A DNA stretch of 64,000 nucleotides, taken from a bacterium (lineage in GTDB: Bacteria > Hydrothermota > Tepidihabitantia > B3-TA06). This document shows, piece after piece, positions 1 to 64,000 of this stretch; position 1 is the stretch's first letter, and each line of letters opens with the position of its first letter. Under the pieces are notes generated by a model that ran no database searches, was not told the DNA's origin, and saw nothing but the letters and a program-made list of their open reading frames with translations. The position numbers were made by a program, and so were the translations under genes. The stretch lies in contig JAAYVC010000037.1 of assembly GCA_012517375.1 (NCBI GenBank), positions 3,485 through 67,484 on the forward strand, read 5' to 3'.

Positions 1-705
1 GCCGTAATAGGCACCACCAAGTCCGACGCGTTCGATAACCTGTTCGAGGTATTCTCGTGCGTGAACGACCAGCCGTGGCGTCTCATCTGGTATCAGCTGC
101 TTCTGGGGATATTCGCCGTAGTCGGAATGGCGTTCCTCGCGTTCGCGAGCGTGAAGGCTCTGCAGCTGGGCCGCTGGATAGTCGGCATACTCATGAACGT
201 CTCGGCGGCGAAGAGCTCGGCGCAGGTGCTCTTCAAGCTCGACCTCATGATAAACGGCGCAGCGGACTACGTAAGACTCGTTCTGCCCGCCTGGCTCCAG
301 AACGTCTTGTTCTGGCTGCCGGTGCAGGTTCAGAACGCCTTCGGCTGGATAAAGGAAACGGTCAATCTGCCAAGCCTCATCCACACCGAGAACGTTGTAG
401 GTGCAGTCGGCAACTGGTCGGTTACCGTAGGCACCATTCTTTTGGCCATAACCTACCACTGCCTGATTCTCTTCGTGCTCGGTTTCGGGTCCGCCATATG
501 GTATTCGGGAAACACCCTCGTCTACCTCATCCTCGTGCGCAAAAAGGACGACCGCAACCTTCTTGAGATAAAGGACGAAGAGGTCGAGATACCCGAAAAG
601 CTTGAGGCCGAGACGCCCGCTCCGGAAGCCAAGCCCAAACGCACGGCAAAAGCCAAGAAGGCTCCGGCAAAGAAACCGGCTGCAAAAAAGCCTAAAAGGG
701 GTTAG
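1..705 (+). CDS. 5'-partial membrane protein with Lys/Ala-rich basic C-terminal tail (histone H1-like KAKKAPAKKPAAKKPKRG)
   Basis: Frame is open from base 1 (no stop before the first Met at 61). Hydrophobic segments and the KAKK tail were read from the track translation. The ORF ends at 705. Confidence 0.5.
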   Translation, partial: AVIGTTKSDAFDNLFEVFSCVNDQPWRLIWYQLLLGIFAVVGMAFLAFASVKALQLGRWIVGILMNVSAAKSSAQVLFKLDLMINGAADYVRLVLPAWLQNVLFWLPVQVQNAFGWIKETVNLPSLIHTENVVGAVGNWSVTVGTILLAITYHCLILFVLGFGSAIWYSGNTLVYLILVRKKDDRNLLEIKDEEVEIPEKLEAETPAPEAKPKRTAKAKKAPAKKPAAKKPKRG

Positions 706-756
706 GCTAAGCCCGGCCCCTGAACGCCCGAGCGCGCCGTAACACCCGCACTCGAT

Positions 757-3309
757 ATGTACTGCGTGCGCATACGGGTAACCGGGGCGGTTCAAGGGGT
801 AGGCTTCAGACCATTCTGTTACAGCCAGGCCGTAAAACACGGTCTGGCTGGTTTCGTTAAGAACGACCTTTCGGGCGTCGAGATAGCGCTCGAGGGTGAT
901 AGATCGGGGATTGAGGGGTTCATAGAAGCGTTGAGGAGCAAGCCGCCTCCTGCATCAAGGATATCGGGGATAGTGGTCGAGGAGGCACGCGCACAGGGAT
1001 TCGCGGGTTTCAAGATTATCGCAAGCGAGCGGGGCAACGCTTCGCAGGGGCTAGAGGTATCGGCAGACCTTGCAACATGCGAGGAGTGCAGGCGCGAGAT
1101 TTTTGACCCGGGCGACCGCAGATACGGGTACGCCTTCACCAACTGCACGGACTGCGGTCCACGATACACGATAATCAAGGACCTTCCCTACGACAGACCC
1201 ATGACTACGATGGAGGAGTTCAGGATGTGTTCGGACTGCCGCAGCGAGTACGAAAATCCTCTGGACAGGCGCTTTCATGCGCAGCCCAACGCCTGTAGCG
1301 TATGCGGTCCTGATGTGGCGCTGCTCGATTCCTCAGGCAGAGCGGTTGCATGCAGGAACCCTATTGAGGAGACCGCAGCCCTCATCGCCCGGGGTAGAAT
1401 CGTCGCGGTAAAAGGGCTTGGAGGCTACCACCTGGTCTGCGACGCATCAAGCGTCGGGGCGATACGCGAGCTGCGGCTGCGCAAAAAGAGACCGCACAAG
1501 GCGCTCGCACTCATGGCAAGGGATGTGGATGCGGCGAGAACGTACGCCCGCATAAGCTGGGAGGAGGAGAGGGTCTTGAAATCATCGTCCGCGCCGATAC
1601 TGCTCCTTGAGTGGAACGAACAGATGCCGCAGGAGCTCAAGGACGCCATAGCGCCCATGAGTCCGGGCGTCGGAATAATGCTCGCCTACACGCCCCTGCA
1701 TCACCTCTTGTTCACGCAGACCTTGGTCGACCCGTTGAGTACGGCTAAAGGTGTAGTCGTCGCGACGAGCGCCAACCGCGGGGACGAGCCCCTGATAGCG
1801 GATGAACGCGAGCTCTTCGAACGTCTCACAGGCGTCTTCGACGCGGCACTCGTGCACAACAGAAGGATAAAGAACCGCATAGACGATTCCGTCGGTTTCT
1901 TTCTGCCTCTCAACCGGGGCTTGAAGGCAGAGAGCCAGGCTGAGTCAGGAATAGTGTCCCCAAGTGAATCTCTAGGATTCGCTTGGGGTGATGGTTTCTA
2001 TCTCGTGCGCAGGGCGCGAGGGTTTGCTCCGCAACCGTTCCGGACCCCGTTCGAGTTTCCCCCGATGCTCTCCGTGGGCGCCGAGATGAAGGGGTCTTTC
2101 GCACTGTCTGAGGGTTCAAGGCTCTGGCTCTCTCCCCATGTAGGCGAGCTGACGAACCGCAGAACGATAGAGTTTTTCGAGGAGACGCTCGAGACCTACA
2201 TGAGATGGTTCAGGGTTAAGCCCGGCGTCGTCGTGGCCGACATGCACCCCGACTACCTCTCCACGCGCTGGGCCGAGCGCTTCTCGCAGGAGAAGGGGAT
2301 CCCCCTTGTGGGAGTCCAGCACCACCACGCGCACATAGCGTCCGTTATCTTCGAGCACACGCTCACAGAGCCCGTCATCGGTCTCGCGCTCGACGGAACC
2401 GGGTACGGAGCGCAACCCACAGAAAAGCAAGGCTTTTCTATGGGAACCCAAGCTAAAGAGATTGACCGCGGAGCAGATGCTGACAATCAAAGAAACGCCG
2501 TGATTTCGTCTGAAGAACCGAGTGGGGTAGGCAGTATTTGGGGCTGCGAGCTCCTCTACGTCCCAGACGAAGGCGCACGATATGAGAGGCTCGGTCATCT
2601 TTTGCCCCTGGCGCTCGCGGGCGGAGAGCTTGCCATCAGGAGACCGCGAAGGATGGCCGCAGGCGTGGTGGCAGACCTGTTCGGCTCCGACAAGGCAGTC
2701 GAACTCTTCGGCAGGGAGGCCGAGATAGTGTCCGCTCAGCTCGCAGGCGGGCGGACGGCGCGGGTAGCGCGGGTAGCGCGAGGAGGGCGAGGAGGGCTGG
2801 AAGTAGTGAGGGCATCGAGCGCTGGCAGGCTCTTCGATACGGTTGCCGGCATCCTCGGCCTGGTGGATGAGATAACGTACGAGGCACAGGCGGCCGTTGC
2901 GCTCGAATGGCTGGCGGTTTCCGCATTCGAGGATGGCCTGGGGGGCTATCCATTCGATATAACCCCGGAGCGGTTGATTGACCCGAAGCCGTGCCTTTCC
3001 GAGATACTCGCGGATTTAGAGAAGGGAAGGGACAAGAGCGTGATTGCGGCCCGGTTCCACAAGGGTTTTGCCGACGCGCTCGTCTTGTGGGCGCTTAAGG
3101 CCGCAGAGGAGAAGGGCGCAAGCACCATCGCGGCATCAGGCGGCGTGCTGGCGAACCGCTTGCTGCAGCGGTTTCTGGGCGCAGGCGCACAGGAGCGCGG
3201 ACTGCGTTTCTACACCACTAAGCTGGTGCCGTCTACGGACGGAGGAATCGCTGTCGGACAACTTCAAGTAGCAGCGAAACTTGCCCAACTGGGACTGATT
3301 AAGAAATAA
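757..3309 (+). CDS. hypF: [NiFe]-hydrogenase maturation carbamoyltransferase HypF
   Basis: 850 aa. N-terminal acylphosphatase motif (VRIRVTGAVQGVGFRPF). Two CxxC(x18)CxxC zinc-finger pairs (CEECRREI..CTDCGPRY; CSDCRSEY..CSVCGP). YrdC-like middle and Kae1/HypF-like C-terminal (GGVLANRLL..VPSTDGGIAVGQ). Contains a low-complexity insert with RVARVARGGRGG. Confidence 0.85.
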   Translation: MYCVRIRVTGAVQGVGFRPFCYSQAVKHGLAGFVKNDLSGVEIALEGDRSGIEGFIEALRSKPPPASRISGIVVEEARAQGFAGFKIIASERGNASQGLEVSADLATCEECRREIFDPGDRRYGYAFTNCTDCGPRYTIIKDLPYDRPMTTMEEFRMCSDCRSEYENPLDRRFHAQPNACSVCGPDVALLDSSGRAVACRNPIEETAALIARGRIVAVKGLGGYHLVCDASSVGAIRELRLRKKRPHKALALMARDVDAARTYARISWEEERVLKSSSAPILLLEWNEQMPQELKDAIAPMSPGVGIMLAYTPLHHLLFTQTLVDPLSTAKGVVVATSANRGDEPLIADERELFERLTGVFDAALVHNRRIKNRIDDSVGFFLPLNRGLKAESQAESGIVSPSESLGFAWGDGFYLVRRARGFAPQPFRTPFEFPPMLSVGAEMKGSFALSEGSRLWLSPHVGELTNRRTIEFFEETLETYMRWFRVKPGVVVADMHPDYLSTRWAERFSQEKGIPLVGVQHHHAHIASVIFEHTLTEPVIGLALDGTGYGAQPTEKQGFSMGTQAKEIDRGADADNQRNAVISSEEPSGVGSIWGCELLYVPDEGARYERLGHLLPLALAGGELAIRRPRRMAAGVVADLFGSDKAVELFGREAEIVSAQLAGGRTARVARVARGGRGGLEVVRASSAGRLFDTVAGILGLVDEITYEAQAAVALEWLAVSAFEDGLGGYPFDITPERLIDPKPCLSEILADLEKGRDKSVIAARFHKGFADALVLWALKAAEEKGASTIAASGGVLANRLLQRFLGAGAQERGLRFYTTKLVPSTDGGIAVGQLQVAAKLAQLGLIKK

Positions 3310-3421
3310 TATACTTGACAACGCTCCGAGAAAGAGTATATTTCATCTATCCCCAATCGTCCCGTTCATCGGGAGTGCCAGGGTCAAGCTTTTAAAAATG
3401 GTGATTTATGACTGATATGCG

Positions 3422-3442
3422 TGTGGATAACTTTGTGGATAA
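3422..3442 (+). promoter_or_regulatory. Two tandem DnaA boxes (TGTGGATAA x2, reverse complement of TTATCCACA) immediately upstream of dnaA
   Basis: Exact 9-mer TGTGGATAA at 3422-3430 and 3434-3442. Position is 35-55 bp upstream of the dnaA GTG start. Confidence 0.6.
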
Positions 3443-3475
3443 GTTTTTTATTTCGATGTCCGTGGAGGAGAACAA

Positions 3476-4798
3476 GTGACTGAAGCGACGCTTTGGAACA
3501 ACGTACTGGAAAGGCTCAGGGCGCGAATACCCGAAGAGGGGTTCAACACCTGGTTCAAACCGACGCGCTTCGTCGAGAAGCGTGAGAACACGATACTTGT
3601 CGAGGTGCCGAATCCGTTCTTCGTGGAGTGGATTGAAGAGTACTACGGCAAAGCGCTGGCAGAGGCCCTGGCTGATCTCGACTCGGGCGGCTTAAGGGTC
3701 GCTTTTCAGGCGCGCAAGGTAGACCCAGGTGCGGCAAGGCCGAAGTTCGTTCGCAGACGCATCGTTTACGCCCAGGACGGTTCAAGGCTGCAGGAGCGCT
3801 ACACGTTCACGAACTTCGTGGTCGGCGAACACAACCGTTTTGCCCACGCCGCTGCCCTGGCAGTTGCCGAGGCGCCATCCGATGTCTACAATCCTTTGTT
3901 CATCTACGGGGGGGTCGGGCTTGGCAAGACCCACCTGGTGCAGGCGATAGGCAATTATCTCGTCAGGACAAGGCCGAAGCTGTCAGTGGCCTACATACCT
4001 GCCGAAACGCTGTTCATAGAACTCATTGACGCCGTTGAGAAGAACACCAGGATGGAGTTCAAGAACCGCTACCGCTCGAAGGACATACTTCTCATAGACG
4101 ACATTCATTTCCTGAGAGGGAAGGAGTCTCTCCAGGAGGAGATTTTCCACCTGTTCAATCACCTGTACGAGGGCGGAAAGCAGGTGGTGCTGACATCGGA
4201 CCGGCCGCCGCGCGAGATACCGACTCTAGAGGAACGACTCGCTTCACGCTTTGCCGGAGGTCTTGTAGTCGATATCCAGCCTCCCGACATAGAGACGAGG
4301 ATAGCGATCCTTCGCTCCAAGGCTGACACCGAGGGCCAGGTTCTTCCCCAGGACGTCGCATACTTCATAGCCTCACGCGTTCGCTCCAATATCCGCGAAC
4401 TCGAGGGCACGCTCATAAGGCTTCTTGCGCTCTCCTCGCTGACAGGACGTTCCCTTACGACGAATCTTGCCGAGGAGGTCCTTCACGAGCTTTTGAGGAA
4501 CAGGCCTAAGACCACGCCTGCAAGAATAGCCAAGCACGTTGCAAGAACCTTTAATATCTCTACCGAAGAGATGCTCTCGCGCAGCCGCACCGCTAATCTT
4601 GCGCTTGCAAGACAGTCCGCGATGTTCCTCATGCGCAAGATACTGGGACTTCCGCTTAAGGAGATAGGCCGCTTCTTCGGCGGCAAGGATCACACCACTG
4701 TCATTCACGCCATTGAAAAGGTTCGGCGGCTTACCGAGGAGGACGCCGAGTTCAAAGACCAGCTCTTCGGAATCGAACAGAGAATAAACCGGAGCTGA
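3476..4798 (+). CDS. dnaA: Chromosomal replication initiator protein DnaA
   Basis: 440 aa, GTG start with GGAGGAG SD. AAA+ Walker A GGVGLGKTHL. C-terminal DnaA box-binding domain (LSRSRTANLALARQSAMFLMRKILGLPLKEIGRFFGGKDHTTVIHA). Confidence 0.95.
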   Translation: MTEATLWNNVLERLRARIPEEGFNTWFKPTRFVEKRENTILVEVPNPFFVEWIEEYYGKALAEALADLDSGGLRVAFQARKVDPGAARPKFVRRRIVYAQDGSRLQERYTFTNFVVGEHNRFAHAAALAVAEAPSDVYNPLFIYGGVGLGKTHLVQAIGNYLVRTRPKLSVAYIPAETLFIELIDAVEKNTRMEFKNRYRSKDILLIDDIHFLRGKESLQEEIFHLFNHLYEGGKQVVLTSDRPPREIPTLEERLASRFAGGLVVDIQPPDIETRIAILRSKADTEGQVLPQDVAYFIASRVRSNIRELEGTLIRLLALSSLTGRSLTTNLAEEVLHELLRNRPKTTPARIAKHVARTFNISTEEMLSRSRTANLALARQSAMFLMRKILGLPLKEIGRFFGGKDHTTVIHAIEKVRRLTEEDAEFKDQLFGIEQRINRS

Positions 4799-5029
4799 AC
4801 CGCGATGTGGAAATACCTGTTAAAAACATGTGTCGATTATTGTGGGCAGCCCAGGCAAGAAGGATATTTTCAACATCTATCCCCCGAATTCTACAAACTT
4901 TTCAACAATTCTCTAGGAAAGTAAGTTGCACATGAAAGTTATTTATAATAAAATCCACTATTTCAACATTGACAACAACAACAACAAGAGTAAGATTCAA
5001 TTTATGAATGTTGCTGAATTAGAGGAGGA
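4799..5029 (+). other. AT-rich dnaA-dnaN intergenic region, candidate oriC/DNA-unwinding element
   Basis: 231-bp spacer markedly AT-rich relative to the flanks (tttataataaaatccactatttcaacattgacaacaacaacaacaag). Contains a partial DnaA-box-like ATCCAC. Confidence 0.35.
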
Positions 5030-6133
5030 ATGATGTGGTTTAAACTTGAAAGAAATCTTCTTGAAGAGTTAATCGAAAGGGTAGTACCCGTCATTCCGTC
5101 GCGTACACCCTATCCTATCATTCAAAACATCCTTTGCTCCACCGAGCACGGAAAACTCAGTTTTCTGGCGACCGATCTTGATATCTACGTCAAGACATGG
5201 ACTGTTCTGAAAGCCAAAGAAGAGTCAAAGATACTTCTTCCCGGAAGAAAACTCCTGGGCATCGTCAAAGAAAGCAACGCCGACGAGATGGAGTTCACAA
5301 GGGAGGAAAACAAGATAATAGTCAAGGCCGGCAGAAGCGTATTCAAGATGCCTATCCTCGACGCCGAGGAGTTTCCAAGAATGTTTGAGCTGCCTCAGGA
5401 AACAAGATTCAGCGTTGACGGCAAGGATTTGAGGCGAATATTCGAAGCGGTCGAGTTTGCGGTCTCCAAAGGCGAGGACAGACCTGCAATGACAGGCATT
5501 TACTGGGAGCTTAAGAACGAACGAAACAGGATGGTCGCCACCGACGGCCATCGCATGGCAGTGAGCGAGGATAAGAACAGCGTACCGAAGATAGAGGAGC
5601 GCTCGCAGATTCTTCCCACTAAGATATTCAACTTCTTCCCCAAGGAGATTGACGGTCCTATAGATGTTTCAATGGACAACACGAAGATAGGTCTCTCCTT
5701 CAACTCAACAGAGGTCGTCTCAAGACTCATCGAGGGACCGTATCCGGACTATGAAAAGGTCATACCCAAGGAGATAAAAAACGTTCTCACTGTCAGCCGG
5801 GAAGAGTTTACGTCCGCTCTCCGCAGGATGATGATCTTCACTAACCAGGTTACGCGGCAGATAAAGCTCGTTTTAGGAAAGAAGACTCTTGAGATATCGT
5901 CCTTCTCTCCAGAGGGAGAGGAGGCGCACGAGGAGTTGACCGCCAGCTACAAGGGCGAAAGCTTCGAGGTCGCCTACAATGGCTCCTATCTTCTCGATAT
6001 AATGCGCCATATCGAGACGGAAGACGTTGTATTCGACATAACGGGCGCGCTTTCTGCAGCGCTCATTCACGGTTCGGGCACAAAAGATGAGCAGGTCCGC
6101 TTCTATCTCTTGATGCCCATACTTCTCGATTAA
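5030..6133 (+). CDS. dnaN: DNA polymerase III beta sliding clamp
   Basis: 367 aa, strong SD GGAGGAA. Three-domain beta-clamp pattern with conserved MTGIYWE and RMVATDGHRMA motifs. Canonical dnaA-dnaN synteny. Confidence 0.9.
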   Translation: MMWFKLERNLLEELIERVVPVIPSRTPYPIIQNILCSTEHGKLSFLATDLDIYVKTWTVLKAKEESKILLPGRKLLGIVKESNADEMEFTREENKIIVKAGRSVFKMPILDAEEFPRMFELPQETRFSVDGKDLRRIFEAVEFAVSKGEDRPAMTGIYWELKNERNRMVATDGHRMAVSEDKNSVPKIEERSQILPTKIFNFFPKEIDGPIDVSMDNTKIGLSFNSTEVVSRLIEGPYPDYEKVIPKEIKNVLTVSREEFTSALRRMMIFTNQVTRQIKLVLGKKTLEISSFSPEGEEAHEELTASYKGESFEVAYNGSYLLDIMRHIETEDVVFDITGALSAALIHGSGTKDEQVRFYLLMPILLD

Positions 6134-6204
6134 AAGAAAAGCCTGAGCGGGATGCGGGCAGGGCGCAGTAAAGCATTGAGATTGTAGCACGAATAAGAAA
6201 AAAC

Positions 6205-6232
6205 TTGACACGATACTAATTTATTCTACAAT
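6205..6232 (+). promoter_or_regulatory. Sigma70-type promoter for tRNA-Leu (TTGACA-16-TACAAT)
   Basis: TTGACA at 6205-6210, 16-bp spacer, TACAAT at 6227-6232. The tRNA 5' end lies ~14 bp downstream. Confidence 0.45.
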
Positions 6233-6245
6233 TGAGTTTTGAATA

Positions 6246-6329
6246 GCCGAAGTGGTGGAATTGGCATACGCGGCGGACTCAAAATCCGTTGGAGCTTGCT
6301 CCGTGAGGGTTCGACTCCCTCCTTCGGCA
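6246..6329 (+). tRNA. tRNA-Leu (anticodon CAA)
   Basis: 7-bp acceptor stem GCCGAAG/CTTCGGC plus discriminator A. Anticodon loop CTCAAAA. Long variable arm (GGAGCTTGCTCCGTGA) typical of Leu. T-arm GGGTTCGACTCCC. CCA not encoded. Confidence 0.85.
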
Positions 6330-6338
6330 TAAAAAAAT

Positions 6339-6371
6339 CCCACGTAAAAACACTATGTGTTTTTACGTGGG
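6339..6371. terminator. Perfect 15-bp-stem hairpin (CCCACGTAAAAACAC-tat-GTGTTTTTACGTGGG) downstream of tRNA-Leu
   Basis: Perfect inverted repeat with 3-nt loop, preceded by an A7 run. Could act as a terminator in either orientation. Same CCCNCGTAAAAA palindrome family as the hairpin at 34130. Confidence 0.4.
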
Positions 6372-6404
6372 GACCCTTGAAATAAATATTCCGGAGGATT
6401 ATAA

Positions 6405-7070
6405 ATGCCTATTCTTAGAGATGAAGACAAGAAATACATCACTGAACAATTCAACGCGAAGTTAACGAGTCAAGTAAAGATACTGCTTTTTTCACAGAAT
6501 CTTGAATGCGAGTACTGCAAGCCTACGGAAGAGATAATGACCGAGCTCGCATCACTCTCGGAAAAGCTCACGCTCGATATACGCAATCTCGCAATAGAAA
6601 GCGAGGATGCGAAGAGCTACGGCGTCGACAAGGTGCCTGCCGTAATCCTTCTCGGCGAAGGCGACAAGGATTACGGTATCAGGTTTTTCGGCGTACCCTC
6701 GGGCTACGAGTTTTCCACCCTTCTCGCGGACATAATAGACGTATCGAACGGAAAATCCGATCTCGATGCCGAGAGCGTATCAAAGATACAATCGGTTGCC
6801 TCGCCTGTGGACATTAAGGTCTTCGTGACTCCGACCTGTCCCTACTGCCCTGCCGCAGTCCGCGCCGCGCACAAGATTGCAATGGCAAATCCCGGGTACG
6901 TCCGCGCGGAGATGATAGAATCCGTCGAGTTCCCTCATCTTGCAAACCGCTATGCGGTGTACGGCGTTCCGAAAACGATAATTAACGAGAAGACCCAGTT
7001 CGAGGGCGCATTGCCTGACCAGGCCGTTGTCGAGCATGTGCTGAGCGCTCTTAAAGTATCGGGCGCATAA
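6405..7070 (+). CDS. Glutaredoxin-like protein disulfide oxidoreductase (two thioredoxin-fold units)
   Basis: 221 aa. Two redox motifs, CEYC (N-terminal unit) and CPYC (C-terminal unit, VFVTPTCPYCPAAV). Architecture matches PDO-type proteins. Sits directly upstream of trxB. Confidence 0.7.
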   Translation: MPILRDEDKKYITEQFNAKLTSQVKILLFSQNLECEYCKPTEEIMTELASLSEKLTLDIRNLAIESEDAKSYGVDKVPAVILLGEGDKDYGIRFFGVPSGYEFSTLLADIIDVSNGKSDLDAESVSKIQSVASPVDIKVFVTPTCPYCPAAVRAAHKIAMANPGYVRAEMIESVEFPHLANRYAVYGVPKTIINEKTQFEGALPDQAVVEHVLSALKVSGA

Positions 7071-7080
7071 GCGAGGCATT

Positions 7081-8043
7081 ATGGAGTTTTCGTTCTCGGT
7101 CGAGGCACCCAAGTCAACTGACGTCAAGGATTCATACGACGTCGTCATAATAGGCGGAGGACCTACAGGACTCACGGCAGCCATCTACTCCGCTCGCGCC
7201 AGCCTCTCCACCCTCGTCGTGGAGAAGGGAGTGACAGGCGGTCTTGTAACCGCGACTGAATTGATTGAGAACTACCCCGGATTTCCTGAAGGCGTTCAAG
7301 GCTCCGAACTCGGACGCTCGATGGAAGCTCAGGCTAAACGATTCGGCGCCGAGGTCTTCCACGGAGAACCGGGGATTGTAGATCTCACCTCAAGCCCTAA
7401 ACTCCTTAAAATAGGCGGAAAGGACGTCAAGGCGAGAGCGGTTATAGTCGCAACAGGCACCACCCATAAGAAGATAGGGGTCCCGGGAGAACGTGAGCTC
7501 GCAGGGCGCGGTGTTTCCTACTGCGCCACATGCGACGGACCATTCTTCAAGGATAAGGAAATAGTTGTCGTAGGCGCCGGAAACTCAGGCGTGCAGGAAT
7601 CGGTCTTTCTCGCCAAGTACGCATCAAAAATCACCATAGTCGAATTCCTGCCTACAATACAGGCCGAGCGCATACTCGTAGACCGTTTTCTTGCCACAGG
7701 CATCGGCTCGTTCATCACCAATCACGAGGTCGTAGCAATAGAAGGTTCGGAAAGCGTGACGGGCGTCCGCATTCGTTCGCGGGAGTCCGGGGAGGAGGAG
7801 AAGATTCCCTGCTCGGGCGTATTCATCTGGGTAGGTCTTCTTCCAGAGACCGGATCCTTCAAAGAGACGCTCGAGCTCGATAAATTGGGCTTCATAAAGA
7901 CCGATGAACATCTCAGAACGAGCATCGAAGGCGTTTGGGCCGCAGGCGACGTTGTTTCAGGAGCCACGCGCCAGATTGCCGCGGCAGTCGGTTCGGGTGC
8001 AACGGCAGCGATTGAGGTCGAACACTACCTCGCTTCGCGTTAA
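7081..8043 (+). CDS. trxB: Thioredoxin-disulfide reductase
   Basis: 320 aa. FAD-binding GGGPTGLTAAIY. Redox-active CATC (SYCATCDGPFF). NADPH-binding VVGAGNSG. Confidence 0.85.
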   Translation: MEFSFSVEAPKSTDVKDSYDVVIIGGGPTGLTAAIYSARASLSTLVVEKGVTGGLVTATELIENYPGFPEGVQGSELGRSMEAQAKRFGAEVFHGEPGIVDLTSSPKLLKIGGKDVKARAVIVATGTTHKKIGVPGERELAGRGVSYCATCDGPFFKDKEIVVVGAGNSGVQESVFLAKYASKITIVEFLPTIQAERILVDRFLATGIGSFITNHEVVAIEGSESVTGVRIRSRESGEEEKIPCSGVFIWVGLLPETGSFKETLELDKLGFIKTDEHLRTSIEGVWAAGDVVSGATRQIAAAVGSGATAAIEVEHYLASR

Positions 8044-8068
8044 CATCTTAATAATTGAGAGGATAAAC

Positions 8069-8638
8069 ATGAGATTTATCAACATTTTACTGGCTTCCCT
8101 TCTCGGGGCGGTCATACTCGCAGGATGCGGGGTAAACGGAAAGCCTAAGTCCGCTCAAAACACGGGCGATGTCACGGATGCCGCGTCCGGCTCGCAGTCC
8201 GGGGATGCGGAGAAGGAAAGAAAACTTGCTCCGGATTTCACGCTCGCAGATATGAACGGTAAAGCCCACACCCTGTCCAAGTACCAGGGCAAGGTCGTCC
8301 TTATCGATTTCTGGGCGTCCTGGTGCCCGCCGTGCAGGGCTGAGATTCCCCACCTCGTAAAGATTTACGAAAAGTATAAGAGCGACGGACTCGTAATCCT
8401 AGGGGTAGGGCTTGATAAAAAGGAAAATCTCGCTACAATCTCAAAGGAACTCGGAATAACCTACACCGTTCTCGTTGACGACCGGAGCGTAACGGGCAGG
8501 CTCTACGACGTAAAGGGGATTCCGAGAACGCTCATGCTCGACAGGAAGGGAAGAATAGCAGCCGACCACACCGGCTTCGCCGAAGGGATGGAATCGGAGC
8601 TGGAAGGCGAAGTCAAAAAGCTGCTTAGCGAGAAATAG
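8069..8638 (+). CDS. TlpA/ResA-like thiol:disulfide oxidoreductase lipoprotein
   Basis: Start chosen at the ATG at 8069 (MRFINILLASLLGAVILAGCG, lipobox LAGC). The track ORF starts at 7904 but overlaps trxB. Thioredoxin motif WASWCPPC. Confidence 0.75.
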   Translation: MRFINILLASLLGAVILAGCGVNGKPKSAQNTGDVTDAASGSQSGDAEKERKLAPDFTLADMNGKAHTLSKYQGKVVLIDFWASWCPPCRAEIPHLVKIYEKYKSDGLVILGVGLDKKENLATISKELGITYTVLVDDRSVTGRLYDVKGIPRTLMLDRKGRIAADHTGFAEGMESELEGEVKKLLSEK

Positions 8639-8933
8639 GCGAACGTAAGCCGCTCCTGAATCACGCATCAGTGAGAGGATACCTGGGCAGGCGTGAAGAT
8701 AATTGATTCGGGGGTAGTTCTGTAACGCCCCCGACTGGAAAACATAAAAAGGATTGCCTCACGTTATGGTTAATGGGACTCCTCATTATTATTTGAGGCA
8801 ACCCGTTGAATACAGGTTGCGTCTTAATGACTTGAAACCGGAGAGACACTTACCACCGGTTATCAAGACAAGAACAAAGACTCGGAAGCAAACAACTTTC
8901 GGGAATATGTAATTTAAGGAGGTTTTTAAGAAC

Positions 8934-10418
8934 ATGAAGGAACTATCTCCAAAGTGGGTAGGAGTAATGGTCGGTTCAGCCGCTGTTGCGGCGTTCGGAA
9001 TAGGACTGCTTCTTGCCGGCGTCCTGGGAATATTCCCCCGCGCCCAGGCACAGGAGCAGCCTCCCCAGAATTTATCAGGCATAGCGGCCGGCGACAGCCC
9101 GTTCGTGAAGATAGCGGACGAGGTTATCCCGGCTGTCGTCAACATTGGTACAACCCGCAAGGTCAAGGTCAGCGGCGTTTTCCCCTTCGATGATCCCATC
9201 TTTAGGCGCTTCTTCGGCGACGAGATGCCGGATGCTCCCCGCGAACAGACTCGGCAGAGTCTTGGTTCGGGCGTCATCTTCAGGCAGGACGGCTACATTA
9301 TAACCAACAACCACGTTGTCGAGGGCGCGGACGATATAACGGTCACCATGCACGACGGCAGGACATTCGCGGGCAAGCAGGTCAAGCTCATAGGCCGGGA
9401 CCCGCAGACCGATATAGCGGTAATAAAGATTCAGGTCTCAGAAGAGCTGCCCGTTGCAAGGCTCGGCAACTCAGACTCCATCCGCGTCGGAGACTGGGCA
9501 GTCGCTATCGGAAATCCTTACGGACTGGAGGGTACGCTCACAGTAGGAGTCATCTCCGCCAAGGGACGCACGAACCTTCCCCTGCCCTCCCAGCAGCGCT
9601 ACCAGAATTTCATCCAGACCGACGCTGCAATCAATCCAGGCAACTCAGGCGGACCCTTGTGCAGCATAAAGGGCGATGTGATAGGTATAAACTCAGCAAT
9701 TACGTCGCCTTACGGAGGAAACGTGGGCGTCGGCTTCGCAGTGCCCGTCAACATGGCCAAAAGCGTAGCCACCCAGCTTATAGATAAGGGAAAGGTAGAG
9801 CGCGGTTATCTCGGGATTCTTCCCCAGGAGATCACGTCCGACATGCGCAAGGGGCTCGGTCTCAAGGAAAAGGGCGGCGTGCTCGTCGGCAACGTTGTGC
9901 AAGGGACGCCTGCCGAGAAATCCGGGATACGCGACGGCGACGTGATTCTCGCCCTCAACGGAAAAGAAGTCGCAACGGTCGAGGAGTTCCGCGAGCGTGT
10001 CGCTGCGATGTCTCCAGGGACGACGGTCGATTTCAAGGTCTGGCGCAACGGTTCGACCATGAGCGTTAAAGCCAAGCTCATATCCTATCCCGAAGAGGAA
10101 CTCAGCCAGAAGAGCACGCAAGACAACATCGAAGACGCTCCGTTCGGCATAATGGTGCGTTCGCTCTCCTCCTCCGATATGGAGAATCTTGAAATCTCCT
10201 CGGGCGCGCTCGTCGTTGACGTCCGAAGCGGATCGGCCGCCGAGAGAGCCGGAATAAAGCCGGGCGACGTCATTCTCAAGATAGACAACCGCCAGGTAAC
10301 GGACGCCTCCTCGTTCGCCAAGGCGGCAGAAGAGTTAAAGAAATCGGGCAAGGAAGTGATGCTTGTCCAGGTATACCGCAGCGGACAGCGCTTCTTCATC
10401 ACCATGCGCCAGGAGTAA
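8934..10418 (+). CDS. htrA: Periplasmic serine endoprotease HtrA/DegP/DegQ family (trypsin-like domain + 2 PDZ)
   Basis: 494 aa. Signal/TM N-terminus. Catalytic triad contexts TNNHVV (His), GNSGGPL (Ser) and D in DIAVIKI. Two PDZ domains (GVLVGNVVQGTPAEKSGI.., GALVVDVRSGSAAERAGI..). SD AAGGAGG. Confidence 0.9.
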   Translation: MKELSPKWVGVMVGSAAVAAFGIGLLLAGVLGIFPRAQAQEQPPQNLSGIAAGDSPFVKIADEVIPAVVNIGTTRKVKVSGVFPFDDPIFRRFFGDEMPDAPREQTRQSLGSGVIFRQDGYIITNNHVVEGADDITVTMHDGRTFAGKQVKLIGRDPQTDIAVIKIQVSEELPVARLGNSDSIRVGDWAVAIGNPYGLEGTLTVGVISAKGRTNLPLPSQQRYQNFIQTDAAINPGNSGGPLCSIKGDVIGINSAITSPYGGNVGVGFAVPVNMAKSVATQLIDKGKVERGYLGILPQEITSDMRKGLGLKEKGGVLVGNVVQGTPAEKSGIRDGDVILALNGKEVATVEEFRERVAAMSPGTTVDFKVWRNGSTMSVKAKLISYPEEELSQKSTQDNIEDAPFGIMVRSLSSSDMENLEISSGALVVDVRSGSAAERAGIKPGDVILKIDNRQVTDASSFAKAAEELKKSGKEVMLVQVYRSGQRFFITMRQE

Positions 10419-10455
10419 GGAGTTATGTAAATGATGAAACGGAGGGGTTGAAACA

Positions 10456-11970
10456 ATGCTCAGATGGGCGTCTGACCGCTCGTTATCAAGGTACTTCAAG
10501 CAGATAATGCGGTATCCGCTCTTAACGCGCGAGGAGGAAGAGGAATACGCGATTCGCGCGAAGCTCGGAGACCTGATAGTCGAGGTAGAAGCTAAGCCCG
10601 CAAAAACGAGAGCGGTCCTCGTGCGTGCGATAAAAAAGGCAGGCGCCGGAGGCGTTTTAAGACTCGCCGTGCAAAGAAGCGGAAAGAGGATGGAAGTAAC
10701 CCTTTCTCTTCCCGCCTTGATTCCTACATATATGGCGAATACCGACAAGGCAATCCCGATTCTCGGAATGAAGCTGCTTGAACTCACAGAGCTGAACCAG
10801 GCTCAAAAAAGCTTTTTTGCAGATATCAAAGCCGGACTCGTCATAACCGAGATAGCCCCGGATTCCCCGGCGTCAAGCGCCGGTCTCATAGACTACAATA
10901 TGGAGGCCCGGGATAAGCTGATAGTGCACAATCTGCGCTGGGTCGTTACAATCGCAAAGCAGTATCAAAACAGGGGCCTGGCTCTTTCGGAACTCATAAA
11001 CGAAGGAAATCTCGGCCTTATACAGGCGGTCTCGAAGTTCGACGAGGCCCGCAAGACCCGTTTGACTACTTATTCAAACTGGTGGATACGCTACTACATA
11101 GTCACCGCACTCGCATCCAGGCACCTCATAAAGCTGCCCATTAAGATGCGGAATCTTGCCAAGAAGATACGCGACAGGTACGGCGTACTCGCTCAGCGGT
11201 TCGGAAGAACGCCGTCCATTGAAGAGCTCGCCCGCGAGCTCGAGGTCTCGCCCGAGGAGGTGTCATGCGCGTTCGACTGCGGTGTCGCGGAGCTATCCAT
11301 TGACGCCCTGCCCTTTGACGACTCGAAGGTTACATTCGAGGAGGTTCTAAAGGATACAACATCTCCCCTGCCCACAGAGCTTTCCGGCAAGGAGCAGATA
11401 GAGCGAGACGTTCGCTCGTCGCTTTACGAATCCCTTGCGGACAGGGAGCTGTATGTCGTTACCAGGCATTTCGGAATCCCTCTGCCCCAGGGCCGCTTCA
11501 ACATGAAGAGGATCTCCGAAATATTCGGCCGCCCGAAAGACCAGATTCAGCAAATACTCTGCGCTGCATCGAGAAAGCTTCTTTCAAGACTGCGCCGCAG
11601 CCTGGGCGATGAGGGACTCAGGCAGTACGCCAAGCTCTCGACAGCGCAGTCCGGGATGCTTCCGGAACTCCTGAAGAAGACGGATGATGCTTCGAGAAAA
11701 GCGGTTTTGAAGATAATGAGCAAGGTCGTGAGAAACATGCCCGCCATTCTTTCCGATCAGTTCGAGGGTTTCGAACTGATTGAGTCGGAGGTGATGGCTT
11801 TGTTCTGGAGTTTCGGACCGACGCAGCCCGAGCTGAATCTTCGTGAAATCGGCGACCTTCTGGGCATCTCCCGCGAAGCCGCACGCCAGATTAAGGAGCG
11901 TTCAATTAAAAAACTAAAGAAGTATCTTAGGCCGCAGGCGTTCGACAGTTTCTTTCGGGAGGCGATATGA
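10456..11970 (+). CDS. Sigma-70 family RNA polymerase sigma factor with a PDZ-like insertion between regions 1.2 and 2 and an apparently duplicated region 4
   Basis: Region 1.2 (LSRYFKQIMRYPLLTREEEEEYA). Region 2 (LIVHNLRWVVTIAKQYQNRGLALSELINEGNLGLIQAVSKFDEARKTRLTTYSNWWIRYYI). Region 3. Region 4 HTH (YVVTRHFGIPLPQGRFNMKRISEIFGRPKDQIQQILCAASRKL). Then a second region-4-like HTH (LNLREIGDLLGISREAARQIKERSIKKLKK). The ~110-aa insert contains PDZ-like motifs (GLVITEIAPDSPASSAGL; GDLIVEVE..GGVLRLAVQRSGKRMEVTL). Confidence 0.75.
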   Translation: MLRWASDRSLSRYFKQIMRYPLLTREEEEEYAIRAKLGDLIVEVEAKPAKTRAVLVRAIKKAGAGGVLRLAVQRSGKRMEVTLSLPALIPTYMANTDKAIPILGMKLLELTELNQAQKSFFADIKAGLVITEIAPDSPASSAGLIDYNMEARDKLIVHNLRWVVTIAKQYQNRGLALSELINEGNLGLIQAVSKFDEARKTRLTTYSNWWIRYYIVTALASRHLIKLPIKMRNLAKKIRDRYGVLAQRFGRTPSIEELARELEVSPEEVSCAFDCGVAELSIDALPFDDSKVTFEEVLKDTTSPLPTELSGKEQIERDVRSSLYESLADRELYVVTRHFGIPLPQGRFNMKRISEIFGRPKDQIQQILCAASRKLLSRLRRSLGDEGLRQYAKLSTAQSGMLPELLKKTDDASRKAVLKIMSKVVRNMPAILSDQFEGFELIESEVMALFWSFGPTQPELNLREIGDLLGISREAARQIKERSIKKLKKYLRPQAFDSFFREAI

Positions 11971-12145
11971 GAACAGCGTTTCTTTCGGGCTGCTTATGCA
12001 AACGTCTGGGCGACCCGAGACGGGTCGCTGCCGCGATTATTGACATGGGACTCTGTAAATCTATAATCAATCCTTGAATTCTGAAGGACTCTTCGGGTCC
12101 TCGTTTGAAATTTAATTCATAAAATCGGAAGGAGTCAGACAGCAT

Positions 12146-13528
12146 ATGAAGAAGTTCTTCAATTGGTTAGATAAAACCTTCGTGAAGCCTGTCGAGGAAT
12201 CAAAGATGTCCCTCGGCGCCTTCATTCTTATCGCCGCAGGCTACATACTCGCGCGCAATCTCTTTGAAGGCGCATTCGAATCCCTTCACCTCATAGGACT
12301 CTCCTCTATCACGCTCTTCGGGATCGAGGAGATGTTCCTGCATCTCATGTTCTCCTGGCTTTATTTCTTCATGATAGTAGCCATTCTCCTGAAATTTACG
12401 ACCGGACACGATATGAAGAAGATAACGCGCGTACTCCTGGCCTACTCCTTCATAGTGCTTATACCGCCGTTTATCGATTTCCTCTTTATGCCCGGCGGTT
12501 TCAGGCTTGCCTACCCGACCGATATAAGCATAGTCGGAAAGGTGATATGGTCTATGTTGAGGCCCTGGATACTCTTTAACCCGCGCATGGTCTATGAATA
12601 CTCGGCAAAGATCCCTTACGGAGGCTCCCCCGGTATGATAATAGAGGTCTTCGTCGCGTTGATTCTGATAATCGTTTACTCGTGGATCCGCACGCCTTCG
12701 CTGAAGCGCAGGATTATAGCCGTTCTGCTCACTCCTGCAATTCTTGCGGCGACCATAATCATAGCCGGCGGAGCGCAGGTGCTCGTATCCAATATCCCCG
12801 GAGACCCCCTTACCGGAAAATCGGTATACTTCACGGGCGGCCTCATAACATCCGCAACGCGCAAATACGCCCTCATCGTCTTAATCCCCTTCCTTATCGT
12901 TCTCTTCATCGGTCTTCTGCTCTACAACAAGCAAAAGACATTAAAGCTTGTAAAATCGATAGACCCTTTCAGCGCAATCCTTGCCGCCGTCGCCGCAGGC
13001 GCGGGCTTCCTTTTTGCATGGCTCGGTCTCAAGGACATACTTACCGGCGTTCCGAGAAGCCCTTTCGACTACGTTGCCCTTTTCGGTCTCTTAGTTATGG
13101 GCGCTGCGTCAGCCGTTACAAGGCTTTATCTTTCGCAAAGCTGGTCTGAGAAGAACTCCGAGGAGGATAAGAAAACCTTCCGGCGCGGGGCGTGGGGCAT
13201 GTTCATACTCACGCTGGCGCTCGGATGGAGTCTGGGGTACGCAAACCTGTTCATACTGCTCGTCTCGCTCGTATTCGGGCTGGTGCTGGCCGTACCTCCG
13301 CTGCGTCTCGAACGCTGGAGCGTGCCGTCATCCCTTGGCAACGGACTGGCCGTTTTCATGCTGGTCTATTGCGGATACTCGCTTTTCGCGACCGAGCGAA
13401 CCTTCAGTATTTTCCCATGGCAGCTCTCAATAGTCGTATTTGCTACACTGTGGCTTTCTTTCCTGGTCCGCGAACTCATAATAAGACATAAACCAAAGCG
13501 TATCCAGACGGGGGAAGCAGCCCAATGA
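12146..13528 (+). CDS. Polytopic integral membrane protein (>=10 predicted TM segments), unknown function
   Basis: 460 aa, highly hydrophobic throughout. Overlaps the next gene by 4 bp (operon with TPR protein). Confidence 0.5.
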   Translation: MKKFFNWLDKTFVKPVEESKMSLGAFILIAAGYILARNLFEGAFESLHLIGLSSITLFGIEEMFLHLMFSWLYFFMIVAILLKFTTGHDMKKITRVLLAYSFIVLIPPFIDFLFMPGGFRLAYPTDISIVGKVIWSMLRPWILFNPRMVYEYSAKIPYGGSPGMIIEVFVALILIIVYSWIRTPSLKRRIIAVLLTPAILAATIIIAGGAQVLVSNIPGDPLTGKSVYFTGGLITSATRKYALIVLIPFLIVLFIGLLLYNKQKTLKLVKSIDPFSAILAAVAAGAGFLFAWLGLKDILTGVPRSPFDYVALFGLLVMGAASAVTRLYLSQSWSEKNSEEDKKTFRRGAWGMFILTLALGWSLGYANLFILLVSLVFGLVLAVPPLRLERWSVPSSLGNGLAVFMLVYCGYSLFATERTFSIFPWQLSIVVFATLWLSFLVRELIIRHKPKRIQTGEAAQ

Positions 13529-14706
13529 ACGAAACGAATACAAAAATCCCGCCGCTCATTCTGATAATCGGTTCAGCGGCCGCGCTTGCCATGGCGGTTC
13601 TTCCGCCGCTCGTTCTCGGGGCCGCATTCTTATGGTTTATTACGCCTTTTCTCGGTCTCCTTCTTCTTGCCGGAGTGTTCGCGCGGCGTTCATGGCTCGC
13701 TTGCATCTCGGCAACATTGGAGCTTGCCGCTCTGGTTGCCGTACTTGCCAGGTTTCCGCTTTCTTTGTCCGCGGAGCAAACAAGGAACCTTTATTCCACG
13801 GGCCAGGTAGTAAAAGCCGACGTATACTACCTCCGCGCCGACTACGTAAACGCCCTTGCCGCTTACAGGCAAAGCATTTCATCGGGGTTAGAAGACCCCT
13901 GGCTTTACTACCAGATGGGAAAGTGCTACAACTACCTTGGTCAGAGCCAGCCAGCGTTTGAGACGTTCGTCTATGTAGACAAATATCCGCAAAAGGTGCC
14001 TCAGGAGTTGCTCAGGCTGGATTTTGCCCTGGCATGCATCAAGTCGAATTTCGAGGAGGAGGGAGCCAATGCATTCAAGGATGCGATAAAGTCGAACTAT
14101 AATCCAGGGTACTGCTACTATCAATTGGGCGTTTACTATACATTCAAGAGGGACCCCGATAAGGCTGAGGAGATGTTTTCAAACGCGCACTTTCTAGGCT
14201 ACCAGCGCTCGGAATGCTCATCCCTTCTCGGCGGGATAGCCGAAGGCCGCAAGGACTACGCAAAAGCGGAGAAGCTCTACAGGAGAGGCTTAAGGGAAAG
14301 CTTCGAGAACCTCACGCTATACGCAAAACTCGGCAGCCTTCTTCACCGCACGGGAAGGAATGACGAAGCGGTGTCAATCCTGCTCGACGGGTTCAATCTC
14401 TCCGCTTTGGTTCGGTACAATCCGCGCGCCGCCGCGATGATACTCAACAACCTGGGATTCGTTTACGCTGACCAGCGCAAGACAGGTCAGGCTATCATGG
14501 CGTTCAAGCAGTCGATACACACGGACGCAGGCTTCATGGAGTCCTACTACAATTTAGCCTACGTCTTAATGCAGGAAAAAAGGAACACCGAGGCGCTCGA
14601 GATTCTCAGGATGGCGCTTGATAAAGACCCGAACGATGCAACCGCCAGGGAGATGATAGCGCAGATCCTCGGATCAGGTAAGCCCCAGGATCAAGGAACA
14701 AGATAA
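13525..14706 (+). CDS. Membrane-anchored TPR-repeat protein
   Basis: 393 aa. N-terminal TM helices followed by multiple TPR-like repeats (AYRQSISSGLEDPWLYYQMGKCYNYLGQ.., AIMAFKQSIHTDAGFMESYYNLAYVLMQEKRNTEALEILRMAL). Confidence 0.55.
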   Translation: MNETNTKIPPLILIIGSAAALAMAVLPPLVLGAAFLWFITPFLGLLLLAGVFARRSWLACISATLELAALVAVLARFPLSLSAEQTRNLYSTGQVVKADVYYLRADYVNALAAYRQSISSGLEDPWLYYQMGKCYNYLGQSQPAFETFVYVDKYPQKVPQELLRLDFALACIKSNFEEEGANAFKDAIKSNYNPGYCYYQLGVYYTFKRDPDKAEEMFSNAHFLGYQRSECSSLLGGIAEGRKDYAKAEKLYRRGLRESFENLTLYAKLGSLLHRTGRNDEAVSILLDGFNLSALVRYNPRAAAMILNNLGFVYADQRKTGQAIMAFKQSIHTDAGFMESYYNLAYVLMQEKRNTEALEILRMALDKDPNDATAREMIAQILGSGKPQDQGTR

Positions 14707-14827
14707 AAGCCGAACTCCCGTATAAGTTCACGCATCAGCCGGCATCTTCAATGCTCCGGTAGGCTTAATTCAAAGACAACACATATTCAATGAATAGTCG
14801 GGACATATAGCTCTAGATTGCCCACTC

Positions 14828-14850
14828 ATCCAGGGAAAAACCTGGATTTA
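14828..14850. terminator. Weak hairpin (ATCCAGG-gaaaaa-CCTGGAT) in convergent intergenic region
   Basis: 7-bp stem with 6-nt loop between the convergent TPR gene and the first rSAM gene. Poor U-tract on either strand. Confidence 0.25.
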
Positions 14851-14855
14851 CACAC

Positions 14856-16223
14856 TCACACTTTGTCATGTTTCATCTTGGGAAAGAATACTTGCTTTCG
14901 ATCGTCAACCACCGCCGCAACCACCGGGCTCTTCAGGATATCGTCCCAGATGAAGCCGAGCCCGTGCCTGGCGAACCGCTCCCTTATGAGTCTCGCAAAA
15001 CCCTTGAAGTAGATGTCTCTAGGCCTGTTAAGGTAAGCGATAATCGCATTGAGAAGGTATCTCATTTGAGCGGCGGAGATATGCGGATGGTTCCATACGA
15101 GGTGCTTTGCGCTGTAGTGACGGTAGTTTGTGTCCGTTATCCCGTAACGCATCCGGATGTCGTCCCATAAGGGCGTTTTTGGGAAGGGGGTCAGCACGTT
15201 AACCTGATGGGCGTCGAAACCCGCCTTCTTCACAAGCGCCGCGTCCTCCAGCGTCTGCTCTGCGGTCATGCCCTCGTAGCCTATCATATAGTAGACCATG
15301 CGGTACATATCGCCCTTCTCCCTCGTCTTTCGGGAAAACTCCATAATCTCCTCAACCTTCTGCTTCTTGTCTATGCTGTCCAGGGCGCCCTGCTTCATCG
15401 TCTCAAGACCAATAACAGGAAAACGCAGCCCCCGCTCGTACCAGGTTTCAAGATTTCTCAAGTAAATGCCTGCCCGCGATTGCGACCACCAGCGCAGGCC
15501 GTAGCGGGCAAAAAGTTCAGAAAGCTTGTCCGCGTAGGCAGGGAACGTTCCGAAGAGCTCGTCCATAACGAACACGTCCTTTATTCCAACCTTGCGATAG
15601 TGCTTCACGACCCGCTCGACGCTCTCGAAGTTGACTGTAAACCGTCTGTCCTCATATGCAGGCGTCTGGCAGAACGTGCACCTGAAGGGGCAGCCGCGCT
15701 CGGTGTACAAAAGACCCATCATCAGATAAGGAATTGAGCCCGGCTTGAACCTGAAAGGCATCATCAAGGAGGGATGTTCTACCTCCTCGTCCCGTACCCT
15801 GTATCCGAACGCCTGCGCCACCTGATCCTCTGCAGCGCCCGAAAAGACCCTGTCGCAAAATTCGGCAACGTGTCCGTCAAGCGCGCCGTGTCCGCCAGCC
15901 CATATCTCGCGAACCCCGTGCCTGCGAGCCTCATCCGCCATGCGCTCCACCTCGGCTATCTCGTTCTGAAAAAAGGAGAAGCCTACAACGTCCCAGCCCT
16001 CCTTGAGTCTCTCGACATATTCAGGCCACATAGGATACTCGAGTATCTCTATCTCAGGCACGTTCTGCTTCAGGAAGCGCAGCCCGAAGCCTATGCGTCT
16101 TGGATTAGAGATTCGTGGAACCCCGTAAACGTTCTCGCCTATGTAATCGAGATAATCGTCTGCGAAACGCCTGTAGGCGTTGCATAAAAGCACCTTTGGT
16201 GCAGTCTTCAATGCTCCTCTCAC
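14856..16223 (-). CDS. B12-binding-domain radical SAM protein (class B rSAM), paralog 1 of 4
   Basis: 455 aa. N-terminal B12-binding-like domain (~150 aa). rSAM cluster motif ERGCPFRCTFCQTP (CxxxCxxC). ~60% identical to the 17884-19212 paralog. Confidence 0.75.
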   Translation of the reverse strand: MRGALKTAPKVLLCNAYRRFADDYLDYIGENVYGVPRISNPRRIGFGLRFLKQNVPEIEILEYPMWPEYVERLKEGWDVVGFSFFQNEIAEVERMADEARRHGVREIWAGGHGALDGHVAEFCDRVFSGAAEDQVAQAFGYRVRDEEVEHPSLMMPFRFKPGSIPYLMMGLLYTERGCPFRCTFCQTPAYEDRRFTVNFESVERVVKHYRKVGIKDVFVMDELFGTFPAYADKLSELFARYGLRWWSQSRAGIYLRNLETWYERGLRFPVIGLETMKQGALDSIDKKQKVEEIMEFSRKTREKGDMYRMVYYMIGYEGMTAEQTLEDAALVKKAGFDAHQVNVLTPFPKTPLWDDIRMRYGITDTNYRHYSAKHLVWNHPHISAAQMRYLLNAIIAYLNRPRDIYFKGFARLIRERFARHGLGFIWDDILKSPVVAAVVDDRKQVFFPKMKHDKV

Positions 16224-16425
16224 GGTATCAGTCTAAAAATCCTGTATGCTAATCTTCTTCCTGCTCTTTATACATTCTACACCGTGTGCTTGCGCTGTCA
16301 AGACCTTGTTTGAGGTTATTCCTCAAGACTTACGCTGAGGATTGTCCGGGATTTGATCTTATATCATCTTCTTTGCACGTTAGATTGGTAAAAAACCTCG
16401 CCACCGTCTCTCGCACTCTCGTGTT

Positions 16426-17784
16426 TTAAGAACCGAGCCTCTTAAAGAAGATCTGCTTGCGGTCGTCGTACAGGCTGGCTGCAAGAGGTCCCTTGATGAG
16501 GTCGCGCCACACGAACTCGAAGCCTTTTTCGCGCAATCTCTCCCGAACGATCCGGGAGAAGGGTCGTATGTATGCATCGAATGGATTGTTGAGATAATTG
16601 ATGAGCGAAGCGCGCAGATAAAGCATCTGGGAGGGCGTTATCTCGGGATGGTTCCATACGAGGTGGCCGGTATCGAAATCCCTGTAATTATCCTTGATTA
16701 TCCCGTACTTTGAATCAAGCTCCTTCCAGAGAGGGGTCCCGGGAAAGGGAGTGAGTACGCTTACCCCGTGCGCATCGAAGCCCATGCGCTTGAGCTGTAC
16801 TGCGTCCTGGATGGTCTCATCCCGGCTCATGTTCTCGTAGCCTATCATCCAGTCCACTATCCTGTAGATGCCGGGTTTTTCCTTCGTTCTTTCAGCATAT
16901 TCCTCAATCTCCGCGGTCTTCTGGCGCTTCTTGATGATATCCAGAGACTTTTGAACGGTAGACTCGAGGCCTATCATGGGAAAGCGCAACCCCTTCTCGT
17001 ACCACTCGTCGAGATGGTCAAGGATAAGGGATATGCGCGACTGGGCCCACCATCGAAACTTGTATCTCGCGAACATCCCGGTGAGTTTTTCGGAAAGCCG
17101 GGGATTGTACCCGAAGAGTTCGTCCGCGATGAAAAGATCGGTAAGTCCCTTGCTCCGGTAGTGCTTAATGACGCGCTCGATGCTTTCTATATTTATGGGC
17201 AGGGGTCTGGTGTCAAGAGCGGGCGTCTGGCAAAAGCTGCATTCGAAAGGACACCCGTGCTGCGTGTACAGGAGGCCAAGCGTCAACAGAGGTATGTTGC
17301 CGGGTTTTATCGTACCCGGCCAGCACATTACCGGATGCTCTATCGAGTCGTCCGGGATGCGGTATCCGAAAACCCTGGCTACGGCGTCCTCTGAGGCTCC
17401 AGTAAAAACCCTGTCCACTATCCGGGGGATTGCAGGATTCAGCGCTCCGTACCCTCCCGCCCACAGCTCGCGGATTCCATGACTGCGCGCCTCTTCAGCC
17501 ATCCTCGCTATCTCCGCTATCTCGTTCTCGAAAAAAGTGAAGCCCACCACGTCCCAACCCTCCCTGAGTCTCTCGACATATTCAGGCCACATCGGATACT
17601 CGAGTATCTCGACCTCGGGAACGTTCTGCTTTAAGAACCTCAGGCTCATCGAGACCCGGCGGGGCGAGGCAACCCGGGGAAGGCCGAAGACCTGGCCTCC
17701 GATTACATCCCAGTAGTCGTTGCGGAATCGCCTGTAGGCCGTACACAAAAGAACCCGGGGGTTAGCGCTCAAAGCGCCTTTCAC
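16426..17784 (-). CDS. B12-binding-domain radical SAM protein, paralog 2 of 4
   Basis: 452 aa. Motif QHGCPFECSFCQTP. Colinear with the other three paralogs. Confidence 0.75.
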   Translation of the reverse strand: MKGALSANPRVLLCTAYRRFRNDYWDVIGGQVFGLPRVASPRRVSMSLRFLKQNVPEVEILEYPMWPEYVERLREGWDVVGFTFFENEIAEIARMAEEARSHGIRELWAGGYGALNPAIPRIVDRVFTGASEDAVARVFGYRIPDDSIEHPVMCWPGTIKPGNIPLLTLGLLYTQHGCPFECSFCQTPALDTRPLPINIESIERVIKHYRSKGLTDLFIADELFGYNPRLSEKLTGMFARYKFRWWAQSRISLILDHLDEWYEKGLRFPMIGLESTVQKSLDIIKKRQKTAEIEEYAERTKEKPGIYRIVDWMIGYENMSRDETIQDAVQLKRMGFDAHGVSVLTPFPGTPLWKELDSKYGIIKDNYRDFDTGHLVWNHPEITPSQMLYLRASLINYLNNPFDAYIRPFSRIVRERLREKGFEFVWRDLIKGPLAASLYDDRKQIFFKRLGS

Positions 17785-17883
17785 GGCACCGACCTGCTCA
17801 ACGATGCACCCTTCTCAGGCTGACAGAAAAAAGAAATCGAGTTGAATTCCATCCCTTGCTTACGTCTCATAACGACCCGATGC

Positions 17884-19212
17884 TTACTTGCCTTGCTCCA
17901 TGAGATTTCTCACCATGGATTCAAAAGGTGTTCGAATTATATCTCGCCATACGAACCTTAGACCTTCCGCTGTAAACCTCTCCTTTACGAGCCTTGCAAA
18001 ACCCCTTGCGTATATGTCGAAGGGATTGTTGAGATAGGATATTGCGAGCCTTAAGAGATAATGCATCTCGGCTGGACTTATATGAGGGTGGTTCCAGACC
18101 AGATGCTTCGCGTCGTAGTGCCTGTAGAACTTATCTCTTATCCCGTACCTGGATTCGGTCTCGCTCCACAACGGCGTTTGGGGGAACGGCGTTATCACGT
18201 TTACCTGAAAAGCGTCGAACCCGACTGACTTGAGCGCGCGGACGTCGTCCCAAAGCGTCCGGGCGTCCTGGCTCTCGTAGCCTATCATGTAGTAGACCAT
18301 GCGGTACATGGCTTTCTTTTCACTCGTCCTCCGCTCGAACTCGACTATCTCCTCTATCCTCTGTTTCTTGTCGATTGAATCGAGAGAGGACTGCGACATG
18401 GCCTCGACCCCTATCAGAGGGAATCTGAGCCCGCGCTCGTGCCAGGTATCAAGATGCCTCATGAAGAGCGCCGCGCGCGACTGCGCCCACCAGCGGAGCT
18501 TGTATCGGGCCAACAGAAGGGTCAGCCTGTCCGCGAACCCGGGGCTTATCCCGAAGAGCTCGTCGAGCACCAGGACGTCGGTCACACCGGTCCTTGAGTA
18601 CTCGCGTAACACCCTCTCGATGCTGTCTATGTTGACGTTAAACCGGACCTTGTCGTAGGAGGGCGTCTGGCAGAAAGTGCATTTGTACGGGCAGCCGCGC
18701 TCGGTATAGAGAATTCCCATCCTTAGATAAGGGATATTGCCCGGTATGAAATCCATAGGCCATATTATCGACGGATGCAGGACGTCCGTTACCCTTTTAC
18801 CGAAGACCTGTGCGACAGCGTCCTCCGACGCACCGGTGAAGACCCTGTCCACCTCTCGCGGTACCGCCTCGTCCAGCGCTCCGTACCCTCCGGCCCATAT
18901 CTCCTTCACTCCATGCCTGCGGGCCTCGCGAACCATCTCGAAGACCTCCGCAATCTCGTTCTGGAAGAACGAGAAGCCGACTACGTCCCAACCCTCCTTA
19001 AGCTTTTTAACGTAGTCCCGCCATAAGGGGTACTCGAGTATCTCAAGTTCGGGCACGTTGCGCTTAAGGAACCGGAGCGCCGGCGACTGTTTGCGCTTGA
19101 GCGAAACCCTCGGTTTAAGATACACGTTCTCGCCCACATAATCCAGAAAGTCGTCCCTGAATCGCCTGTATGAGGTGCAGATGAGAATCCTCGGGTTGCT
19201 TGAGAGCGCCAT
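17884..19212 (-). CDS. B12-binding-domain radical SAM protein, paralog 3 of 4
   Basis: 442 aa. Motif ERGCPYKCTFCQTP. Confidence 0.75.
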   Translation of the reverse strand: MALSSNPRILICTSYRRFRDDFLDYVGENVYLKPRVSLKRKQSPALRFLKRNVPELEILEYPLWRDYVKKLKEGWDVVGFSFFQNEIAEVFEMVREARRHGVKEIWAGGYGALDEAVPREVDRVFTGASEDAVAQVFGKRVTDVLHPSIIWPMDFIPGNIPYLRMGILYTERGCPYKCTFCQTPSYDKVRFNVNIDSIERVLREYSRTGVTDVLVLDELFGISPGFADRLTLLLARYKLRWWAQSRAALFMRHLDTWHERGLRFPLIGVEAMSQSSLDSIDKKQRIEEIVEFERRTSEKKAMYRMVYYMIGYESQDARTLWDDVRALKSVGFDAFQVNVITPFPQTPLWSETESRYGIRDKFYRHYDAKHLVWNHPHISPAEMHYLLRLAISYLNNPFDIYARGFARLVKERFTAEGLRFVWRDIIRTPFESMVRNLMEQGK

Positions 19213-19215
19213 CCT

Positions 19216-20631
19216 CTAAACCCGTCCATCCAGGAAGACCTGCTTGCGCTCGTCGTATGCGAGGGAATGCAGGAAAGGTCTGGCAATATCGTCCCACAGG
19301 AAACCGAGGCCTTTCTTGTAAATCCTCTTCTGAGCCATTCTTATCACGCCAGCCCCGTAGTTCTTCATCGGTATGTTGAGGGAAGCCATGCCCACACGCT
19401 TGAGAAACTCCATGCTCCCGGCAGAGATGCGAGGGTGGTTCCAGACGAGAAACCGAGCGTCGAACTTGCGGTAGTCCTTCTCGAATATCCCGTAGCGCTC
19501 CTTAATCTCGAACCATTGAGGCGTCTTCGGGTAGGGGGTCAGCACTGTGAGCTGGTGGGCGTCAAAGCCAATCTCCCTAAGAATCTCGTAGTCCGAAAGC
19601 ACGGACTCGACCGTATCCTCCTCATAGCCTATCATGTAGAAAGCCATTGTGAACACCTTTCGCTCCCTGGTGGCGCGCCTGAACTCCCTCATCACATCAA
19701 GACTCGTCCGCTTGCCAATCCGCTTCAATATCTCGTCGTTCACGCTCTCGACCCCGAAACCTACGTTGACCATGCCCCGCTCGGTCCAGGAATCTATGTG
19801 CTTTAAGGTCAAGTCGGCCCTTGACTGCACCCACCAGTGAAACCCGTAGCGGGCAAGCATATCGAGCACCTGTTCCGAATGAGAAGGGAACGTATAAAAG
19901 GTCTCGTCGAGTATAAAAAGCTCATTTATACCGTGGGAGCGGTAGTATCTTAAAACCTCCTCTATCGACTCAAGAGGCAGTCTTGCCGGATGAGGCGAGT
20001 GTACGGGAGTCTGGCAGAACGTGCACCTATAGGGACATCCGCGCTGGGTGAAGAGGAGCCCTATCTTCTTGTAAGGCACGGCTGGGGGCAGGACAACCCT
20101 GACAGGTATAACAACCGGAGGGTGCAGGGTTCTTTCAAGCTTCCTGCCGAAGCATTCCTCAAGAACCTCTGCCTCTACGTACCCGTACCAGATTCTGTCT
20201 GCAAACCCCTCCGCCTCCTCCGATAACCCGCCGTAGCCGCCCGCCCATATCTCCCCGACCCCCTGCCTGCGCGCCTCCTCCACCATCTCCAAAATCTCTG
20301 CCAGATCGTGCTGGAAGAACGAGAAGCCCACGACATCCCACCCTTCCCTGAGCTTTGCCACGTACTCATGCCACAGGGGAAACTCCATAATCTCGAGTTC
20401 AGGCACGTTCTGCTTCATGAACCTGAGAGAGGTTGAAACCGTTCTTATGAAACCGAAGCGCGGGGTGCGGAAAAAGTTAGCGCCAACGGCATCGTAATAA
20501 TCACGGGGGCTGTGCCTGTAGGCGGTTGTCAATAAGATTCTTGGCGAGGAAGTCAAGGGGCGCGGGGAGGGCAAGGAGGGCGAGGAGCTTGGGGGCATTT
20601 CAGCCGAGACTCCCTCTCGCGATGGACTCAA
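19216..20631 (-). CDS. B12-binding-domain radical SAM protein, paralog 4 of 4 (most divergent; Pro/Ser-rich N-terminal extension)
   Basis: 471 aa. Motif QRGCPYRCTFCQTP. N-terminal 35 aa low complexity (PPSSSPSLPSPRPLTSSP), so the true start is uncertain. 3-bp gap to the downstream paralog. Confidence 0.7.
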   Translation of the reverse strand: MSPSREGVSAEMPPSSSPSLPSPRPLTSSPRILLTTAYRHSPRDYYDAVGANFFRTPRFGFIRTVSTSLRFMKQNVPELEIMEFPLWHEYVAKLREGWDVVGFSFFQHDLAEILEMVEEARRQGVGEIWAGGYGGLSEEAEGFADRIWYGYVEAEVLEECFGRKLERTLHPPVVIPVRVVLPPAVPYKKIGLLFTQRGCPYRCTFCQTPVHSPHPARLPLESIEEVLRYYRSHGINELFILDETFYTFPSHSEQVLDMLARYGFHWWVQSRADLTLKHIDSWTERGMVNVGFGVESVNDEILKRIGKRTSLDVMREFRRATRERKVFTMAFYMIGYEEDTVESVLSDYEILREIGFDAHQLTVLTPYPKTPQWFEIKERYGIFEKDYRKFDARFLVWNHPRISAGSMEFLKRVGMASLNIPMKNYGAGVIRMAQKRIYKKGLGFLWDDIARPFLHSLAYDERKQVFLDGRV

Positions 20632-20678
20632 AATACCCGGTTATTCCCGATGATTTTACAGCCCTCAAATCAGACACC

Positions 20679-22439
20679 CTACTTATCAATGGGCAGAAGA
20701 AGCCATGAGGTGTAATCCGCGACTCCCAGGTAGGCTTCTGATGCGGCAACGGAGAGGGCTTTTCCGGGTGTATCTATGTAGCCGAGAATCCGTGGCGAAT
20801 GAGGATCACTCACGTCAACCTTCAGCACGCCCTTCTCGCCGCAAGCCAGATACAATGTGGAGCCAGAGAGCGCGAGACCATAAGGTCTTGAACCAAGCAT
20901 GGTGAAAGAAAGCTGTCCGGGCTCTTTCGGATTGCTTATATCGAGCGCCGCCAGAGCGCCTATCGAGTCGGCAACGTACAGCCTGTCCTGTTCAACCAAA
21001 AGCGACCGGGGGCTTACTGTCCCGGGATACAGGGAAAGCGTTACCGGCGTTTCGCCCTCCTTCCTTAAAGCCACTACCCACAGTCCAGAATCCGGATCTG
21101 CCACGTAGACGATGGAATCCTTAACGGCAACGTCAACCGCCTTGATTCCTTCAAGCTTGCCCTTCTCCTTCAGGGGCCCGCAAGGGCATATCCAGAGCAC
21201 CCGCAGCCCTTTTTCGCCCGCCGCATCAAGAATGAGTTCATTGGAGAGCGCGATTCTCGAAAGGTCTCCTGCCTGGTTTATGGTGAAATCCGGTTTCGTA
21301 ACAGGGAACTCCTTCAAGGAAAAGATGCTTAGCAGGGAGCGTCCGGGATCAACCACGTAAAGATTGGTTCCGGAGAGAAGCACGCCGGCGGCGTTATCGG
21401 GCTTCGGGTCAGCGAAACCGACGACGAGCTTTTCGGGCTCGGGCTTTACAACCTTTGCACCGTCCCTGCCCTGCGCGATAGCCCAGAACTCGCCGCCCCT
21501 TGCCGTGTGAACGGAGGGAGCATTCTTGGGAAGTCTCTTCGTGATCTCCATGTTCGCGAAATTCTTTCCCTCAAGGAATACGATTCCTTTGTCCCTGAGC
21601 GCAAGATAAAAGCCTTTCTTTGAGGGCAGGATATCGGCCACATATCCTTCAGCAAAGCCTCGGGAAGCGTCAAGCCTTTTTCCTTTGGCATCGAATACGG
21701 CATATCCTTGATAACCCAGCGCCGCAAACAGTTTCTTCGACTGAAAACAAAGCGCCACTGGTGAAGCGGGCGCATCAAAAACACTTTCCTCTTTTGGCTC
21801 CTTAGGGTCCTTCAGCGAAAAGACCGCTATCTTTGACTCGCTTAATCCCGCATAGAGCCTTGAATCGCCTGCGGCAAGGGTTTTTACTCCCGGAAGAGAA
21901 GTCTCCTTAATGATTTTCGGTGCTTTTTCGCAGGTAATTACATATATGCTCCCGCCTGCGGCGGCGTAAAAATAACCATTCCAGAAGACGATGCTTTCAA
22001 CCTTTGAACCGAGATTGACACTTGCCGGTGCATCGTTCTTTGAAGACAAGTAGATAACGGCGAATAAGCCGGATTCTGTTCCTGCGGCAACGAAACCCTG
22101 GCCGCAAGAAAGCGCCGTTACTTCTGAACCTATCTCATAACTTCCAAGATTAGAGCCTGACGCGTCGAACAAGGCGACTGATTCTGCGTCAGAAAGACAG
22201 AGCTTGCCGTCGTCGCACGAGCGGACTTTTCTCGAATAACCGAGGGTAGGGAAATGTCCGACCGCTTTAAGCTCCGTATCCATCGCTGCAAGACCGTATC
22301 CGGAAGCGGCATACAGCCTGCCGCCCATCTCGACCAGATTCCAATAATCACCCGATATAAAATGACTGGCGGCTCCCTCGGGCAGGATACTTTTGCCTTC
22401 CTGGACCCCGAAAAGGAACGTAAGTATCGAAAACAGCAT
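20679..22439 (-). CDS. Exported beta-propeller repeat protein (LVIVD-like repeats), paralog A
   Basis: 586 aa. N-terminal hydrophobic signal (MLFSILTFLFG). Recurring ~40-aa repeats with hydrophobic-x-V-x-D cores (IVYVADPDSGLWVVAL, LYVADSIGALAALDISNPKEP). Conserved WICPCGPLKEKG motif shared with paralog B. Confidence 0.6.
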   Translation of the reverse strand: MLFSILTFLFGVQEGKSILPEGAASHFISGDYWNLVEMGGRLYAASGYGLAAMDTELKAVGHFPTLGYSRKVRSCDDGKLCLSDAESVALFDASGSNLGSYEIGSEVTALSCGQGFVAAGTESGLFAVIYLSSKNDAPASVNLGSKVESIVFWNGYFYAAAGGSIYVITCEKAPKIIKETSLPGVKTLAAGDSRLYAGLSESKIAVFSLKDPKEPKEESVFDAPASPVALCFQSKKLFAALGYQGYAVFDAKGKRLDASRGFAEGYVADILPSKKGFYLALRDKGIVFLEGKNFANMEITKRLPKNAPSVHTARGGEFWAIAQGRDGAKVVKPEPEKLVVGFADPKPDNAAGVLLSGTNLYVVDPGRSLLSIFSLKEFPVTKPDFTINQAGDLSRIALSNELILDAAGEKGLRVLWICPCGPLKEKGKLEGIKAVDVAVKDSIVYVADPDSGLWVVALRKEGETPVTLSLYPGTVSPRSLLVEQDRLYVADSIGALAALDISNPKEPGQLSFTMLGSRPYGLALSGSTLYLACGEKGVLKVDVSDPHSPRILGYIDTPGKALSVAASEAYLGVADYTSWLLLPIDK

Positions 22440-22454
22440 CTTTCTTCTCCTGAA

Positions 22455-24215
22455 TCAATTGATTGAATACAGTTCAACGGCGTACGGAGTCGAAACCAGC
22501 AAACGCTGTCCGGTTAAGCCTACGCCTCTTGCGCCGTATACGTCTATCCTCGAGATAATCCTGGGTTTTGCCCTGTCGCTGATATCGAGAACGTATACAC
22601 CCTCCTTGCCCGCAGCCACATAAAGCGTATCGCCTTTAATCGCAAGCGCCGAAGGCGTGCCGTCAAGCTCCAATGCAGCCTCTTCCTTGAGTTTTGAAGG
22701 TCTCGATGCGTTAATCAATCCCAGACCGCCCTTCTTGTCAAGACCGACAAGAAGATTCCCTTCAAGGTAAAGCCTGTCGTACGTTCTGGAAAGATCAGCG
22801 CTTGATACGGTTTCGAGTTTTGTGCTGTCCTTCCAGGAAACCGTATAAATCTTATTGCCTGAACCCGAGACAAGTACGAGCCTTGTATCGGGTATAATCT
22901 TTACGTCGAGCGCGCGGCCTTCAATCCCAAGCCTGCCCAGCTCCTTGAATGGGCCGCACGGGCAGCGCCAGTACGAACCGACGCCTCTTGTATCCTCGGC
23001 GGTGAGAACGATTTCTCCTTCGGCATCAAGACCAGAAAGCATGGACTCGTACTGAATGAACGAGCGCCTTTCGGGCCGAGAGGGGTCTTTTATATCGACT
23101 ATCTTGAGCAGGTTGGTTGCGGTAACTGCATATATCTGCGTTCCGAAAAGGTACAAAATCCTCGCGTCATCAATATCCTTATAGGCTCCGAGATAAGCGA
23201 GCGTATCGCCTATGTTTATCGTCCTTATCCCGCCCTGTCCTACCGCGGCTACGGCGATATCTCCCACGCAAAGAAGCTCGTAACCGTCGCCGACACTCTT
23301 GTAGAAGATTCCGTTCAGGAAAGGCGGGCCTATGGAAAGGTCAACCTTTCCGAAGCCCTGGGTGGTCATGACCAGGAGAAGAGAGTCCTTAAGCGCGAGG
23401 CTGGTTGCCAAGCCGTACATATCCATTTCCTGGGAAAGAAGGGGTTTGCGAGGTTCCGCAATGGAAAAAATCAAGAGATCGGCCGTGCCGGCCGCGGCGG
23501 CAAGTCTGTCCTTGTAAGCATCCAGCCTTCTTATCTCTCCTTTCGCTTCAACCTTCGCGACTACCTTCGCGGAGTTTCGTTTGGGTTCAACTACCCACAG
23601 TCCTTCGTCTCCTGCTGCAAGATAGATGATATTGTTCGCGGGAAAAACGTCGAGAACGGCCGGGTCGCCGTCTACAGACAGCTTCACGCACTCAACCTTT
23701 TTTTGAGAGAAGTCGACGGCATAAAGACCTGCGGTGTCGGATGCGAGATAAAGCGTTGCGCCCGAGGGGACAATTCTCGCGGGCGGAGCAGCAAGCATCA
23801 CGGGAGACGGCTCAATCTGCGCTCCCGATGAAAGGTCTATTCCGTAAAGTCTCAGTGAATCATCCGCGAACCACAGCGTATCTCCATCAAGAGACATTGC
23901 TGACACCGCTTCGTCAAAGATTGTTGCCGCATCTGTGACCTGTTTATCGGCTGGGTCTAGCGTTAAAGCCGTTATGCCTCTCGAACCTGCGACATAAAAT
24001 GTGCCGTCGTAGCGGACAATGGTATGATTCCTGCCTGGAAGGAGTCTATCAGAAAGGCGAAGCATGTCCGATAATCTGAAAGCGGTAAAGCCTCTTCCGT
24101 CAGCCATGTAAATAGCCTCGCCATCCATTACGGAGGACGAGAATTCGCCGCCGACAACCAAACCGGTTTCGTATTCGACATTGCCCAAGAGAGGCAGAAG
24201 CAAGAGAACCGACAT
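22455..24215 (-). CDS. Exported beta-propeller repeat protein (LVIVD-like), paralog B
   Basis: 586 aa. Signal peptide (MSVLLLLPLLG). Same repeat organisation and CPCGPFKELG motif as paralog A. 15-bp gap to paralog A. Confidence 0.6.
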   Translation of the reverse strand: MSVLLLLPLLGNVEYETGLVVGGEFSSSVMDGEAIYMADGRGFTAFRLSDMLRLSDRLLPGRNHTIVRYDGTFYVAGSRGITALTLDPADKQVTDAATIFDEAVSAMSLDGDTLWFADDSLRLYGIDLSSGAQIEPSPVMLAAPPARIVPSGATLYLASDTAGLYAVDFSQKKVECVKLSVDGDPAVLDVFPANNIIYLAAGDEGLWVVEPKRNSAKVVAKVEAKGEIRRLDAYKDRLAAAAGTADLLIFSIAEPRKPLLSQEMDMYGLATSLALKDSLLLVMTTQGFGKVDLSIGPPFLNGIFYKSVGDGYELLCVGDIAVAAVGQGGIRTINIGDTLAYLGAYKDIDDARILYLFGTQIYAVTATNLLKIVDIKDPSRPERRSFIQYESMLSGLDAEGEIVLTAEDTRGVGSYWRCPCGPFKELGRLGIEGRALDVKIIPDTRLVLVSGSGNKIYTVSWKDSTKLETVSSADLSRTYDRLYLEGNLLVGLDKKGGLGLINASRPSKLKEEAALELDGTPSALAIKGDTLYVAAGKEGVYVLDISDRAKPRIISRIDVYGARGVGLTGQRLLVSTPYAVELYSIN

Positions 24216-24235
24216 GTTTGGGTTACCTGTGTATG

Positions 24236-24997
24236 TTATTGATTCTGGATAAATTGACTGCGAATGTCGAACTCCCTGTTCATCCTGAATGGAAGAGGTT
24301 TTTCAAGTAATTCCCGGTTTTTATTTCTCTTAAAATTTACATCCGTAGTCTTGATGACCGTCAAATTCGTGCCCGGAATGATGGAACCGGCATAAAGCTC
24401 TATCTCCTTAGGCCAGGTCTTACTGCCCGACTCGGCAAACTCCTTGAAAACGATCCTCGAGGCTTCATTTTGAATGCTTATAGGCTGATGGGTCGCGGCG
24501 TCGTATTCGTAAACGTTTCCGGACTTGGCCTTAATGACAAGTTTGTTTTCCTGATTGTAAAATGTGTCGATGTCGCCTACGCCTCCGGGCAGGAGATTAA
24601 AAACAGAAAGTATATCTTCCGGAGAAAAAGGAATCGAGACACCGTAGCCGCTCTTCTGATTCAGGAGTGTAGTAAGCTTAACGCCCCTGATGAAGTCGCA
24701 GATCCATATGGTATCGGCTACGCCCTTGAAGAATCCCGCAGGACCTCCGCCAGCCGAGCGAATATCGAATATGAACGAGCCCTTTTCCCAGTAAAAAAAA
24801 TAGGGGAGGAGCATCTGCGAAACTCCTGAGCTGTCTTTTGCCTCCAGGGTGCCCATTATTGAGAGGTAGTCGGGCGGTTTTTCACTTGTTAGGAACTGCA
24901 ACTCCTTGGGCATGTCCGCCGCGGCGTTTACTATCGTGAATGCAAGAAGCAGCCCGAATAGTATTGTGGCTGCCTTGAACTTGAAACTTTGATTCAT
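24236..24997 (-). CDS. Secreted hypothetical protein
   Basis: 253 aa. Clear signal peptide (MNQSFKFKAATILFGLLLAFTIVNAAAD). First gene of the co-directional minus-strand cluster. Confidence 0.5.
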   Translation of the reverse strand: MNQSFKFKAATILFGLLLAFTIVNAAADMPKELQFLTSEKPPDYLSIMGTLEAKDSSGVSQMLLPYFFYWEKGSFIFDIRSAGGGPAGFFKGVADTIWICDFIRGVKLTTLLNQKSGYGVSIPFSPEDILSVFNLLPGGVGDIDTFYNQENKLVIKAKSGNVYEYDAATHQPISIQNEASRIVFKEFAESGSKTWPKEIELYAGSIIPGTNLTVIKTTDVNFKRNKNRELLEKPLPFRMNREFDIRSQFIQNQ

Positions 24998-25114
24998 TAT
25001 TATCCTCCTAAAAACGAGTCGTGAATGCTTAAAAGAACAATTATAGAAGAGCCTCGAGATATGTCAAGCCGGGATCCTTGCCTTAAGATTATTAAAAATG
25101 TATGCTTAGAGAGT

Positions 25115-25474
25115 CTAATATGCCTCTAGGCCTTCTATTTTGAGGCCTGGGTTTTTTGCAGCGAGCTTTTTCAAAGTATCTAAAACTTCCCAGGTTTTAC
25201 CCCAGGCAAGGTTTGTGTCGATTATTACGGCTATGGCACCTTTTTTCTGGCCCGAGTAACGTTTCCATAAAAAATCAACATCTATGGCGCTGTCGTTAAG
25301 CGCCAGACCAGCTTTGGTCACGCGCAGCGTATCCTGTTCCAGCTTCTCTTTCGATTGGTTCTGGAGTATCTTCATGGTTACAACCAATGCCAGAAGCACT
25401 GCCGCAGCTATAAGCACTGGTCCTTGAAAAAAACTCAGGCGCATAAGCCTGTTCCTGCGTTCGGGCAAGCTCAT
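25115..25474 (-). CDS. Small membrane-anchored hypothetical protein
   Basis: 119 aa. Single N-terminal TM (VLIAAAVLLALVVTM). 117 bp upstream of, and co-directional with, the cluster. Confidence 0.4.
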   Translation of the reverse strand: MSLPERRNRLMRLSFFQGPVLIAAAVLLALVVTMKILQNQSKEKLEQDTLRVTKAGLALNDSAIDVDFLWKRYSGQKKGAIAVIIDTNLAWGKTWEVLDTLKKLAAKNPGLKIEGLEAY

Positions 25475-25776
25475 GCCGTTATTATAGGCATTTTGTTCCC
25501 GAGGTCAAAGAAACCATGAATCCCAAGAGCAAGAGGGGTTGACACAAAGGAATTATTTACTATCATTAATAATAGATTTTAACAGGAGTTGTTTTAAAGA
25601 GGGCGTCCTGCCCGAACACAAGAACCTTTCTTTAATGGAGCATGTGGACGGGTTTCCCCTTTAAAACAATTACAAGGATTATAATTAAAAAGGCTGATTG
25701 TCTGACCTGCTAAGACAATAAAAAAAATCGTCTTCGGTGGTGTTTTAGTGAAATTACTATCTGGAAGGAGGGCAAA

Positions 25777-26337
25777 TTGCCTGGAGTCAGAGGCAATTCC
25801 TTCGCCACCATAAACAGGTGGCTGGGTCAGAATCTGAGCGTTGAGGATTACCGTGAGTTAATCTCATCGATGAGGCCTCCAGTAACGCGCATTCTGACGA
25901 AACCTGAGGGGTGGTCGTGGTATCCCCTTGAGTATCTATCAGAGATCCTCCTCAGTCTGAAGGATTCCAAAAATCTCCGCAACGGCGAAACGCTAGACCA
26001 GCTTGGAAGGTTCCTGGCCGATGAGGACATGGGCGGCGCGCCAAAGACAACAACATCCTTTATGCCGATGCCGAGGGTGCTTCCCCGGGTTCCCTTTCTC
26101 TGGTCAAGGTCAATGGACTGCGGCGATTTCAATATCCTTCTCGTTTCGGAATCGGAGAACAAGGCTTCTATCTGTCTTTCAGGATACGACGGAGGACCCA
26201 TGCACTGCGCGCTCATCCGCGCTTGGCTCGAGCGCACGTTCGAGCTTATGAGCGGCGGCAAGGTCAGCGTTGAAGAAACCTCTTGTCGCTACGCCAACGG
26301 CGGCAACGCCTGTCACTGGGAAGTGAGCTGGGAATAG
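25777..26337 (+). CDS. Hypothetical protein (Cys-containing C-terminus)
   Basis: 186 aa, no recognised motifs. Preceded by an AT-rich intergenic region with a TTGACA element. Confidence 0.4.
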   Translation: MPGVRGNSFATINRWLGQNLSVEDYRELISSMRPPVTRILTKPEGWSWYPLEYLSEILLSLKDSKNLRNGETLDQLGRFLADEDMGGAPKTTTSFMPMPRVLPRVPFLWSRSMDCGDFNILLVSESENKASICLSGYDGGPMHCALIRAWLERTFELMSGGKVSVEETSCRYANGGNACHWEVSWE

Positions 26338-26424
26338 CAAAATACCCACGCAAACGCTCCACTTTTTTTAATGTTCGTAACGAATTGAAATTTTAGCAAA
26401 AGACCTGAGACTAAGATCTTTTTC

Positions 26425-27579
26425 TCAACGGAAGGAGAGCATCTTTTCCTTCTTAGCTCTTACCCCTTCTATTCTAATTTCGATGATGTCCATTTTGACA
26501 AGCGAATTAAGATCGCGAGAAATAGTTTTTGCGGTCTTACTTGCATAGGATTCGGCCACTCTGGGGCTGAGTTCGCGAATTTCGGATTTCGGAATGATTT
26601 GTCCCTTATTTGAAATAGCCAAAGCCAATTGTCGTTGCCTTCTAGCCGTTTTCCCCTTCTTATCTCTGAATGCTTCGTGTACATAATCCTTCCATGCGAT
26701 ATCTAAAACCTCTATAGAAACCTTTTGCATCTGTTCGCCCAACCCATCCAGAAACCCTTCTATTGCATACTGGATGAAGGGTATTACGTTTCCGCCGGAT
26801 TTTGAAGCTTGGTCAAGATGTTTGTAATACTCATTTCGGGTTTGATTGTAGTGGTTGCTTAGAAGATGTGCAGCAATTGTCGGTATACCAGCATCTAATA
26901 ATATCTGAAACTCCACCAATCTTGCGGTTCGGCCGTTTCCGTCACCGTAAGGATGTATCCACGCCAGATAAAGATGCGCGAGGACAGCTCTTATCAAAGC
27001 AAATGCGAGTTTGTGCCCCTTGGGCGCCCTGGAACGTTCTTGATTGAGCCAATCACACAGGCGTTTTAACAAGTATTCGCAATCATCTGGGGGCGCAGCA
27101 CGGTAACGGACAAGTTCAACCCCGACAGAATAGTTTCTTATCTTACCAGGAACTATTTGTTCGGGCAATTCTAAATTCTTTAGGACCAGATCATTAAACT
27201 CGTTGATTTTCTTAACAGATAGAAGCCCGCGATTGGTCCCCGTTAATAGTTCAGTTCCAATGATATTGCAGGCTTCAATTATATTGTTTATTTCTTGAGA
27301 AAGATACTCTTTGGAAGGAGGAAGGCTAAGCCTCCCTTCAACAAGTTTTAAGGCATCTTCCTCTGTAAGTGTATTCCCCTCAATAGCAGTTGTAGCTAAA
27401 GCCCCCTTGGCTAGATATAACTCATGCAATCTTTTAGCCGTTGCTGGACGTAGCGGCAAGTTTGCTAGATATTCGCACTTGGCTTGCGCTTCACCAAGCA
27501 TTAACCACAAATCATGCCTAGCTCGGCCGAGGTCGAGTGTAAATGTCAACCACGGATGTGTCTTTTCAAATGTCCGCAC
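26425..27579 (-). CDS. Fic family protein (AMPylation/filamentation domain) with N-terminal inhibitory motif and C-terminal wHTH-like domain
   Basis: 384 aa, GTG start. Fic motif HPYGDGNGRTAR (variant of HPFx[DE]GNGR). Inhibitory-helix motif TAIEGN ([ST]xxxE[GN]). Lower GC and AT-rich flanks (27580-27720). Confidence 0.85.
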   Translation of the reverse strand: MRTFEKTHPWLTFTLDLGRARHDLWLMLGEAQAKCEYLANLPLRPATAKRLHELYLAKGALATTAIEGNTLTEEDALKLVEGRLSLPPSKEYLSQEINNIIEACNIIGTELLTGTNRGLLSVKKINEFNDLVLKNLELPEQIVPGKIRNYSVGVELVRYRAAPPDDCEYLLKRLCDWLNQERSRAPKGHKLAFALIRAVLAHLYLAWIHPYGDGNGRTARLVEFQILLDAGIPTIAAHLLSNHYNQTRNEYYKHLDQASKSGGNVIPFIQYAIEGFLDGLGEQMQKVSIEVLDIAWKDYVHEAFRDKKGKTARRQRQLALAISNKGQIIPKSEIRELSPRVAESYASKTAKTISRDLNSLVKMDIIEIRIEGVRAKKEKMLSFR

Positions 27580-27747
27580 TTATGTCCTCAAAGATGTCCA
27601 ATTGATTTGATTATTATATATATGTAAATATAAAAAGTTACAACAACAAGTAATCTTATGATCCCCTTTTTTTGTCTAACAATATATCCCTATTATAGTC
27701 CTCGTTTTGGGTATTGTCAAGTAACGATTCACTCTCCGCTATTCTCC

Positions 27748-27776
27748 TTGACAACCTCCACCTCCTCCCCTATAAT
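27748..27776 (+). promoter_or_regulatory. Consensus sigma70 promoter TTGACA-17-TATAAT driving the cobalamin riboswitch/TonB receptor
   Basis: TTGACA 27748-27753, 17-bp spacer, TATAAT 27771-27776. Perfect consensus hexamers. Confidence 0.55.
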
Positions 27777-27784
27777 CTTCTAAC

Positions 27785-28015
27785 AACTTGCGTGTAAAGG
27801 CGGAGGCCAGGGAAGGCCGTGAGAATCGGCCGCGGTGCCGCCACTGTGATCTGGAAACTGCGTTTCCTCCGGGGTTTTCATCGAAAAAACTTCCGGGTAG
27901 ATTGAAACAAGGATGCGTCCTCGTTTCTCAAGTCACTATCTGCAGGAAGCAGATGGGAAGGCTGGAGACGCAACGAGACCAGTAAGCCAGGAGACCTATC
28001 CGCCACTATCCCGCA
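27785..28015 (+). ncRNA. Cobalamin (B12) riboswitch
   Basis: Leader contains the conserved cobalamin-riboswitch core elements GGGAAGGCCGTGAGAATC, GGTGCCGCCACTG and a B12-box-like AAGCCAGGAGACC..GCC. Lies 5' of a TonB-dependent receptor gene. Boundaries approximate. Confidence 0.7.
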
Positions 28016-28078
28016 CCACCCATTCCGGGCCAGGATGGGGGTGTGGTTATCCTAACTCTTACAACTTGGAGGTTTACA

Positions 28079-30067
28079 ATGGTCAAGGCCCTTATCATAT
28101 CATTTCTTTTCGGGCAGGCGCCTCTGGCAGATACATCGACAACTGGAGCCGTAAGGCTGCCGGAGGTCGTCGTGACCGCGACGAGGCTCTCGCTGCCTGC
28201 CAATCTATCGCTATGGCCTGTTGAAGTCATAGAAACAGACGATGAACCCGATCTTGCGGCGGTGCTTGAGGAGAAGAGCCCTGCAACGGACGTACGCTCC
28301 TACGGTCTTACGGGCCAGCCGGCCTACTTCTTTCTCGCAGGAGTTACTTCGACGCGCGTGCTCGTTCTCTCGGACGGCGTTCCTATGAACTCGCGTACAA
28401 ACGGCGTCATCGATCTCGGCATGCTTCCTTTGTCCCCGGGTTCACGGATAGAAATCGTGCGCGGTCCGCTTTCAGCCTTATACGGTTCCACAGCGATAGG
28501 CGGCGTGGTGAACATAATTCCCTCCTACGAAAACGGTATCGCTGCAGGACTCGAACTCGATCAGCATCTGGGTCTTTCCGCCGCTGTTGCGACCTCGAAT
28601 CGGATCAAGAACACCGGTCTCAGGCTTGGTGGTTCCTACCTGACGTCTCCAGGTCTCAGAAGCAACGATTCTACAAAAAGATACAGCGCTCATGCGGGTA
28701 TTGAATTCAACCTCAAAAAAGGCTTCATGCTTGGCGGCGGTTTGGAGATAGTATCACGCGATATGGGCGTGCCCGGTCCTCTGCCCGATGTTTCATCCGG
28801 ACTTCCTAGGTTCGGAGACTCCACCTGCACCTCCCTGTACGACCGGGAACTCGACGATCTCTACTCCTTTAATATCAAAGCAGGCTGGAACCCTGTAGCT
28901 AACTTCTCCTCCTTGCTCAAGCTTTACGGACTTTCTCAGATAACCTTTTTCGACTGGAGATACCTTGACTACTCGATGAACGTCATCAGGGAGATTGACG
29001 ATTATCAAGACGCCAAGCTCGGAGCCGACCTGCTTGTATCGGGAAGACTCAACTGGCTCAATCTTGCAGGAGGGGTTAATCTCGAGCACGAGGCCGTAGG
29101 CGTCCTGACCCTTGCACAGGACAGCGCAACCGGCGATACTGTGTCACGTTCGGCGTGGAACGCCGAAGACCTCCACCTGGGCGCCTGGGCTGAAGGCATT
29201 GCGGAGCTGGGAATGTTTGCGCCGACAATTGCCGTAAGACTCGACTATTCGCCACAGTACAACCTGGCGCTTTCTCCTGAAGCCGGACTTGCTGTAACTA
29301 TCATACCTGAGCGCCTTAAACTCTCCGCCGCTTACGGAAGGGCATTCCGCGCGCCGTCTTTCAACGACCTCTACTGGCCTTATATGGGCGACTCCACTCT
29401 GGAACCCGAGCGAGGCCAGTCCGCATCGCTTTCCGCAGATGCACAACCCCTCGATTTTCTTAAACTTAATGTTTCCGGTTTCTGGAAGGATATAAAGGAT
29501 ATGATCTCGTGGTTGCCCGATTCGCAGGGCATCTGGAAGGCGACGAACGTGGACAGGGTTCAGATCTTTGGAACAGACGCAGATGTTAAACTTAGGATCG
29601 CAGACAGCGTAGTTAACGCATCACTCGGTGCGGCGTACAACTTCGCCGCGGAGACTCGCACCATTGTGGTCTATTCGGACTGGATATCGGGCGAGACCCG
29701 CGATTCCACAGTAACGCGGCAAGCTGCATTTATTCCGCCACTTGTGCTTAAGGCTAACCTGGCGCTTCGACTGTGGAAGGGCGGCAGGATAGCGGCCAAC
29801 GCCGCGTGGACCGCCGGACGCGTCAACTACTACTCCGACTACTCCGCCTCCCCGGTTGTCGGTGTACTCACAAAGCGCATAAATCCGTCGCTTAAACTCA
29901 ACGCATCCATCTCGCAGACGCTTTTCAAGATGCTTACGATAGAGGCTGGCGTGCGCAACATCACCGATGACCGCACGCCAGAGCAGTTCGGTACGGAATA
30001 TACCGACCTCAACTATCCCACGCCTTCACGAAACTTGTACGCCAAGCTGTCCATTCAATATCGATAA
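28079..30067 (+). CDS. btuB: TonB-dependent outer-membrane receptor (BtuB-like cobalamin/corrinoid receptor)
   Basis: Start taken at the ATG at 28079 (SD GGAGG 6 nt upstream; signal MVKALIISFLFGQAPLA). The track GTG at 28043 lies inside the riboswitch. TonB box/plug (VVVTATR; plug domain LSDGVPMNSRTNGVIDLGMLP). Long beta-barrel. Riboswitch context. Confidence 0.8.
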   Translation: MVKALIISFLFGQAPLADTSTTGAVRLPEVVVTATRLSLPANLSLWPVEVIETDDEPDLAAVLEEKSPATDVRSYGLTGQPAYFFLAGVTSTRVLVLSDGVPMNSRTNGVIDLGMLPLSPGSRIEIVRGPLSALYGSTAIGGVVNIIPSYENGIAAGLELDQHLGLSAAVATSNRIKNTGLRLGGSYLTSPGLRSNDSTKRYSAHAGIEFNLKKGFMLGGGLEIVSRDMGVPGPLPDVSSGLPRFGDSTCTSLYDRELDDLYSFNIKAGWNPVANFSSLLKLYGLSQITFFDWRYLDYSMNVIREIDDYQDAKLGADLLVSGRLNWLNLAGGVNLEHEAVGVLTLAQDSATGDTVSRSAWNAEDLHLGAWAEGIAELGMFAPTIAVRLDYSPQYNLALSPEAGLAVTIIPERLKLSAAYGRAFRAPSFNDLYWPYMGDSTLEPERGQSASLSADAQPLDFLKLNVSGFWKDIKDMISWLPDSQGIWKATNVDRVQIFGTDADVKLRIADSVVNASLGAAYNFAAETRTIVVYSDWISGETRDSTVTRQAAFIPPLVLKANLALRLWKGGRIAANAAWTAGRVNYYSDYSASPVVGVLTKRINPSLKLNASISQTLFKMLTIEAGVRNITDDRTPEQFGTEYTDLNYPTPSRNLYAKLSIQYR

Positions 30068-30075
30068 GATTTCCT

Positions 30076-30127
30076 GGGGACCCCGTTAACCCTCGGGGTC
30101 CCCACAAAGCTGCGGAGCAGCTTTGTG
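30076..30127 (+). terminator. Two consecutive perfect hairpins immediately after the btuB-like stop
   Basis: GGGGACCCCG-ttaaccct-CGGGGTCCCC (30076-30103) and CACAAAGCTGC-gga-GCAGCTTTGTG (30103-30127). No strong T-tract. Confidence 0.4.
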
Positions 30128-30129
30128 GG

Positions 30130-30203
30130 GTGACAAAAGCTGGTCAAAAGCTGGTCAAAAGTGGGACAAAAGCTGGTCAGAAGTTGGTCAAAACTTGGAC
30201 AAA
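30130..30203. repeat. 11-bp tandem repeat array, ~7 units, consensus TGGTCAAAAGC
   Basis: tgacaaaagc / tggtcaaaagc / tggtcaaaagt / gggacaaaagc / tggtcagaagt / tggtcaaaact / tggacaaa. Period 11 bp (one helical turn). Non-coding context. Confidence 0.7.
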
Positions 30204-30773
30204 TTTCACCCTCAAAAGAGTCAGGATTAATGGAAGAAGGCCAGATTTCGAGAAGTACGCAAGGAAAATCGAAAATGTCATTGCGAGGTTGTTTCGAGCA
30301 ACCGAAGCAATCGCCCAAATGGAATGCAATCCTTTCGGATGCTCTGCAACCTCAGGATAACATGTTGCATGTTACCCACCATCGCCAGAGGAGAGGGGTC
30401 GGAGAAAGAAAAATGTCTTTGGCTGAACTCGCGCTGTTAGCACTCCCGTTCGGCAGGCAACCAAGGTGACGGGATGAAGCTCCGAAGGGTGAGCGGAGGG
30501 AACCATCTCAAGGCAGTATCTGAAAACATGTGGAATCGACTCATGTGTTTTAAAATAGTGCTAGGAGATTGCCACGACTTCCTTTGGAAGTCTCGCAATG
30601 ACTATGGGGAGAACAAACGTAGGGGCCAGCTTTAACGCCTCTGGCGTTCGCTGCGCGTCAGGTGCTTCGCTCCTCCGCCTGTCATTCTGAGGAGCAACGT
30701 AGTTGCGACGTGAGAATCGCCTTTATGATCTGCCAACACCTTTGGTGTTCGGTGCTCAACGAGTCGACCCGCT

Positions 30774-31529
30774 TCATTCGTCAATAAAGTTCCCTTTAGC
30801 TCCGTATTTTTGGAGCCAAGCTAAGGCGGTTTGAATGAACCGAAGACTGAAATCTTTTTCCAACGCAAGATCAAGGGCGTTTATGTTATGAAAACAGGTG
30901 ACAATTGAGTTGCTTGCACTGAAAGTCATAGAAGTTAGTGTCATGAGCGCCAAATGCAATTTGTCTATATCCAAGAAAGGTTCAGAGTAGATAAGATTAT
31001 TCTTTTGGCCCACAAGCATTCTTAGAATTCCTTTCCATGTGGGGTGGGAGCCTAAAGTGGAAAAATGCCCGTATAAGATTCTTTCATCATCGGCGTTTCC
31101 TTTCGTAACCACATTTTCATACTCTTTCAAAAACTTTCGATTATCGCCTGCTGAAAATTCTTTTCCGTTTTTCCATCTTTGAATTGCTGACGTATCTAAG
31201 GCAAATCTTCTAATAAGCAAAGAACTTTCCTGGATGTCCCTTGTAATCATTAACGAAGCCTGGTAAAAGCCTGATATAATCAACCCAAAAGCGACCGAGA
31301 CATCATTATAAGTTCTTACGATTAATCCCAAAACAACGAGCTCGTCGTCCGTTTTGTGTTTCCGATCAATTCCAATCTTCCAAATCCATTCCACGGATTC
31401 ACTCAGAATCTTCAAGTGGTCTTGGCACTCATCATCCGCGCCAGTAGCCATAAGGATTTGCTCGCGCATCTTTTTCTCGGCTTCCAGCATGTTCGCAAGG
31501 TTTTCCGGCAAGGGCAGCACAATACTCAT
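30774..31529 (-). CDS. Hypothetical protein, paralog 1 of a tandem pair (unknown family)
   Basis: 251 aa. ~30% identity to the 31790-32566 product over full length (VVLGLIVRTYNDVSVAFGLIISGFYQ vs ITLLGLGTSLYNDCATAWLLMMQGFYQ; HPTWKGILRML vs HPTYRGIALML). Low GC. Confidence 0.55.
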   Translation of the reverse strand: MSIVLPLPENLANMLEAEKKMREQILMATGADDECQDHLKILSESVEWIWKIGIDRKHKTDDELVVLGLIVRTYNDVSVAFGLIISGFYQASLMITRDIQESSLLIRRFALDTSAIQRWKNGKEFSAGDNRKFLKEYENVVTKGNADDERILYGHFSTLGSHPTWKGILRMLVGQKNNLIYSEPFLDIDKLHLALMTLTSMTFSASNSIVTCFHNINALDLALEKDFSLRFIQTALAWLQKYGAKGNFIDE

Positions 31530-31532
31530 TTC

Positions 31533-31591
31533 TTCCTCCTCTTTTACGGTTCAGTTATAGTATAATTTAGGTTGCGGATGTCAATCCCCCC
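31533..31591 (-). promoter_or_regulatory. Promoter/5'UTR cassette (copy 1): TTGACA-16-TACTAT plus AGGAGG SD, identical to the cassette at 32572-32630
   Basis: 59 bp identical between the two copies. On the minus strand reads GGGGGGATTGACATCCGCAACCTAAATTATACTATAACTGAACCGTAAAAGAGGAGGAA then ATG. Confidence 0.5.
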
Positions 31592-31659
31592 TCCCCCCTC
31601 TCGCAGGAAGGACCTTCATCCAGTCAGCGTGAGATGGCTCCCTTCGTTCGCCCTGCGGA

Positions 31660-31750
31660 CTCACGTCCTTCCGGTCATACGACCGTCAGTCCTCAGAATG
31701 ACTAAGCAAGCCCCCTCCCTCTCCCTTTCTCCCTCCCCCGGAGGGGGAGG
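31660..31750. repeat. Dispersed ~90-bp intergenic repeat (copy A) with internal CTCCCTCCCCCGG/AGGGGGAGG hairpin
   Basis: Near-identical to 33997-34088 (ctcacgtccttccggtcatacgaccgtcagtcctcagaatgactaagcaagccccctccctctccctttctccctccccc..). A related, rearranged fragment lies at 30612-30718. Confidence 0.7.
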
Positions 31751-31789
31751 ATAGCCAACGTAGGGGCCAACCTTCAGGTCGGCCCGCTT

Positions 31790-32566
31790 TTACAAATCGT
31801 GCCCTTCATTTCTTAAAGCTCCAAATGATGGAAAATCCCTGTAGAGTTTCAACCATTTTGAAAGCCAAGAATTGAATTTTGAATAAGCGATGCCAAAGTC
31901 TTCATTGGCGTTTTTTAGGTTTTCTTCCCCGTATGCCTTAACCAGTTGTTTTGTCGCATACGATGAAATCCGGGCCAGCCAAGTTAAACCATTTTGCAGA
32001 GGTATTTGCTCGACATAAGGACCTAGATGTAAGTTTCCGTGAGGATCACCTAACATCAACGCGATTCCGCGATAAGTGGGGTGTACGTTCATATCACACA
32101 GAAGTGCATGGGTGGCTTCGATAGGATGTTCCTTTATTCTTAAGCGGTCTTTGACTTTTCTTAACGCATCGGAAAGTAGCCCCCTCCTAGTTGAATAGAT
32201 TGCTTTTTTCCAAGCTTGGATCGCAGAACGTTCCATTGAAAAAAACTCAAAAAGAATTGAGCATTCAAGCATATGCCGCTGAGGCATGAAAGACATTTGA
32301 TAAAATCCTTGCATCATTAGAAGCCATGCGGTTGCACAATCGTTGTACAAGCTAGTTCCTAGGCCTAAGAGAGTAATATCGTCTTCGTTGTTATGTTTGT
32401 GGATTGTTGATATAGCTTTTATTAAGAGCATTGAATTTTCGATTGAACTGAAATGATCACCAAATTCTTTAATGTGAGAGTATATCATTTCACGGGAACT
32501 TTGCACTAATGGTACTCCGTTGGTCAATACCCTTTCTAGGATATCGGGAATAGCTGGTTTAAGCAT
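31790..32566 (-). CDS. Hypothetical protein, paralog 2 of the tandem pair
   Basis: 258 aa. Paralogous to 30774-31529. Preceded by the identical promoter cassette. Confidence 0.55.
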   Translation of the reverse strand: MLKPAIPDILERVLTNGVPLVQSSREMIYSHIKEFGDHFSSIENSMLLIKAISTIHKHNNEDDITLLGLGTSLYNDCATAWLLMMQGFYQMSFMPQRHMLECSILFEFFSMERSAIQAWKKAIYSTRRGLLSDALRKVKDRLRIKEHPIEATHALLCDMNVHPTYRGIALMLGDPHGNLHLGPYVEQIPLQNGLTWLARISSYATKQLVKAYGEENLKNANEDFGIAYSKFNSWLSKWLKLYRDFPSFGALRNEGHDL

Positions 32567-32571
32567 GAATT

Positions 32572-32630
32572 TTCCTCCTCTTTTACGGTTCAGTTATAGT
32601 ATAATTTAGGTTGCGGATGTCAATCCCCCC
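32572..32630 (-). promoter_or_regulatory. Promoter/5'UTR cassette (copy 2), identical to 31533-31591
   Basis: 59/59 identity with copy 1. Same -35/-10/SD arrangement. Confidence 0.5.
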
Positions 32631-32805
32631 TTATCAAGGAGGACGCCTGAAGGGCGAGGGGTATTACGGGTCCCCCTTATACTGCGCTCCCTCGATTCCT
32701 CCCACCAGGAGAGGGAGAATTCAATTTCCTCTCAGGAGATAGTCATTGCAGTGACGCATAGATGGGGTCCTCACAGAAATACTCGATATCTTTACGGGGA
32801 TGAAA

Positions 32806-33810
32806 CTACCACCAGACGGAGAAATACGAGCAGCGGTCGCAGGGCGGGGAAAGGCCCACCTTGCGGGCAGCCAGGTGCCTTTCTCTATAGAACTTCATTT
32901 TTTTGCCGTGCCAGATCGCGTAAAGGCTTTCGCTGCCTTGCACGCCCACGCTGCCCTCAGCATCGTAATCAAGACAACACACGGGAACGGTGCCGTCCCA
33001 GTAGACGCTGAGCTGCGTAAAAGGGTAGATACACGGCGGCCACGCGCCCTCTCGTCCGCGATGAGGGGTGTAAACCACGGGGTCAAGACTTACGCTTTTA
33101 AGCCAGTCCTGCGGCTGGCGAACCAGGATTGAATCGGCAACCCGAGCCCACTCTCTTCGGAGAGCGGGTATCTGGGATGAGTTGGATCCCAGGAGCACCA
33201 TCTCGATTTGAATCCTTGGCCTTCCGCCTCGTCTTGCAAACGCCAATGTTCGCACATTCTCCACGACCGAATCAAAGTCAAGTCCCGTGCGGATACGGTT
33301 GTAAACCTCGGTGCTCGCGCCGTCCAACGAGATGTTTACCTCGTCCAGGCCGGCTTCGATAAGCCCCAGCGCCCGCGAACGGTCGAGGAGAGAAGCGTTC
33401 GTAACGATAGAGGTTTTTACCCCCTTGGAATGAGCGTAGGAAACCTTCTGCTCCAGCCCTTTGTCGAGGAGCGACTCGCCGAACCCCGAAAGATAGAGCT
33501 TTTGGACCCCGTGCTCGGCGCATTCATCCGCGATATCGGCGAAGCGGGACCATGACATTATTCCTTTTGTGCGACTCATTGTGGAGGAGGGGCACATGAT
33601 GCATCTGGAATTGCAGTATGCGGATGATTCAACGGCCACCGTTTCGGGAAATTCCTCGTGCGCGGAGATGATCCGTTTTATTCGGCGGCGGTAAAAGTAA
33701 TTGTAGAAGGAATTTCCGTTAAGCGATTTCGTCTTCAGTAATTTGTAAAAGAGCTCACGAGAAACCGCAGACATCTTGACGCGTTCCCTCAACTGGTCGA
33801 TAAAATCCAT
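32806..33810 (-). CDS. Radical SAM protein with C-terminal SPASM/twitch-like Cys-rich domain
   Basis: 334 aa. CxxxCxxC (AYCNSRCIMCPS). C-terminal cysteines (WPPCIYP..VPVCCLDYD..PPCDRCSYF). Own TTGACA-17-GATAAT promoter upstream. Confidence 0.75.
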   Translation of the reverse strand: MDFIDQLRERVKMSAVSRELFYKLLKTKSLNGNSFYNYFYRRRIKRIISAHEEFPETVAVESSAYCNSRCIMCPSSTMSRTKGIMSWSRFADIADECAEHGVQKLYLSGFGESLLDKGLEQKVSYAHSKGVKTSIVTNASLLDRSRALGLIEAGLDEVNISLDGASTEVYNRIRTGLDFDSVVENVRTLAFARRGGRPRIQIEMVLLGSNSSQIPALRREWARVADSILVRQPQDWLKSVSLDPVVYTPHRGREGAWPPCIYPFTQLSVYWDGTVPVCCLDYDAEGSVGVQGSESLYAIWHGKKMKFYRERHLAARKVGLSPPCDRCSYFSVWW

Positions 33811-33996
33811 ATCTGGTTCCGCCTTTTTTCAAGCACTTGTTTCTATTATCCATGCGGAGCGGTGGATTGTCAATACCTTTACCTGAAAAATTCGCAGGCC
33901 GACTTTATCCGGGGAACCCCTCCCCCCTTATAGAAAGGGGGGGCCGAAAAAAGTCCCACTTATTATTAAGGGGGATTTCCCATCCTTCATGAGATT

Positions 33997-34088
33997 CTCA
34001 CGTCCTTCCGGTCATACGACCGTCAGTCCTCAGAATGACTAAGCAAGCCCCCTCCCTCTCCCTTTCTCCCTCCCCCGGGGGGAGGGGA
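33997..34088. repeat. Dispersed ~90-bp intergenic repeat (copy B)
   Basis: Matches 31660-31750 almost base-for-base, including the CCCTCCC..GGGGGAGGGG hairpin. Confidence 0.7.
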
Positions 34089-34129
34089 GAAGAATTATTG
34101 AACTAGTTATTGCTGTGACGAAAAGCGGG

Positions 34130-34160
34130 CCCCGTAAAAATACTCCGTGTTTTTACGGGG
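34130..34160 (-). terminator. Hairpin CCCCGTAAAAA-tactccgtg-TTTTTACGGGG overlapping the fusA stop codon
   Basis: 11-bp stem. Followed on the minus strand by CCCGCTTTTCG. Confidence 0.45.
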
Positions 34161-36219
34161 TTAGTATCAGGTACTGGAAGAGTTTTCTGCGCTCCTCCTC
34201 GGGCAGGAGGCTGTAGTGCGAGAAGTGCATGGCGAAGGAGGCGCGGCCCTGGCTTACGGAGCGCAGCGCGGTCGCGTAGCCGAAGCTCTGCGAAAGGGGC
34301 AGAAACGCTTTAACAAGCTTCTGCTCCTTAATGTTCTCTAAAAGCTCAATCTTGCCGCGGCGCGAGCCCAGGTCGGAGATGACGTCGCCCAGATACTCCT
34401 CGGGCGTTATTATCTCGAGGTCCATTATCGGCTCGAGAAGCGCGGGCGACGCCTGCTCGTACGCCTCCCGGAACGCCTGCGATGTCGCGGCCTTGAATGC
34501 GATGTCGGACGCTTCCTCCTCCCTGAACTCGACCTCGGTGACTGTAGCGCGCACGTTCGCGACAGGAAAGCCGAGAAGCTGTCCTGCAGAGAAGGATTCT
34601 GAAAGCGTCGTCTCAATCGCCTGCAGGAACTCGCGCGGAATCTCATCCTTCAGCTTGACCCTCGCGTCCTTTCCACCCTCGTGAGGCTCCACCCTCACCG
34701 TGACTGCGGCATAGTGGCTCTTTGTACCAATGACCTTCGCGAATGTAGCCTTGCGCTCCACCTTCTCCGTTACGGTCTCCCTGTACGATACCTGCGGCTT
34801 GCCCACGCGCACGGGGACCCGGAACTCCTTCTGAATCCGGTCAACGATAATCTCCAGATGAAGCTCGCCCATTCCCGAAACGAGCGTCTGTCCGGTCTCG
34901 GGGTCTATTCGGACGCCGAATGTAGGGTCCTCGAGCTGCATTATCTCTAGCGCGCGGCCGAGCTTTGCCTCGTCCGCTTTCGTGTGCGGTTCAACTGCCT
35001 GGTGGATGACGGGCTCCGGAAAGCGCATTGCCTCGTACACTATTGGGTGCTTCTGGTCAGAAAGCGTTGAGCCTGTGGTTATGTGCCGCAGACCGGACAA
35101 AAGACCTATCTCGCCTGCCTCGAGCTTCGCAACCTCCTCGAAGTGATTGGAGTGGGGGAGAAAGAGCTTTTGCACCCTCGAGCGCTTGCCTCCCGGAAAA
35201 CCGAGTACGGTCTCGCCCTGCTTTACGGTTCCGGAGTAAAGACGAGTGAATGCAAGAGGACCCATATGCTGGTCGTATGCGAGCTTGAACACGAGCGCGG
35301 ATAATGGCTCGTCGGGCAGGGGTTTGAATTTAATCTTTCGCTCCTCGCGCTCAGGATCAGAACCCTCGAGCGCTGCAACGTCCAGCGGCGATGGCAGGTA
35401 ATGGATGACCGCATCCAGGAGCGGCTGAACGCCCTTGTTCTTGAGCGCCGAGCCGCACAAGACGGGCACAATCTTTCCTTCAAGCGTGAGCGAGCGCAGC
35501 GCTGCTCTGAGTGGTCCCGGCTCGCTCTTGCGACCGGCCATGTAATCTTCTAGAATCTCATCCTCCACCTCTGATGCGACGTTCACGAGCCTCTCGCGCC
35601 AGTGCTTTGCAACGGCGACGTGCTCGGCCGGCATCTCTTCCACGATGAACTCCGAACCCTGGGCCTCGTCCCTCCACCTGATAGCCTTCCACTCCACCAG
35701 GTCTATGACGCCCTTGAAGCCCTGCTCCGAGCCGAGCGGTATCTGCACCGGGACGGGGAGCTGGCTGAAGCGAGCCTCCATCATGTCAATGACCCGCTCG
35801 AAGTCGGCGCCCGTGCGGTCCATCTTGTTCACGAATGCGATCCTCGGGATATGGTAGCGGTCCGCCTGATGCCACACGGTTTCAGACTGAGGCTCAACGC
35901 CTCCTACAGCGCAGAAGACGACTACTGCTCCGTCCAGCACCTTGAGCGAGCGCTCAACCTCTATCGTGAAGTCCACATGACCCGGCGTATCGATTACATT
36001 TATCCTTATGTCCTTCCAGTAAACAACTGTCGCAGCTGAAGTTATAGTAATGCCCCTCTCGCGTTCCTGCTGCATCCAGTCCATTGTAGCGGCGCCGTCG
36101 TCGACCTCTCCCATGCGGTGTATCCTCTTAGCGTAAAAAAGAATCCTCTCCGTAGTGGTGGTTTTTCCCGCATCTATATGTGCGGCTATACCTATGTTGC
36201 GAAGCTTCGACAGATCCAT
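34153..36219 (-). CDS. fusA: Elongation factor G (EF-G paralog, not in an str-operon context)
   Basis: 688 aa. G-domain [30 protein letters not shown]. Full five-domain EF-G length. Start codon 7 bp after the stop of the upstream REC-DUF4388 gene, with no SD. Confidence 0.9.
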
Positions 36220-36226
36220 TGTAAGG

Positions 36227-37699
36227 TTAACGGGCGATTTCCTTGGCTAAATCCTTAAGGATTCCTGCGGATTTGATGCGATCCGAAGGCAGGCAGGTCA
36301 TTGTGCGGGTGCCGCGGAATTCGTTGCCCAGCTCTATTTCGGGTTTTGTCGGATCGGTGTTAATTATTACGGCAGGTCCTGAGACGCGCTCCCTCAAGAG
36401 AGCGAGGGCGAACTTGAGATTGGACACCTCCTCCTCGACTGCGGAGTTGGCAAGAAGGATCATCCCCTGGACTTTAGCCACGAATGTCTGCCACAGGGGA
36501 GCAAAGCGCTTGGCTCCTGGCAGGCCGTACATGTTGAACTGGTAAGGGCCTATAATCACCTTCCCGAAGTTCAGTACCTTGTCCTCCGGCCTTTCGGCCT
36601 CTTCCTCGCCCGAAATGGTATGAATGAAGATGTTGCGGGAATCGCGGTCGGTTCCTATCACGACGAGGTTGAATACGTGTGTAACGGGCTGCGGCTTCGT
36701 GTCGAACGACTCTTCTTCCTCTTCCTTCGCCTCGGTCTTCTCATGCGCCGCCTTGCCTGCAAGCTCGACCGCGCCCGATGCGATCATCGATTTCAGCGCC
36801 TCAAGCGTATCGAAATCCGATAAGGGACTCTCAAGAAGCATCTCTCTTACGCTAATCTTTCCGTCCGCCAGTTCGCAAACGACTCGCTCTCCGTCTGTAG
36901 ACGGCTCGCTTCCGGGCTTGAGCGCGGGAACAGCATCGATATCGAGCTCCTGCTTTATCCGCTCCGCCTCGTCAAGCTCCCTTAAGGACTCGAATATCGC
37001 TTCGTCGGTCTGGTTCTCAATGGACGGGATAACGGAAAGGCTCTCCGTAAGCTTGACCTTGAAGGTTCCGTCCGACCATGAAAGGAGCGTAGGAAGCGCC
37101 GCTAGGCCGTGCTTGTTCCTGTAGTTGGCGGCTATCAGCCTCCCGGCCGCGAGATAGAGCGCTCCCTGTTCGCCCGACGATTCAAGGCTCACCTCGCCGG
37201 TCTTCTGGCCGAAGGAAAGCATCTGCAGGAGATCGATGACTCCCAGATCCTCAATCCTTCCAGATGTCGCAACTTCGGACTCCTCTTCGCGCTTGAACGT
37301 CTCGCGGTAGCGGGAATAGCGGTCGAGCAGTATCTCGATTCGCGCAAGAAGCTCGCGGAACTCGAACGGCTTCGTGAGATAGTCATCGGCGCCCAATCTT
37401 AAACCTTTAACCTTGTCCTGAGTATCGGCGAGCGCGGAAAGAAAGATGAAGGGGATGTTGTGCAGGTTTTCGGATGCCCTTATCTTTCCGCACAGGGCGT
37501 AGCCGTCCATGCCCGGCATCATTATATCGGCGATGACTATGTCCGGCGGGTTCGCAATCGCCTTCTCGAGCGCGACGTTCGCACTCGAAGCCACGGTCAC
37601 GTCAAAACTCTGTTCTGAGAGCCTTATCTCCAGAAGATTCAAGAGATGCGGGTCGTCGTCTACGACGAGGACCTTGTGCTGAGGCGGCTTGGCGTTCAC
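36227..37699 (-). CDS. Response regulator receiver + DUF4388 (PATAN-like) domain protein with C-terminal P-loop-less nucleotide-binding-like domain
   Basis: 490 aa. REC ([25 protein letters not shown]). DUF4388 signature ([42 protein letters not shown]). Confidence 0.75.
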
Positions 37700-38082
37700 T
37701 TTCCCTGCTCCTTCAGGTGGCGCTCGAGCACTGCTGCTATGTCCTGGGCCACCTGGCGCGTATCAATAGGTTTTGAGATATAGCCGTCGCAGCCGCATGC
37801 CCTAAGAACCTCCTCGTCGTGCCTGTCCGAGATTGCGGTAACGGCAATGACCGGCACCATCTTCAGCTCTTTATCCTGCTTTAATAACCTCGTCGCTTCG
37901 TATCCGTCCATGCCGGGAAGGTGCATATCCATCAATATAAGGTCAGGATGCATCAAGCGGGCGAGCCTTAGCCCCTCGTCCGCGCTCGAAGCGCACGTTA
38001 CCTTGTGCCCCGCCATCTCCAGAAGCACCCGCAGGAGCTCCTGGTTGCCCTCGTTGTCTTCAACCACGAGAATGGAGCTCAC
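37696..38082 (-). CDS. Single-domain CheY-like response regulator
   Basis: 128 aa. VEDNEGN..DLILMDMHLPGMDGY..ISKP. 4-bp overlaps with both neighbours. Confidence 0.8.
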   Translation of the reverse strand: MSSILVVEDNEGNQELLRVLLEMAGHKVTCASSADEGLRLARLMHPDLILMDMHLPGMDGYEATRLLKQDKELKMVPVIAVTAISDRHDEEVLRACGCDGYISKPIDTRQVAQDIAAVLERHLKEQGK

Positions 38083-39617
38083 GTTTCTTCCTCCGCCTTA
38101 TGACCGAGAAGGTCTCCAATCTTCTTGCGCAGCGAGGTGCGGTCGAGCTGGGCCTTTGTGAATATATCGCGGATGTTGTGGCTAAGGTTCGCCCTGTCTA
38201 TCTCGGTCAGGTCTTTTGCGGTAAAAAGGATGACGGGCAGGCCTTTCGTTACCTCATCCGACTCCATGAGCCTCATTACGTCGAACCCGTCCAGATCGGG
38301 CATCATCAAATCAAGAACAACCAGATCGGGCTTGTCTGCGCGAGCCTTTTTAAGTCCCTCAACCCCGCTTGCCGCTTTGAGGACCTCGTAGCCGTCCAGC
38401 TTCAGCATCTCCTCTATAAGGCTTATATCGGCAGGGTTATCGTCAATAACAAGCACCCGCTTTGTCCGCCGGCCCGATCTGGCTAGCTTTTCAATCTTTG
38501 AAAGAAGCTCTACCCTGGCAACAGGTTTGACCATGTAGTCGACGGCGCCCAGAGAAAGTCCGAAGCTCTTGTCCTCCACGATTGAAACGACGATAATCGG
38601 AATGTCCTTTGTCTCGGGAATCTCCTTCAGCCTGTGCAGAACCCTCCAGCCATCCATCTCCGGAAGCAGAATATCCAGTGTAATGGCCGCTGGTATAAGG
38701 GTCAAAGCCTTGCTCAAGGCCTCCTCTCCTGTTGTTGCGACCTCCACCTTGTAGCCAGCTTCGCCCAGCCACACGGACATTAGGTTGGCTGCGAGGGGAT
38801 TATCCTCAACGACTAGAATAGGTTTATCCGTGACAGGCGGAAGCTTTCCTTTAAGCTCCTCCTTATCCTTTGGATGCGCGGGCTGCTCGAAGCGTACGTA
38901 CGGAAGCTTTACGGTGAATGTAGAACCGGCTCCTGGAGCGCTCTTGACGTCAATGGAGCCTCCCTGTATCTCAAGAAGCTTCTTCACGAGCGCCAGACCG
39001 AGCCCGGTTCCCTCATACCTCCTGGTAGTAGTGCCGTCCACCTGGTGGAAAGCCTCGAAAACCTTCTTTACCTCCTCCTCCTCTATCCCTATCCCGGTAT
39101 CAGATACCGAAACAAGCAATTTATCGCCCACCTTACCTGCCTTAATCACTATGGTTCCCTTTTCAGTGAACTTAACGGCGTTGGAGAGGAGATTATCCAC
39201 TATCTGCGCAAGCTTGCGGCGGTCGGTAAGAATCGTTTCGAGAGGCTCAACCTCGACCTTGAGCTCTATTCCCTTTCGTTCGGAGATAACGTTGTATGCC
39301 TTAAGCACTTCCCAGATGACGGTCGAGATCTCAGTAGGCTCGTTGAATATCTCAAGCATGCCCGCCTCGAGACGGGAGTAGTCAAGGATGTCGTTTACCA
39401 GCCTCAGCAGGTGAGAGCCCGAGGAATGGATTATACTTATGTAGTGGCGCTGCTTTTCATTAAGGTCGCCCACAAGACCGTCCATCAACAGTTCGCTGAA
39501 CCCGATTACGGAGTTCAGGGGCGTGCGCAGCTCGTGACTCATGCTCGCAAGAAACTGCGACTTAAGCCTTGCGGCTTCTATTATTTCCTGCGCCTTCTTG
39601 TTTTCGTCCTGTTTCAA
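38079..39617 (-). CDS. Cytoplasmic hybrid sensor histidine kinase (HisKA-HATPase-REC-REC)
   Basis: 512 aa. H-box SHELRTPLNSV. G-boxes DTGIGI and GTGLGLALV. Two C-terminal receiver domains. No TM segments. Confidence 0.85.
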   Translation of the reverse strand: MKQDENKKAQEIIEAARLKSQFLASMSHELRTPLNSVIGFSELLMDGLVGDLNEKQRHYISIIHSSGSHLLRLVNDILDYSRLEAGMLEIFNEPTEISTVIWEVLKAYNVISERKGIELKVEVEPLETILTDRRKLAQIVDNLLSNAVKFTEKGTIVIKAGKVGDKLLVSVSDTGIGIEEEEVKKVFEAFHQVDGTTTRRYEGTGLGLALVKKLLEIQGGSIDVKSAPGAGSTFTVKLPYVRFEQPAHPKDKEELKGKLPPVTDKPILVVEDNPLAANLMSVWLGEAGYKVEVATTGEEALSKALTLIPAAITLDILLPEMDGWRVLHRLKEIPETKDIPIIVVSIVEDKSFGLSLGAVDYMVKPVARVELLSKIEKLARSGRRTKRVLVIDDNPADISLIEEMLKLDGYEVLKAASGVEGLKKARADKPDLVVLDLMMPDLDGFDVMRLMESDEVTKGLPVILFTAKDLTEIDRANLSHNIRDIFTKAQLDRTSLRKKIGDLLGHKAEEET

Positions 39618-40093
39618 CTGGCCTCCTTGCCGAATGCATACAGCCTGCGTGAAATTAAAGTTTAAGCCGTCTTTTCAAAAAGTCAAGCAGGATTTGCGCT
39701 GTAAGATCAGCAAAAAACGCGGATACGCGAACATCTGCATCCGCACCTTCTGCAGAAATCAAAGGATTTTCTATCGCCTTACGCTGGCCTCCAGATGTCG
39801 CCGCTATCTCATAAACGTGTAGGCATCGCGATAAAATGCGTTTGTCAGCGCGCCATCGCCCGGAACCCTGAAACCGTTGCATGATGATCTAAGGACTTGA
39901 ATATAAGGCCTTAGACTCATTAGTCGTTTATAAAAAGCGAGATTGACCTCCGGGGTCTTGACATACCCTAGTATTTTTCTATAATTAGCTTGATGATTTC
40001 AAAGAGAAGCGCAAGTCCCTTTAAAAGGTTTCAAAATCCATCGATATATGATGACGAGATTAATGGACTTAGCGATAAGCGCATATTAAAGCT

Positions 40094-40132
40094 TGACATG
40101 CGCCTTGACATGCCGTATATCCATCCTATACT
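40094..40132 (+). promoter_or_regulatory. dfx promoter region with tandem CTTGACATGC direct repeat; second TTGACA-16-TATACT
   Basis: CTTGACATGC at 40093-40102 and 40104-40113. TTGACA 40105-40110, 16-bp spacer, TATACT 40127-40132. SD AAAGGAGG before the ATG at 40203. Confidence 0.4.
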
Positions 40133-40202
40133 AGGATTGAAGGAGCGGCGTGTTCAGGTAAAAATTTGTCAAAAAATCCCTTTTTAGGCCAAAGGAGGAA
40201 TA

Positions 40203-40586
40203 ATGGCTCAACACTCAAAGATATACAAGTGCGAGGAATGCGGAGACATGATCGAGGTCATAAAGGAAGGTTGCGGCAACTACACCTGCCACGGGCAACC
40301 CATGATGCTTCTGGTGGAGAACACCACCGACGCGGCAAAGGAGAAACACGTACCCGTCATCGAGAAGATCGCGTCGGGATACAAGGTCAAGATAGGCAGC
40401 GTGGCACATCCTATGGAAGAAAAACACTTTATAGAATGGGTTGAACTCTCCGACTCCGAGGGCCGTGTTTACCGCAAACAGCTCAGGCCGGGCGATGCGC
40501 CCGAGGCCGAGTTCCTGATGCCTGCCTCGTCCTCCGTCACCGCACGCGAACACTGCAACATTCACGGTCTCTGGAAAGGGGAATAA
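40203..40586 (+). CDS. dfx: Desulfoferrodoxin (2Fe superoxide reductase)
   Basis: 127 aa. N-terminal desulforedoxin-like Cys motif ([19 protein letters not shown]). C-terminal SOR centre residues ([25 protein letters not shown]). Confidence 0.85.
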
Positions 40587-40587
40587 G

Positions 40588-41142
40588 ATGATCTCGAAGA
40601 AGATAGAAGAAGGCTTCAACAAGCAGCTTAACGCCGAGCTTTACGCGGCGTACCTCTATTTCGCCATAGGAGCGTGGTTCGAGGAGCGCAACCTCGACGG
40701 TTTTGCACATTGGATGAAGGCTCAGGCGTTCGAGGAGACGAGCCATGCCATGCGCTTCTACAAGCATGTTCTGAACCGCGGCGGGCATCCCACGTTCTCG
40801 GCTATAGCAAAGCCCGAGGGCGCCTGGAACACGCCTCAAGAGGCGTTTGCTGCAGCATACGAGCACGAAGTAAAGGTCACGAAGATGATAAACGACCTCG
40901 TTGACCTTGCTCAGGCTGAAAAAGACAACGCCGCGCTGCGGGGAATCCTCGACTGGTTCGTAAACGAGCAAATCGAAGAAGAGGAGCAGACCATGGTCGC
41001 CGTGGACCGGCTCAAGATGCTCGGAGACGACAAGCAGGCGCTCTACCTCCTAGACAAGGAGTACGGTGCCCGGCCTCTTGTCACGACCGCTTTCATTATA
41101 AACCCCAACGCTGCCGGCGCTGCAGCCGACGCAGGAGCGTAA
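40588..41142 (+). CDS. ftn: Ferritin (non-haem bacterial ferritin)
   Basis: 184 aa. Ferritin diiron ligands (ELYAAYLY..EETSHAMRFYKHV..EHEVKVT..). Confidence 0.85.
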   Translation: MISKKIEEGFNKQLNAELYAAYLYFAIGAWFEERNLDGFAHWMKAQAFEETSHAMRFYKHVLNRGGHPTFSAIAKPEGAWNTPQEAFAAAYEHEVKVTKMINDLVDLAQAEKDNAALRGILDWFVNEQIEEEEQTMVAVDRLKMLGDDKQALYLLDKEYGARPLVTTAFIINPNAAGAAADAGA

Positions 41143-41143
41143 G

Positions 41144-41638
41144 ATGGGTATCAGCTTCAATGCGGAAGAGATACTCGGAATAGCGGTGCAGATAGAGCGC
41201 AACGGCCAGAAGTTCTACAAACAGGCGGCGTCCAACATCGCTAACGAAGAACACAAAAAGCTTCTTGAGGAGCTTGCCGCGATGGAAGTCGCGCACGAGA
41301 AATATTTTTCAGGGATGCTCAACTCTCTCTCCCCTGACGAGCGCGGCACCAAGGACTACGACCTCGATAACGAAGCCGCAGGATACCTCAAGAACGTGGC
41401 CGACGGCAACGTATTCGACTACCGCAAGGACCCAACAGAACTCCTCAAGGGTATCGAATCCATAGACGATATTCTCAGAACGGCAATCGGCATGGAGAAG
41501 GAATCGGTGGTCTTCTACTCAGGAATCAGGCAGATGGTCCCCGAGCATATGGGCTCGGAGCGCATCGACGAGATAATAAAAGAAGAGCTCTCGCACATCA
41601 GCCTCCTGTCCCGAGAGCTCATAGCCGTAGGGAAGTAA
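41144..41638 (+). CDS. Rubrerythrin-family ferritin-like diiron protein (no rubredoxin domain)
   Basis: 164 aa. Two ExxH motifs (EVAHE, EELSH) in a four-helix ferritin-like pattern. Confidence 0.65.
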   Translation: MGISFNAEEILGIAVQIERNGQKFYKQAASNIANEEHKKLLEELAAMEVAHEKYFSGMLNSLSPDERGTKDYDLDNEAAGYLKNVADGNVFDYRKDPTELLKGIESIDDILRTAIGMEKESVVFYSGIRQMVPEHMGSERIDEIIKEELSHISLLSRELIAVGK

Positions 41639-41725
41639 CGAGGCCAGAATGAAGCCTCGCTACGACCTGCATGAAAGAGAAAGGGAGGAGCACCCAGGCT
41701 CCTCCCCCTCATCCGGGGGCAACGA

Positions 41726-43228
41726 GTGAAACTAAGTCCCAAGACGAGAGTGGGCGAACTTCTTGACGCCTACCCGTTTCTCCTCGACTTCCTGCCTGAC
41801 TATAATAAACATTTTGAGAAGCTCCTTAACCCGGTGGCGCGCGCGACCATTGCGAAGGTCGCCACTCTGGAGATGGCCGCCCAGAACAACAATCTCGATT
41901 TGAAAAGGTTTCTTGAGGATTTAAGAACAGCGATACTCGAAAACACGGGCGAAGAGCTTGTAATCATGTCCGACGAAGAGCTGAGAGCGAGAGCAAAAAA
42001 GATAAAGTCCATTCTTGCCGAACTGCACGAGAAGGGCCCATCCTCACGAGAGTCGCTTGAGCGCCGTTTCGCGGAAGAGATAAAGGACATAACCCCGGGC
42101 GAGATTGGCGAGATAGAGCAGGAGCTCGTACGGGAAGGAATGACGCCCGAAGATATAACCTCCATGTGCGACCTTCACGTTGCCGTGATGCGCTCCGGTC
42201 TTGAATCGTCACCCGACATGCCTGCCGGACACCCCGTGCATACGGCAAGGCTTGAAAACCGCGAGTTCGAAAAGCTTGCAAGGACGCTCTCCGGGCTTGC
42301 AAGGGAACTGGGCAAGGCATCGCTTAAAGAAAAAGCGCCCGCGCTCGAAAAGACGCTTTCTTCGCTCAGCCTTGTTGAAAAGCACTACCTGAGGAAGGAG
42401 CACGAGCTGTTCCCGCGCCTTGAGAAACACGGCGTGACAGCTCCTCCTCAAGTGATGTGGGCCGTTCACGACCAGGTGCGCGCGCTATTAAAAGAAACGA
42501 AGGGATTGCTCGAAAAAACCAGTGTCAAAGAGTTTTCCGAGAAAGCGAGAAAACTTTCCGCAACAGTGCTCGATATGATATATAAAGAGGAGCAGATTCT
42601 TTTCCCTATGGCGCTTGAGCACCTGTCGTCCCAGGAGTGGCTCGAGATAAAGAGGGGGGAGGATGAGATCGGCTACAGCCTTGTAACCCCGGGCGCGGAT
42701 TGGAATCCTCAAACTTCCCCTGAGCCCGGCGCTCAAGACGGCTCAATAAAAAAAGATCTGGGAGAACAAGGAGAAACAATGGAGCTTAACGAGTTTGCAG
42801 AAAATCTCAAGAAAAATGCGAGACTGCCGCTCAGCGTCGGCGGTCTTACGCTTGAACAGATAGACCTCATGCTCAAAAATCTTCCCGTTGACATATCGTT
42901 CGTCGATGAGCACGACGAGCTTCGCTACTACTCCGACACGCCCGAACGCATCTTCACGCGCACGCCCGGAGTCATAGGCCGCAAGGTGCAAAACTGCCAT
43001 CCGCCCAAGAGCGTGCACGTGGTTCAAAAGATTATAGACGAATTCCGCAAGGGGACAAAAGATGTCGCCGAGTTCTGGATTGAGCTTTCAGGCAAGTTCA
43101 TCCATATACGCTACTTCGCAATGAGGGACAGTAATGGTCGCTACCGCGGCACCCTGGAGGTGTCGCAGGACGTGACAGGAATCCGCAAACTCGAGGGACA
43201 GAAAAGGCTTCTGGATTGGAAGGAATAG
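41726..43228 (+). CDS. DUF1858 / hemerythrin-like (HHE cation-binding) / PAS-like domain protein (DUF438 family)
   Basis: 500 aa. N-terminal DUF1858-like (MKLSPKTRVGELLDAYPFLLDFLPDYN). Central hemerythrin-like HxxxE/HxxxH-rich helices. C-terminal PAS-like region repeated in the next ORF. Confidence 0.6.
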   Translation: MKLSPKTRVGELLDAYPFLLDFLPDYNKHFEKLLNPVARATIAKVATLEMAAQNNNLDLKRFLEDLRTAILENTGEELVIMSDEELRARAKKIKSILAELHEKGPSSRESLERRFAEEIKDITPGEIGEIEQELVREGMTPEDITSMCDLHVAVMRSGLESSPDMPAGHPVHTARLENREFEKLARTLSGLARELGKASLKEKAPALEKTLSSLSLVEKHYLRKEHELFPRLEKHGVTAPPQVMWAVHDQVRALLKETKGLLEKTSVKEFSEKARKLSATVLDMIYKEEQILFPMALEHLSSQEWLEIKRGEDEIGYSLVTPGADWNPQTSPEPGAQDGSIKKDLGEQGETMELNEFAENLKKNARLPLSVGGLTLEQIDLMLKNLPVDISFVDEHDELRYYSDTPERIFTRTPGVIGRKVQNCHPPKSVHVVQKIIDEFRKGTKDVAEFWIELSGKFIHIRYFAMRDSNGRYRGTLEVSQDVTGIRKLEGQKRLLDWKE

Positions 43229-43680
43229 TGGACAAAGCCGCCTTAGACCTTGGTTCGGGAACGCTCACTCTCGAAGAGCTGAGAATGATGCTTCGCTCCC
43301 TGCCCCTCAATATCGACTACGTCGATGAGAATGACGCCTTTCGCTACTATTCCAACGGCGACAGGCTATTCAAGCTATCGACAGACGAGCTCGGCAAGAA
43401 CCTTGAGGAGTGTCATTCAGAAAAATCAATGCCAATGGTCAAGGAGATTACAGGCGCGTTCAGGAAAGGAAGAAACGAACCCTACAGGTTCGTTAACTTA
43501 AAAGAAGGCCGCTGGCTGGAAGTGCGGTATATCCCTTTACGTGATGAAAAGGGAGACTATAAAGGAATCCTTGAACTCTCTCAGGATATCACCGAGGCCT
43601 GCAACATCAAGACCCCGTATGTCCCGCCGGAGTTCGGGGAGCTCCTTGAGCAGTCAAGGAGGAACAATGAACACCCGTAA
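43216..43680 (+). CDS. PAS-like domain protein (paralog of the C-terminus of the upstream DUF438 protein)
   Basis: 154 aa. LTLEELRMMLRSLPLNIDYVDENDAFRYYS.. parallels LTLEQIDLMLKNLPVDISFVDEHDELRYYS.. of the preceding gene. 13-bp overlap. Confidence 0.5.
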   Translation: MEGIVDKAALDLGSGTLTLEELRMMLRSLPLNIDYVDENDAFRYYSNGDRLFKLSTDELGKNLEECHSEKSMPMVKEITGAFRKGRNEPYRFVNLKEGRWLEVRYIPLRDEKGDYKGILELSQDITEACNIKTPYVPPEFGELLEQSRRNNEHP

Positions 43681-43975
43681 CACCCGTAACACCCGTAACA
43701 CCCGTAACACCCGCAGCGCCAGCAGCGCCAGCAGCCCCAGCAGCCCCAGCAGCGCCGGTAGCGCCCGTAGCGCCCGCAGGGTTACCATTCCAGCTATAAG
43801 CTGCACCTACTGTTCCAGGCTCATCAAAAGAGAGCTTGAAACCATAGAGGGGGTCAAGGTAGTTGTCGTTAACCTGCCTTTGAGAGAGGTCGTTGTTGAA
43901 TGGCAGCCTCCCGCTACGTGGGAGGCAATTGTGCGAATGCTCAAGGAAATAGAGTATCCGCCGAAGGAGAACTGA
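43667..43975 (+). CDS. HMA-domain (CopZ-like) metallochaperone with N-terminal (NTR)5-(SAS/SPS/SAR)n low-complexity extension; CTYC metal motif
   Basis: Start at the ATG at 43667 (AAGGAGG upstream). The track ORF 43541-43975 extends 5' into the previous gene. HMA fold pattern IPAISCTYCSRLIKRELETIEGVKVVVVNL..VVEWQPPATWEAIVRMLKEIEYPP. Confidence 0.7.
   Translation: MNTRNTRNTRNTRNTRSASSASSPSSPSSAGSARSARRVTIPAISCTYCSRLIKRELETIEGVKVVVVNLPLREVVVEWQPPATWEAIVRMLKEIEYPPKEN
43670..43786 (+). repeat. In-frame 9-bp tandem repeats: (AACACCCGT)4-AACACCCGC followed by AGCGCCAGC/AGCCCCAGC/AGCGCCCGT variants (13 units)
   Basis: Read directly from the sequence. Encodes (NTR)5 SASSAS SPSSPS SAG SARSAR. The first unit overlaps the stop codon of the upstream gene. 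Confidence 0.85.
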
Positions 43976-43978
43976 TTT

Positions 43979-44185
43979 ATGGAAGAAAGAAAAATAAAGA
44001 TACCTGCAATCAGCTGTCATCACTGCAAGATGACCATAGAGCGCGCGCTTTCGGAGCTTGCGGGCATTCGCTCCGTCGAAGTCGATGAACAGGCAAAGAC
44101 CGCACTCATCGTCTGGGATGCCCCACTTACGTGGGAGCTGATAGCCCAGACACTTGCGGAGATTGGATATCCGCCCGAAGCATAG
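43979..44185 (+). CDS. copZ: HMA-domain copper chaperone (CopZ-like), CHHC motif
   Basis: 68 aa. IKIPAISCHHCKMTIERALSELAGIRSVEVDEQAKTALIVWDAPLTWELIAQTLAEIGYPP. Paralog of neighbours. Confidence 0.7.
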   Translation: MEERKIKIPAISCHHCKMTIERALSELAGIRSVEVDEQAKTALIVWDAPLTWELIAQTLAEIGYPPEA

Positions 44186-44206
44186 AAGATTACCGAGGAG
44201 GTAATT

Positions 44207-44419
44207 ATGGAAAAGAAGATATTCAAGGTGAAAAAAGTTGAAGGCTTCTCCACGTACCTTGAACTCAAGAACGAATTCTCTAAGATAGAAGGATTCAAGG
44301 ACGTAAAGGTCGATATCACGACAAAACAGATAAGGGTTTTATGGGACGCTCCGGCGACATGGAACGATTTCGAGCTTGAGCTGACACGGATGGGTTACCA
44401 GCCTGTCTTTTTAGATTGA
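44207..44419 (+). CDS. HMA-like domain protein lacking metal-binding cysteines (degenerate CopZ paralog)
   Basis: 70 aa. Same fold pattern (..VDITTKQIRVLWDAPATWNDFELELTRMGYQP) but the CxxC position reads EGFSTYLE. SD GAGGAGG. Confidence 0.55.
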   Translation: MEKKIFKVKKVEGFSTYLELKNEFSKIEGFKDVKVDITTKQIRVLWDAPATWNDFELELTRMGYQPVFLD

Positions 44420-44487
44420 AGGACTTCGTAAGAAGAGGAGCCTTGAACCGAAGGAAGAGTGGAAGGACAGGGAATGAATAGTAAAAT

Positions 44488-46791
44488 GTGAAAGAAATGA
44501 AGTTGGATAAAAAGAATCCGGATAATCGGGCAATGGGAGAGAAAGTTCCAGGCAAAACAGAAACCGTGAAGGAGCGCATTGAACTACCCATTATAGGTAT
44601 GACGTGCGCCAACTGTGTGCTTACAATCGAGCGTAATCTTCGAAAAAAAGTTCCCGGCTTAATATCCGCCACAGTCAACCTTGCCACCCAACGAGCATCG
44701 GTCGAGTTCGATCCCCGACTCGCGAGCCCGAAACTCATTGCAGAAGTCATAGATAGTGCGGGTTACAAGGCGATACTTCCGACCGAGAAATCCAGGGACG
44801 AGGAAGAGCGCGCCCGCGACAGGGAAGAAAGAAAGGAGAGGCAGGCTTTCTGGACAGGCGTTGCCTTTGCCGCTCCGCTCTTCGTCCTGAGCATGCTTCG
44901 CGATTTCGGGGCGCTGGGGCACTGGTCGCACGCATTATGGTTTAACTGGGTTTTCCTCGGCCTTGCTTTGCCTGTTCAGTTCTATACGGGTTTTGGTTTC
45001 TACAAAGGAGGGTTTAAGTCGCTGCGTTCGGGTTCTGCGAATATGGACGTCCTCGTGGCCATGGGTTCCTCGGTCGCGTTCATCTACTCCGCCGCCGTCA
45101 CCATCTTTCCCCAGGCAGGTAATCACGTTTACTTCGAGACCTCGGCTTTAATAATCACTCTCATCAAGCTCGGCAAGATGCTCGAGGCACGAGCTAAGGG
45201 TCGCGCTTCAGGGGCTATCCGCAAGCTCATGGATCTGGCTCCGAAGGTTGCGCACATTGTGATGTCCGACGGACTCGAACGCGAGGTGCCGGCAGAGCAG
45301 GTCAGGCCAGGAGATATAGTTGTTGTCAGACCTGGAGAGCGCATACCGGTGGACGGCGAGGTGGTATCGGGTTCATCCTCGGTCGATGAAAGCATGCTTA
45401 CCGGCGAGTCAATGCCCCAGGACAAGAACGTTGGAGCAAAGGTGTTCGGAGCGACTATCAATCTGGAGGGCCTCGTAAAAATCAAAGCCGAAAGCATCGG
45501 CTCCGATACGGCTCTTGCGCAAATCGTCAGGCTTGTTCTGGCCGCTCAGGCTTCAAGGGCGCCAATCCAGAGGCTGGCGGACAGGGTTTCAGCCGTATTC
45601 GTCCCGGTCATAATCGCAACGGCCTTCGTTACCTTTATCCTGTGGTGGCTCGCAGGAGGCCAGTTCGCGCCTGCCATGCTGCGCCTTGTTGCCGTTCTCG
45701 TTATAGCGTGCCCCTGCGCCCTCGGCCTCGCCACGCCAACGGCCATAATGGTCGGAACCGGCCGAGGAGCCGGAATGGGCATACTCTTCAAGTCGAGTGA
45801 GGTGCTGGAGACCGTTCACAAACTCGATATCGTCATGTTCGATAAGACGGGCACAATCACAGAGGGCAAGCCAGTTCTTACGGACTGGATTCCGCTTGAC
45901 TCCGGCGATGAAGGTCTTGTTTTAGCCGCATCCGCCGAGCAGGGCTCCGAGCACCCGATTGCAAAAGCGGTTGTCGAGGGAGCCCGTGCAAGAGGCTTGC
46001 ATCTCAAGGAGCCTCAGGATTTCAAGGCGGAACCAGGATTCGGGATAAAGGCTCTAATCGCGGACAGGAAGGTGCGCGTGGGCAAGCGCGCCTGGTTCGA
46101 GCTGAGTGAGGATGCAAAGGAAATGTCGGACGAACTTGCCTCTCTGGGCAAGACGGTCATGATCGCCGAGATAGACGGTCGAATCGCCGGGCTTCTTGCC
46201 GTAGCAGACTCGGAGAAGAAAACCTCAAGGCAGGCTATTTCGGCCCTGCACGCCCTCGGTCTCAAGACCGTTATGCTCACAGGCGACAGCCGCGAGGCTG
46301 CCCATGCAATAGCCTCAAAGGTAGGGATAGACGAAGTGAGGGCCGGCGTTCTGCCCGGTGACAAGGAAAGACTCGTGCACGAAGAACTGGATAAGGGAAG
46401 GAAGGTTGCCATGGTCGGAGACGGGATTAACGACGCGCCTGCGCTAACTCGAGCCGACGTAGGCATAGCGATAGGCACAGGGTCGGATATCGCCTTGGAG
46501 GCATCTGATGTTACGCTTGTGAAGGGCGACCTCCGGGATGTCGTGCGGGCGATAGCACTTTCCAAAGCCACCATGAGCGCCATAAGGCAGAACCTTTTCT
46601 GGGCCTTCTTTTACAACATCCTCCTCGTTCCCGTTGCTGCGGGCGCGCTGCACTGGTTCGCGTGGCTGCCATCCCTAATACGCGACCTGCATCCCGTGCT
46701 TGCTGCCGCGGCAATGGCATTCTCCTCCGTCACGGTAGTACTGAACAGCCTCAGACTCTCAAGAAAGAAGGTAGAGTATGAACCACAATGA
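44488..46791 (+). CDS. copA: Copper-translocating P1B-type ATPase
   Basis: 767 aa. N-terminal [14 protein letters not shown] (ACPCALG). [13 protein letters not shown]. Eight TM pattern. Confidence 0.9.
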
Positions 46792-46889
46792 GCGTCTCGC
46801 TGCCAAAAAACATAGCAAAGCAACAACGCGGTTGTTGCGCTCCAAAAAGGGAGCAAATCGTCTTAAGGCTTTCTAAAAAGGAGAATCTG

Positions 46890-47354
46890 ATGCCTGAAAA
46901 AATGCGCGTTCTATTTCTCTGCACGGGCAACTCCTGCCGCTCGCAGATGGCCGAGGGACTGCTGCGCCGTCTCGGCGGAGAAAAGTTCGAAGCCCGCTCG
47001 GCGGGAACAATTCCATCCTTCGTCCACCCGAGAGCGGTAGAGGTCATGGCTGAACTCGGGATTGACATCTCCCAGCATCGCTCAAAGCACGTTTCGGAGT
47101 TCGCGGGCGAGACTTTCGATTTCGTAATATCCTTATGCGGCGAGTCGAACTGCCCATCCTTTATCGGCAAGACAGGTACAAGCCTTCACTGGCCCTTTCC
47201 TGACCCGGTTGGTGCCGCAGGAAGCGATTACGACGTGCTCAAAGGGTTCCGCAGAGTCAGGGATGCTATTAAAGCGAAGATCGAGGAGTTCGTCGGAAAC
47301 CCCGAATCTTTTGTATCACGCAGCCCCGATTTCTTTGTTAAACGTCCGGATTAG
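46890..47354 (+). CDS. arsC: Arsenate reductase / low-molecular-weight protein-tyrosine phosphatase family (thioredoxin-coupled ArsC)
   Basis: Start at the ATG at 46890 (SD AAAAAGGAG). The track ORF starts earlier at 46788. P-loop LCTGNSCRSQMAEG. Downstream Cys residues (CGESNC). Confidence 0.75.
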   Translation: MPEKMRVLFLCTGNSCRSQMAEGLLRRLGGEKFEARSAGTIPSFVHPRAVEVMAELGIDISQHRSKHVSEFAGETFDFVISLCGESNCPSFIGKTGTSLHWPFPDPVGAAGSDYDVLKGFRRVRDAIKAKIEEFVGNPESFVSRSPDFFVKRPD

Positions 47355-47389
47355 TCGGGAATTCCTCGAATAATTGATCTCGGTAAGGC

Positions 47390-48358
47390 CTATTCCGTCG
47401 ACCACTCTGTGGGCCACTCGTTTTCCAGGAAATATCCTTTAGGATTGACGGGAATGCCGGCGATCCTTACCTCGTAATGCAGATGGACCCCTGTCGTTCG
47501 TCCGGTTTCACCCATCACGCCTATGGCTTCATTCCGGCGTACTTTCTGACCTGGCTTTACTAAGAATGCATCAAGATGACCGTAAACGGTTTCGATGCCG
47601 TTTCCGTGTGCGACTACGACGGCGTTTCCGTATCCCGACAGCTCGCCTGCTTGCGTAACGGTTCCGTCGGCGCTTGCCATTACAGGCGTGCCTTTTTTAT
47701 TGGCAATGTCGATTCCCGGATGAAAAGCCGGCGTGTGCAGGAATGGGTCTATGCGGAATCCGAATCCGCTCGAGACGTAACCCTCAGTAGGTTTAATCGA
47801 AGGCGTATGATCCAGCAGATTCTGGTCTGTGGTAAGCCTGCCATCGACTTCTCCGAAGCTTTTCTCAAGGAAAAGGGCCCTGCGGGAAAGCTTATCTATT
47901 GACTGCTCGATATCGAAAACTTCCTCGTAACGCTTGCTGCCCATCATGCGCAGCTCCTCCATAGAAGGTTTCTCTACAGCGGGACCGCCGACGCCCAGCA
48001 AACGTTCATCCGGTAATGCGATATCCATGCCTTTGTATGTGCGAATCTGGGCATCGTGGAACTCCATGAAGGCAAGCATAATAGACATAGAATCCGCGTA
48101 CTCTCTGAGACAAGAGAAGCGGTCCATGAGTTCGAGATTCTCCTCTTCAAGATGTTTCAGTTGAGAACCAGCTATTTGTTTGCTGGCGCAGCTTAGAATG
48201 GATTCGCCGCCTCCCACAAAGAACGAAAACAGGAATAAAGCTCCGCAAAAGAGAGCCCACATCGGAGCGGAAAATCTTAAGGACCTTAACCTTGGTCCGG
48301 CATCGACTATAATCGTTATCTTTCTTTTTATTATATCTTTAACACGCTTCACCATCAT
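47390..48358 (-). CDS. Membrane-anchored M23 family metallopeptidase (LytM domain)
   Basis: 322 aa. N-terminal TM. Coiled-coil middle. M23 motifs HPGIDIA.. and HLHYEV. Confidence 0.8.
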   Translation of the reverse strand: MMVKRVKDIIKRKITIIVDAGPRLRSLRFSAPMWALFCGALFLFSFFVGGGESILSCASKQIAGSQLKHLEEENLELMDRFSCLREYADSMSIMLAFMEFHDAQIRTYKGMDIALPDERLLGVGGPAVEKPSMEELRMMGSKRYEEVFDIEQSIDKLSRRALFLEKSFGEVDGRLTTDQNLLDHTPSIKPTEGYVSSGFGFRIDPFLHTPAFHPGIDIANKKGTPVMASADGTVTQAGELSGYGNAVVVAHGNGIETVYGHLDAFLVKPGQKVRRNEAIGVMGETGRTTGVHLHYEVRIAGIPVNPKGYFLENEWPTEWSTE

Positions 48359-48402
48359 AAATTATACATCTAACCGGACGGCTGTCAAAGGCGATCAGGA
48401 AA

Positions 48403-49227
48403 CTAAAGCCTGGCTACATCCTCGACTACAAGATTCAAAATCCTCGCCGCATCGCTTTGCGGGTGCTCCAGCACGTAGGGCTTTCCGCCGTCGGAAGCCT
48501 TAACTATCTCAGGATCAAGGGGTATTGCTCCAAGGAAAGGAACCGCCAGGTCCAGAGACGCTTGCTTGCCGCCTCCCTGCTTGAAGACGTCTATCACCTT
48601 CCCGCAATGCGGGCAAACGAGTCCGCTCATGTTCTCCACAATTCCGAGTGTCGGCACGTTCAACTGATTCAGGAAGCTCAGACATTTGCGTGAGTCAAGA
48701 AGAGCCACGTCCTGGGGAGTCGTTACTACCACCGCGCCAGATATATCGGGGATAAGCTGGGCAATCGACAGCGGTTCGTCGCCTGTTCCAGGCGGAGAGT
48801 CAATCACAAGAACATCGAGTTCTCCCCAGCGCACCTCGGCAAGAAACTGCTTCAAGAGGCCCATCTTTAACGGTCCCCGCCATATCACCGAATCGTCCCT
48901 GGATTTCAAGAGAGATGCGGTGCTTACGGCAACCAGGTTATCCATTACGGTTATGGGTTCTATGGTATTGTCCTCCGATACGCCCAAAGGCATTCCCTCG
49001 AACCCAAGAAGGTGCGCTACGGACGGTCCGTGGATGTCGGCATCCAGAATCCCGGTCTTAAGCCCTTTTTCCGCAGCAATGAGCGCGATGCTCGTAGCCA
49101 CGAAGCTCTTACCGACCCCGCCCTTGTTCGAAAGCACGAGCAGCTTCCTTTTGATGCGTCCGAGATTCGCCTCGAGTTTGCGGTCAAGCTCCTCCTGTCT
49201 CCTCATCTGTTCTTCGGATTGTATCAT
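48403..49227 (-). CDS. apbC: Mrp/NBP35/ApbC-family Fe-S cluster carrier ATPase
   Basis: Start at 49227 (MIQSEEQ, SD AGGAGA). The track N-terminal extension to 49395 was rejected. Deviant Walker [10 protein letters not shown]. CxxC (CPHCG). Confidence 0.85.
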
Positions 49228-49279
49228 TTGAATATCTCCTTGGCTCCTGATCAGCTTTTTTCGGAGAAGTTTCCTGTTT

Positions 49280-49660
49280 CTAGTGGTGTCCGCAGTCTGG
49301 CTGACTGCACTCCTTAAGCGTGCCGTTCGAATAGGCGCGAGCGGCCTCTTCGGCGTTTTCCGTCTCGGTGAAAACCGGCTTGATTCCGGCTCCAACCAGG
49401 TCCGCTACAGCTCTTCTGCCCATCCCGCGGGCGATTATGACCTCTGAACCAGCGAGGAGGGCAACGAATCTTTCGTGACTGTGGTGGACGCCGTGCTCGT
49501 GAGCGGAATCGTGACCGTGATCGTTGTGGTACGGGTTGTTCTCGACAAGTTCCTTTTGAAGTATTTTACCTTTTTCCGCTTCGAATATAATAAAATACCT
49601 GGCCCTGCCGAAATGGGGGGCAATCGTTGCTCCGTCATCCGAAGGTAGCGCTATTTTCAC
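49280..49660 (-). CDS. NifX/NafY/NifB-C-terminal family (dinitrogenase FeMo-cofactor biosynthesis domain) protein with His-rich insert
   Basis: 126 aa. [24 protein letters not shown] core. [19 protein letters not shown] insert. C-terminal CSQPDCGHH. Confidence 0.8.
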
Positions 49661-49672
49661 ATGTTCTCCTTG

Positions 49673-49876
49673 TTATTCGTTTATGTCATCGAGACAGCAC
49701 TCTATGCATTCATCGTAGAGCGCTTGCATCTTTTCGACGTGTTCTACTATGCAATCGAGTTTGTGACCTGCGGTTCCCGCTATACGCTCCCGGTTCAGAA
49801 CTTCCTCTGCGGCTTTGACAGCCTCGCCCATCGCGAAAAGCGCTTTTATTTTCAGATGCAGCCTTTCCGATTGCAT
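49673..49876 (-). CDS. Small Cys-containing hypothetical protein (CIECC motif)
   Basis: 67 aa. AAGGAG SD. Sits between the DUF5320 and NifX-like genes in the same operon. Confidence 0.4.
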   Translation of the reverse strand: MQSERLHLKIKALFAMGEAVKAAEEVLNRERIAGTAGHKLDCIVEHVEKMQALYDECIECCLDDINE

Positions 49877-49896
49877 GATCCATCTCCTTCATTTTG

Positions 49897-50118
49897 TCAG
49901 GCCTGCAACTCCTCTATTAACTTCTTTAGTCTGCGGGCCTGGGCTTCGACAAAACGTAAACGCTCTCTAAGCAGTTCCGTGTCGGTTTCTCCTGATGTCT
50001 CCCCACTAAATCCTTTGATTCCCCAACCGAGGCACCTGTATCCTCTCATGCGATATCCCATATTCGATCTTGATAATCTCCTGCCCCATAAAGGACCTGT
50101 TCCATCTCCACAAGGCAT
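49897..50118 (-). CDS. DUF5320 family protein
   Basis: 73 aa. N-terminal MPCGDGTGP..GRR..GYR Gly/Arg-rich motif with C-terminal coiled coil. Typical partner of DUF134/NifX-like genes. Confidence 0.55.
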   Translation of the reverse strand: MPCGDGTGPLWGRRLSRSNMGYRMRGYRCLGWGIKGFSGETSGETDTELLRERLRFVEAQARRLKKLIEELQA

Positions 50119-50120
50119 AG

Positions 50121-50492
50121 CTACTCCTTTCTTTCTTCTGAACTTTTAACCGCATTCCTTCCCCAGCATCTGCGCCGACCGTGAAAACCCGAAGCGGCCG
50201 ATTCTACAAGGTAATTGCCGCCGTTTACCTCGATGCCCTTGCCATCTATTACCGCACTAACGATTTTCTTGCGTGCAATCTCCAGAAGTCTCGACAAGGT
50301 GGGCCTCGATATCTCCATCCTCGAGGCCGCTTCCTCAAGATACATTGCCTCCATATCGACCAGGCGCAAGGCCTCGAGCTCATCATGTGTTACTATCACA
50401 ACCTCGAGTTCCCTCATCGGGATTCCCTTGGGCCCGAAGAAACCTATTCCGTACTCGCTAGCTATTCTTCTGCATTTACAGGGGCGGGGCAT
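50121..50492 (-). CDS. DUF134 (UPF0251) family predicted DNA-binding protein
   Basis: 123 aa. Hallmark N-terminus MPRPCKCRR. HTH-like LEEAASRMEISRPTLSRLLEIARKKI. Confidence 0.7.
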   Translation of the reverse strand: MPRPCKCRRIASEYGIGFFGPKGIPMRELEVVIVTHDELEALRLVDMEAMYLEEAASRMEISRPTLSRLLEIARKKIVSAVIDGKGIEVNGGNYLVESAASGFHGRRRCWGRNAVKSSEERKE

Positions 50493-50629
50493 CGCAAATT
50501 CTCATTATGAACATATGTTCATTATAACAATCAAGAACGCGAAGTCAAGGTTCACTAAATCCAGGAGATCTCCTGGTCTTGCGTTATCGTTTATATGGGT
50601 TAGAATATCCCAAAACTAAAGGAGAATGA

Positions 50630-51142
50630 ATGACTGTTGAAGAAGCAATCAAGACGGCTATTGAATACGAGACCAAAGTCCGGGATCTTTACAACGAGGC
50701 TTTGTCTAAAGCGACCGATCCGGACGGCAAACGTATCTTTTCGTTGATGGCGTCAGAGGAACAGCATCATCTCGACTACCTCTACGCGAAACTCGCGAAG
50801 TGGCAAGCATCCGGAGAATTGACCATTGAGGGCCTCAGAACGGCCCTGCCGTCCAGAAAGAGAATCGAAGAGGGCGCAAAGGCCATGCAAGCCCAGGTAA
50901 GCAAGAGGGACTACGGAGAAGAGATTAACATGCTCGAGGAGGCGCTCGAGGCCGAGAAGGTAACCTCCGCTTTCTACCGCAAGATGGTCTCCGAACTTGC
51001 AGGCGAGGCGCAGAAGATGTTCGCGCACTTCGTCGAGATAGAAGAAGGCCATCTGGCGCTCGTGCAAGCGGAGCTGGACTCCGTAGGCAGAATGAGCTAC
51101 TGGTTCGGCCTAAGAGAGTTCGATCTCTATGGGGATAAATAA
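50630..51142 (+). CDS. Ferritin-like diiron (rubrerythrin-family) protein
   Basis: 170 aa. Paired E..EEQHH and EIEEGH motifs in a four-helix pattern. Confidence 0.6.
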   Translation: MTVEEAIKTAIEYETKVRDLYNEALSKATDPDGKRIFSLMASEEQHHLDYLYAKLAKWQASGELTIEGLRTALPSRKRIEEGAKAMQAQVSKRDYGEEINMLEEALEAEKVTSAFYRKMVSELAGEAQKMFAHFVEIEEGHLALVQAELDSVGRMSYWFGLREFDLYGDK

Positions 51143-51248
51143 TACTCCAAGAAATTCCACGGGAATTTCTTGGAGACCCCGAATAAGTATATGAGTTTGT
51201 GATTCAGCCATGCCCTTGGAAACAAGCAAGCTGTAGAGATCTGTTGAG

Positions 51249-51599
51249 ATGAATGACATCGAAGATTTCAAGAAAGAACGTGAGCGGCTTCACAAGAAGG
51301 TAATGGAGTTCGCCGGAAAGAACATGAAGGCGTTCCATCATCTGGATTTCGAGACCTACGGTCCGGGAGCGCTGGACGCGAAGACCAAGGAGATGATGGG
51401 GCTGGTTGCCTCGCTTGTTCTTCGTTGCGAGGACTGCATAACCTACCACCTCTCAAGGTGCAAGGAGGAGAAGGTATCCTCTAAGGAGCTTGAGGAGGCA
51501 ATGATGATAGCGCTTATGGTAGGCGGTTCTATCGTTATTCCTCATCTCCGTAAAGCGGTTGATGAATGGTACGAAATGAATCCAGAGGAGGAAAGTTGA
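51249..51599 (+). CDS. Carboxymuconolactone decarboxylase / AhpD-like family protein
   Basis: 116 aa. AhpD core motif CEDCITYHLSRC (CxxCxxxH). Confidence 0.75.
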   Translation: MNDIEDFKKERERLHKKVMEFAGKNMKAFHHLDFETYGPGALDAKTKEMMGLVASLVLRCEDCITYHLSRCKEEKVSSKELEEAMMIALMVGGSIVIPHLRKAVDEWYEMNPEEES

Positions 51600-52093
51600 A
51601 GCTCACCGAAGAAGAAAAGAAAATGCTTTTCTCAACCCTTATCCACGAAGTTAGCTCCGCGGCGCGGAGCTCAGAAGACCCCAGAGTAGTATTGAAGTCA
51701 GTTTGCGATCTTCTCAAGGACAAAGTTCCGTACTACGACTGGGTAGGATTCTACCTGACCAATCCGGACGCTGAAAGAGAGCTTGTTCTCGGCCCTTTTG
51801 CTGGCGCACCCACAGAACACGTGCGCATCTCTTTCGGTCAGGGGATATGCGGACAGGCTGCCGAACGCAAGCAGACCTACGTCGTGCCCGACGTCTCAAA
51901 AGAAACCAACTATCTTTCATGCAGTCCGACAGTCAAATCCGAGATAGTACTGCCTATCCTCAAAGAAGGCGAGGTAATGGGCGAGCTTGACATAGACTCC
52001 CATACTGTTGACGCCTTCTCCGAGGAGGACAGGGCGTTTCTCCTGAAGGTCTGCCTTGCGGCGTCCAGGCTCCTTTACCGCGCTCGGGGATAG
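51566..52093 (+). CDS. GAF-domain protein (free methionine-R-sulfoxide reductase-like, fRMsr/YebR family)
   Basis: YDWVGFYL..GQGICGQAAERKQTYVVPDV..CSPTVKSEIVLPI..GELDIDS. The true start is probably internal (TTG at 51596 or ATG at 51623) because the track start overlaps the AhpD-like gene. Confidence 0.65.
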   Translation: MVRNESRGGKLKLTEEEKKMLFSTLIHEVSSAARSSEDPRVVLKSVCDLLKDKVPYYDWVGFYLTNPDAERELVLGPFAGAPTEHVRISFGQGICGQAAERKQTYVVPDVSKETNYLSCSPTVKSEIVLPILKEGEVMGELDIDSHTVDAFSEEDRAFLLKVCLAASRLLYRARG

Positions 52094-52372
52094 AAAGGTT
52101 ATTTCACCTTTCCCTGACTCCTTCCTGTGTATGGCGAAGCGAAGAAATACTAAAAGGGAAGCACTTTCCCCTGAGTCCGGGCGAGCAGCCTGGAATGGTC
52201 CTGCGAATCCATCTCAAAGCTGCACGCTCAGTCGTTGTAAAGGTCTGCGGAACAGCCCATGAATGCAGGGTAATCACGAGAAGGATGATCTGAAGCGAAC
52301 GCTTGTTAACATTGGGTGCGTATCTTGACAACTGGGAAAGGCTAGGTATCCTAACAACCCGAAAGGATATAT

Positions 52373-53392
52373 ATGGATGAGACAAAGAAGAAAGTAAGGC
52401 TGCTTACGAAACAGGTGCTCATGAGGCGAGTTATTATCGCCATTATCCCATGCGTGCTTGCATCCATTTATTTCTTCGGGTGGCGCTCGCTCGTCATGGT
52501 TGTAGTTTCGTGCGTTACCGCCTTCCTTGTCGAGTTCATATTCACCCGGGTGCGCAAACCGCAGGAGCCAGTCTCAGAGGCTGTTTTCGTCTCGGGAATC
52601 ATCTACGCCCTTATCATGCCGCCGACCGTGCCCTGGCACGTTCTCGTGATAGGAATCTCATTCGCTATCCTCTTCGGCAAGATGGTTTTCGGAGGTTTCG
52701 GCCGCAACATATTCAATCCGGCCATGGCAGGCAGGGCGTTCGTCTACATCTGCTTTCCTGTGGCTCTCACTTCGCAGTGGGCAAGGCCAGCCGCTTTCCC
52801 CTGGGGTGCGCTCAAGATGTGGAGCACATCATCCCTTCCCGATGCAATTACTGCAGCAACCCCTCTCGCACTCGTCAAAGCCGGCGCCGCCCCCCCTCCG
52901 CCCCTCCTCGACCTTTTATTCGGCAACATTGCCGGCACGATGGGTGTTACCAGCGTTATCGCCATTCTTGCAGGAGGGCTCTACCTTTTCATCTCCGGCA
53001 CTGCAAACCGCTGGCTTACGCTCGCAACCATCGCGGCGTACGCCGGGTTCGACTTCCTGTTCGTCCTTCTGGGAGTCAAGACAGCCATGCCCGTACTGCC
53101 TGCCCTGCTGGGCGGCGGCTTCCTTTTCGGCGCATTCTTCATGGTTACTGATCCCGTATCCGCTCCGCAGACCACCCAGGCAAAGATTATCTACGCCGCG
53201 ATAGTGGGAACCGCGGCATCCGTGATCGGAACACTCTCCGTATTCAACGGCGGCTTCATGTTCGCGCTCCTTTTGGGAAACATGTTAGGCCCCATAATCG
53301 ATTACGTCTTCAAGGAACGCGCAAAGCGAAAAAAGGAACGCCAGAAATCAGAAGCAAAGCCCGCAGAGCAGCCGGCAGGGGGACCGTCATGA
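52373..53392 (+). CDS. nqrB: NqrB/RnfD-family membrane subunit of Na+-translocating NADH:quinone (or ferredoxin:NAD) oxidoreductase
   Basis: 339 aa polytopic. Conserved NPAMAGRAF and TAATPLA motifs. Confidence 0.8.
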   Translation: MDETKKKVRLLTKQVLMRRVIIAIIPCVLASIYFFGWRSLVMVVVSCVTAFLVEFIFTRVRKPQEPVSEAVFVSGIIYALIMPPTVPWHVLVIGISFAILFGKMVFGGFGRNIFNPAMAGRAFVYICFPVALTSQWARPAAFPWGALKMWSTSSLPDAITAATPLALVKAGAAPPPPLLDLLFGNIAGTMGVTSVIAILAGGLYLFISGTANRWLTLATIAAYAGFDFLFVLLGVKTAMPVLPALLGGGFLFGAFFMVTDPVSAPQTTQAKIIYAAIVGTAASVIGTLSVFNGGFMFALLLGNMLGPIIDYVFKERAKRKKERQKSEAKPAEQPAGGPS

Positions 53393-54006
53393 GCACACCC
53401 TTAAAGGAGAGGGGCTGGTTCTCTATAGTCTTCATGTTCAGCCTTACCGCTATAGCGAGCGCAATCCTCATCATGCTCGCCGGCCTCACCAGGCAAAGGG
53501 TCGATGCAAACCAGAAGCTTTCCTTTGAGCGGTCGGTGCTGGAAGCTGTCGGCGAGACGGTTCCTAAGGGAGCATCCGGAATCGAGGTTAACAAGATTTA
53601 CAACTTACGCGTTAAAGATACCGTGGTCGCTAAAGACACATTCCTCGTGTATCATGCCAGCGATTCAACACTTTCATACATCATTCCGCTCTCAGGCGCA
53701 GGTTTCTGGGACAAGATTTCGGGCGTCATCGCGCTCGCCCCGGACAGGAGAACGGTTATCGGCATCTCCTTCTACCAGCAGAACGAAACGCCCGGACTGG
53801 GCGGCGAAATAATGAAGCCCTATTTCAAGAACCAGTTCAAGGGGAAGAAGCTTGCGGAAAGCGGAATCCCTATCGAGCTAAGACCGGTCGGAGCGCCTCT
53901 GGACTCAAGCTCGGTTGAAGCTATAACGGGCGCCACGCAAACCTCCACCAGACTCATGAAGTTCGTCAACGCAAGGCTCGACGCCTGGAGAAGGAGCGCA
54001 AAGTGA
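53389..54006 (+). CDS. nqrC: NqrC/RnfG-family FMN-binding subunit
   Basis: 205 aa. N-terminal TM. FMN-attachment motif ITGATQTS. Confidence 0.8.
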   Translation: MSTPLKERGWFSIVFMFSLTAIASAILIMLAGLTRQRVDANQKLSFERSVLEAVGETVPKGASGIEVNKIYNLRVKDTVVAKDTFLVYHASDSTLSYIIPLSGAGFWDKISGVIALAPDRRTVIGISFYQQNETPGLGGEIMKPYFKNQFKGKKLAESGIPIELRPVGAPLDSSSVEAITGATQTSTRLMKFVNARLDAWRRSAK

Positions 54007-54644
54007 ACTCGTCTCCCAAGAGCGCGTCCAAGATAATATCCGACGGTTTGTGGGGCGACAACCCGGTTTTCCGCCAGATTCTCGGTATATGCAGCTCGCT
54101 CGCGGTAACCAACCTCGTTCTCAACACGCTTGTCATGGGTTTCGCGCTCACCCTGACGCTGGGGCTTTCGAGCATAACGGTTTCGCTGCTGCGCAACCTT
54201 ATACCGCGCAGGGTCAGAATGATGGTCGAAACGCTCATAATGGCGTTCTATGTCATCCTCTTCGACCTTGCCTTGAAGGCCTACTGGCCGGATATGAGCC
54301 GCAACCTTGGACCGTATGTCGGATTAATCATCACCAACTGCATACTCATGGGCCGCGCCGAGGCTTTCGCCATCTCTCAAAAACCGTGGCCTTCCTTTCT
54401 CGACGGCATCTTTAACGGGCTCGGCTACTCGTTCGTGCTTCTCGTCATCTCCGTTTTCCGCGAGATCATAGGCATGGGCAGCCTCCTGGGCATCCCGATG
54501 CCGTTCTTCTCCACACCGGCCTGGGACCGCTGGATTATCATGGTCATGCCTCCAGGCGCGTTCTTCACCCTTGCCGTTGTCGTATGGATATTCCGCTCCG
54601 TAAAGAAACCTCAATCCGATGAAACAAAGAAAGGAGCTTCATGA
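54003..54644 (+). CDS. nqrD: NqrD/RnfE-family membrane subunit
   Basis: 213 aa. DGLWGDNPVFRQILGICSSLAVT hallmark. Confidence 0.85.
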   Translation: MNSSPKSASKIISDGLWGDNPVFRQILGICSSLAVTNLVLNTLVMGFALTLTLGLSSITVSLLRNLIPRRVRMMVETLIMAFYVILFDLALKAYWPDMSRNLGPYVGLIITNCILMGRAEAFAISQKPWPSFLDGIFNGLGYSFVLLVISVFREIIGMGSLLGIPMPFFSTPAWDRWIIMVMPPGAFFTLAVVVWIFRSVKKPQSDETKKGAS

Positions 54645-55243
54645 ACTTCGGGAACGAGATGCTTGGCGCAGTAGCGATACTCTTCGCAGCAGTATTCACG
54701 GATAATATTCTCCTCGCCCGCTTCCTGGGTATGTGCTCGTTCCTCTCCGTATCGAGGGAGGTAAAGACCGCACTCGGTCTTGGAACGGCTGTCGTGTTCG
54801 TTATGACCTTCACGAACCTTCTGAACTGGCTCGCTTACTACTACATACTAGTTCCCCTGCACCTCGAGTTCCTCCGCTTCATCCTCTTCATCATCATCGT
54901 CGCCGCCTTCGTGCAGTTTCTCGAGATGGTCATCGAGCGCTACTCGCCAACCCTATACCAGAACCTCGGGATATTTCTGCCGCTCATAACAGTAAACTGC
55001 GCGATACTTGGCGCGGCGCTCTTCATGGTGATTCGCGAATACAACCTGCTGCAGGCGGTCGCCTTCGGGCTTGGCGGCGGTCTTGGCTGGATGCTTGCGA
55101 TTGTCGCGATGTCGGGCATAAGACAGAAGCTTGCGAACTCGCGAATACCTCTGGGGCTCCAGGGACCGGGAATAACCCTCATCATCGCTGGGTTCATGGC
55201 GCTTGCATTCATCGGTTTTACGGGCGTTCTTTCGGGAAGATGA
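54641..55243 (+). CDS. nqrE: NqrE/RnfA-family membrane subunit
   Basis: 200 aa. Six-TM NqrE/RnfA pattern. 4-bp overlap with nqrD. Confidence 0.85.
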   Translation: MNFGNEMLGAVAILFAAVFTDNILLARFLGMCSFLSVSREVKTALGLGTAVVFVMTFTNLLNWLAYYYILVPLHLEFLRFILFIIIVAAFVQFLEMVIERYSPTLYQNLGIFLPLITVNCAILGAALFMVIREYNLLQAVAFGLGGGLGWMLAIVAMSGIRQKLANSRIPLGLQGPGITLIIAGFMALAFIGFTGVLSGR

Positions 55244-55348
55244 TACAAATGCCTCTTTTCGTCGAAGGGAAGAAAACCGGAGTTATACTTGGTAGCCGGG
55301 AAAGACGCAGCACCCTTGACCTTTTGCGCTTCAGAGACTTCCTAATCC

Positions 55349-56482
55349 TTGAAAAAACCAAGAAGGAATCGAATGGCTAATGCGCTGATCTCGATACTCG
55401 TAGTGAGTGCGGTAGGTGCATTTCTCGCGGCGCTTCTTGTAATAGCCGAGCGCTTCATTGCAAACTACGGAGAAGTCGAGATAGACATAAACGCAGGCGA
55501 GAGAACGTTTTCCGTAAAGGGAGGCAGTTCGCTGCTCGAGACTCTCAAGGCTCAGAAGATATTCATACCATCGGCATGCGGCGGCCGCGGCACCTGTGCG
55601 TACTGCAAGGTCAGGGTTCTTGAAGGCGGCGGACCCCTGCTTCCTACAGAGGAACCCTACATCGACAACAAAGCCCGGTCGGAAGGCGTACGCCTTTCAT
55701 GCCAGGTCAAGGTACGCAGCAATCTAGCCATCCGGATACCGTCGGAGCTCTTCTCAATCAAGGAATACGCTGGCGTCTGCGAAAAGATAACGGACTACAC
55801 CTACGATATAAAAGAATACCGCATTAAGCTTACCGATCCAGGGGAGATAGCCTACACGCCCGGCCAGTACGTTCAGTTCCTTGCGCCCGCCTACAAGGGC
55901 AGCCCGGAGGAGGTATACCGCGCGTACTCCATCTCCTCAGACCCTTCCGAGAAGGATCACCTCGAATTGATTGTCCGCCGGGTCACGGGCGGAATATGCA
56001 CAACCTATATGTTCGATCATCTTAAAGAGGGTTCCGAAGTCCGCATAAACGGTCCGCACGGCGAGTTCTACCTGCGCGATACGCAGGCGCCGATAATCTT
56101 CATTGCGGGAGGTTCGGGCATTGCGCCTATAAAGTGCATGCTTCACCATATGCATAATACCGCCAATTCCCGCAAGTCAATCTTTTTCTTCGGCGTGAGG
56201 ACTCTAAAGGACCTCTTTCTTTCAGACCGGATGAGCGCATTCGAGAAGGAACTGGCGGAATTCCGTTTCGTGCCGGTCGTATCCGAACCGGAAAGCGCGG
56301 ACTGGAGGGGCGAGAGAGGGAGGGTAACGGATGCTGCAAAGAAATACCTGGAGTCGCAACCTGATGCCGGAAATTACGAGGGATACCTTTGCGGAAGCCC
56401 GGGCATGATTGATTCCGCTATAGCCGTGCTTACCTCTCTCGGGATACCCCTCGATAAAATCTATTATGACAAGTTTTCATAG
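55349..56482 (+). CDS. nqrF: NqrF-type subunit (TM anchor + 2Fe-2S ferredoxin + FAD/NAD(P)-binding reductase)
   Basis: 377 aa. 2Fe-2S CGGRGTCAYCKV. FAD RAYSIS. NAD GGSGIAP. Confidence 0.85.
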   Translation: MKKPRRNRMANALISILVVSAVGAFLAALLVIAERFIANYGEVEIDINAGERTFSVKGGSSLLETLKAQKIFIPSACGGRGTCAYCKVRVLEGGGPLLPTEEPYIDNKARSEGVRLSCQVKVRSNLAIRIPSELFSIKEYAGVCEKITDYTYDIKEYRIKLTDPGEIAYTPGQYVQFLAPAYKGSPEEVYRAYSISSDPSEKDHLELIVRRVTGGICTTYMFDHLKEGSEVRINGPHGEFYLRDTQAPIIFIAGGSGIAPIKCMLHHMHNTANSRKSIFFFGVRTLKDLFLSDRMSAFEKELAEFRFVPVVSEPESADWRGERGRVTDAAKKYLESQPDAGNYEGYLCGSPGMIDSAIAVLTSLGIPLDKIYYDKFS

Positions 56483-56491
56483 GTTGGAGAG

Positions 56492-56947
56492 ATGAAGAAA
56501 TCACCGCAGATGAAGAAGCTTGAGGAGACGCTTCGGGAATCCAAGCTCTCCCTGGCGGGATTCCTCGGCAACGACGCCAGAGACCTCACGGAGATCCTCG
56601 ACGCAGACGCCCGCGAGGTCGCCTCGCTCGGTCTTACCATGGAAGAGATAGCCGAAAGGATGCATGAGCTTACCGAACTCGCAAAAGCGGAGCTAGGCGC
56701 AAGCTGCAGCGTATCTGGTAATATCGAGGTCTGCGCGGATGACAACCGCGGCCTCATACCCTGTCCGTGGCCTCACGGCGCGCTTTGCCAGAAGACGGTT
56801 ACGACAGCCACGCGTGTCGACCTTGGGAAAAAAATACAATGGTCCGATCTTTCCATACATCTTATCATGGAGCACGGATTCTTTCAGGGCAAGGGCTCTC
56901 CCTTCAGGCTGGAGCCTCGCGAGCTGGTTGAAATTATCTTCGGATAG
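56492..56947 (+). CDS. Hypothetical protein downstream of nqrF
   Basis: 151 aa, no recognised motif. 10 bp after nqrF. Confidence 0.4.
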   Translation: MKKSPQMKKLEETLRESKLSLAGFLGNDARDLTEILDADAREVASLGLTMEEIAERMHELTELAKAELGASCSVSGNIEVCADDNRGLIPCPWPHGALCQKTVTTATRVDLGKKIQWSDLSIHLIMEHGFFQGKGSPFRLEPRELVEIIFG

Positions 56948-57027
56948 AGTATCATTTGATGCGATTGTCTAATCCTTCCGCACTCATAAAGAAGGATAAT
57001 CTGAAATATTAAAACATGGAGTTAGTG

Positions 57028-57189
57028 ATGAAAAGATACGTATGCAACGTTTGCGGATACGTTTACGACCCGGCAGAAGGCGATCCTGAGCACGATATAT
57101 CTGCTGGTACACCCTTCGAGGAACTGCCTGCGGACTGGACCTGTCCGGTTTGCGGAGCCTCCAAAGACGAATTCTCGCCGGAAGATTGA
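57028..57189 (+). CDS. rub: Rubredoxin
   Basis: 53 aa, not in the ORF track (<60 aa). [38 protein letters not shown]. Two CxxCG knuckles. SD GGAG. Confidence 0.8.
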
Positions 57190-57729
57190 TTTGTGAATAA
57201 CTACATTCGACATTGAAGGGCAACATCAAGTTTAGCGACTTCAGATAACAAAGCGGCCTTGCTTTGCCGCGATGCCTGACGAAGCCGGTTCGTCTTATGC
57301 GAACCTGCGTGTCCGGCTCCCAGTCTCCGAACCTCGCTTTCGCCTCGACCTCAACGGGTCTCCCATCTATCTCTATGCGCTTGATTATCTTAGACTTATG
57401 CTTGCGGGAGGCATGCCCTTTCCGCTTGCGTCGCTTGTGAGAGCGTCGAAGACAATCTATAAGCGCTTCCCGGTCAGGAGTTGTGTGGCGGTGAATAGAG
57501 TGGCAGATGGCCTCATGACTGATGGATAAGCCAGGCTTATCTATCCTGCCCGCTATCTGCTCCGGCTGTCAGTCTTCCTTGAGCTTAACGGCTACATATT
57601 CCCCGCTTGCATCGCTCTTCAACCTCTCCTTGAGGATTTCAAAGTTTATTCGTAAAAACCCTCTGCCAGGGTTCATTAATCATATGATGAGTTAAGCCGC
57701 TCAATAAACCGTGAAAGAGTAAGCTGTCG

Positions 57730-59415
57730 CTACCTTACAAGAACTACGCGCTCCCTCAAGCTTGCTTTTCCGGTTTCGAACCTGATGAAGTAGACGCCCG
57801 AACTCAGATGATGCCCTCGGTCATCGGTTCCATCCCAGACGACCTTGTAACAACCCTGGGTTTTTGGACCGTCAACAAGGCTTCTTACTACCTGTCCTGC
57901 TGCATTATATATCTTAATCGAAGCATTGCCTTCAAGACCAAGCTCGTATGAGATCTCCACATTGTTCCTTAGAAGGTAGGAGGAGAGCGTCAACTGAATC
58001 TCCTCATCTCGCTCTAGCTCGCTCACACCAGGCACCGAATCATCCGGATAAAGCTCTACGTGCTTTCCAGGTGCCATGTCTCTTCCCGCAAAGGCTGGAT
58101 AATCGGGTGCGTAGCGCCGTATCTTGAAAACAGAATTGCTGTAAACTGAATCTCCCTGCCAGACCGGGCCGCTGTCCGTGACCGGATCGATATAACGCCA
58201 AACGATATCGCCCTCCGGAGTCACCTCGAAGAACTCGCCAGAGGGTCCTTTGCAGGCAAGCGTATTGCCGTTAGGCAGACGCTGCGCCCCGCAGATGTAG
58301 GGGACGAAGAAATCCCCTGGAATCGGCGCGGTATAAGTCCATGCGAGTCCGGTCGGACCCCATGGCTGCTTGCCGATATAATTGCCTTCTTCGTCGACCG
58401 GAGGCTTGAATTCATCCAGCGACGAGTAGGGTCTGCCGGACTGAACAGAACCGTTGTTGAAGAAGATGATGTTGCCTTCTCCTGGACAGCCGGGCTCTAT
58501 CCAGTTGGCGTCGTGCCCGCCGAAGATCTTCTGGTCGTAAGAATAACCCCTGTCGTAATATGCAGGATTTCCCCAGCGGTACAGCAGGTCGCCGCCCCTT
58601 CCGTACCTGCCGCCTGTATGCCCTTTAGCCTCTTGTGTTGTCGTGGAGTGATCGATTACCCATACTTCGTTGTAGAAGGGGGTAGTCAGGATGATCTGGT
58701 CCAGTTCCTTGTTGTATTTGACGGAGTTGAGGTGAATGAAATCGGATGTGAATACGTTGCGCGCGTTGAGGTCAATTCGTTCGGGATGGTCCGCTACTTT
58801 CCCGTAGTTGTTAACCATTGAATCGTAGTCCTGCACAAGGTGATCCCAGGCATGCCACTGCCATACGATGTTGCCGCTGTCCGCACCTACTGGTTCAACT
58901 TCTATGACGTAATCGGGGTAAAGGGACAGACCGTGCAGCTTGCTTATATCTGCGCCTGCCAGAATGGCTTCCGTGTTACTTTTTATCTCCCACGCTATCA
59001 TCAGCACGTTTCCTGAGGGAAGTATCTCAATGTCGTGGTGCGAAAGGTATTTGTCTCCTGAGTACTCGAAATTCCATACCATATTGCCGTCCCAGTCGAA
59101 CTTCTGAATTCCGCCCGTAGCCCCTCCCCCGTTTAACACGGGATGCTGGCCTGTATACATGGACCGGTAAAGGTAACCGTCATCTGACAAATATGCCACT
59201 CCGCCAAGTCCCGGAATATGGTCTGATTCCCATGAACGTATCTTTCTGCCTTCGTTGTTTATGAGATAGGTTTCATACCAGTAGGCAGGCGAAAACAGCG
59301 TGTAACCCTTGAAAGAGGCTGAATCGTTTACAAACACGCCTACCGTCTGCTTTACTGCGGAAAATAGGCAAGTAGTCAGTATTAAATAAACCAAGACTAA
59401 AACTTTCTTTTGCAT
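57730..59415 (-). CDS. Secreted ASST-like (arylsulfotransferase-family) beta-propeller protein with Por/T9SS-type C-terminal sorting domain
   Basis: 561 aa. Signal peptide. HHDIEILPSGNVLM and NWIEPGCPGEGNIIFFNNG motifs (family call tentative). C-terminal tail ..SGVYFIRFETGKASLRERVVLVR resembles Por_Secre_tail. Confidence 0.5.
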   Translation of the reverse strand: MQKKVLVLVYLILTTCLFSAVKQTVGVFVNDSASFKGYTLFSPAYWYETYLINNEGRKIRSWESDHIPGLGGVAYLSDDGYLYRSMYTGQHPVLNGGGATGGIQKFDWDGNMVWNFEYSGDKYLSHHDIEILPSGNVLMIAWEIKSNTEAILAGADISKLHGLSLYPDYVIEVEPVGADSGNIVWQWHAWDHLVQDYDSMVNNYGKVADHPERIDLNARNVFTSDFIHLNSVKYNKELDQIILTTPFYNEVWVIDHSTTTQEAKGHTGGRYGRGGDLLYRWGNPAYYDRGYSYDQKIFGGHDANWIEPGCPGEGNIIFFNNGSVQSGRPYSSLDEFKPPVDEEGNYIGKQPWGPTGLAWTYTAPIPGDFFVPYICGAQRLPNGNTLACKGPSGEFFEVTPEGDIVWRYIDPVTDSGPVWQGDSVYSNSVFKIRRYAPDYPAFAGRDMAPGKHVELYPDDSVPGVSELERDEEIQLTLSSYLLRNNVEISYELGLEGNASIKIYNAAGQVVRSLVDGPKTQGCYKVVWDGTDDRGHHLSSGVYFIRFETGKASLRERVVLVR

Positions 59416-59461
59416 TAATCCTCCTTGGAGGTTAAGTGACGTTTACTAAGCGCATGCGATT

Positions 59462-61093
59462 TTAATTTACCAGAACTATTCGTTTCGTCAGACTTGTCTT
59501 GCCGGTTTCAAGCTTTATGAAATATACCCCCGATTCCAGGCTTCGACCTCTGAAATCGGTTTCATTCACATCTATCTGGTAAGAACCGGACGTCTTATTC
59601 TCATTTGCGAGCGTCTTTACCAGTTGACCGGTGGCGTTGTATAGCTTTATTGAGACATTTCCGGGAAAGTCAATCTCGTATGAGATTGCCGCGAAGCCTT
59701 TGGCAATGCCGGGAGCGTATAGCGAAGCACCGCTCTCGGGCACCGACTCCGTAACCCCCGCCAGCTCGATGGGTTCCTTTGGGGTCATATCCCGACCGCT
59801 GAATGCTGGATAGTCGGGCGGATACCTTCGTATCTTGAAAACAACATTGTTCACGATTGAATCGCCCTGACGAGCCGGTCCGTATTCGTTGACCGGGTTG
59901 ATGTAAAGCCACACGACTTCGCCTTCAGGAGTAACCTCGAAAAACTTGCCCAAAGGACCGTTGCAGATAAGGGTATTTCCGTTCGGGAGTCTCTGGGCGC
60001 CCGATATAACCGGCGCAAAAAAATCACCTGGGTTAGGCGCTGAGTAGGACCAGTAAAGCTCATCGGGGCCGAATCGGGAACCGTCAAGAACGTAGTTGCC
60101 GCTGGAATCTACCGGGGTGGCGATTTCATCCGCAGAAGAAAAGCCACGTTCGGGGCCGTTGTTGAATACAAGCATGTTGCCGGATCCGGGCACGCCTTCG
60201 GCAATCCACTGGGCGTCATGCTGCTGGAAAAGGATTTGATCCTCTGGAGTACCACTGTCGTATATCTGCGGATTACCCCATCTGTAAAGCAAATCGCCGC
60301 CCTTTCCTCTCTTGCCTCCTGAATGTCCCTGGGCTTCAGCCGTAGTAGTACCATGATCGATTACCCATATCTCGCTGTAAGTGCGGCTCGAAAGAGCTAT
60401 CTGATCCAGCTCTTCATTATAATCGATGGAGTTTAAGTGGATGAAATCGGGCTGGTAAAAAGTCTGTGCGTTAATATCAATCAGTTCTGGATGGTCTCTC
60501 ACTATCCCGTAGTTACCCTTCGAAGGGTCATAGTTTTGAACCAGGTGGTCCCATAAGCGCCATTGCCATACTATGTTACCTTCAGAACTACCTGTCGGTT
60601 CGACCTCAACGATGTATTCAGATAACAAATCCCCAGTCAGAAAATCGGGATTCGCTCCAGCCTCGATTGCCTGGTCGCGTTTGATTGTCTCCATGGCTAT
60701 AATGAGTACGTTGCCCGAAGGCATAACCTCAATATCGTGGTGGGAGCCAGGAATCTCATAATGCCACACCACATTGCTTTGCCAGTCCAGCTTCTCCACC
60801 CCTCCTCCTGAAGAGCCTACAGGCGGTGAACCGGGAACAACAATAGCCCGGTAAAGATAGCCGTCCGGTGCAAGATACGCCATGAGCCCCGGCTTATAGC
60901 CTGAGTTCCAGGAGTGGACCAGGTTGCCGTCATTATCTATAAGGTAGGTTACATAATTTGTGTTGGGCGAGAAAAGGGTGTAGCCTTTGGAGGATTCCTC
61001 CGAGTTGATTAAAAGCCCTATAGTCTTTTTTGCATGCAAGTTAAACGCCGCAATGAGCAAAAAAATATACGCCGAAAGGGCTTTATTACTCAT
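59462..61093 (-). CDS. Secreted ASST-like beta-propeller protein with Por-type C-terminal sorting domain (paralog)
   Basis: 543 aa. ~50% identical to the 57730-59415 product. C-terminus ..SGVYFIKLETGKTSLTKRIVLVN. Confidence 0.5.
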   Translation of the reverse strand: MSNKALSAYIFLLIAAFNLHAKKTIGLLINSEESSKGYTLFSPNTNYVTYLIDNDGNLVHSWNSGYKPGLMAYLAPDGYLYRAIVVPGSPPVGSSGGGVEKLDWQSNVVWHYEIPGSHHDIEVMPSGNVLIIAMETIKRDQAIEAGANPDFLTGDLLSEYIVEVEPTGSSEGNIVWQWRLWDHLVQNYDPSKGNYGIVRDHPELIDINAQTFYQPDFIHLNSIDYNEELDQIALSSRTYSEIWVIDHGTTTAEAQGHSGGKRGKGGDLLYRWGNPQIYDSGTPEDQILFQQHDAQWIAEGVPGSGNMLVFNNGPERGFSSADEIATPVDSSGNYVLDGSRFGPDELYWSYSAPNPGDFFAPVISGAQRLPNGNTLICNGPLGKFFEVTPEGEVVWLYINPVNEYGPARQGDSIVNNVVFKIRRYPPDYPAFSGRDMTPKEPIELAGVTESVPESGASLYAPGIAKGFAAISYEIDFPGNVSIKLYNATGQLVKTLANENKTSGSYQIDVNETDFRGRSLESGVYFIKLETGKTSLTKRIVLVN

Positions 61094-61336
61094 TCGTTCT
61101 CCGCAAGAAGTTTATTATCAAAACATACATCCTTCAATTAAAAAACCGCAAACACAACCCAACCACTTTTTTAATTCACCCGTTTCCACCTCACCATAAA
61201 AGATGCGAAAGATTCTACCTCGATTATAGGGGTTGGGGTAAGCATGTCAATACGTACTATTAAATACAGTATGGATTACATGAAAGTTTGTAGCGTTCAA
61301 CACTTGACAGGAATTCATTATACATTACAATAGACC

Positions 61337-62485
61337 GTGAATTTTTCCAACCAAGTCTTAAAGAAGATACTATGGGCGGTTTCAGGCACATTGATATTCA
61401 TTGCTTGTTTTCCTGCGCTGCCCTTTTCAGTTATATATGTTGAAATAACCCCTCCAGGAGATACTTCAGGCACTACGTTGAAGGCGAGCATCGAAACCGA
61501 AGGTAAGGGAAAAATCACAGTAGAATGGATGAACGCCCGTTACGATTCGGTTAAGGTTGCGAAAAGGGAAGATATTGTAACAGATACGGCAGGCGTTTAC
61601 TCCTCAATCATCTCGTCCGACCTCGGCTGGTACTGGATAAATATCTATAACGAAGGTGATTCGCTGCTTTGGCAGACGGACAGCGTCTTCTGCGGACCGG
61701 ATAGCTCCCTGCCCATCGTTCATTTTTCGCCTAATCCTGAATCGGGCGCAGTACCGCTGACGGTGACTTTTTCAAATGTAACCAAAAAAGACGCTTATAC
61801 TAGATGCCGCTGGGACTTCGGAGACGGGGCCGCGTCATCGGACTGGGAACCAGTCCATACGTACGACAGTCCTGGAGTGTTCGTTGTAAAACTAAGCGTC
61901 TGCAATCTAGCCGGCTCTTCGTCGGATTCAGCTGTAATAAAGGTCACCGAGCCCTTATCGGTGAGTTCAGTAGAGATTAACCCGCACGGAAGTTCATCGA
62001 AAACATTACTTACCGCTTCGATTCAGGTCAAGGGCGGAGGTGATCTCAAGGTTTGCTGGCTCAACGCCGTGTACGACAGCGTCAAAACCGTTTTTACCGA
62101 TGTTATAACGGTAGACTCTAACGGCGCTTACGAATCAACGTTCGACTCCGATCTAGGCTGGTACTGGATCGATATCTTCGATGAGGAAAACTCGCTTTTA
62201 TGGCATACGGATTCTGTTTTCTGCGGTCCTGACTCCACCGTACCCGAGGTTGTATTTGCGCCCAGCTGGCTCTACGGATCGCATCCTTTGACCGTGGATT
62301 TCTACAACCAAACCAGCAAGAACGAATACACAAAATGGTTGTGGGACTTCGGGGACGGATTCACCACCAACTCCGACTGGGAACCCACTCACACTTACGA
62401 AAACGCCGGACAGTTCATGTCCAGGCTCTACGTTTACTGCCTGGCAGGCTCATCCGTCGATTCGACACTGATATTCGTCTGGTGA
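61337..62485 (+). CDS. Secreted protein with two PKD-like domains (internal ~190-aa tandem duplication)
   Basis: 382 aa. Signal/TM N-terminus. PKD signatures WDFGDGAASSDWEPVHTY and WDFGDGFTTNSDWEPTHTY. The two halves are alignable. Confidence 0.65.
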   Translation: MNFSNQVLKKILWAVSGTLIFIACFPALPFSVIYVEITPPGDTSGTTLKASIETEGKGKITVEWMNARYDSVKVAKREDIVTDTAGVYSSIISSDLGWYWINIYNEGDSLLWQTDSVFCGPDSSLPIVHFSPNPESGAVPLTVTFSNVTKKDAYTRCRWDFGDGAASSDWEPVHTYDSPGVFVVKLSVCNLAGSSSDSAVIKVTEPLSVSSVEINPHGSSSKTLLTASIQVKGGGDLKVCWLNAVYDSVKTVFTDVITVDSNGAYESTFDSDLGWYWIDIFDEENSLLWHTDSVFCGPDSTVPEVVFAPSWLYGSHPLTVDFYNQTSKNEYTKWLWDFGDGFTTNSDWEPTHTYENAGQFMSRLYVYCLAGSSVDSTLIFVW

Positions 62486-62586
62486 ATAAACCCAGAAATA
62501 ACGCCGGGAGGTTTTTCTGGATACCAGCATTCGTTTGATGGGAATATTCGCGATAAAATCGAAAACGATTTAGGCAGGTCCTGAAT

Positions 62587-63306
62587 TCACTCTTTTTTTG
62601 CGGAATAGACTTCAAGTTTTGCAATCATCCCCCTAGCCCAGCGTTCTAGAAGCCCTATGTAGTATGAAGGCCGCGTTTGGAGATCGTCCTGAATATCATA
62701 CCAGTCCCTGGCTACACTCACGACTTGCTTATCGATTAAATCGTCAAGGTAATCAAGAATGTCATTTTTTCGTTCAAAGTATCTGCCGCGGACGACTAAA
62801 ATCCAGTTCTGAAGAGCGAAGAAGCAACTGTAGAAATTGGACCTCAGGCCTGATACAATACTGGACAAGCTTTCGCCGAACATCAAAAGATGCCGGGCAA
62901 TATGCAGGTTATCGCACGCTTTCATCTTGATATCGATAACAAGATCTTCGGCGCTTGGTGCAGGTATTAATCCTTCGACTGACCCGTAAACGGGCTTGCA
63001 GCCATTAAAGAAAAGCTGAGCCATGTGAAACGGAGGAGTCTGCTTAAGTTCTTTTACTGAGACAAGAATTCCTCCTGGTTTGAATTCGTCGGATGAGAGT
63101 TCACTGAAGATATCACGAAGGGTTCGTATATCATTATCGGCACAAACATCCAGCATTACCAGGCAGTCGATATCGCTTTTACGGTGGGGTTCCCCGCGAG
63201 CCCAACTTCCTATGTGGCCTATGAATTTGAGTCTTTCCCCGAAGGCAGCCATTAACTTTACTAAGAGCGCTTCGAGCCATGCGTCAACCTGCGATTGATT
63301 AAGCAT
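62587..63306 (-). CDS. Nucleotidyltransferase-domain protein (minimal Pol-beta-like NTase + C-terminal helical domain)
   Basis: 239 aa. NTase motif GSWARGEPHRKSDIDCLVMLD. Confidence 0.6.
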   Translation of the reverse strand: MLNQSQVDAWLEALLVKLMAAFGERLKFIGHIGSWARGEPHRKSDIDCLVMLDVCADNDIRTLRDIFSELSSDEFKPGGILVSVKELKQTPPFHMAQLFFNGCKPVYGSVEGLIPAPSAEDLVIDIKMKACDNLHIARHLLMFGESLSSIVSGLRSNFYSCFFALQNWILVVRGRYFERKNDILDYLDDLIDKQVVSVARDWYDIQDDLQTRPSYYIGLLERWARGMIAKLEVYSAKKE

Positions 63307-63321
63307 TAGCCTACTTCCGGC

Positions 63322-63720
63322 TCATTTTTTTTCTCTCGAACCGAAATAGCCAATGGTAAAAAAAGCTGCAAGAATCGCCTGCATAACCCACGATAAGATC
63401 ATCCGGGAAGCGGATATCAATCCTGTGATAACGCTGTAGATGTTAGCTGCGGCAATCCCCAGTATCACGACGATGGTAAGGAGAGCAACTCCACGTCTTT
63501 CAATCGGTTTTATACAGGCCCAGATGAGCAGAAGAGTCCAGCCCAGCATGAGCGCCGCGCCCATCATCATGGCGTAGCGGTAAGTCGGGCTGAAGCCGGA
63601 AAACCCCCAGAGCACTCGCGCCAGCTCGGGGATAAGCATTACAGGAACCATCACTGCATCTATTAAGGCTCCGAGTATGTATGCCGCTCTCAGCCATGCT
63701 CTTGCCTTGTGCTCTTTCAT
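63322..63720 (-). CDS. Small integral membrane protein (4 TM), unknown function
   Basis: 132 aa, hydrophobic throughout. Confidence 0.45.
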   Translation of the reverse strand: MKEHKARAWLRAAYILGALIDAVMVPVMLIPELARVLWGFSGFSPTYRYAMMMGAALMLGWTLLLIWACIKPIERRGVALLTIVVILGIAAANIYSVITGLISASRMILSWVMQAILAAFFTIGYFGSREKK

Positions 63721-63728
63721 GCATCCTC

Positions 63729-64000
63729 CTAGCAGGCGCGTTCTTTTGCGCCTTCAATCATCGCCCGGAGCGCCTGGATTCTGCCTATGTGAAGGGCGGT
63801 GTGGCAGGCTGTTATAAAGAGCCAGTGCGCTATTGAAAGCTTATCCTCAGAGCTTGCAGGGACGTTGTGGAAATCCGACGAGGTAAGCGAATCGATATAT
63901 TGGTGCGATTTCCGGCGAACATCCTTGACCCATTCAAAGACATCCTCCAGAGGTTCAACCCACTTGCGAAGGTGTTCGGAAGGACACCATTCAACACCAA
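63729..64000 (-). CDS. 3' end of a hypothetical gene running off the window (C-terminus ..HWLFITACHTALHIGRIQALRAMIEGAKERAC)
   Basis: Open minus-strand frame from the window edge to TAG at 63729-63731. His-rich motifs. Not in the track because there is no start within the window. Confidence 0.3.
   Translation of the reverse strand, partial: GVEWCPSEHLRKWVEPLEDVFEWVKDVRRKSHQYIDSLTSSDFHNVPASSEDKLSIAHWLFITACHTALHIGRIQALRAMIEGAKERAC

What the first reader, a model, noticed from the sequence alone, without database searches (positions are those of the whole stretch)
30774..32630. Two diverged paralogous genes of unknown family, each preceded by an identical 59-bp promoter+SD cassette
Genes 30774-31529 and 31790-32566 (251 and 258 aa, only ~30% identical, low GC) each start immediately after the same 59-bp sequence (31533-31591 = 32572-32630, 59/59). 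On the coding strand this contains TTGACA, a -10-like TACTAT at 16 bp and a perfect AGGAGG SD. Proteins this diverged with 100% identical upstream regions imply either recent promoter conversion or transplantation, or strong selection on a shared regulatory element. The pair lies in a repeat-rich, AT-richer island next to an rSAM/SPASM enzyme, a context reminiscent of defence or immunity gene pairs or polymorphic accessory modules.
Basis: seen in the sequence. Interest (0 to 1): 0.6.

Follow-up and report, generated by a model that had tools for sequence, protein, structure and literature searches.

The report
Swappable promoter-plus-gene modules at a hotspot
Two distantly related copies of an uncharacterised gene each carry their own identical promoter, and comparing strains shows they are self-contained modules that get swapped, added and lost at one fixed chromosomal spot in an uncultured digester bacterium; this behaviour is typical of conflict genes, but their function is still unknown.

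Summary
A 60-nt exact repeat (31533-31592 = 32572-32631) lies directly upstream of two minus-strand genes, A (251 aa) and B (258 aa), which are 28% identical. It holds TTGACA-16-TACTAT and AGGAGG. Independent assemblies show the same arrangement, so it is not an artefact.

The repeat is this gene family's own promoter and leader, recognisable upstream of A-type and B-type genes in at least five related species. Constraint alone does not explain 60/60 identity, because only 21 of about 70 columns are invariant across species. Recent conversion or duplication within this genome is needed.

Each gene is a self-contained module: promoter, ORF, then a GC-rich hairpin right after the stop codon. The modules sit between fusA and btuB. 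Three haplotypes exist in one species:
- rSAM–B–A (the window)
- rSAM–B2, whose protein is 60% identical to B
- A′ alone, with no promoter cassette

Breakpoints fall in the promoter, in the 3′ hairpin and inside the ORF. The genes have GC3 of 0.38-0.49 against 0.60-0.79 for neighbours in every species examined.

The proteins are distant DUF5677 relatives (674 cluster representatives), all-helical, with invariant R97, E101, W119 and H162 and no solved structural relative. A defence-type or conflict role is inferred, not shown.

The parts
32572..32631 (-). Promoter and leader cassette of gene B: -35 TTGACA at 32623-32618, -10 TACTAT at 32601-32596, AGGAGG at 32579-32574
   Evidence: Exact 60-nt repeat. 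Promoter scan scores 10/12. The same architecture is conserved upstream of family genes in other species.
31790..32566 (-). Gene B, 258 aa (NCBI NLI97921.1, hypothetical GX441_04595). B-type member of a DUF5677-related family.
   Evidence: GC 0.40 and GC3 0.375. In strain L017 it is replaced by an allele that is 60% identical.
31762..31788 (-). GC-rich hairpin directly after the B stop codon (GGGCCGACC-TGAA-GGTTGGCCC), with no U-tract
   Evidence: Fold gives -19 kcal/mol, z -2.0. The same element follows family genes in L017, L018 and L014 (z -5.8 in L018). The motif CGTAGGGGCCRRC occurs only twice in the 64 kb, after B and after A.
31660..31751 (-). 92-nt repeat, copy 1 (REP-like, CCCTCC/GGGAGG hairpin plus GTCATTCTGAGGAC), between module B and the cassette of A
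   Evidence: 97% identical to 33997-34088.
31533..31592 (-). Promoter and leader cassette of gene A: -35 at 31584-31579, -10 at 31562-31557, AGGAGG at 31540-31535
   Evidence: Absent from strains L001 and L002, where the match to the window resumes at 31541, i.e. the Shine-Dalgarno only.
30774..31529 (-). Gene A, 251 aa (NLI97920.1, hypothetical GX441_04590). A-type member of the family.
   Evidence: Weak DUF5677 hit (E 0.008). AlphaFold model has pLDDT 93.6 and is all-helical. It is mosaic against strain L001: 21 of 23 substitutions lie in codons 3-71.
30618..30773 (-). 3' element of module A. The proximal half-hairpin AAGCGGGTCGAC (30773-30762) and the distal half (30663-30618, CTGACGCG...GCTGGCCCCTACG) are split by a roughly 100-nt REP-like insertion.
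   Evidence: Comparison of 3' flanks. In L017 the two halves are contiguous after P0009, and identity to the window resumes at 30663.
32806..33810 (-). Radical SAM/SPASM gene (334 aa), optional cargo of the variable segment. It has its own TTGACA-17-GATAAT promoter at 33873-33845.
   Evidence: Pfam Radical_SAM plus SPASM. No NCBIfam equivalog reaches its cutoff. Promoter. Absent in L001, L002, L012 and L018. GC3 0.66, i.e. native.
33997..34088 (-). 92-nt repeat, copy 2, just downstream of EF-G
31542..34148 (.). Strain-variable segment. Strains L001 and L002 replace it with an unrelated 131 bp, although their flanks are 99.7% identical.
   Evidence: blastn of L001 and L002 against the window; sequence.
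30664..31785 (.). Segment absent from strain L017: the spacer, cassette, gene A and the proximal 3' element
   Evidence: MAFFT identity profile of L017 against the window.
30132..30208 (.). 11-nt tandem array (CTTTTGACCAG on the minus strand, about 6-7 units), the conserved right-hand neighbour of the locus
   Evidence: Unique in the window. Similar arrays follow the family gene in L008 and L014/L015, where the further context differs.

Best explanation
Genes A and B are two self-contained expression modules. Each has a sigma-70-type promoter, a short leader with AGGAGG, an ORF, and a GC-rich hairpin right after the stop codon. They sit in a recombination hotspot between fusA (EF-G) and an 11-mer array plus btuB, in an unclassified anaerobic-digester bacterium.

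The 60-nt 'cassette' is the family's own conserved promoter and leader. Its perfect identity in this genome comes from recent intragenomic gene conversion, or from duplication when a module was added. Selection alone does not explain it.

The conserved 5' promoter and 3' hairpin, together with REP-like intergenic repeats, supply the homology through which whole alleles are replaced and modules are gained or lost between strains and related species. This keeps a pool of deeply diverged, low-GC alleles at a fixed position.

Shown here:
- the anatomy of the modules
- the haplotypes and the breakpoints
- the compositional anomaly
- the links to the wider family

Inferred:
- that the promoter is active
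- that exchange happens by homologous recombination
- function: the proteins are cytoplasmic all-helical DUF5677-related proteins with a conserved polar site (R97, E101, W119, H162). They most likely act singly as conflict proteins, of the phage-defence or abortive-infection kind, whose variable periphery is under frequency-dependent selection.
For: Anatomy:
- The hairpin after the stop codon is shared by A, B, L017, L018 and L014, and its motif occurs only after A and B in 64 kb.
- The promoter architecture TTGACA-N16-TAnnAT-AAC...AAAGAGGAGG precedes A-type and B-type genes in L003, L008, L012, L014, L017 and L018.

Polymorphism within one species:
- L001 and L002: flanks are 99.7% identical, rSAM and B are absent, and A' (96% aa) has no cassette.
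- L017: 239/240 upstream bases are identical up to the -10 box, the ORF is only about 65% identical at nucleotide level (60% at protein level), module A is absent, and identity resumes at 30663. BtuB is 100% identical.
- A versus A': the substitutions cluster in codons 3-71.
- Allele P0009 is closer (72%) to P0011, from a species whose EF-G is 74% and BtuB 51% identical, than to the B of its own species (60%).

Composition: GC3 is 0.38-0.49 for family genes against 0.60-0.79 for neighbours in all species of the lineage.

Family:
- 674 cluster representatives match the profile, all about 250 aa. R97, E101, W119 and H162 are invariant.
- DUF5677 is the only recurrent Pfam hit, in 22 of 131 members, and P0150 is above the gathering score.
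- The model is confident, pLDDT 93.6.
- The conserved core is H3-H5 and H8; the variable parts are H6-H7, H9-H10 and the C-tail.

Hints of a conflict role:
- A relative in temperate Sinorhizobium phage phi3LM21 sits next to a DUF2806/Abi_alpha gene.
- A relative on a Mesorhizobium plasmid is in an operon with a HEPN_RiboL-PSP protein.
- DUF5677 is reported as enriched near serine recombinases of defence islands (PMC12632615).
Against: - There is no hit to any PADLOC, NCBIfam or PHROGs model.
- The one DUF5677 ORF tested in PMC12632615 was not among those that gave phage defence.
- The family is essentially absent from phage collections: 1 INPHARED record and none in IMG/VR in three scans.
- No recombinase, toxin or other defence gene lies between 13.5 and 46.8 kb of the window.
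- dN/dS between A and A' is 0.28, so that comparison shows no sign of positive selection.
- The hairpins lack a U-tract, and only some fold better than shuffles.
- Promoter activity is untested.
- The genome- and metagenome-wide cassette scans could only detect exact pattern matches and found nothing further.
Confidence: 0.6

Rival explanations
1. These are ordinary lineage-specific paralogs. A tandem duplication of a non-essential gene of unknown, non-conflict function (for example a stress or regulatory protein) was followed by divergence. The identical promoter is just a recent local gene conversion between two neighbouring repeats, and the strain differences are neutral indels caused by REP-like repeats.
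For: - The position after fusA is conserved in several species.
- No mobile-element or defence genes lie nearby.
- dN/dS is 0.28.
- REP-like repeats are abundant in the intergenic DNA.
- Relatives have Xre-type HTH fusions and lie in or next to umuDC and imuAB-dnaE2 loci, which could point to a regulatory or DNA-damage role.
Against: - The A/B split predates speciation, since both types have orthologues in other species. So this is not a recent tandem duplication.
- Alleles are 60% identical within one species whose flanks are at least 98% identical.
- The GC3 deficit of about 0.25-0.3 persists in all species.
- Whole-module presence and absence varies between strains.
Confidence: 0.22
2. These are immunity or self-protection proteins linked to a product of the adjacent radical SAM/SPASM enzyme (a RiPP or bacteriocin), or orphan immunity genes against polymorphic toxins. 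They would be arrayed with conserved intergenic motifs as in the rAID islands of Bacteroidales.
For: - The rSAM/SPASM gene lies directly upstream of B in the window, L017, L021 and L022.
- The genes form a co-oriented array of roughly 250-codon genes with conserved intergenic motifs, resembling the description of rAID in PMC12247911.
- Allelic diversity is extreme.
Against: - The rSAM gene is absent from L001, L002, L012 and L018, which still carry the family gene. In L003 it is replaced by an unrelated 359-aa ORF.
- No precursor-peptide ORF stands out in 32567-34152.
- The rSAM reaches no maturase equivalog cutoff.
- No tyrosine recombinase, T6SS gene or toxin gene lies within 13.5-46.8 kb.
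- Invariant R/E/W/H residues across 131 distant members fit an enzyme or ligand site better than a toxin-specific binding surface.
Confidence: 0.1
3. The 60-nt element is a mobile promoter, either a MITE-like or integron-like element or the target of a site-specific recombinase, that has inserted upstream of two unrelated targets.
For: - The identity has sharp edges at both ends.
- It is absent upstream of A' in L001.
Against: - There are only two copies in 64 kb, both upstream of the same gene family.
- Exact-pattern scans of 185,579 species genomes and the JGI metagenome collection each returned a single stretch with no family gene beside it, which I read as a chance match.
- Reading the sequence shows no terminal inverted repeats or target duplications.
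- Homologous promoters precede the family genes in other species, so the element belongs to the gene rather than to a transposon.
- No integrase was found.
Confidence: 0.04

Closest known systems
Phage 'morons' (autonomous promoter-gene-terminator units with deviant base composition, as defined for lambdoid prophages; recalled from my own knowledge)
   Same: Each gene has its own sigma-70-type promoter upstream and a stem-loop directly downstream. Its GC content is far from that of its neighbours. It is present or absent between otherwise near-identical genomes.
   Different: The setting is chromosomal, between fusA and btuB, with no prophage genes nearby. The hairpins lack a U-tract. The same family occupies the same site across species, and it is the alleles that are exchanged rather than unrelated cargo.
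Recombinase-associated acquired interbacterial defence (rAID) arrays of Bacteroidales (described in PMC12247911)
   Same: Co-oriented genes of about 100-300 codons are separated by conserved intergenic sequence motifs. Gene content is highly variable between strains.
   Different: No tyrosine recombinase was found. There are only one or two genes, all from one family. The lineage is not Bacteroidales, no T6SS context is present, and the proteins have an invariant polar site.
Strain-variable defence hotspots at fixed chromosomal positions flanked by core genes (general concept, recalled from my own knowledge)
   Same: Core flanks are conserved (fusA at 99.7%, btuB at 98-100%) while the content between them is hypervariable and low in GC. 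Alleles are shared across species boundaries.
   Different: No known defence gene is present, and the hotspot holds a single uncharacterised family.
Pfam DUF5677 (PF18928)
   Same: It is the only recurrent Pfam match: 7 of 13 close members and 22 of 131 broad members at E <= 0.01. It covers helices H3-H7. One profile hit, P0150, passes the Pfam gathering score.
   Different: A scores 16.7 bits against a cutoff of 27.1, and B does not match at all. The family described here has two extra N-terminal helices and full-length conservation over about 250 aa.
Integron gene cassettes
   Same: They are short single-gene units bounded by a conserved structured 3' element, arranged in tandem, and vary between strains.
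   Different: Integron cassettes lack their own promoter and depend on an IntI integrase and attC sites. Here every unit has its own promoter, and no integrase was found.

Membership tests
Pfam DUF5677 (PF18928) | Whole-protein score at or above the Pfam gathering threshold (27.1 bits) | tested here: not met
   A scores 16.7 bits (E 0.008) and B has no hit. Seven of 13 close relatives hit only weakly.
Pfam DUF5677 (PF18928) | Homology by transitive profile linkage to bona fide members | tested here: met
   P0150 matches the family profile at E 3e-24 over positions 6-241 and scores 29.9 bits on DUF5677, above the cutoff. Twenty-two of 131 members hit DUF5677, and no other family recurs.
HEPN superfamily | Conserved Rx4-6H motif at the start of the last core helix | tested here: not met
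   The invariant residues are R97, E101, W119 and H162. The R and the H are 65 residues apart, and no Rx4-6H column is conserved.
HEPN superfamily | Significant structural or profile similarity to HEPN domains | tested here: inconclusive
rAID orphan-immunity array | Adjacent tyrosine recombinase | tested here: not met
   Pfam hits, run here or precomputed, for ORFs between 13.5 and 46.8 kb show none. Two ORFs, 14856-16223 and 16426-17784, were not scanned; they are paralogues of the radical-SAM genes by repeat analysis.
rAID orphan-immunity array | [quoted passage not shown] | tested here: met
   Two co-oriented genes, each preceded by the 60-nt cassette and followed by the hairpin motif.
rAID orphan-immunity array | Genes protect against T6SS or polymorphic toxins | not testable with these tools
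   This needs co-expression or competition assays.
Integron cassette array | IntI integrase with attI, and attC sites | tested here: not met
   No integrase was found. The units carry their own promoters.
Phage moron | Own promoter upstream and terminator downstream | tested here: inconclusive
   The promoter consensus scores 10/12. The 3' hairpins reach -19 to -28 kcal/mol but have no U-tract, with z-scores from -0.8 to -5.8. Transcription was not tested.
Phage moron | Base composition unlike the neighbours | tested here: met
   GC3 is 0.45 for A and 0.375 for B, against 0.60-0.72 for neighbours. The same holds in the sister species.
Phage moron | Located in a prophage | tested here: not met
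   The neighbours are fusA, two-component regulators, btuB with a cobalamin riboswitch, and radical-SAM genes.
Known anti-phage defence systems (PADLOC 2.0) | Match to a defence-system protein model | tested here: not met
   A, B, P0159 and the phage and plasmid homologues gave 0 hits. HTH-fused relatives hit only through their HTH.
Toxin-antitoxin pair | Two different, co-transcribed and usually overlapping genes that always co-occur | tested here: not met
   A and B are homologous to each other and each has its own promoter. Single-copy loci exist in L001, L017, L012 and L018.
RiPP cluster with rSAM/SPASM maturase | Precursor peptide gene, with the maturase co-occurring with the family gene | tested here: not met
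   No candidate short ORF stands out in 32567-34152. The rSAM gene is absent from most family loci. No maturase equivalog reaches its cutoff.

The most novel reading that the evidence does not exclude
The DUF5677-related proteins are a new family of single-protein defence (abortive-infection-type) effectors. They would be carried in 'plug-and-play' modules whose conserved promoter and 3' hairpin act as built-in homology arms. This would let an uncultured lineage shuffle specificity alleles across strains and species at a fixed chromosomal dock, with no dedicated recombinase. The conserved 11-mer array next to the dock could be part of the unit.
Probability: 0.2. Interest if true: 0.7.

Novelty: new variant of a known kind. 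Interest (0 to 1): 0.48.

Why it matters
If the model holds, this locus is a clean natural example of allele shuffling without a recombinase. Each gene brings its own expression signals, and those signals double as the homology that lets alleles be swapped between strains and related species.

It also marks a rare, unnamed protein family: 674 clusters, no solved structural relative, and an invariant R/E/W/H site. That family behaves in populations like a conflict gene, so it gives a concrete candidate for defence-gene discovery in uncultured anaerobic-digester bacteria.

If the model is wrong, this is simply a lineage-specific pair of paralogs with a converted promoter, which is of local interest only.

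Tried and rejected
Searches and comparisons that gave nothing:
- PADLOC, NCBIfam and PHROGs gave no usable hit for A or B.
- A profile search of PDB sequences found only noise, E >= 1.2.
- Foldseek against PDB with both models, and against BFVD, found nothing at E <= 0.001.
- The degenerate cassette pattern returned one stretch in genome contigs and one in metagenome contigs. Neither has a family gene beside it, so I read both as chance matches. The window's own genome is apparently not in the species-representative collection.
- Three scans of IMG/VR found no relatives, and two alignments were too diverse to scan.
- tblastn against plasmids and phages found only three plasmid records (one near full length, two partial) and one phage record.
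- hhalign of the family profile against the neighbouring HEPN_RiboL-PSP and DUF2806/Abi_alpha proteins showed no relationship.
- The third word-index homologue search added only six unnamed metagenomic proteins.

Explanations rejected:
- Assembly artefact: independent assemblies agree.
- Simple deletion between the two cassettes or the two 92-nt repeats as the origin of the L001 haplotype: L001 lacks both repeats and has an unrelated 131 bp.
- Riboswitch or structured leader: the leader is only about 25 nt, and Rfam finds nothing in the region.
- Plus-strand ORFs starting inside the cassette ('MRMSIPP...'): they are low-complexity read-through of REP-like DNA.
Full report
**1. The observation**

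On the minus strand, gene B (31790-32566, 258 aa) and gene A (30774-31529, 251 aa) are each preceded by the same sequence. The repeat is 60 nt long and exact, 31533-31592 = 32572-32631. No third copy exists in the 64 kb even with three mismatches allowed, and none of 100 shuffles gives a match.

The proteins are homologous but distant: 28% identity, E 1e-20. The consensus scan calls TTGACA-16-TACTAT at 32623-32596 and 31584-31557. With the rSAM promoter (TTGACA-17-GATAAT, 33873-33845), these are the three best sigma-70-like sites in 30000-34300. AGGAGG follows 8-10 nt before each ATG.

The arrangement is not an artefact:
- An independently assembled ENA contig (L021) is 99.99% identical over 8.8 kb with both copies.
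- Logan contigs from other samples span rSAM-cassette-B (L022) and B-cassette-A (L033) at 100% identity.
- Many short contigs break inside the cassette, as a true repeat would cause.

**2. What the cassette is**

Homologues of A and B in related uncultured bacteria carry the same architecture upstream: TTGACA, 16 nt, TAnnAT, then ATAAC(C)TGAA..AAAGAGGAGG and the start codon. This is seen in L003, L008, L012, L014, L017 and L018. The cassette is therefore the gene family's own promoter and leader, not an unrelated mobile element.

Across those eight sequences only 21 of about 70 columns are invariant. A strain of the same species (L017) has an identical -35 to -10 region but a leader differing at about seven positions. 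Constraint therefore cannot explain 60/60 identity between genes whose coding sequences are saturated with change. A recent conversion or duplication within this genome is required.

Pattern scans of the species-genome and JGI metagenome collections found no further copies. Each returned a single stretch with no family gene beside it, which I read as a chance match.

**3. The module**

Right after each stop codon comes a GC-rich stem-loop, GGGCCGACC-loop-GGTYGGCCCC-TACG.
- Behind B it is a compact 9-bp hairpin (-19 kcal/mol).
- In L018 the equivalent hairpin folds far better than shuffles (z -5.8).
- In L017 and L014 the loop carries an inner hairpin.
- Behind A the two halves are split by about 100 nt of REP-like DNA.
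- The motif occurs only twice in the window, after A and after B.
- None of these hairpins has a U-tract, so they are terminator-like rather than canonical terminators.

Each gene is thus a unit of promoter, leader, ORF and hairpin. A 92-nt REP-like repeat (31660-31751 = 33997-34088, 97%) precedes each unit.

**4. Population evidence**

The flanking genes are true EF-G (TIGR00484, 863 bits against a cutoff of 659) and a TonB-dependent receptor behind a cobalamin riboswitch, i.e. btuB-like.

There are three haplotypes in one species:
- (i) The window, L021, L022 and L033: fusA - rSAM/SPASM - [B] - [A] - btuB.
- (ii) L001 and L002, from two samples. The flanks are 99.7% identical, but 31542-34148 is replaced by an unrelated 131 bp. 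A' (96% aa) follows EF-G by 148 nt and keeps only the Shine-Dalgarno, with no TTGACA cassette. Of the 23 substitutions between A and A', 21 lie in codons 3-71, which marks a recombination tract ending inside the ORF. dN/dS is 0.28.
- (iii) L017: 239 of 240 bases upstream are identical down to the -10 box. The ORF is then about 65% identical at nucleotide level (P0009, 60% aa to B), and module A is missing. Identity resumes exactly in the distal half of the 3' hairpin at 30663 and continues at 98.3% through btuB, whose protein is 100% identical.

A JGI contig of 2,268 nt probably adds a fourth allele. P0003, 78% identical to A, appears to sit next to an EF-G fragment of the same 90% cluster. 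This is inferred from matching contig lengths only.

P0009 is closer (72%) to P0011, from a species whose EF-G is 74% and BtuB 51% identical, than to the B allele of its own species. Allele lineages therefore cross species boundaries.

In sister species the same site holds different content:
- one B-type gene in L012 and L018
- two A-type genes in L003 plus L008, where contigs break at the repeats
- an unrelated 359-aa ORF in L003 where rSAM sits here

**5. Composition**

A and B have GC 0.41 and 0.40, and GC3 0.45 and 0.375. EF-G, rSAM, btuB and the response regulator have GC3 0.60-0.72. The same gap holds in every species of the lineage: family genes at 0.40-0.49 against 0.62-0.79 for neighbours. 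More distant family members in other phyla do not show it.

A persistent, non-ameliorating deficit at a conserved position fits a shared pool of alleles that keep being exchanged.

**6. The proteins**

Word-index searches found only 6 + 6 relatives, all unnamed apart from the NCBI 'hypothetical protein [bacterium]' records. A full HMMER profile search found 674 cluster representatives (377 at E <= 1e-10). Nearly all are about 250 aa and match over their full length.

- R97, E101, W119 and H162 are invariant in 131 aligned members. R72, N75, G87, Q90, R131, Y153 and G183 are above 90%.
- The only recurrent Pfam family is DUF5677. A scores 16.7 bits against a cutoff of 27.1, and B gets nothing. 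Twenty-two of 131 members hit at E <= 0.01, and P0150 is above the cutoff. This is a divergent DUF5677-related clade that the Pfam model does not capture.
- With the deep alignment, AlphaFold gives a confident ten-helix bundle (pLDDT 93.6, pTM 0.90).
- Neither the model nor the profile finds a solved relative. The highest Foldseek probability, for 2q00_A, is not significant.
- No signal peptide or transmembrane-like segment is evident: the maximum 19-residue hydropathy is 1.7 in a buried core helix.
- Conservation is highest in H3-H5 and H8, which carry the invariant residues. It is lowest in H6-H7, H9-H10 and the C-tail.

**7. Functional hints from relatives**

- Some members carry an N-terminal Xre-type HTH (P0034, P0052) or DUF2934 (P0150).
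- One sits between umuD and umuC with overlapping stop and start codons (L026).
- One lies on a Mesorhizobium plasmid in a three-gene operon led by a HEPN_RiboL-PSP protein, just after imuA-imuB-dnaE2.
- One lies at the end of the temperate Sinorhizobium phage phi3LM21, next to a DUF2806/Abi_alpha gene.
- A preprint lists DUF5677 among domains enriched next to serine recombinases of defence islands. The DUF5677 ORF it tested was not among those that protected (PMC12632615).

These hints lean towards a conflict role but are few.

Against that role:
- There is no PADLOC hit.
- The family is almost absent from phage and viral collections.
- No recombinase, toxin or defence gene lies within 13.5-46.8 kb of the window.

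**8. Mechanism proposed**

Shown:
- Each gene is an autonomous unit with promoter-like and terminator-like flanks.
- The units occupy a fixed dock.
- Alleles and whole units differ between near-identical genomes, with breakpoints in the promoter, in the 3' hairpin and within the ORF.

Inferred:
- Exchange is by homologous recombination, using the conserved flanks and REP-like repeats as arms.
- The 60/60 identity is the footprint of the latest such event.
- Expression is constitutive from a strong promoter.
- The proteins act singly, through the invariant polar site, in some conflict, with the variable periphery setting specificity.

I put 0.6 on the module-and-hotspot model as a whole. Within it, I put roughly 0.35-0.4 on a defence-type function specifically.

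**9. Comparison with known systems**

- The architecture works like a phage moron: own promoter, stem-loop and deviant GC. It is not in a prophage.
- It resembles rAID arrays in being co-oriented short genes with conserved intergenic motifs (PMC12247911). It lacks the recombinase, the T6SS context and the gene diversity of those arrays.
- It differs from integron cassettes, which have no promoter of their own and depend on an integrase.
- It fails the HEPN motif test.
- It is best filed as a new variant of the 'strain-variable accessory or defence hotspot' kind, carrying an uncharacterised DUF5677-related family.

**10. Verdict**

Interest is moderate. The population-level picture is unusually clean and the family is unexplored, but the function remains inferred.

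Noticed in passing
window 30132-30208; L008 1109-1232; L015 1385-1495; L014 5260-5318: An 11-nt tandem array (CTTTTGACCAG on the minus strand, phased T-tracts, about 6-11 units) is unique in the window. It is the right-hand neighbour of the family gene in three species whose further context differs (btuB, CorA, dprA). It could be a protein-binding or curved-DNA element that belongs to the locus.
   Followed up: partly
window 27785-28017 (+) and 28043-30067 (+): A cobalamin riboswitch (Rfam RF00174, 52 bits) lies directly upstream of the TonB-dependent receptor, so the receptor is btuB-like.
   Followed up: partly
window 14856-20631 (-): There are four tandem paralogous genes of about 450 aa (61-73% nucleotide identity in repeat blocks). 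Pfam scans of two of them gave radical SAM hits. Two LVIVD-repeat proteins follow at 20679-24215.
   Followed up: partly
window 26425-27579 (-): A Fic/DOC-domain gene (384 aa, with the motif HPYGDGNGRTAR) has low GC (0.44, GC3 0.41). It is another compositionally foreign gene near the locus.
   Followed up: no
window 31660-31751 and 33997-34088; also 30560-30600 and 30681-30694: REP-like intergenic elements (CCCTCC...GGGAGG palindromes, GTCATTCTGAGGAC / GTCATTGCGAGAC hairpins) fill the intergenic DNA of this lineage. They coincide with contig breaks in other assemblies (L003, L008).
   Followed up: partly
L003 4527-5606 (-): In a sister species an unrelated 359-aa ORF, with no Pfam or NCBIfam hit, occupies the position that the rSAM/SPASM gene has in the window. 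The slot between fusA and the first module therefore accepts different cargo.
   Followed up: partly
L026 1051-3574; L032 96-7783: Distant family members lie inside a umuD-X-umuC operon, and just downstream of imuA-imuB-dnaE2 on a Mesorhizobium plasmid. This is a recurring association with SOS-mutagenesis genes, which together with the Xre-HTH fusions may point to a DNA-damage link.
   Followed up: no
window 43665-43779 and 2758-2797: Perfect 9-nt tandem repeats are present: AACACCCGT x4.9, GCAGCGCCA x7.4 and GCGCGGGTA x2.6.
   Followed up: no
L012 6441-6509: In this species the -35 region of the family promoter overlaps the EF-G stop codon (CTGACCTAACA). The gene therefore abuts fusA with a weakened -35 hexamer.
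   Followed up: no

Follow-up and report, generated by a model that had tools for sequence, protein, structure and literature searches.

Four co-directional genes on the minus strand of the window (the whole analysed stretch of 64,000 nucleotides) form an operon-like array that, according to the ORF table and the translations, encodes, in this order, a hybrid histidine kinase (HK), a single-domain receiver (REC), a regulator with receiver, PATAN and Ras-like domains, and an elongation factor G (EF-G) (Table 1). The kinase and receiver genes overlap by 4 bp (38079-38082), as do the receiver and regulator genes (37696-37699), and the TAA stop codon of the regulator gene (36229-36227) is separated from the EF-G ATG by the spacer ccttaca. 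The layout agrees in every particular with the sequence-only reading, i.e. co-directional genes with two 4-bp overlaps, a 7-bp gap and an EF-G gene without a Shine-Dalgarno (SD) sequence.

Table 1 Features of the kinase-to-EF-G locus, in window coordinates.
Feature	Position	Strand	Details and basis
Promoter-like site TTGACT-16-TAAACT, 5' of kinase gene	39659..39686	-	9/12 matches; consensus scan
Kinase SD, AAGGAGG	39622..39628	-	4 nt ahead of TTG; sequence read
Hybrid histidine kinase	38079..39617	-	512 aa, TTG start; Pfam, translation
Single-domain receiver (CheY-like)	37696..38082	-	128 aa, GTG start; Pfam Response_reg, 89 bits
Multidomain regulator: receiver, PATAN/DUF4388, small helical domain, Ras-like pseudo-GTPase	36227..37699	-	490 aa, GTG start; Pfam, AlphaFold2
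Regulator receiver domain	37334..37672	-	residues 10-122; Pfam
PATAN (DUF4388) domain	36965..37264	-	residues 146-245; PF14332, 59.5 bits, cut-off 25
Small beta-3-helix-beta module	36758..36931	-	residues 257-314; AF2 secondary structure, alignment
Ras-like small-GTPase fold, nucleotide-binding site decayed	36233..36679	-	residues 341-489; AF2, Foldseek, Pfam
Degenerate Walker A, GTDRDSRN	36632..36655	-	residues 349-356; alignment
Spacer ccttaca, regulator stop to EF-G ATG	36220..36226	-	7 nt, no SD; sequence read
EF-G, EFG I type, of a distinct cassette-linked clade	34153..36219	-	688 aa, ATG start; TIGR00484, NJ trees
EF-G domain IV loop 1, rebuilt	34705..34740	-	canonical [RK]Q[ST]GG[RK]GQ[YF]GH, second universal glycine lost; alignment
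EF-G domain IV loop 2, rebuilt	34504..34533	-	canonical GS[YF]H.VDSSE; alignment
Hairpin over EF-G stop codon	34130..34160	-	arms of ~11-14 nt, then CCCGCUUUUCG; folding, inverted repeat

The three upstream genes are preceded by the SD sequences AAGGAGG, GGAGG and AAGGAG, and the EF-G gene by none; of the 50 ORFs in the window, 23 carry SD matches 5 nt or longer. In all five loci with the junction read, strong SDs precede the three operon mates of EF-G and none precedes EF-G itself, and the gap between the regulator and EF-G genes is 5-7 nt in three loci besides the window (L093, L001 and L004), the two genes overlapping by 20 nt in L094. With codon bias as the proxy for expression, EF-G (Nc 45.1, rank 7 of 42) is close to its operon mates; the comparison in other loci gave no consistent signal. 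The site upstream of the kinase gene is a candidate operon promoter by consensus match only, and the hairpin at the EF-G stop codon (−16.1 kcal/mol, z = −2.2) is a possible operon terminator; a terminator-like hairpin 3' of EF-G is present in the window and in L093 and is not conserved in other relatives. An Rfam search of the operon region yielded no match.

By Pfam, the kinase comprises HisKA (from residue 19), HATPase_c and two REC domains, with the H-box histidine present (SHELRTPLN) and no N-terminal sensor domain; the same analysis detected no Hpt relay domain in any of the four operon proteins and no recognised DNA-binding output in the three signalling proteins. Kinase identity is 68-84% in orthologous cassettes and 54-56% in L094 and L095, the operons of which carry an extra GAF(-PAS) kinase.

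The regulator, to which the NCBI protein NLI97924.1 is identical, was modelled by AlphaFold2 (AF2) as four folded modules (mean pLDDT 81). In its receiver domain, the acidic pocket, D58 and K110 are invariant in an alignment of homologues. The middle, beta-3-helix-beta module had no Pfam match and, in the alignment, occurs in the cassette clade and is absent from distant homologues; judging from the model, it is possibly winged-helix-like. When the Ras-like domain was modelled alone (pLDDT 88, pTM 0.84), its best Foldseek matches in the PDB were Rab, Arl and Rheb (probability 1.0, TM 0.70-0.77), and Pfam gave a weak Arf match (E = 2e-4). The Walker A motif GxxxxGKS has become GTDRDSRN, where distant homologues have GIARSGKS in the same columns, and the NKxD motif is missing, with ILLANS read at the expected position. 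The P-loop-less, nucleotide-binding-like tail that had been read next to the PATAN domain is, thus, a Ras-like fold with a decayed Walker A motif.

Like the PatA-type PATAN regulators (PixG, PixE and PatA), the regulator has PATAN fused to a receiver and an operon partner that is a stand-alone CheY-like receiver, although the domain order is REC-PATAN here and PATAN-REC in those proteins. Association with a Ras-like GTPase is shared with MglA/MglB-associated PATAN proteins, whereas in the window the GTPase is fused and has lost the Walker A lysine, pilus genes are not found nearby, and an EF-G gene is coupled downstream. The Streptomyces conservons (Cvn), which consist of a histidine-kinase-like sensor and a small GTPase, also combine a histidine kinase and a Ras-like GTPase in one operon; compared with these, the operon in the window is without Roadblock and DUF742 partners, its GTPase is degenerate and fused to REC-PATAN, and EF-G is included.

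The EF-G has the full EF-G domain set (Pfam), i.e. the same five-domain architecture as canonical EF-G (FusA, EFG I), with motifs G1-G4, including RGITI, DTPGH (with the catalytic His) and NKMD, all intact. It scores 863.5 bits against the TIGR00484 equivalog model (cut-off 659.4), 739 and 317 bits against EF-G and EF-G2 of T. thermophilus, respectively, and 500-517 bits against mitochondrial forms. These scores place it as EFG I type; the EF-G2 and spirochaete-type placements that the sequence-only reading had also entertained are not supported, and the spirochaete/mitochondrial type is ruled out. An EFG II/EF-G2 identity was rejected on model scores as well (NF009377, 402 vs. cut-off 890; NF058620, 418 vs. 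1000) and on the intact RGITI motif and canonical domains I-III, and a Tet(M)-type tetracycline ribosomal protection identity was rejected by NF012153 (375 vs. cut-off 775). EFG II (T. thermophilus EF-G-2, Bacteroides and mycobacterial EF-G2) comprises specialised second GTPases of the EF-G family encoded away from the str operon, with divergent domains I-III, a relaxed RGITI and a conserved domain IV (PMC3150367); the divergence pattern of the EF-G in the window is the reverse. A precedent for two EFG I-type proteins dividing labour is provided by EF-G1A and EF-G1B of Pseudomonas aeruginosa, which have distinct functions and of which one copy lies outside the str operon; the abstract of that study (PMC3832671) mentions no linkage to a signalling operon. 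In neighbor-joining (NJ) trees, the cassette EF-Gs are monophyletic and, in the tree with 141 WOR-3 canonical EF-Gs, sister to all of these, not nested among them; the EF-G in the window is 52-56% identical to other WOR-3 EF-Gs.

In the cassette lineage, all is conserved except the decoding-centre tip. Among the near-invariant positions, defined as those at least 95% conserved among 295 canonical EF-Gs, the cassette EF-G keeps 96/98 in the G domain, 18/19 in domain II, 25/25 in domain III and 20/20 in domain V, compared to 13/21 in domain IV, where all 8 losses fall within the tip loops or close to them. The tip is divergent in 16 of the 16 cassette-clade EF-Gs and canonical in 295 of 302 others. 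Q496, G499, G501, G563, H566 (to Arg), D569 and S570 are lost in all 16, and the new tip is itself conserved (Arg in 15/16, Ala in 15/16). In loop 2 (E. coli numbering), His583 is replaced by Arg, Ser587 by Ala and Glu589 by Asp, with Ser588 kept; in loop 1, the second glycine is Thr or Gln in the window clade, and the first is Ala in L094. Other WOR-3 EF-Gs keep the canonical tip, with the exception of P0377, which is tip-divergent without a signalling cassette.

In E. coli EF-G, Q507 and H583 contact tRNA, and their mutants show slower translocation and frameshifting, with GTPase activity unaffected (PMC6924986); the H583K variant stops translocation and has dominant toxicity (PMC4666400). 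Both loop-1 glycines are universal; the recycling-only EF-G2mt and Borrelia EF-G2 each have one of them replaced and have been proposed to be incapable of inserting into the decoding centre, and ribosome disassembly is hardly affected by loop-1 mutations (PMC8203779). As in EF-G2mt and Borrelia burgdorferi EF-G2 (spdEFG2), one universal loop-1 glycine is replaced here and the rest is retained: the change in L094 is the same as in Borrelia EF-G2, and the position changed in the window clade is Asp in EF-G2mt. By sequence, the EF-G in the window is much closer to EFG I than to the mitochondrial forms, and it differs from both proteins in that loop 2 is rebuilt as well; for neither is a signalling-operon link known.

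Uncultured WOR-3/Stahliibacteriota-type bacteria of roughly nine distinct lineages share the HK-REC-PATAN-EF-G order amid differing flanks. It is kept, with different flanks, in L001-5, in L089-93 and in 9 complete metagenome loci of the 10 found; L094 also keeps it, although its regulator is only 38% and its EF-G 58% identical. The cassette arrangement is not due to chance, given that the order recurs in every related locus recovered, which answers the question of synteny raised by the sequence-only reading; a sole fusA with synteny unconserved in relatives, the outcome named there as adverse, is not what was found, the synteny being conserved. In L095, the signalling genes are present without EF-G.

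Whereas canonical EF-G is encoded in rpsL-rpsG-fusA-tuf, the EF-G gene here lies outside this context and is always the distal gene of the signalling operon. Neither the window nor 416 kb of related loci contained S12, S7 or EF-Tu genes, as expected from the earlier claim of a non-canonical context; S7 is directly upstream in 74 of 80 EF-G loci from other genomes. In a survey of 305 genomes, fusA was outside the str operon in only 2 single-EFG genomes, and single EFG genes were always EFG I (Margus et al., PMC3150367). Because every WOR-3 EF-G examined sits outside the str operon, this context is no evidence of paralogy here. The companion claim, that this is a second EF-G, was not substantiated, no other fusA having been retrieved from the same genomes. 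A partner EF-G did not co-occur by NCBI accession blocks and assembly identifiers in a small sample (30 clusters and several look-ups), and none was present for six named cassette-bearing MAGs among the best 120 of two lists; a profile search of the genome contigs with the EF-G alignment gave at least 600 universal-motif matches, with no close relatives among the matches listed. The nearest canonical relative (P0014-type EF-G) is an unlikely partner, its loci having 36-41% GC vs. 48-55% in most cassette loci and coming from different assemblies. Upstream of P0016-type EF-G lies a gene for a 435-aa protein, which is unrelated to the PATAN regulator and has no Pfam family. The clade-specific rebuild of the tip, as read from the alignment, lends indirect support to the paralog idea.

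We consider it moderately probable that the cassette encodes a specialised, translocation-impaired EF-G, perhaps a recycling factor or a brake, that is produced jointly with a phosphorelay module. Ribosomes ending the regulator gene would re-initiate on EF-G, so that both proteins are made together; the altered EF-G would keep ribosome binding and GTP hydrolysis and be a poor translocase; it would have a specialised task, either recycling or splitting ribosomes, like the EF-G2 proteins of mitochondria and Borrelia, or braking elongation as a slow competitor; and its level or activity would be tied to the phosphorelay. If the EF-G is specialised in this way, the genome should contain a second, canonical fusA at another place. 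Counting against this reading are the absence of a second fusA from the accession-block and assembly comparisons, the passing of the NCBI equivalog model and, as regards the route from the signal to EF-G synthesis or activity, the lack of a DNA-binding output. A more specific version, in which the phosphorylated REC-PATAN-pseudoGTPase partners with or gates the co-translated, translocation-defective EF-G, and the variant competes for the factor-binding site as a signal-controlled brake or ribosome-splitting switch, is speculative and rather unlikely as it stands.

It is possible, if doubtful, that the EF-G in the window is instead the only, housekeeping EF-G of its lineage and performs both translocation and recycling; fusA would have moved out of the str operon in the ancestor of WOR-3 and, in this subclade, come to lie behind a signalling operon, and the domain IV changes would reflect lineage-specific co-evolution with the ribosome. 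The TIGR00484 score and intact GTPase motifs, the extra-operonic location of all WOR-3 EF-Gs examined, the failure to find a partner for the six MAGs among the best 120 of the two lists and the rule that single EFG genes are EFG I (PMC3150367) all speak for this, as do the independent tip-divergent EF-Gs of other phyla found within str operons (L024, L042 and L046), which suggest that a changed tip may fit a main factor. However, the residues lost are exactly those at which mutations cripple translocation and the maintenance of the reading frame, sister WOR-3 lineages retain these residues, and the cassette clade is sister to the WOR-3 canonical EF-Gs, not within them (NJ). Furthermore, the absence of an SD, the 5-7-nt spacer and the low-abundance regulator ahead would be an odd expression design for an essential, abundant factor, and between L001 and L004, EF-G (77% identity) is less conserved than AccC (85%).

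That the genes are neighbours through historical hitch-hiking and are functionally unlinked, EF-G being expressed by read-through or from an internal promoter, appears very unlikely: although no output domain joins the phosphorelay to gene expression and the signalling module is self-sufficient in L095, in the lineages with the junction read, the gap stays at 5-7 nt or the genes overlap across EF-G identities of 84% to 58%, with turnover of both flanks, and cassette-clade membership and the rebuilt tip are perfectly correlated. Least probable is that an EF-G-like protein has been recruited to serve a polarity or motility module of the PATAN/small-GTPase kind as its effector, acting with the pseudo-GTPase domain and not in bulk translation. 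PATAN is an output module that binds the type IV pilus motor, with MglA/MglB homologues regularly encoded nearby (bioRxiv 10.1101/2021.06.11.447907), a distant homologue of the regulator adjoins a PilA pilin gene (L096), and the regulator-EF-G coupling is tight; on the other hand, apart from the domain IV tip, everything in EF-G that relates to the ribosome and GTP is as conserved as in canonical EF-Gs, which argues for work on the ribosome, a search for pilus and motility genes found none in the window, and in L095 the signalling genes occur without EF-G.

We found no other signalling operon with EF-G as an obligate member. Specialised paralogues of EF-G are under active study, with the recycling-only EF-G2mt, Borrelia EF-G2, the starvation EF-G2 of Bacteroides and EF-G1A/1B of Pseudomonas as examples. 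If the cassette EF-G is a paralogue, it would be a natural EF-G with His583 changed to Arg and a loop-1 glycine lost, suited to separating the tip residues needed in recycling from those needed in translocation, and the cassette would be a candidate path from a phosphorelay to the ribosome; the signalling-to-ribosome switch, if true, would be a regulatory principle undescribed for bacterial elongation factors. If it is the only EF-G, a bacterial lineage would be translating with a tip that is dominant-toxic in E. coli, which would be equally informative.

The EF-G gene is the last of four co-directional genes, in which the kinase/receiver and receiver/regulator junctions are 4-bp start/stop overlaps and the regulator is separated from EF-G by 7 bp (TAA-ccttaca-ATG). 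The sequences AAGGAGG, GGAGG and AAGGAG precede the kinase, lone receiver and regulator genes, respectively, and no Shine-Dalgarno (SD) sequence was found before EF-G, compared with SD matches of 5 nt or longer for 23 of the 50 ORFs in the window. Thus, the ORFs, junctions, Pfam domains and SD signals confirm, as written, the sequence-only reading, which had described these four genes with their two overlaps, short gap and SD-less EF-G. Such a layout is suggestive of translational coupling, whereby EF-G would be translated by termination-reinitiation after the regulator. The kinase lacks an input domain, as its HisKA already starts at residue 19; a Hpt domain was detected by Pfam in none of the four proteins, and an Rfam search of the operon region gave no match.

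Features of the operon and of the remainder of the window
Feature	Position	Strand	Content
dnaA	3476-4798		
dnaN	5030-6133		
tRNA-Leu(CAA)	6246-6329		
Sigma-70 family protein	10456-11970		504 aa; long insertion between regions 1.2 and 2; weak PDZ-like match
Radical-SAM and LVIVD genes	14856-24215	-	four consecutive radical-SAM genes (455, 452, 442, 471 aa), then two 586-aa LVIVD-repeat proteins
Low-GC segment	26425-32566		GC 0.40-0.47 (window mean 0.525); holds Fic-domain gene
Tandem paralogues of unknown function	30774-31529; 31790-32566		28% identical; upstream sequences near-identical
EF-G/radical-SAM intergenic region	33915-34095		two G/C-rich polypurine-polypyrimidine palindromes, e.g. TCTCCCTCCCCCGGGGGGAGGGGA at 34065-34088
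Hairpin	overlying EF-G stop codon		arms of ~11-14 nt
EF-G	36219..34153	-	688 aa; full EF-G domain set (Pfam)
Regulator	37699..36227	-	490 aa; receiver, DUF4388 (PATAN), weak Arf match (Pfam)
Lone receiver	38082..37696	-	128 aa (Pfam)
Hybrid histidine kinase	39617..38079	-	512 aa; HisKA, HATPase_c, two receivers (Pfam)
Promoter-like site	immediately upstream of kinase gene		
Redox genes, divergent from kinase	40203-43680	+	desulfoferrodoxin, ferritin-like protein, rubrerythrin, DUF1858-DUF438-hemerythrin-PAS protein, PAS protein
Nqr/Rnf-type operon	52373-56482		
Two arylsulfotransferase-like proteins	to 61093		one (59462-61093) with type IX secretion sorting tail

The operon is conserved as well as tightly coupled. 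Database homologues of its EF-G form a tight group of 72-100% identity, with members listed as candidate division WOR-3, Candidatus Stahlbacteria, TA06 B3_TA06 or plain 'bacterium', after which identity drops to 55%; the window regulator itself is identical to NLI97924.1. In every readable locus of the tight group (L001-L005 and L089-L093 among them), the same four genes occur in the same order within unrelated flanks. Among 10 JGI metagenome loci retrieved with a profile of the C-terminal domain of the regulator, the order is complete in nine and the tenth ends at a contig edge; several further EF-G and regulator clusters likewise lie on common contigs, as judged from the identical lengths of their longest contigs. 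Among close-group loci, the junction was read in four (the window, L093, L001 and L004), and 5-7 nt separate regulator and EF-G in each. The distant locus L094 (identities of 38% for the regulator, 56% for the kinase and 58% for EF-G) keeps this HK-RR-PATAN-fusA synteny despite an additional GAF kinase inserted into it, and its regulator and EF-G genes overlap by 20 nt. Because the order is kept in the close group and in L094 whereas the flanks are unrelated, the linkage is old and selectively maintained. In L095, as distant as L094, the signalling genes are present and EF-G is absent, so that the module is able to exist without EF-G. At a different locus (L096), a regulator homologue of 28% identity adjoins a pilin gene. 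In L093, from a relative of 80% identity, the opposite strand before the cassette (1-7359) encodes a 1744-aa GAF/PAS kinase, a sigma-54 activator and a second REC-PATAN protein, a possible source of sensory input for the sensor-less kinase of the cassette. No description of an operon partnership between EF-G and signalling genes was found in the literature searched.

The operon partner of EF-G is a receiver-PATAN-pseudoGTPase. An AlphaFold2 model built from a 34-sequence alignment (mean pLDDT 81) comprises four modules, namely a receiver, PATAN, a small beta-3-helix-beta module and, beyond a linker that is disordered and varies in length, an alpha/beta domain. When modelled alone (pLDDT 88), this last domain matches the GTPases Rab, Arl and Rheb (probability 1.0, TM 0.70-0.77). 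The Walker A motif is intact in distant homologues (GIARSGKS), with GTDRDSRN in the same columns in the cassette clade. Thus, what had been read as a P-loop-less nucleotide-binding-like tail is a Ras-like pseudo-GTPase. A nearly invariant 16-residue segment of the regulator in the cassette clade can be read as a putative switch-II-like element, and the acidic pocket, D58 and K110 of the receiver are invariant. As output modules, PATAN domains bind the motor of type IV pili, and MglA/MglB homologues are frequently encoded close to them (bioRxiv 10.1101/2021.06.11.447907); no pilus genes were found within the window.

Profile and structure-sequence scores place the EF-G itself with the EFG I type, given that it scores 863.5 bits against the NCBIfam equivalog TIGR00484 (cut-off 659.4), far under the EF-G2 and ribosomal-protection models, and, among solved structures, 739 and 712 bits against Thermus thermophilus and Escherichia coli EF-G compared with only 317 bits against T. 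thermophilus EF-G-2 and 500-517 bits against mitochondrial factors. The same scores rule out the EF-G2 and the spirochaete/mitochondrial types.

The decisive feature of this protein is the tip of domain IV. In an alignment of 318 EF-Gs, drawn from the cassette clade, from other WOR-3 members (141 sequences) and from the str operons of many phyla, both tip loops are rebuilt in all 16 EF-Gs of the cassette clade, L094 included, and canonical in 295 of the 302 others; in the window, different stretches of 11 and 12 residues replace the canonical loop 1, [RK]Q[ST]GG[RK]GQ[YF]GH, and loop 2, DGS[YF]H.VDSSE. Of the positions at least 95% conserved over the 295 canonical EF-Gs, the cassette type keeps 96/98 in the G domain, 18/19 in domain II, 25/25 in domain III and 20/20 in domain V, and 13/21 in domain IV, the eight lost being Q496, G499, G501, G538, G563, H566 (to Arg), D569 and S570 in window numbering. 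This pattern is the opposite of that in EFG II, where domains I-III diverge and domain IV is conserved (PMC3150367). In E. coli numbering, His583 is replaced by Arg, Ser587 by Ala and Glu589 by Asp, and Ser588 is kept; the second universal glycine of loop 1 is Thr or Gln, except in L094, where the first is Ala instead. Since the clade has in turn conserved its replacement residues (Arg 15/16, Ala 15/16), the tip is newly constrained rather than decayed, and the clade represents an EFG I-derived lineage in which the tip of domain IV has been specifically rebuilt and constrained anew.

Q507 and H583 contact tRNA in translocation, and their substitution slows translocation and increases -1 frameshifting with little effect on GTPase activity (PMC6924986); the substitutions H583K, S588P and E589A show dominant toxicity and prevent the mRNA from moving (PMC4666400). 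The two loop-1 glycines permit insertion into the decoding centre; two recycling-only factors have each exchanged one of them (the second for Asp in EF-G2mt, the first for Ala in Borrelia EF-G2), and mutating loop 1 has almost no effect on ribosome disassembly (PMC8203779). Given these findings, the cassette EF-G looks like a protein that would bind the ribosome and hydrolyse GTP but translocate inefficiently.

S7 lies directly upstream of EF-G in 74 of 80 loci sampled from other genomes, most of which also have S12, whereas every WOR-3 EF-G examined is outside the str operon, behind RsmF (L015, L018), Dxr-RseP-unknown (L006-8, L107) or a FAD oxidase (L108), and no S12, S7 or EF-Tu genes were found across 416 kb of WOR-3-type loci. 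Thus, the non-str context recognised in the sequence-only reading stands, and the argument for paralogy drawn from it does not. Where the start regions of WOR-3 EF-G genes were inspected (L007, L008, L015, L018), SD sequences are likewise absent. In another WOR-3 lineage, a 57-aa stretch (L006/L007, 10433-10603) ~2.3 kb downstream of an intact EF-G gene is 47% identical to the EF-G C-terminus (residues 630-685) and may be the relic of an EF-G duplication.

The overall reading that we somewhat favour is a specialised, translocation-impaired EF-G, with a ribosomal role that would be tied to the phosphorelay, alongside a second, canonical fusA elsewhere in the genome. That the cassette EF-G is instead the sole EF-G of its genome is a less probable but serious alternative. 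Matches listed in two protein searches include ~140 canonical-tip WOR-3 EF-G clusters; comparison of six cassette-bearing MAGs with 30 canonical clusters, by NCBI accession blocks and assembly ids, identified no partner EF-G, and the loci of the nearest canonical relatives (P0014 type) have a GC content of 36-41% compared with 48-55% for most cassette loci, so that they probably belong to different organisms. In neighbor-joining trees, all other WOR-3 EF-Gs together form the sister group of the cassette clade, a topology compatible both with a duplication early on and with long-branch attraction, the latter if the cassette EF-G is a fast-evolving orthologue; codon-bias tests were uninformative. 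Nor does the tip change alone prove a secondary role, because the equivalent of His583 and a canonical loop 2 are independently missing from EF-Gs within the str operons of three MAGs, a Cytophagia (L024, ~5156-7688), an Oligoflexia (L042, ~10001-12016) and a Fibrobacterota (L046, ~10001-12061); the EF-G clusters P0055, P0059 and P0377 are further independent tip-divergent cases. An effector role outside translation and an adjacency without function are, even taken jointly, unlikely.

Elsewhere in the window, dnaA, dnaN and tRNA-Leu(CAA) indicate a position at or near the chromosomal replication origin, ~30 kb from the cassette, which is on the strand opposite to dnaA. The radical-SAM/LVIVD group may be a peptide- or cofactor-modification cluster. 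The genes divergent from the kinase are an oxidative-stress and oxygen-sensing cluster, a neighbourhood confined to the species of the window (L089-92) and absent in L093, where a homologue of the first tandem paralogue directly follows EF-G. The type IX sorting tail suggests that this organism has an FCB-like secretion system.

In the survey of 305 genomes by Margus et al., only two of the single-EFG genomes had their EFG outside the str operon (PMC3150367), and the phylum-level displacement of WOR-3 fusA from this operon is notable in itself. Specialised EF-G paralogues are of a known kind; the new part, as far as could be found in the literature searched, is the partnership with a signalling operon.

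Follow-up and report, generated by a model that had tools for sequence, protein, structure and literature searches.

Three HMA-type genes ahead of copA in an uncultured bacterium appear to be old paralogs, one with a polymorphic coding minisatellite and one without cysteines

Three small genes of the HMA type stand in a row ahead of a copA gene in the window (the whole stretch of 64,000 nucleotides that was analysed), the first with a CTYC metal loop, the second with CHHC and the third with no cysteine at all. An earlier note on this DNA read them as a graded series in which the CxxC motif is progressively lost, with a 9-bp repeat at the head of the first gene. The question raised by the locus is whether the three genes are steps of a recent decay or proteins with roles of their own, and whether the repeat matters to the product that carries it. 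The three paralogs are indeed present ahead of copA, and their loops agree with those reported before, being read as ISCTYC, ISCHHC and VEGFSTYLE:

43667-43975, + strand: HMA1, the CxYC type, 102 aa, loop ISCTYC (Pfam HMA, 38.1 bits)
43979-44185, + strand: HMA2, the CxHC type, 68 aa, loop ISCHHC (Pfam HMA, 52.7 bits)
44207-44419, + strand: HMA3, the Cys-less type, 70 aa, VEGFSTYLE (alignment, NCBIfam and fold prediction)

Each of the three genes is preceded by a separate Shine-Dalgarno sequence. HMA1 and HMA2 passed the gathering score of the Pfam HMA family PF00403 (24.8 bits), and the CxxC pair of the HMA/CopZ metal site, in the beta1-alpha1 loop, can be read in both sequences. Under the CopZ models of NCBIfam (TIGR00003, NF033794, NF033795 and NF047957, with curated cut-offs of 62–95 bits), the best scores were 30 bits for HMA1 and 42–44 bits for HMA2, all below the cut-offs, and no CopZ or CsoZ model placed any of the three HMA proteins above its curated cut-off. 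HMA1 and HMA2 are CopZ-like by architecture and context, and are not members under the CopZ models.

The likeness to CopZ/CopP metallochaperones (PF00403; TIGR00003) lies in the length of about 68 aa, the beta-alpha-beta-beta-alpha-beta order, the CxHC loop of HMA2 and the location of the gene directly upstream of a P1B-1 CopA. Unlike those proteins, HMA1–3 score below the CopZ cut-offs and belong to a subgroup with W-x2-P-x-[TS]-W / EI-x-YPP, HMA1 has a tyrosine where CopZ-type loops have a histidine and carries the repeat-encoded tail in addition, and HMA3 is ligand-free. The CxHC loop of HMA2 is the same as in most CopZ-type relatives, and its PDB matches were the metal-binding domains of ATP7B, CopP and CopZ. 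For the core of HMA1 (residues 35–94), AF2 predicted the HMA order of elements, with the last strand not called. All HMA1 orthologs in the relatives L005, L028, L042 and L043 end their loop in x-x-Y-C, the first Cys of the metal loop being replaced by Ser in L028.

The three genes belong to a longer string of genes on the same strand:

39958-39985, + strand: sigma-70-like promoter match TTGACA-16-TATAAT upstream of dfx (12/12, consensus scan)
40105-40132, + strand: second sigma-70-like promoter match upstream of dfx (11/12, consensus scan)
40203-40586, + strand: desulfoferrodoxin, dfx (Pfam)
40588-41142, + strand: ferritin (Pfam)
41144-41638, + strand: rubrerythrin-like protein (Pfam)
41726..43228, + strand: DUF1858-DUF438-hemerythrin-PAS_10 protein, 500 aa (Pfam)
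43216..43680, + strand: stand-alone PAS_10 gene, 154 aa (Pfam)
44488..46791, + strand: CopA, a P1B-1 Cu(I)-type ATPase (NCBIfam, Pfam and motifs in the translation)
46788..47354, + strand: LMWPc/ArsC-like low-molecular-weight phosphatase/reductase (Pfam)

The string is headed by oxidative-stress genes (dfx, ferritin and the rubrerythrin-like gene), and the operon that contains the HMA genes likely starts at the candidate promoters upstream of dfx (39958..40132). The 500-aa protein is a candidate sensor of O2, redox state or metal. That the 154-aa PAS gene is a recent duplicate of the C-terminus of this protein was considered and rejected, as the two PAS_10 domains look too divergent by eye. 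CopA, whose start is placed at 44533 by gene callers (752 aa), scored 600.5 bits with TIGR01511 (cut-off 397) and showed the motifs ACPCALG (CPC), FFYN (YN), MAFSS (MxxSS) and DKTGT together with a single N-terminal GMTCANC HMA domain; it is an ordinary P1B-1 CopA with an N-terminal HMA domain, with nothing notable that differs. The LMWPc gene overlaps the copA stop codon. A Pfam scan of neighbouring ORFs gave no copper regulator of the CsoR, CueR or CopY kind, nor was a CsoR-type gene found in the contexts of L005, L006 and L042, and no known RNA family was detected in 43300-44700 at E <= 1.

The host's closest genome relative is a MAG of candidate division WOR-3. The CxYC, CxHC and Cys-less types turn up again in genomes of WOR-3, TA06 and Stahlbacteria and also in two other MAG or contig contexts; their signatures are CxYC with NLPLxEV, CxHC, and the Cys-less form with G-x-KDVKVDITTK. 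In L005 (WOR-3), CAYC, CNHC and Cys-less genes are followed by a P1B-1 ATPase, while in L043 the CSYC, CNHC and Cys-less genes are followed by a gene cut by the contig end at the copA position; the gene at this position is also cut by the contig in L028. L030 (Stahlbacteria) has CHHC and Cys-less genes and then copA, and L006 (TA06) has a single HMA gene and a Cys-less gene, again followed by copA. In L042, LMWPc comes directly after the CIYC and Cys-less genes and no copA stands between them, and the HMA pair adjoins an ECF sigma/anti-sigma pair.

Much of the surrounding string recurs as well. The order dfx-ferritin-rubrerythrin was also found in L005, L006 and L030, the DUF1858-DUF438-hemerythrin-PAS_10 gene stands ahead of the HMA genes in L005, L006 and L043, and the LMWPc gene accompanies them in the window, L005, L006 and L042. 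At the sensor position, L030 has only a stand-alone PAS_10 gene and L042 has neither PAS gene; the stand-alone PAS_10 gene is absent in L005 and ends earlier, at a TAG, in L028. The dN/dS values between the window and L028 were 0.14 for HMA1, 0.21 for HMA2 and 0.15 for HMA3. Judged from these sequence comparisons, the three HMA genes appear to be distinct, old orthologous groups and not steps of recent decay, and the graded loss of CxxC proposed before gives way to three old types that recur together across divergent lineages.

No Pfam family matched HMA3 (44207-44416) at E <= 0.01, a PF00403 match being precomputed for some orthologs that are 70% identical to it, and the protein aligns with HMA1 and HMA2. 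The CxxC site is missing, with VEGFSTY in place of ISCxxC and no Cys or His in the whole protein, and the corresponding loops of the orthologs read LDGYSSI, IGGHYSL, ISGHYSI and MGGLASL. The predicted model (pLDDT 78) has a ferredoxin-like beta-alpha-beta-beta-alpha-beta fold with elements E2-10, H17-25, E30-36, E41-46, H52-61 and E64-67. The top 20 Foldseek PDB matches were HMA domains, apart from chains of SSo6206, and the best structure match was 6ff1, CsoZ, with a TM of 0.77. The same entry was matched in a search against PDB sequences at E 0.013, and the NCBIfam CsoZ model NF047536 gave 35.1 bits (E 1.3e-8), below its cut-off of 77 bits.

Orthologs of HMA3, at 39–70% identity, have kept the full length, a Shine-Dalgarno sequence of their own, the fold and a set of 27 invariant columns, with the block G-x-KDVKVDITTKQ-x-R-x2-W-x2-PA-x-W invariant among them, and no Cys, His or Met (initiator Met aside) is invariant. 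The dN/dS was as low as 0.07 between L028 and L005, and the position between a Cys-type HMA gene and copA or LMWPc is kept in lineages annotated as WOR-3, TA06 and Stahlbacteria. The Cys-less paralog, for which the earlier note had proposed a check of conservation, is conserved and shows no sign of being a pseudogene, a status that conservation and the dN/dS of 0.15 argue against. Since its orthologs share no conserved Cys, His or Met, a role of this member in diversifying metal specificity is unlikely. As the fold is predicted to be retained, the ligands appear long lost and the gene is under purifying selection, protein-protein contacts are the most likely function, HMA3 being a putative adaptor, regulator or decoy that acts on the other HMA proteins or on the metal-binding domain of CopA.

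Cys-less HMA proteins beside copper genes are already known from Staphylococcus CsoZ (6ff1; NF047536), which is named a 'putative copper chaperone' and is the best match of HMA3 in sequence and structure. Both are single-domain HMA folds of about 69 aa with no CxxC cysteines, and the CsoZ loop is GIETEEQV (GIETxEQ in S. aureus, S. argenteus and other Staphylococcus) as against ISCHHC in HMA2 and VEGFSTY in HMA3. The two differ in that identity between CsoZ and HMA3 is only 22–26%, that the HMA3 gene lies between copZ-like genes and copA with no csoR among the scanned ORFs, and that HMA3 orthologs have an invariant KDVKVDITTKQ block of their own. A literature search on CsoZ and Cys-less CopZ paralogs found no functional account. 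That HMA3 adds another Cys-less lineage, unrelated to CsoZ and strongly conserved, argues for a real job of ligand-free chaperone folds, probably in protein-protein contacts. Members of the HMA3 lineage always occur together with a Cys-type HMA protein and usually ahead of CopA, and they offer a compact three-gene test system for this idea.

Taken as a whole, the locus is best explained, and we consider this explanation probable, as a Cu(I)-handling module of three HMA proteins and CopA set within an oxidative-stress gene string. The module would be cytoplasmic, with three HMA-fold proteins and a P1B-1 CopA pump within the dfx/ferritin/rubrerythrin/DUF438-hemerythrin-PAS string, and the three HMA genes would be old paralogs with differing roles. 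HMA2 (CxHC) would act as an ordinary CopZ-type Cu(I) chaperone feeding CopA, HMA1 (CxYC) would be another paralog of the thiol type, its metal loop being altered, and HMA3, with its HMA fold kept and its canonical ligands presumably lost long ago, would serve as a non-metal-binding adaptor and resemble CsoZ, in which the cysteines are missing too. The tail of HMA1 would be near-neutral.

Copper may not be the whole matter. As L042 lacks copA after the HMA pair, the paralogs may serve something other than delivery to CopA, and a different reading would make the HMA proteins part of a response to redox or thiol stress, or to metalloids, together with the LMWPc/ArsC-like protein, the DUF438-hemerythrin-PAS protein and the ECF sigma/anti-sigma pair, with CopA as an optional neighbour. 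The arrangement in L042, where the CxYC and Cys-less pair leads to LMWPc and adjoins the sigma/anti-sigma genes, points this way; however, that contig is merely 8.8 kb long, so copA could lie elsewhere in the genome. LMWPc goes with the module in four contexts (the window, L005, L006 and L042), the module is always found among dfx, ferritin and rubrerythrin genes, and no copper regulator turned up in the neighbouring ORFs scanned. Against these stand the P1B-1 ATPase immediately downstream in the window, L005, L006 and L030, with the contig-cut gene in L028 and L043, and the CxHC loop of HMA2, whose best matches are CopZ, CopP and the ATP7B domains. We regard this response without a necessary CopA as unlikely, and the Cu(I)-handling module is kept as the preferred reading.

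The second part of the question concerns the repeat at the 5′ end of HMA1:

43670..43777, + strand: coding minisatellite of 12 in-frame 9-bp units (Tandem Repeats Finder and unit count)

The units run in the order AACACCCGT x4, AACACCCGC, AGCGCCAGC x2, AGCCCCAGC x2, AGCGCCGGT, AGCGCCCGT and AGCGCCCGC, and encode (NTR)5(SAS)2(SPS)2SAG(SAR)2. The peptide formula and the in-frame 9-bp units described before were borne out, although the number of units, given as 13, was wrong: the 108 nt that separate the ATG from AGGGTTACC make up exactly 12 units. Tandem Repeats Finder reported AACACCCGT x4.9 at 43670-43713 (100% match) and a period of 9, x7.4, at 43713-43779 (89% match), with scores of 88 and 85, respectively. 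The exact 9-mer was observed in 4 copies against 0.25 expected, and none of 100 shuffles reached 4.

The first unit overlaps the stop codon of the PAS gene, as had been noticed before, the TAA at 43678-43680 being at the junction of units 1 and 2. This overlap results from a TAG/CAG difference between the window and the close relative L028 and is not a designed feature. An antisense ORF (43607-44023, - strand) with a collagen-like G-x-x run over the tract was treated as spurious, since on the same strand of L028 no ORF of at least 40 aa covers the tract, and since the sense frame is conserved. The third reading frame of the tract, (TPV)n(APA)n, had no ORF context and was also set aside.

In contigs from many other samples, at least five alleles of the tract were found. 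Contigs that span it have 12, 9 or 11 units, and contigs broken within it have at least 10 and at least 15, with a differing order of units. The flanks are 99.5–100% identical between samples with no indels, the indels being confined to the tract, and all observed alleles are in frame and keep the pattern [N/S]-[T/A/P]-[R/S/G]. The 3′ half also differs between samples though it has no long perfect repeat. A 2-NTR allele was seen in five separate runs, with its 93-aa product on 23 contigs; counts of NTR units are biased, as most Logan contigs (k=31) break inside the AACACCCGT run, in runs of at least 3 perfect units, so that spanning contigs are enriched in the short allele. Scans of metagenome contigs with DNA patterns found no further alleles. 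The hypervariable tail length that the earlier note predicted is thus seen in independent assemblies, and with head-to-tail units above chance and copy-number polymorphism between conserved flanks, the tract is a coding VNTR.

The product of the tract is a low-complexity stretch of 37 residues at the N-terminus of HMA1, made of the initiator Met and 36 repeat-encoded residues. It is built from N, T, R, S, A, P and G alone, has no metal ligand and runs straight into beta strand 1; in the AF2 model, residues 1–33 mostly have a pLDDT < 50 and the core is folded. The computed charge is about +6.5 for the tail and +6.5, +3.5 or +2.5 for the whole protein, depending on the allele. No hydrophobic segment that would make the Arg-rich tail a Tat or Sec signal peptide was seen by inspection. 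The repeat tail is limited to this species and one close relative: the HMA1 of L028 has only 4 degenerate units, the orthologs of L005, L042 and L043 have no repeat tail, and none of the 43 family members inspected has a similar one. The longer N-termini among these 43 relatives look like mis-called starts or other domains. The tryptic peptide of the tail is SASSASSPSSPSSAGSAR, with allelic forms.

Probably this species and one close relative acquired a 9-bp coding minisatellite at the start of HMA1, and whole units have since been gained, lost and reshuffled, presumably by replication slippage or unequal recombination. The frame is always preserved, and tail lengths in natural populations cover a range of at least 9–15 units, each tail a predicted disordered, Arg/Ser-rich, ligand-free extension with an allele-dependent net charge. 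We assume that the tail is most likely tolerated and near-neutral, and that its effect, if any, is a modulation of stability or of charge-dependent contacts with partners, though differences in Arg content between alleles could be under selection.

A stronger form of this last idea is that the tail is a selected tuning knob, a contingency-type locus in which length and charge alter the docking of HMA1 to CopA, to the membrane or to other HMA proteins and give a range of copper-handling phenotypes. The existence of at least five alleles among strains whose flanks differ by no more than 0.5%, with net charges from +2.5 to +6.5, fits this, yet the tail has neither metal ligands nor predicted structure, and it is missing in the orthologs of L005, L042 and L043. 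The pattern [N/S]-[T/A/P]-[R/S/G] and the frame are kept in all alleles, but a frame kept with a 9-bp unit is automatic. The tract comes directly after the start codon of a gene otherwise under purifying selection; the predicted accessibility of the Shine-Dalgarno sequence is nonetheless the same in all alleles. Repeat contingency loci usually belong to surface proteins that face host or phage pressure, and as HMA1 has no signal peptide, this setting does not apply. A selected knob is, in our judgement, improbable, and the near-neutral tail is retained.

The more ambitious reading joins both parts of the locus: an undescribed three-component chaperone system found only in the WOR-3/TA06/Stahlbacteria group, in which the Cys-less member gates or directs the hand-off of metal, plus, in this species, a selected and fast-evolving charge dial in the HMA1 minisatellite that would diversify copper handling inside populations, as a contingency locus on a cytoplasmic metal-homeostasis protein. 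We give this combination a small chance.

That the tract is an artefact of assembly or annotation, with its count wrong or collapsed, or is untranslated, with HMA1 starting downstream, is largely refuted and very unlikely. Most Logan contigs do break in the AACACCCGT run, and repeats are named as a known source of assembly errors in PMC6868369. Nevertheless, the perfect run of 44 nt is far below the k=127 of an ENA contig that is 100% identical to the window, and the 2-NTR allele, recovered in its five runs and 23 contigs, assembles at k=31 only if reads join both unique flanks. The artefact that the earlier note had allowed for is also at odds with the variation of the imperfect 3′ half between samples. 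As for the start, no alternative in-frame ATG, GTG or TTG lies between 43667 and the first beta strand, and a strong AGGAGG stands 4 nt ahead of the HMA1 ATG and is conserved in L028. Equally improbable, and largely refuted by the sequence comparisons above, is an ongoing pseudogenisation from CTYC over CHHC to none, with HMA3 and possibly HMA1 as functionless decaying duplicates: HMA3 does lack a Pfam HMA match and cysteines, and the HMA1 of L028 has lost its first Cys, but the HMA3 orthologs are full-length at 39–70% identity with their Shine-Dalgarno sequence, fold and 27 invariant columns, the dN/dS values are 0.15 and 0.07, the position is conserved in the three lineages and the model is confident (pLDDT 78).

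Upstream of the tract, a further element was predicted:

43642..43661, + strand: 8-bp hairpin CUCCUUGA-GCAG-UCAAGGAG (fold prediction, -17.3 kcal/mol, z -3.4)

The hairpin pairs most of the HMA1 Shine-Dalgarno sequence AGGAGG (43657-43662), was predicted in all three alleles folded and has a stem identical in sequence in L028. Since it would sequester the Shine-Dalgarno sequence, translation of HMA1 is probably coupled to that of the upstream PAS gene. A control of translation initiation by tract length was rejected, as the predicted accessibility of the Shine-Dalgarno sequence and AUG is equal for the 9-, 11- and 12-unit alleles.

Compared with bacterial coding VNTRs and minisatellites, the tract has the same head-to-tail units, a length that is a multiple of 3, and polymorphism in copy number and unit order between near-identical strains. 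Known adaptive coding repeats are mostly found in surface or secreted proteins or act as on/off switches, whereas HMA1 is a small metallochaperone-like protein, presumably cytoplasmic, in which the length and charge of the tail vary and not the expression state. PMC3315296 describes simple repeats within prokaryotic coding regions as hotspots of indels. Only a phenotype tied to the tail or the Cys-less paralog would change current understanding. As a natural polymorphic in-frame minisatellite in a presumably cytoplasmic protein of an uncultured bacterium, detectable from public assemblies, the HMA1 tract can be used to ask whether disordered chaperone tails matter; it could also serve as a strain marker, and it shows how such tracts break assemblies at k=31.

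Three short ORFs, each preceded by a Shine-Dalgarno sequence of its own, were identified at 43667-44419 of the window:

ATG 43667, + strand: HMA1, AGGAGG 4 nt 5′ of the start
ATG 43979, + strand: HMA2, AAGGAG 9 nt 5′ of the start
ATG 44207, + strand: HMA3, GAGGAGG 6 nt 5′ of the start

HMA1 (102 aa, loop ISCTYC) and HMA2 (68 aa, loop ISCHHC) scored 38.1 and 52.7 bits, respectively, with the Pfam HMA model (gathering score 24.8). HMA3 (70 aa), which has neither Cys nor His, showed no Pfam match; it could be aligned to both HMA1 and HMA2, and scored 35.1 bits (1.3e-8) with the NCBIfam CsoZ model, under the model cut-off of 77. Apart from the unit count, the observation made in the earlier note was confirmed; its interpretation was supported in part.

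The copA gene, 3′ of the HMA genes, encodes a P1B-1 copper ATPase (TIGR01511, 600.5 bits, cut-off 397) with CPC, YN, MxxSS and DKTGT motifs in its translation, and its stop codon is overlapped by an LMWPc/ArsC-like low-molecular-weight phosphatase/reductase gene (LMWPc). At the 5′ side are genes for desulfoferrodoxin (dfx), ferritin, a rubrerythrin-like protein and a DUF1858-DUF438-hemerythrin-PAS_10 protein, in addition to a stand-alone PAS_10 gene. A consensus scan detected two sigma-70 matches upstream of dfx, and no stronger promoter match within the string from dfx to LMWPc:

39958-39985: perfect match, 12/12 (TTGACA-16-TATAAT)
40105-40132: second match, 11/12

The best-supported reading is that of a putative Cu(I)-handling module within an oxidative-stress operon, with copper as the probable metal, at which HMA2 would be a CopZ-type chaperone serving CopA, HMA1 a CxYC paralog, and HMA3 a ligand-free HMA fold that may work via protein contacts, perhaps as an adaptor. 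Tool results underlie the assignments of domains and folds (the latter being predictions), the conservation, the polymorphism and the disorder predicted for the tail that the HMA1 repeat encodes. The same gene types were found in contigs from relatives, in the following orders:

L005 (WOR-3): CAYC, CNHC, Cys-less, copA
L043 (lineage not placed): DUF438 protein, CSYC, CNHC, Cys-less, and a gene truncated at the contig edge
L030 (Stahlbacteria): CHHC, Cys-less, copA
L006 (TA06): one HMA gene (loop not read), Cys-less, copA
L042 (GCA_014729155.1, 1639-2646; lineage not placed): CIYC, Cys-less, then LMWPc directly, without copA there

The arrangement in L042 hints at a link of the HMA pair to the LMWPc protein that is no weaker than its link to CopA, and supports a redox or metalloid role in which CopA is not central; beside the Cu(I)-handling reading, we regard this role as rather improbable. 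The L042 pair also adjoins a divergent ECF sigma/anti-sigma pair. In L005 (8922-9476) and L006 (8688-9242), copA and LMWPc are separated by a Y1 (IS200/IS605-type) transposase gene that the window lacks; in the window, the two genes overlap at the copA stop. In L030, the HMA genes come after a stand-alone 140-aa PAS_10 gene (3357-3779), with no complete DUF438-hemerythrin protein encoded upstream; the PAS_10 unit seems to be their constant partner.

At the 5′ end of HMA1, Tandem Repeats Finder detected AACACCCGT x4.9 (43670-43713, 100% match) followed by a period-9 array x7.4 (43713-43779, 89% match), and the exact 9-mer AACACCCGT occurred 4 times against 0.25 expected. The distance from the ATG to AGGGTTACC is 108 nt, exactly 12 units, encoding (NTR)5(SAS)2(SPS)2SAG(SAR)2; the peptide formula previously proposed was right, but the 13 units counted with it were one too many. 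Since the unit variants AACACCCGC, AGCACCCGC, AGCGCCCGC, AGCGCCGGT, AGCGCCAGC and AGCCCCAGC form a mutational series, the tract is a single minisatellite with diverged units. The PAS_10 stop TAA (43678-43680) is created where units 1 and 2 join. An antisense ORF (43607-44023, - strand), in which the repeat translates into G-x-x triplets resembling collagen (GATGATGAAGAAG...GVTGVTGV), was judged spurious because the same strand of L028, a relative whose nucleotide identity is about 88%, has no ORF of 40 aa or more across the tract.

Exact-protein look-ups of neighbouring genes yielded contigs from numerous separate sequencing runs; their flanks were 99.5–100% identical to the window with no indels, and they carried the following alleles:

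ENA k127 contig: 12 units, as in the window
L009, L019, L021, L038: 9 units, NTR2, then the 3′ part as in the window
L020: 11 units, NTR2 STS SAS SPS SAG2 SAS STG2 STR
L001, L002: at least 10 units, ...NTR3 SAS2 SAG2 STG2 STR
L003: at least 15 units

The hypervariable tail length that had been predicted was therefore borne out. Variant HMA1 proteins of 93 aa (on 23 contigs) and 99 aa are distinct database entries. Many Logan contigs end within the perfect AACACCCGT run, as expected at k=31; the polymorphism is nevertheless real, since the short allele assembles only from reads bridging both unique flanks, and variation is also seen in the imperfect 3′ half, where assembly is not a problem. The assembly artefact that the earlier note named as a possible refutation therefore does not hold, and an artefactual or untranslated tract is very unlikely.

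The tract is young: L028 has just four degenerate units (NTR NTS NTR NTR), with its PAS gene ending earlier, at TAG; L005 (about 70% protein identity) has a tail-less HMA1 of 70 aa and no separate PAS gene; and no such tail was found among 43 other family members. In the HMA1 model the core is folded and residues 1-33 mostly have pLDDT <50, so that the tail is predicted to be disordered. It lacks metal ligands; its charge is about +6.5, that of the whole HMA1 protein being +6.5, +3.5 or +2.5 according to the allele. These differences might make the tail a selected charge 'dial', which we consider doubtful; on the favoured reading, the minisatellite was added to HMA1 recently, is driven by slippage and is probably near-neutral.

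An 8-bp hairpin (CUCCUUGA/UCAAGGAG, 43642-43661, -17.3 kcal/mol, z -3.4) at the end of the PAS_10 gene pairs PAS-gene codons with most of the HMA1 Shine-Dalgarno, and L028 has an identical stem sequence. This predicted hairpin suggests an obligatory coupling of HMA1 translation to the PAS gene. Alleles of 9, 11 and 12 units are all predicted to form it, and accessibility does not change among them, which argues against tract length acting on translation initiation. No Rfam family matched in the HMA/repeat region.

The progressive loss of the CxxC along the three genes, as described in the earlier note, was not supported. HMA1, HMA2 and HMA3, as judged by their recurrence in relatives, are old separate types rather than a decay series. 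In HMA1-type proteins, Tyr always precedes the second Cys, and an NLPLxEV motif is also present; HMA2-type proteins have CxHC, shared with most CopZ-type relatives. Across HMA3-type proteins, 27 positions are invariant; they include G-x-KDVKVDITTKQ-x-R-x2-W-x2-PA-x-W and, besides the initiator Met, contain no Cys, His or Met. The dN/dS values between the window and L028 were 0.14 (HMA1 core), 0.21 (HMA2) and 0.15 (HMA3). From these positions and values, HMA3 is conserved, under purifying selection and without sign of being a pseudogene; decaying duplicates are hardly credible. In L028 (102-338, JGI 3300040736), the HMA1 loop is ISSAYC, with Ser for the first Cys, so conservation of the metal site in the CxYC paralog is not strict; HMA2 there is still CHHC.

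The HMA3 model (AlphaFold, pLDDT 78) has the beta-alpha-beta-beta-alpha-beta order, and its best PDB match was 6ff1, 'CsoZ metallochaperone' (TM 0.77, 26% identity), followed by CopZ, ATP7B and CopP domains; 6ff1 was also its top PDB sequence match (E 0.013). Staphylococcus CsoZ sequences have GIETEEQV at the position of the CopZ-type Cys loop, making CsoZ a known Cys-less HMA protein. HMA3 looks like CsoZ, and perhaps works like it. However, its sub-cut-off score, an identity of just 22–26% and a different gene context indicate that it is not a CsoZ member. When the HMA3 profile was searched exhaustively with HMMER, no more than 124 representatives passed E <= 1e-3, of which three passed E <= 1e-10; P0010 and P0011, the nearest ones, are likewise Cys-less, and more distant Cys-less forms are few and dispersed among CxxC-bearing members of the W-x2-P-x-[TS]-W subgroup. 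Rather than being new in kind, the system is a variant of known ones, namely the HMA/CopZ family (here with a Cys-less member resembling CsoZ) and the coding VNTR. The tail polymorphism at population level is, like the conservation of the Cys-less paralog, genuine and open to testing.

In L025 and L026 (1512-3013; SRR19361207 and SRR35116082), the DUF1858-DUF438-hemerythrin-PAS_10 sensor gene differs from the window by a 1-nt indel and was called as two ORFs (78 and 420 aa), either a frameshifted gene or a sequencing error in two samples. Two further short in-frame 9-bp tandem repeats of the same genome, GCGCGGGTA x2.6 and GCGAGGAGG x2.2, lie at 2758-2797 within the HypF carbamoyltransferase gene. 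The TonB-dependent receptor gene is directly followed, at 30085-30203, by a pair of long GC-rich inverted repeats and then by a tandem array with an 11-bp unit, CAAAAGCTGGT x about 6 (a 33-bp period also scored), which extends into the beginning of an ORF of 102 aa; the inverted repeats and the array may represent a terminator and a regulatory repeat.
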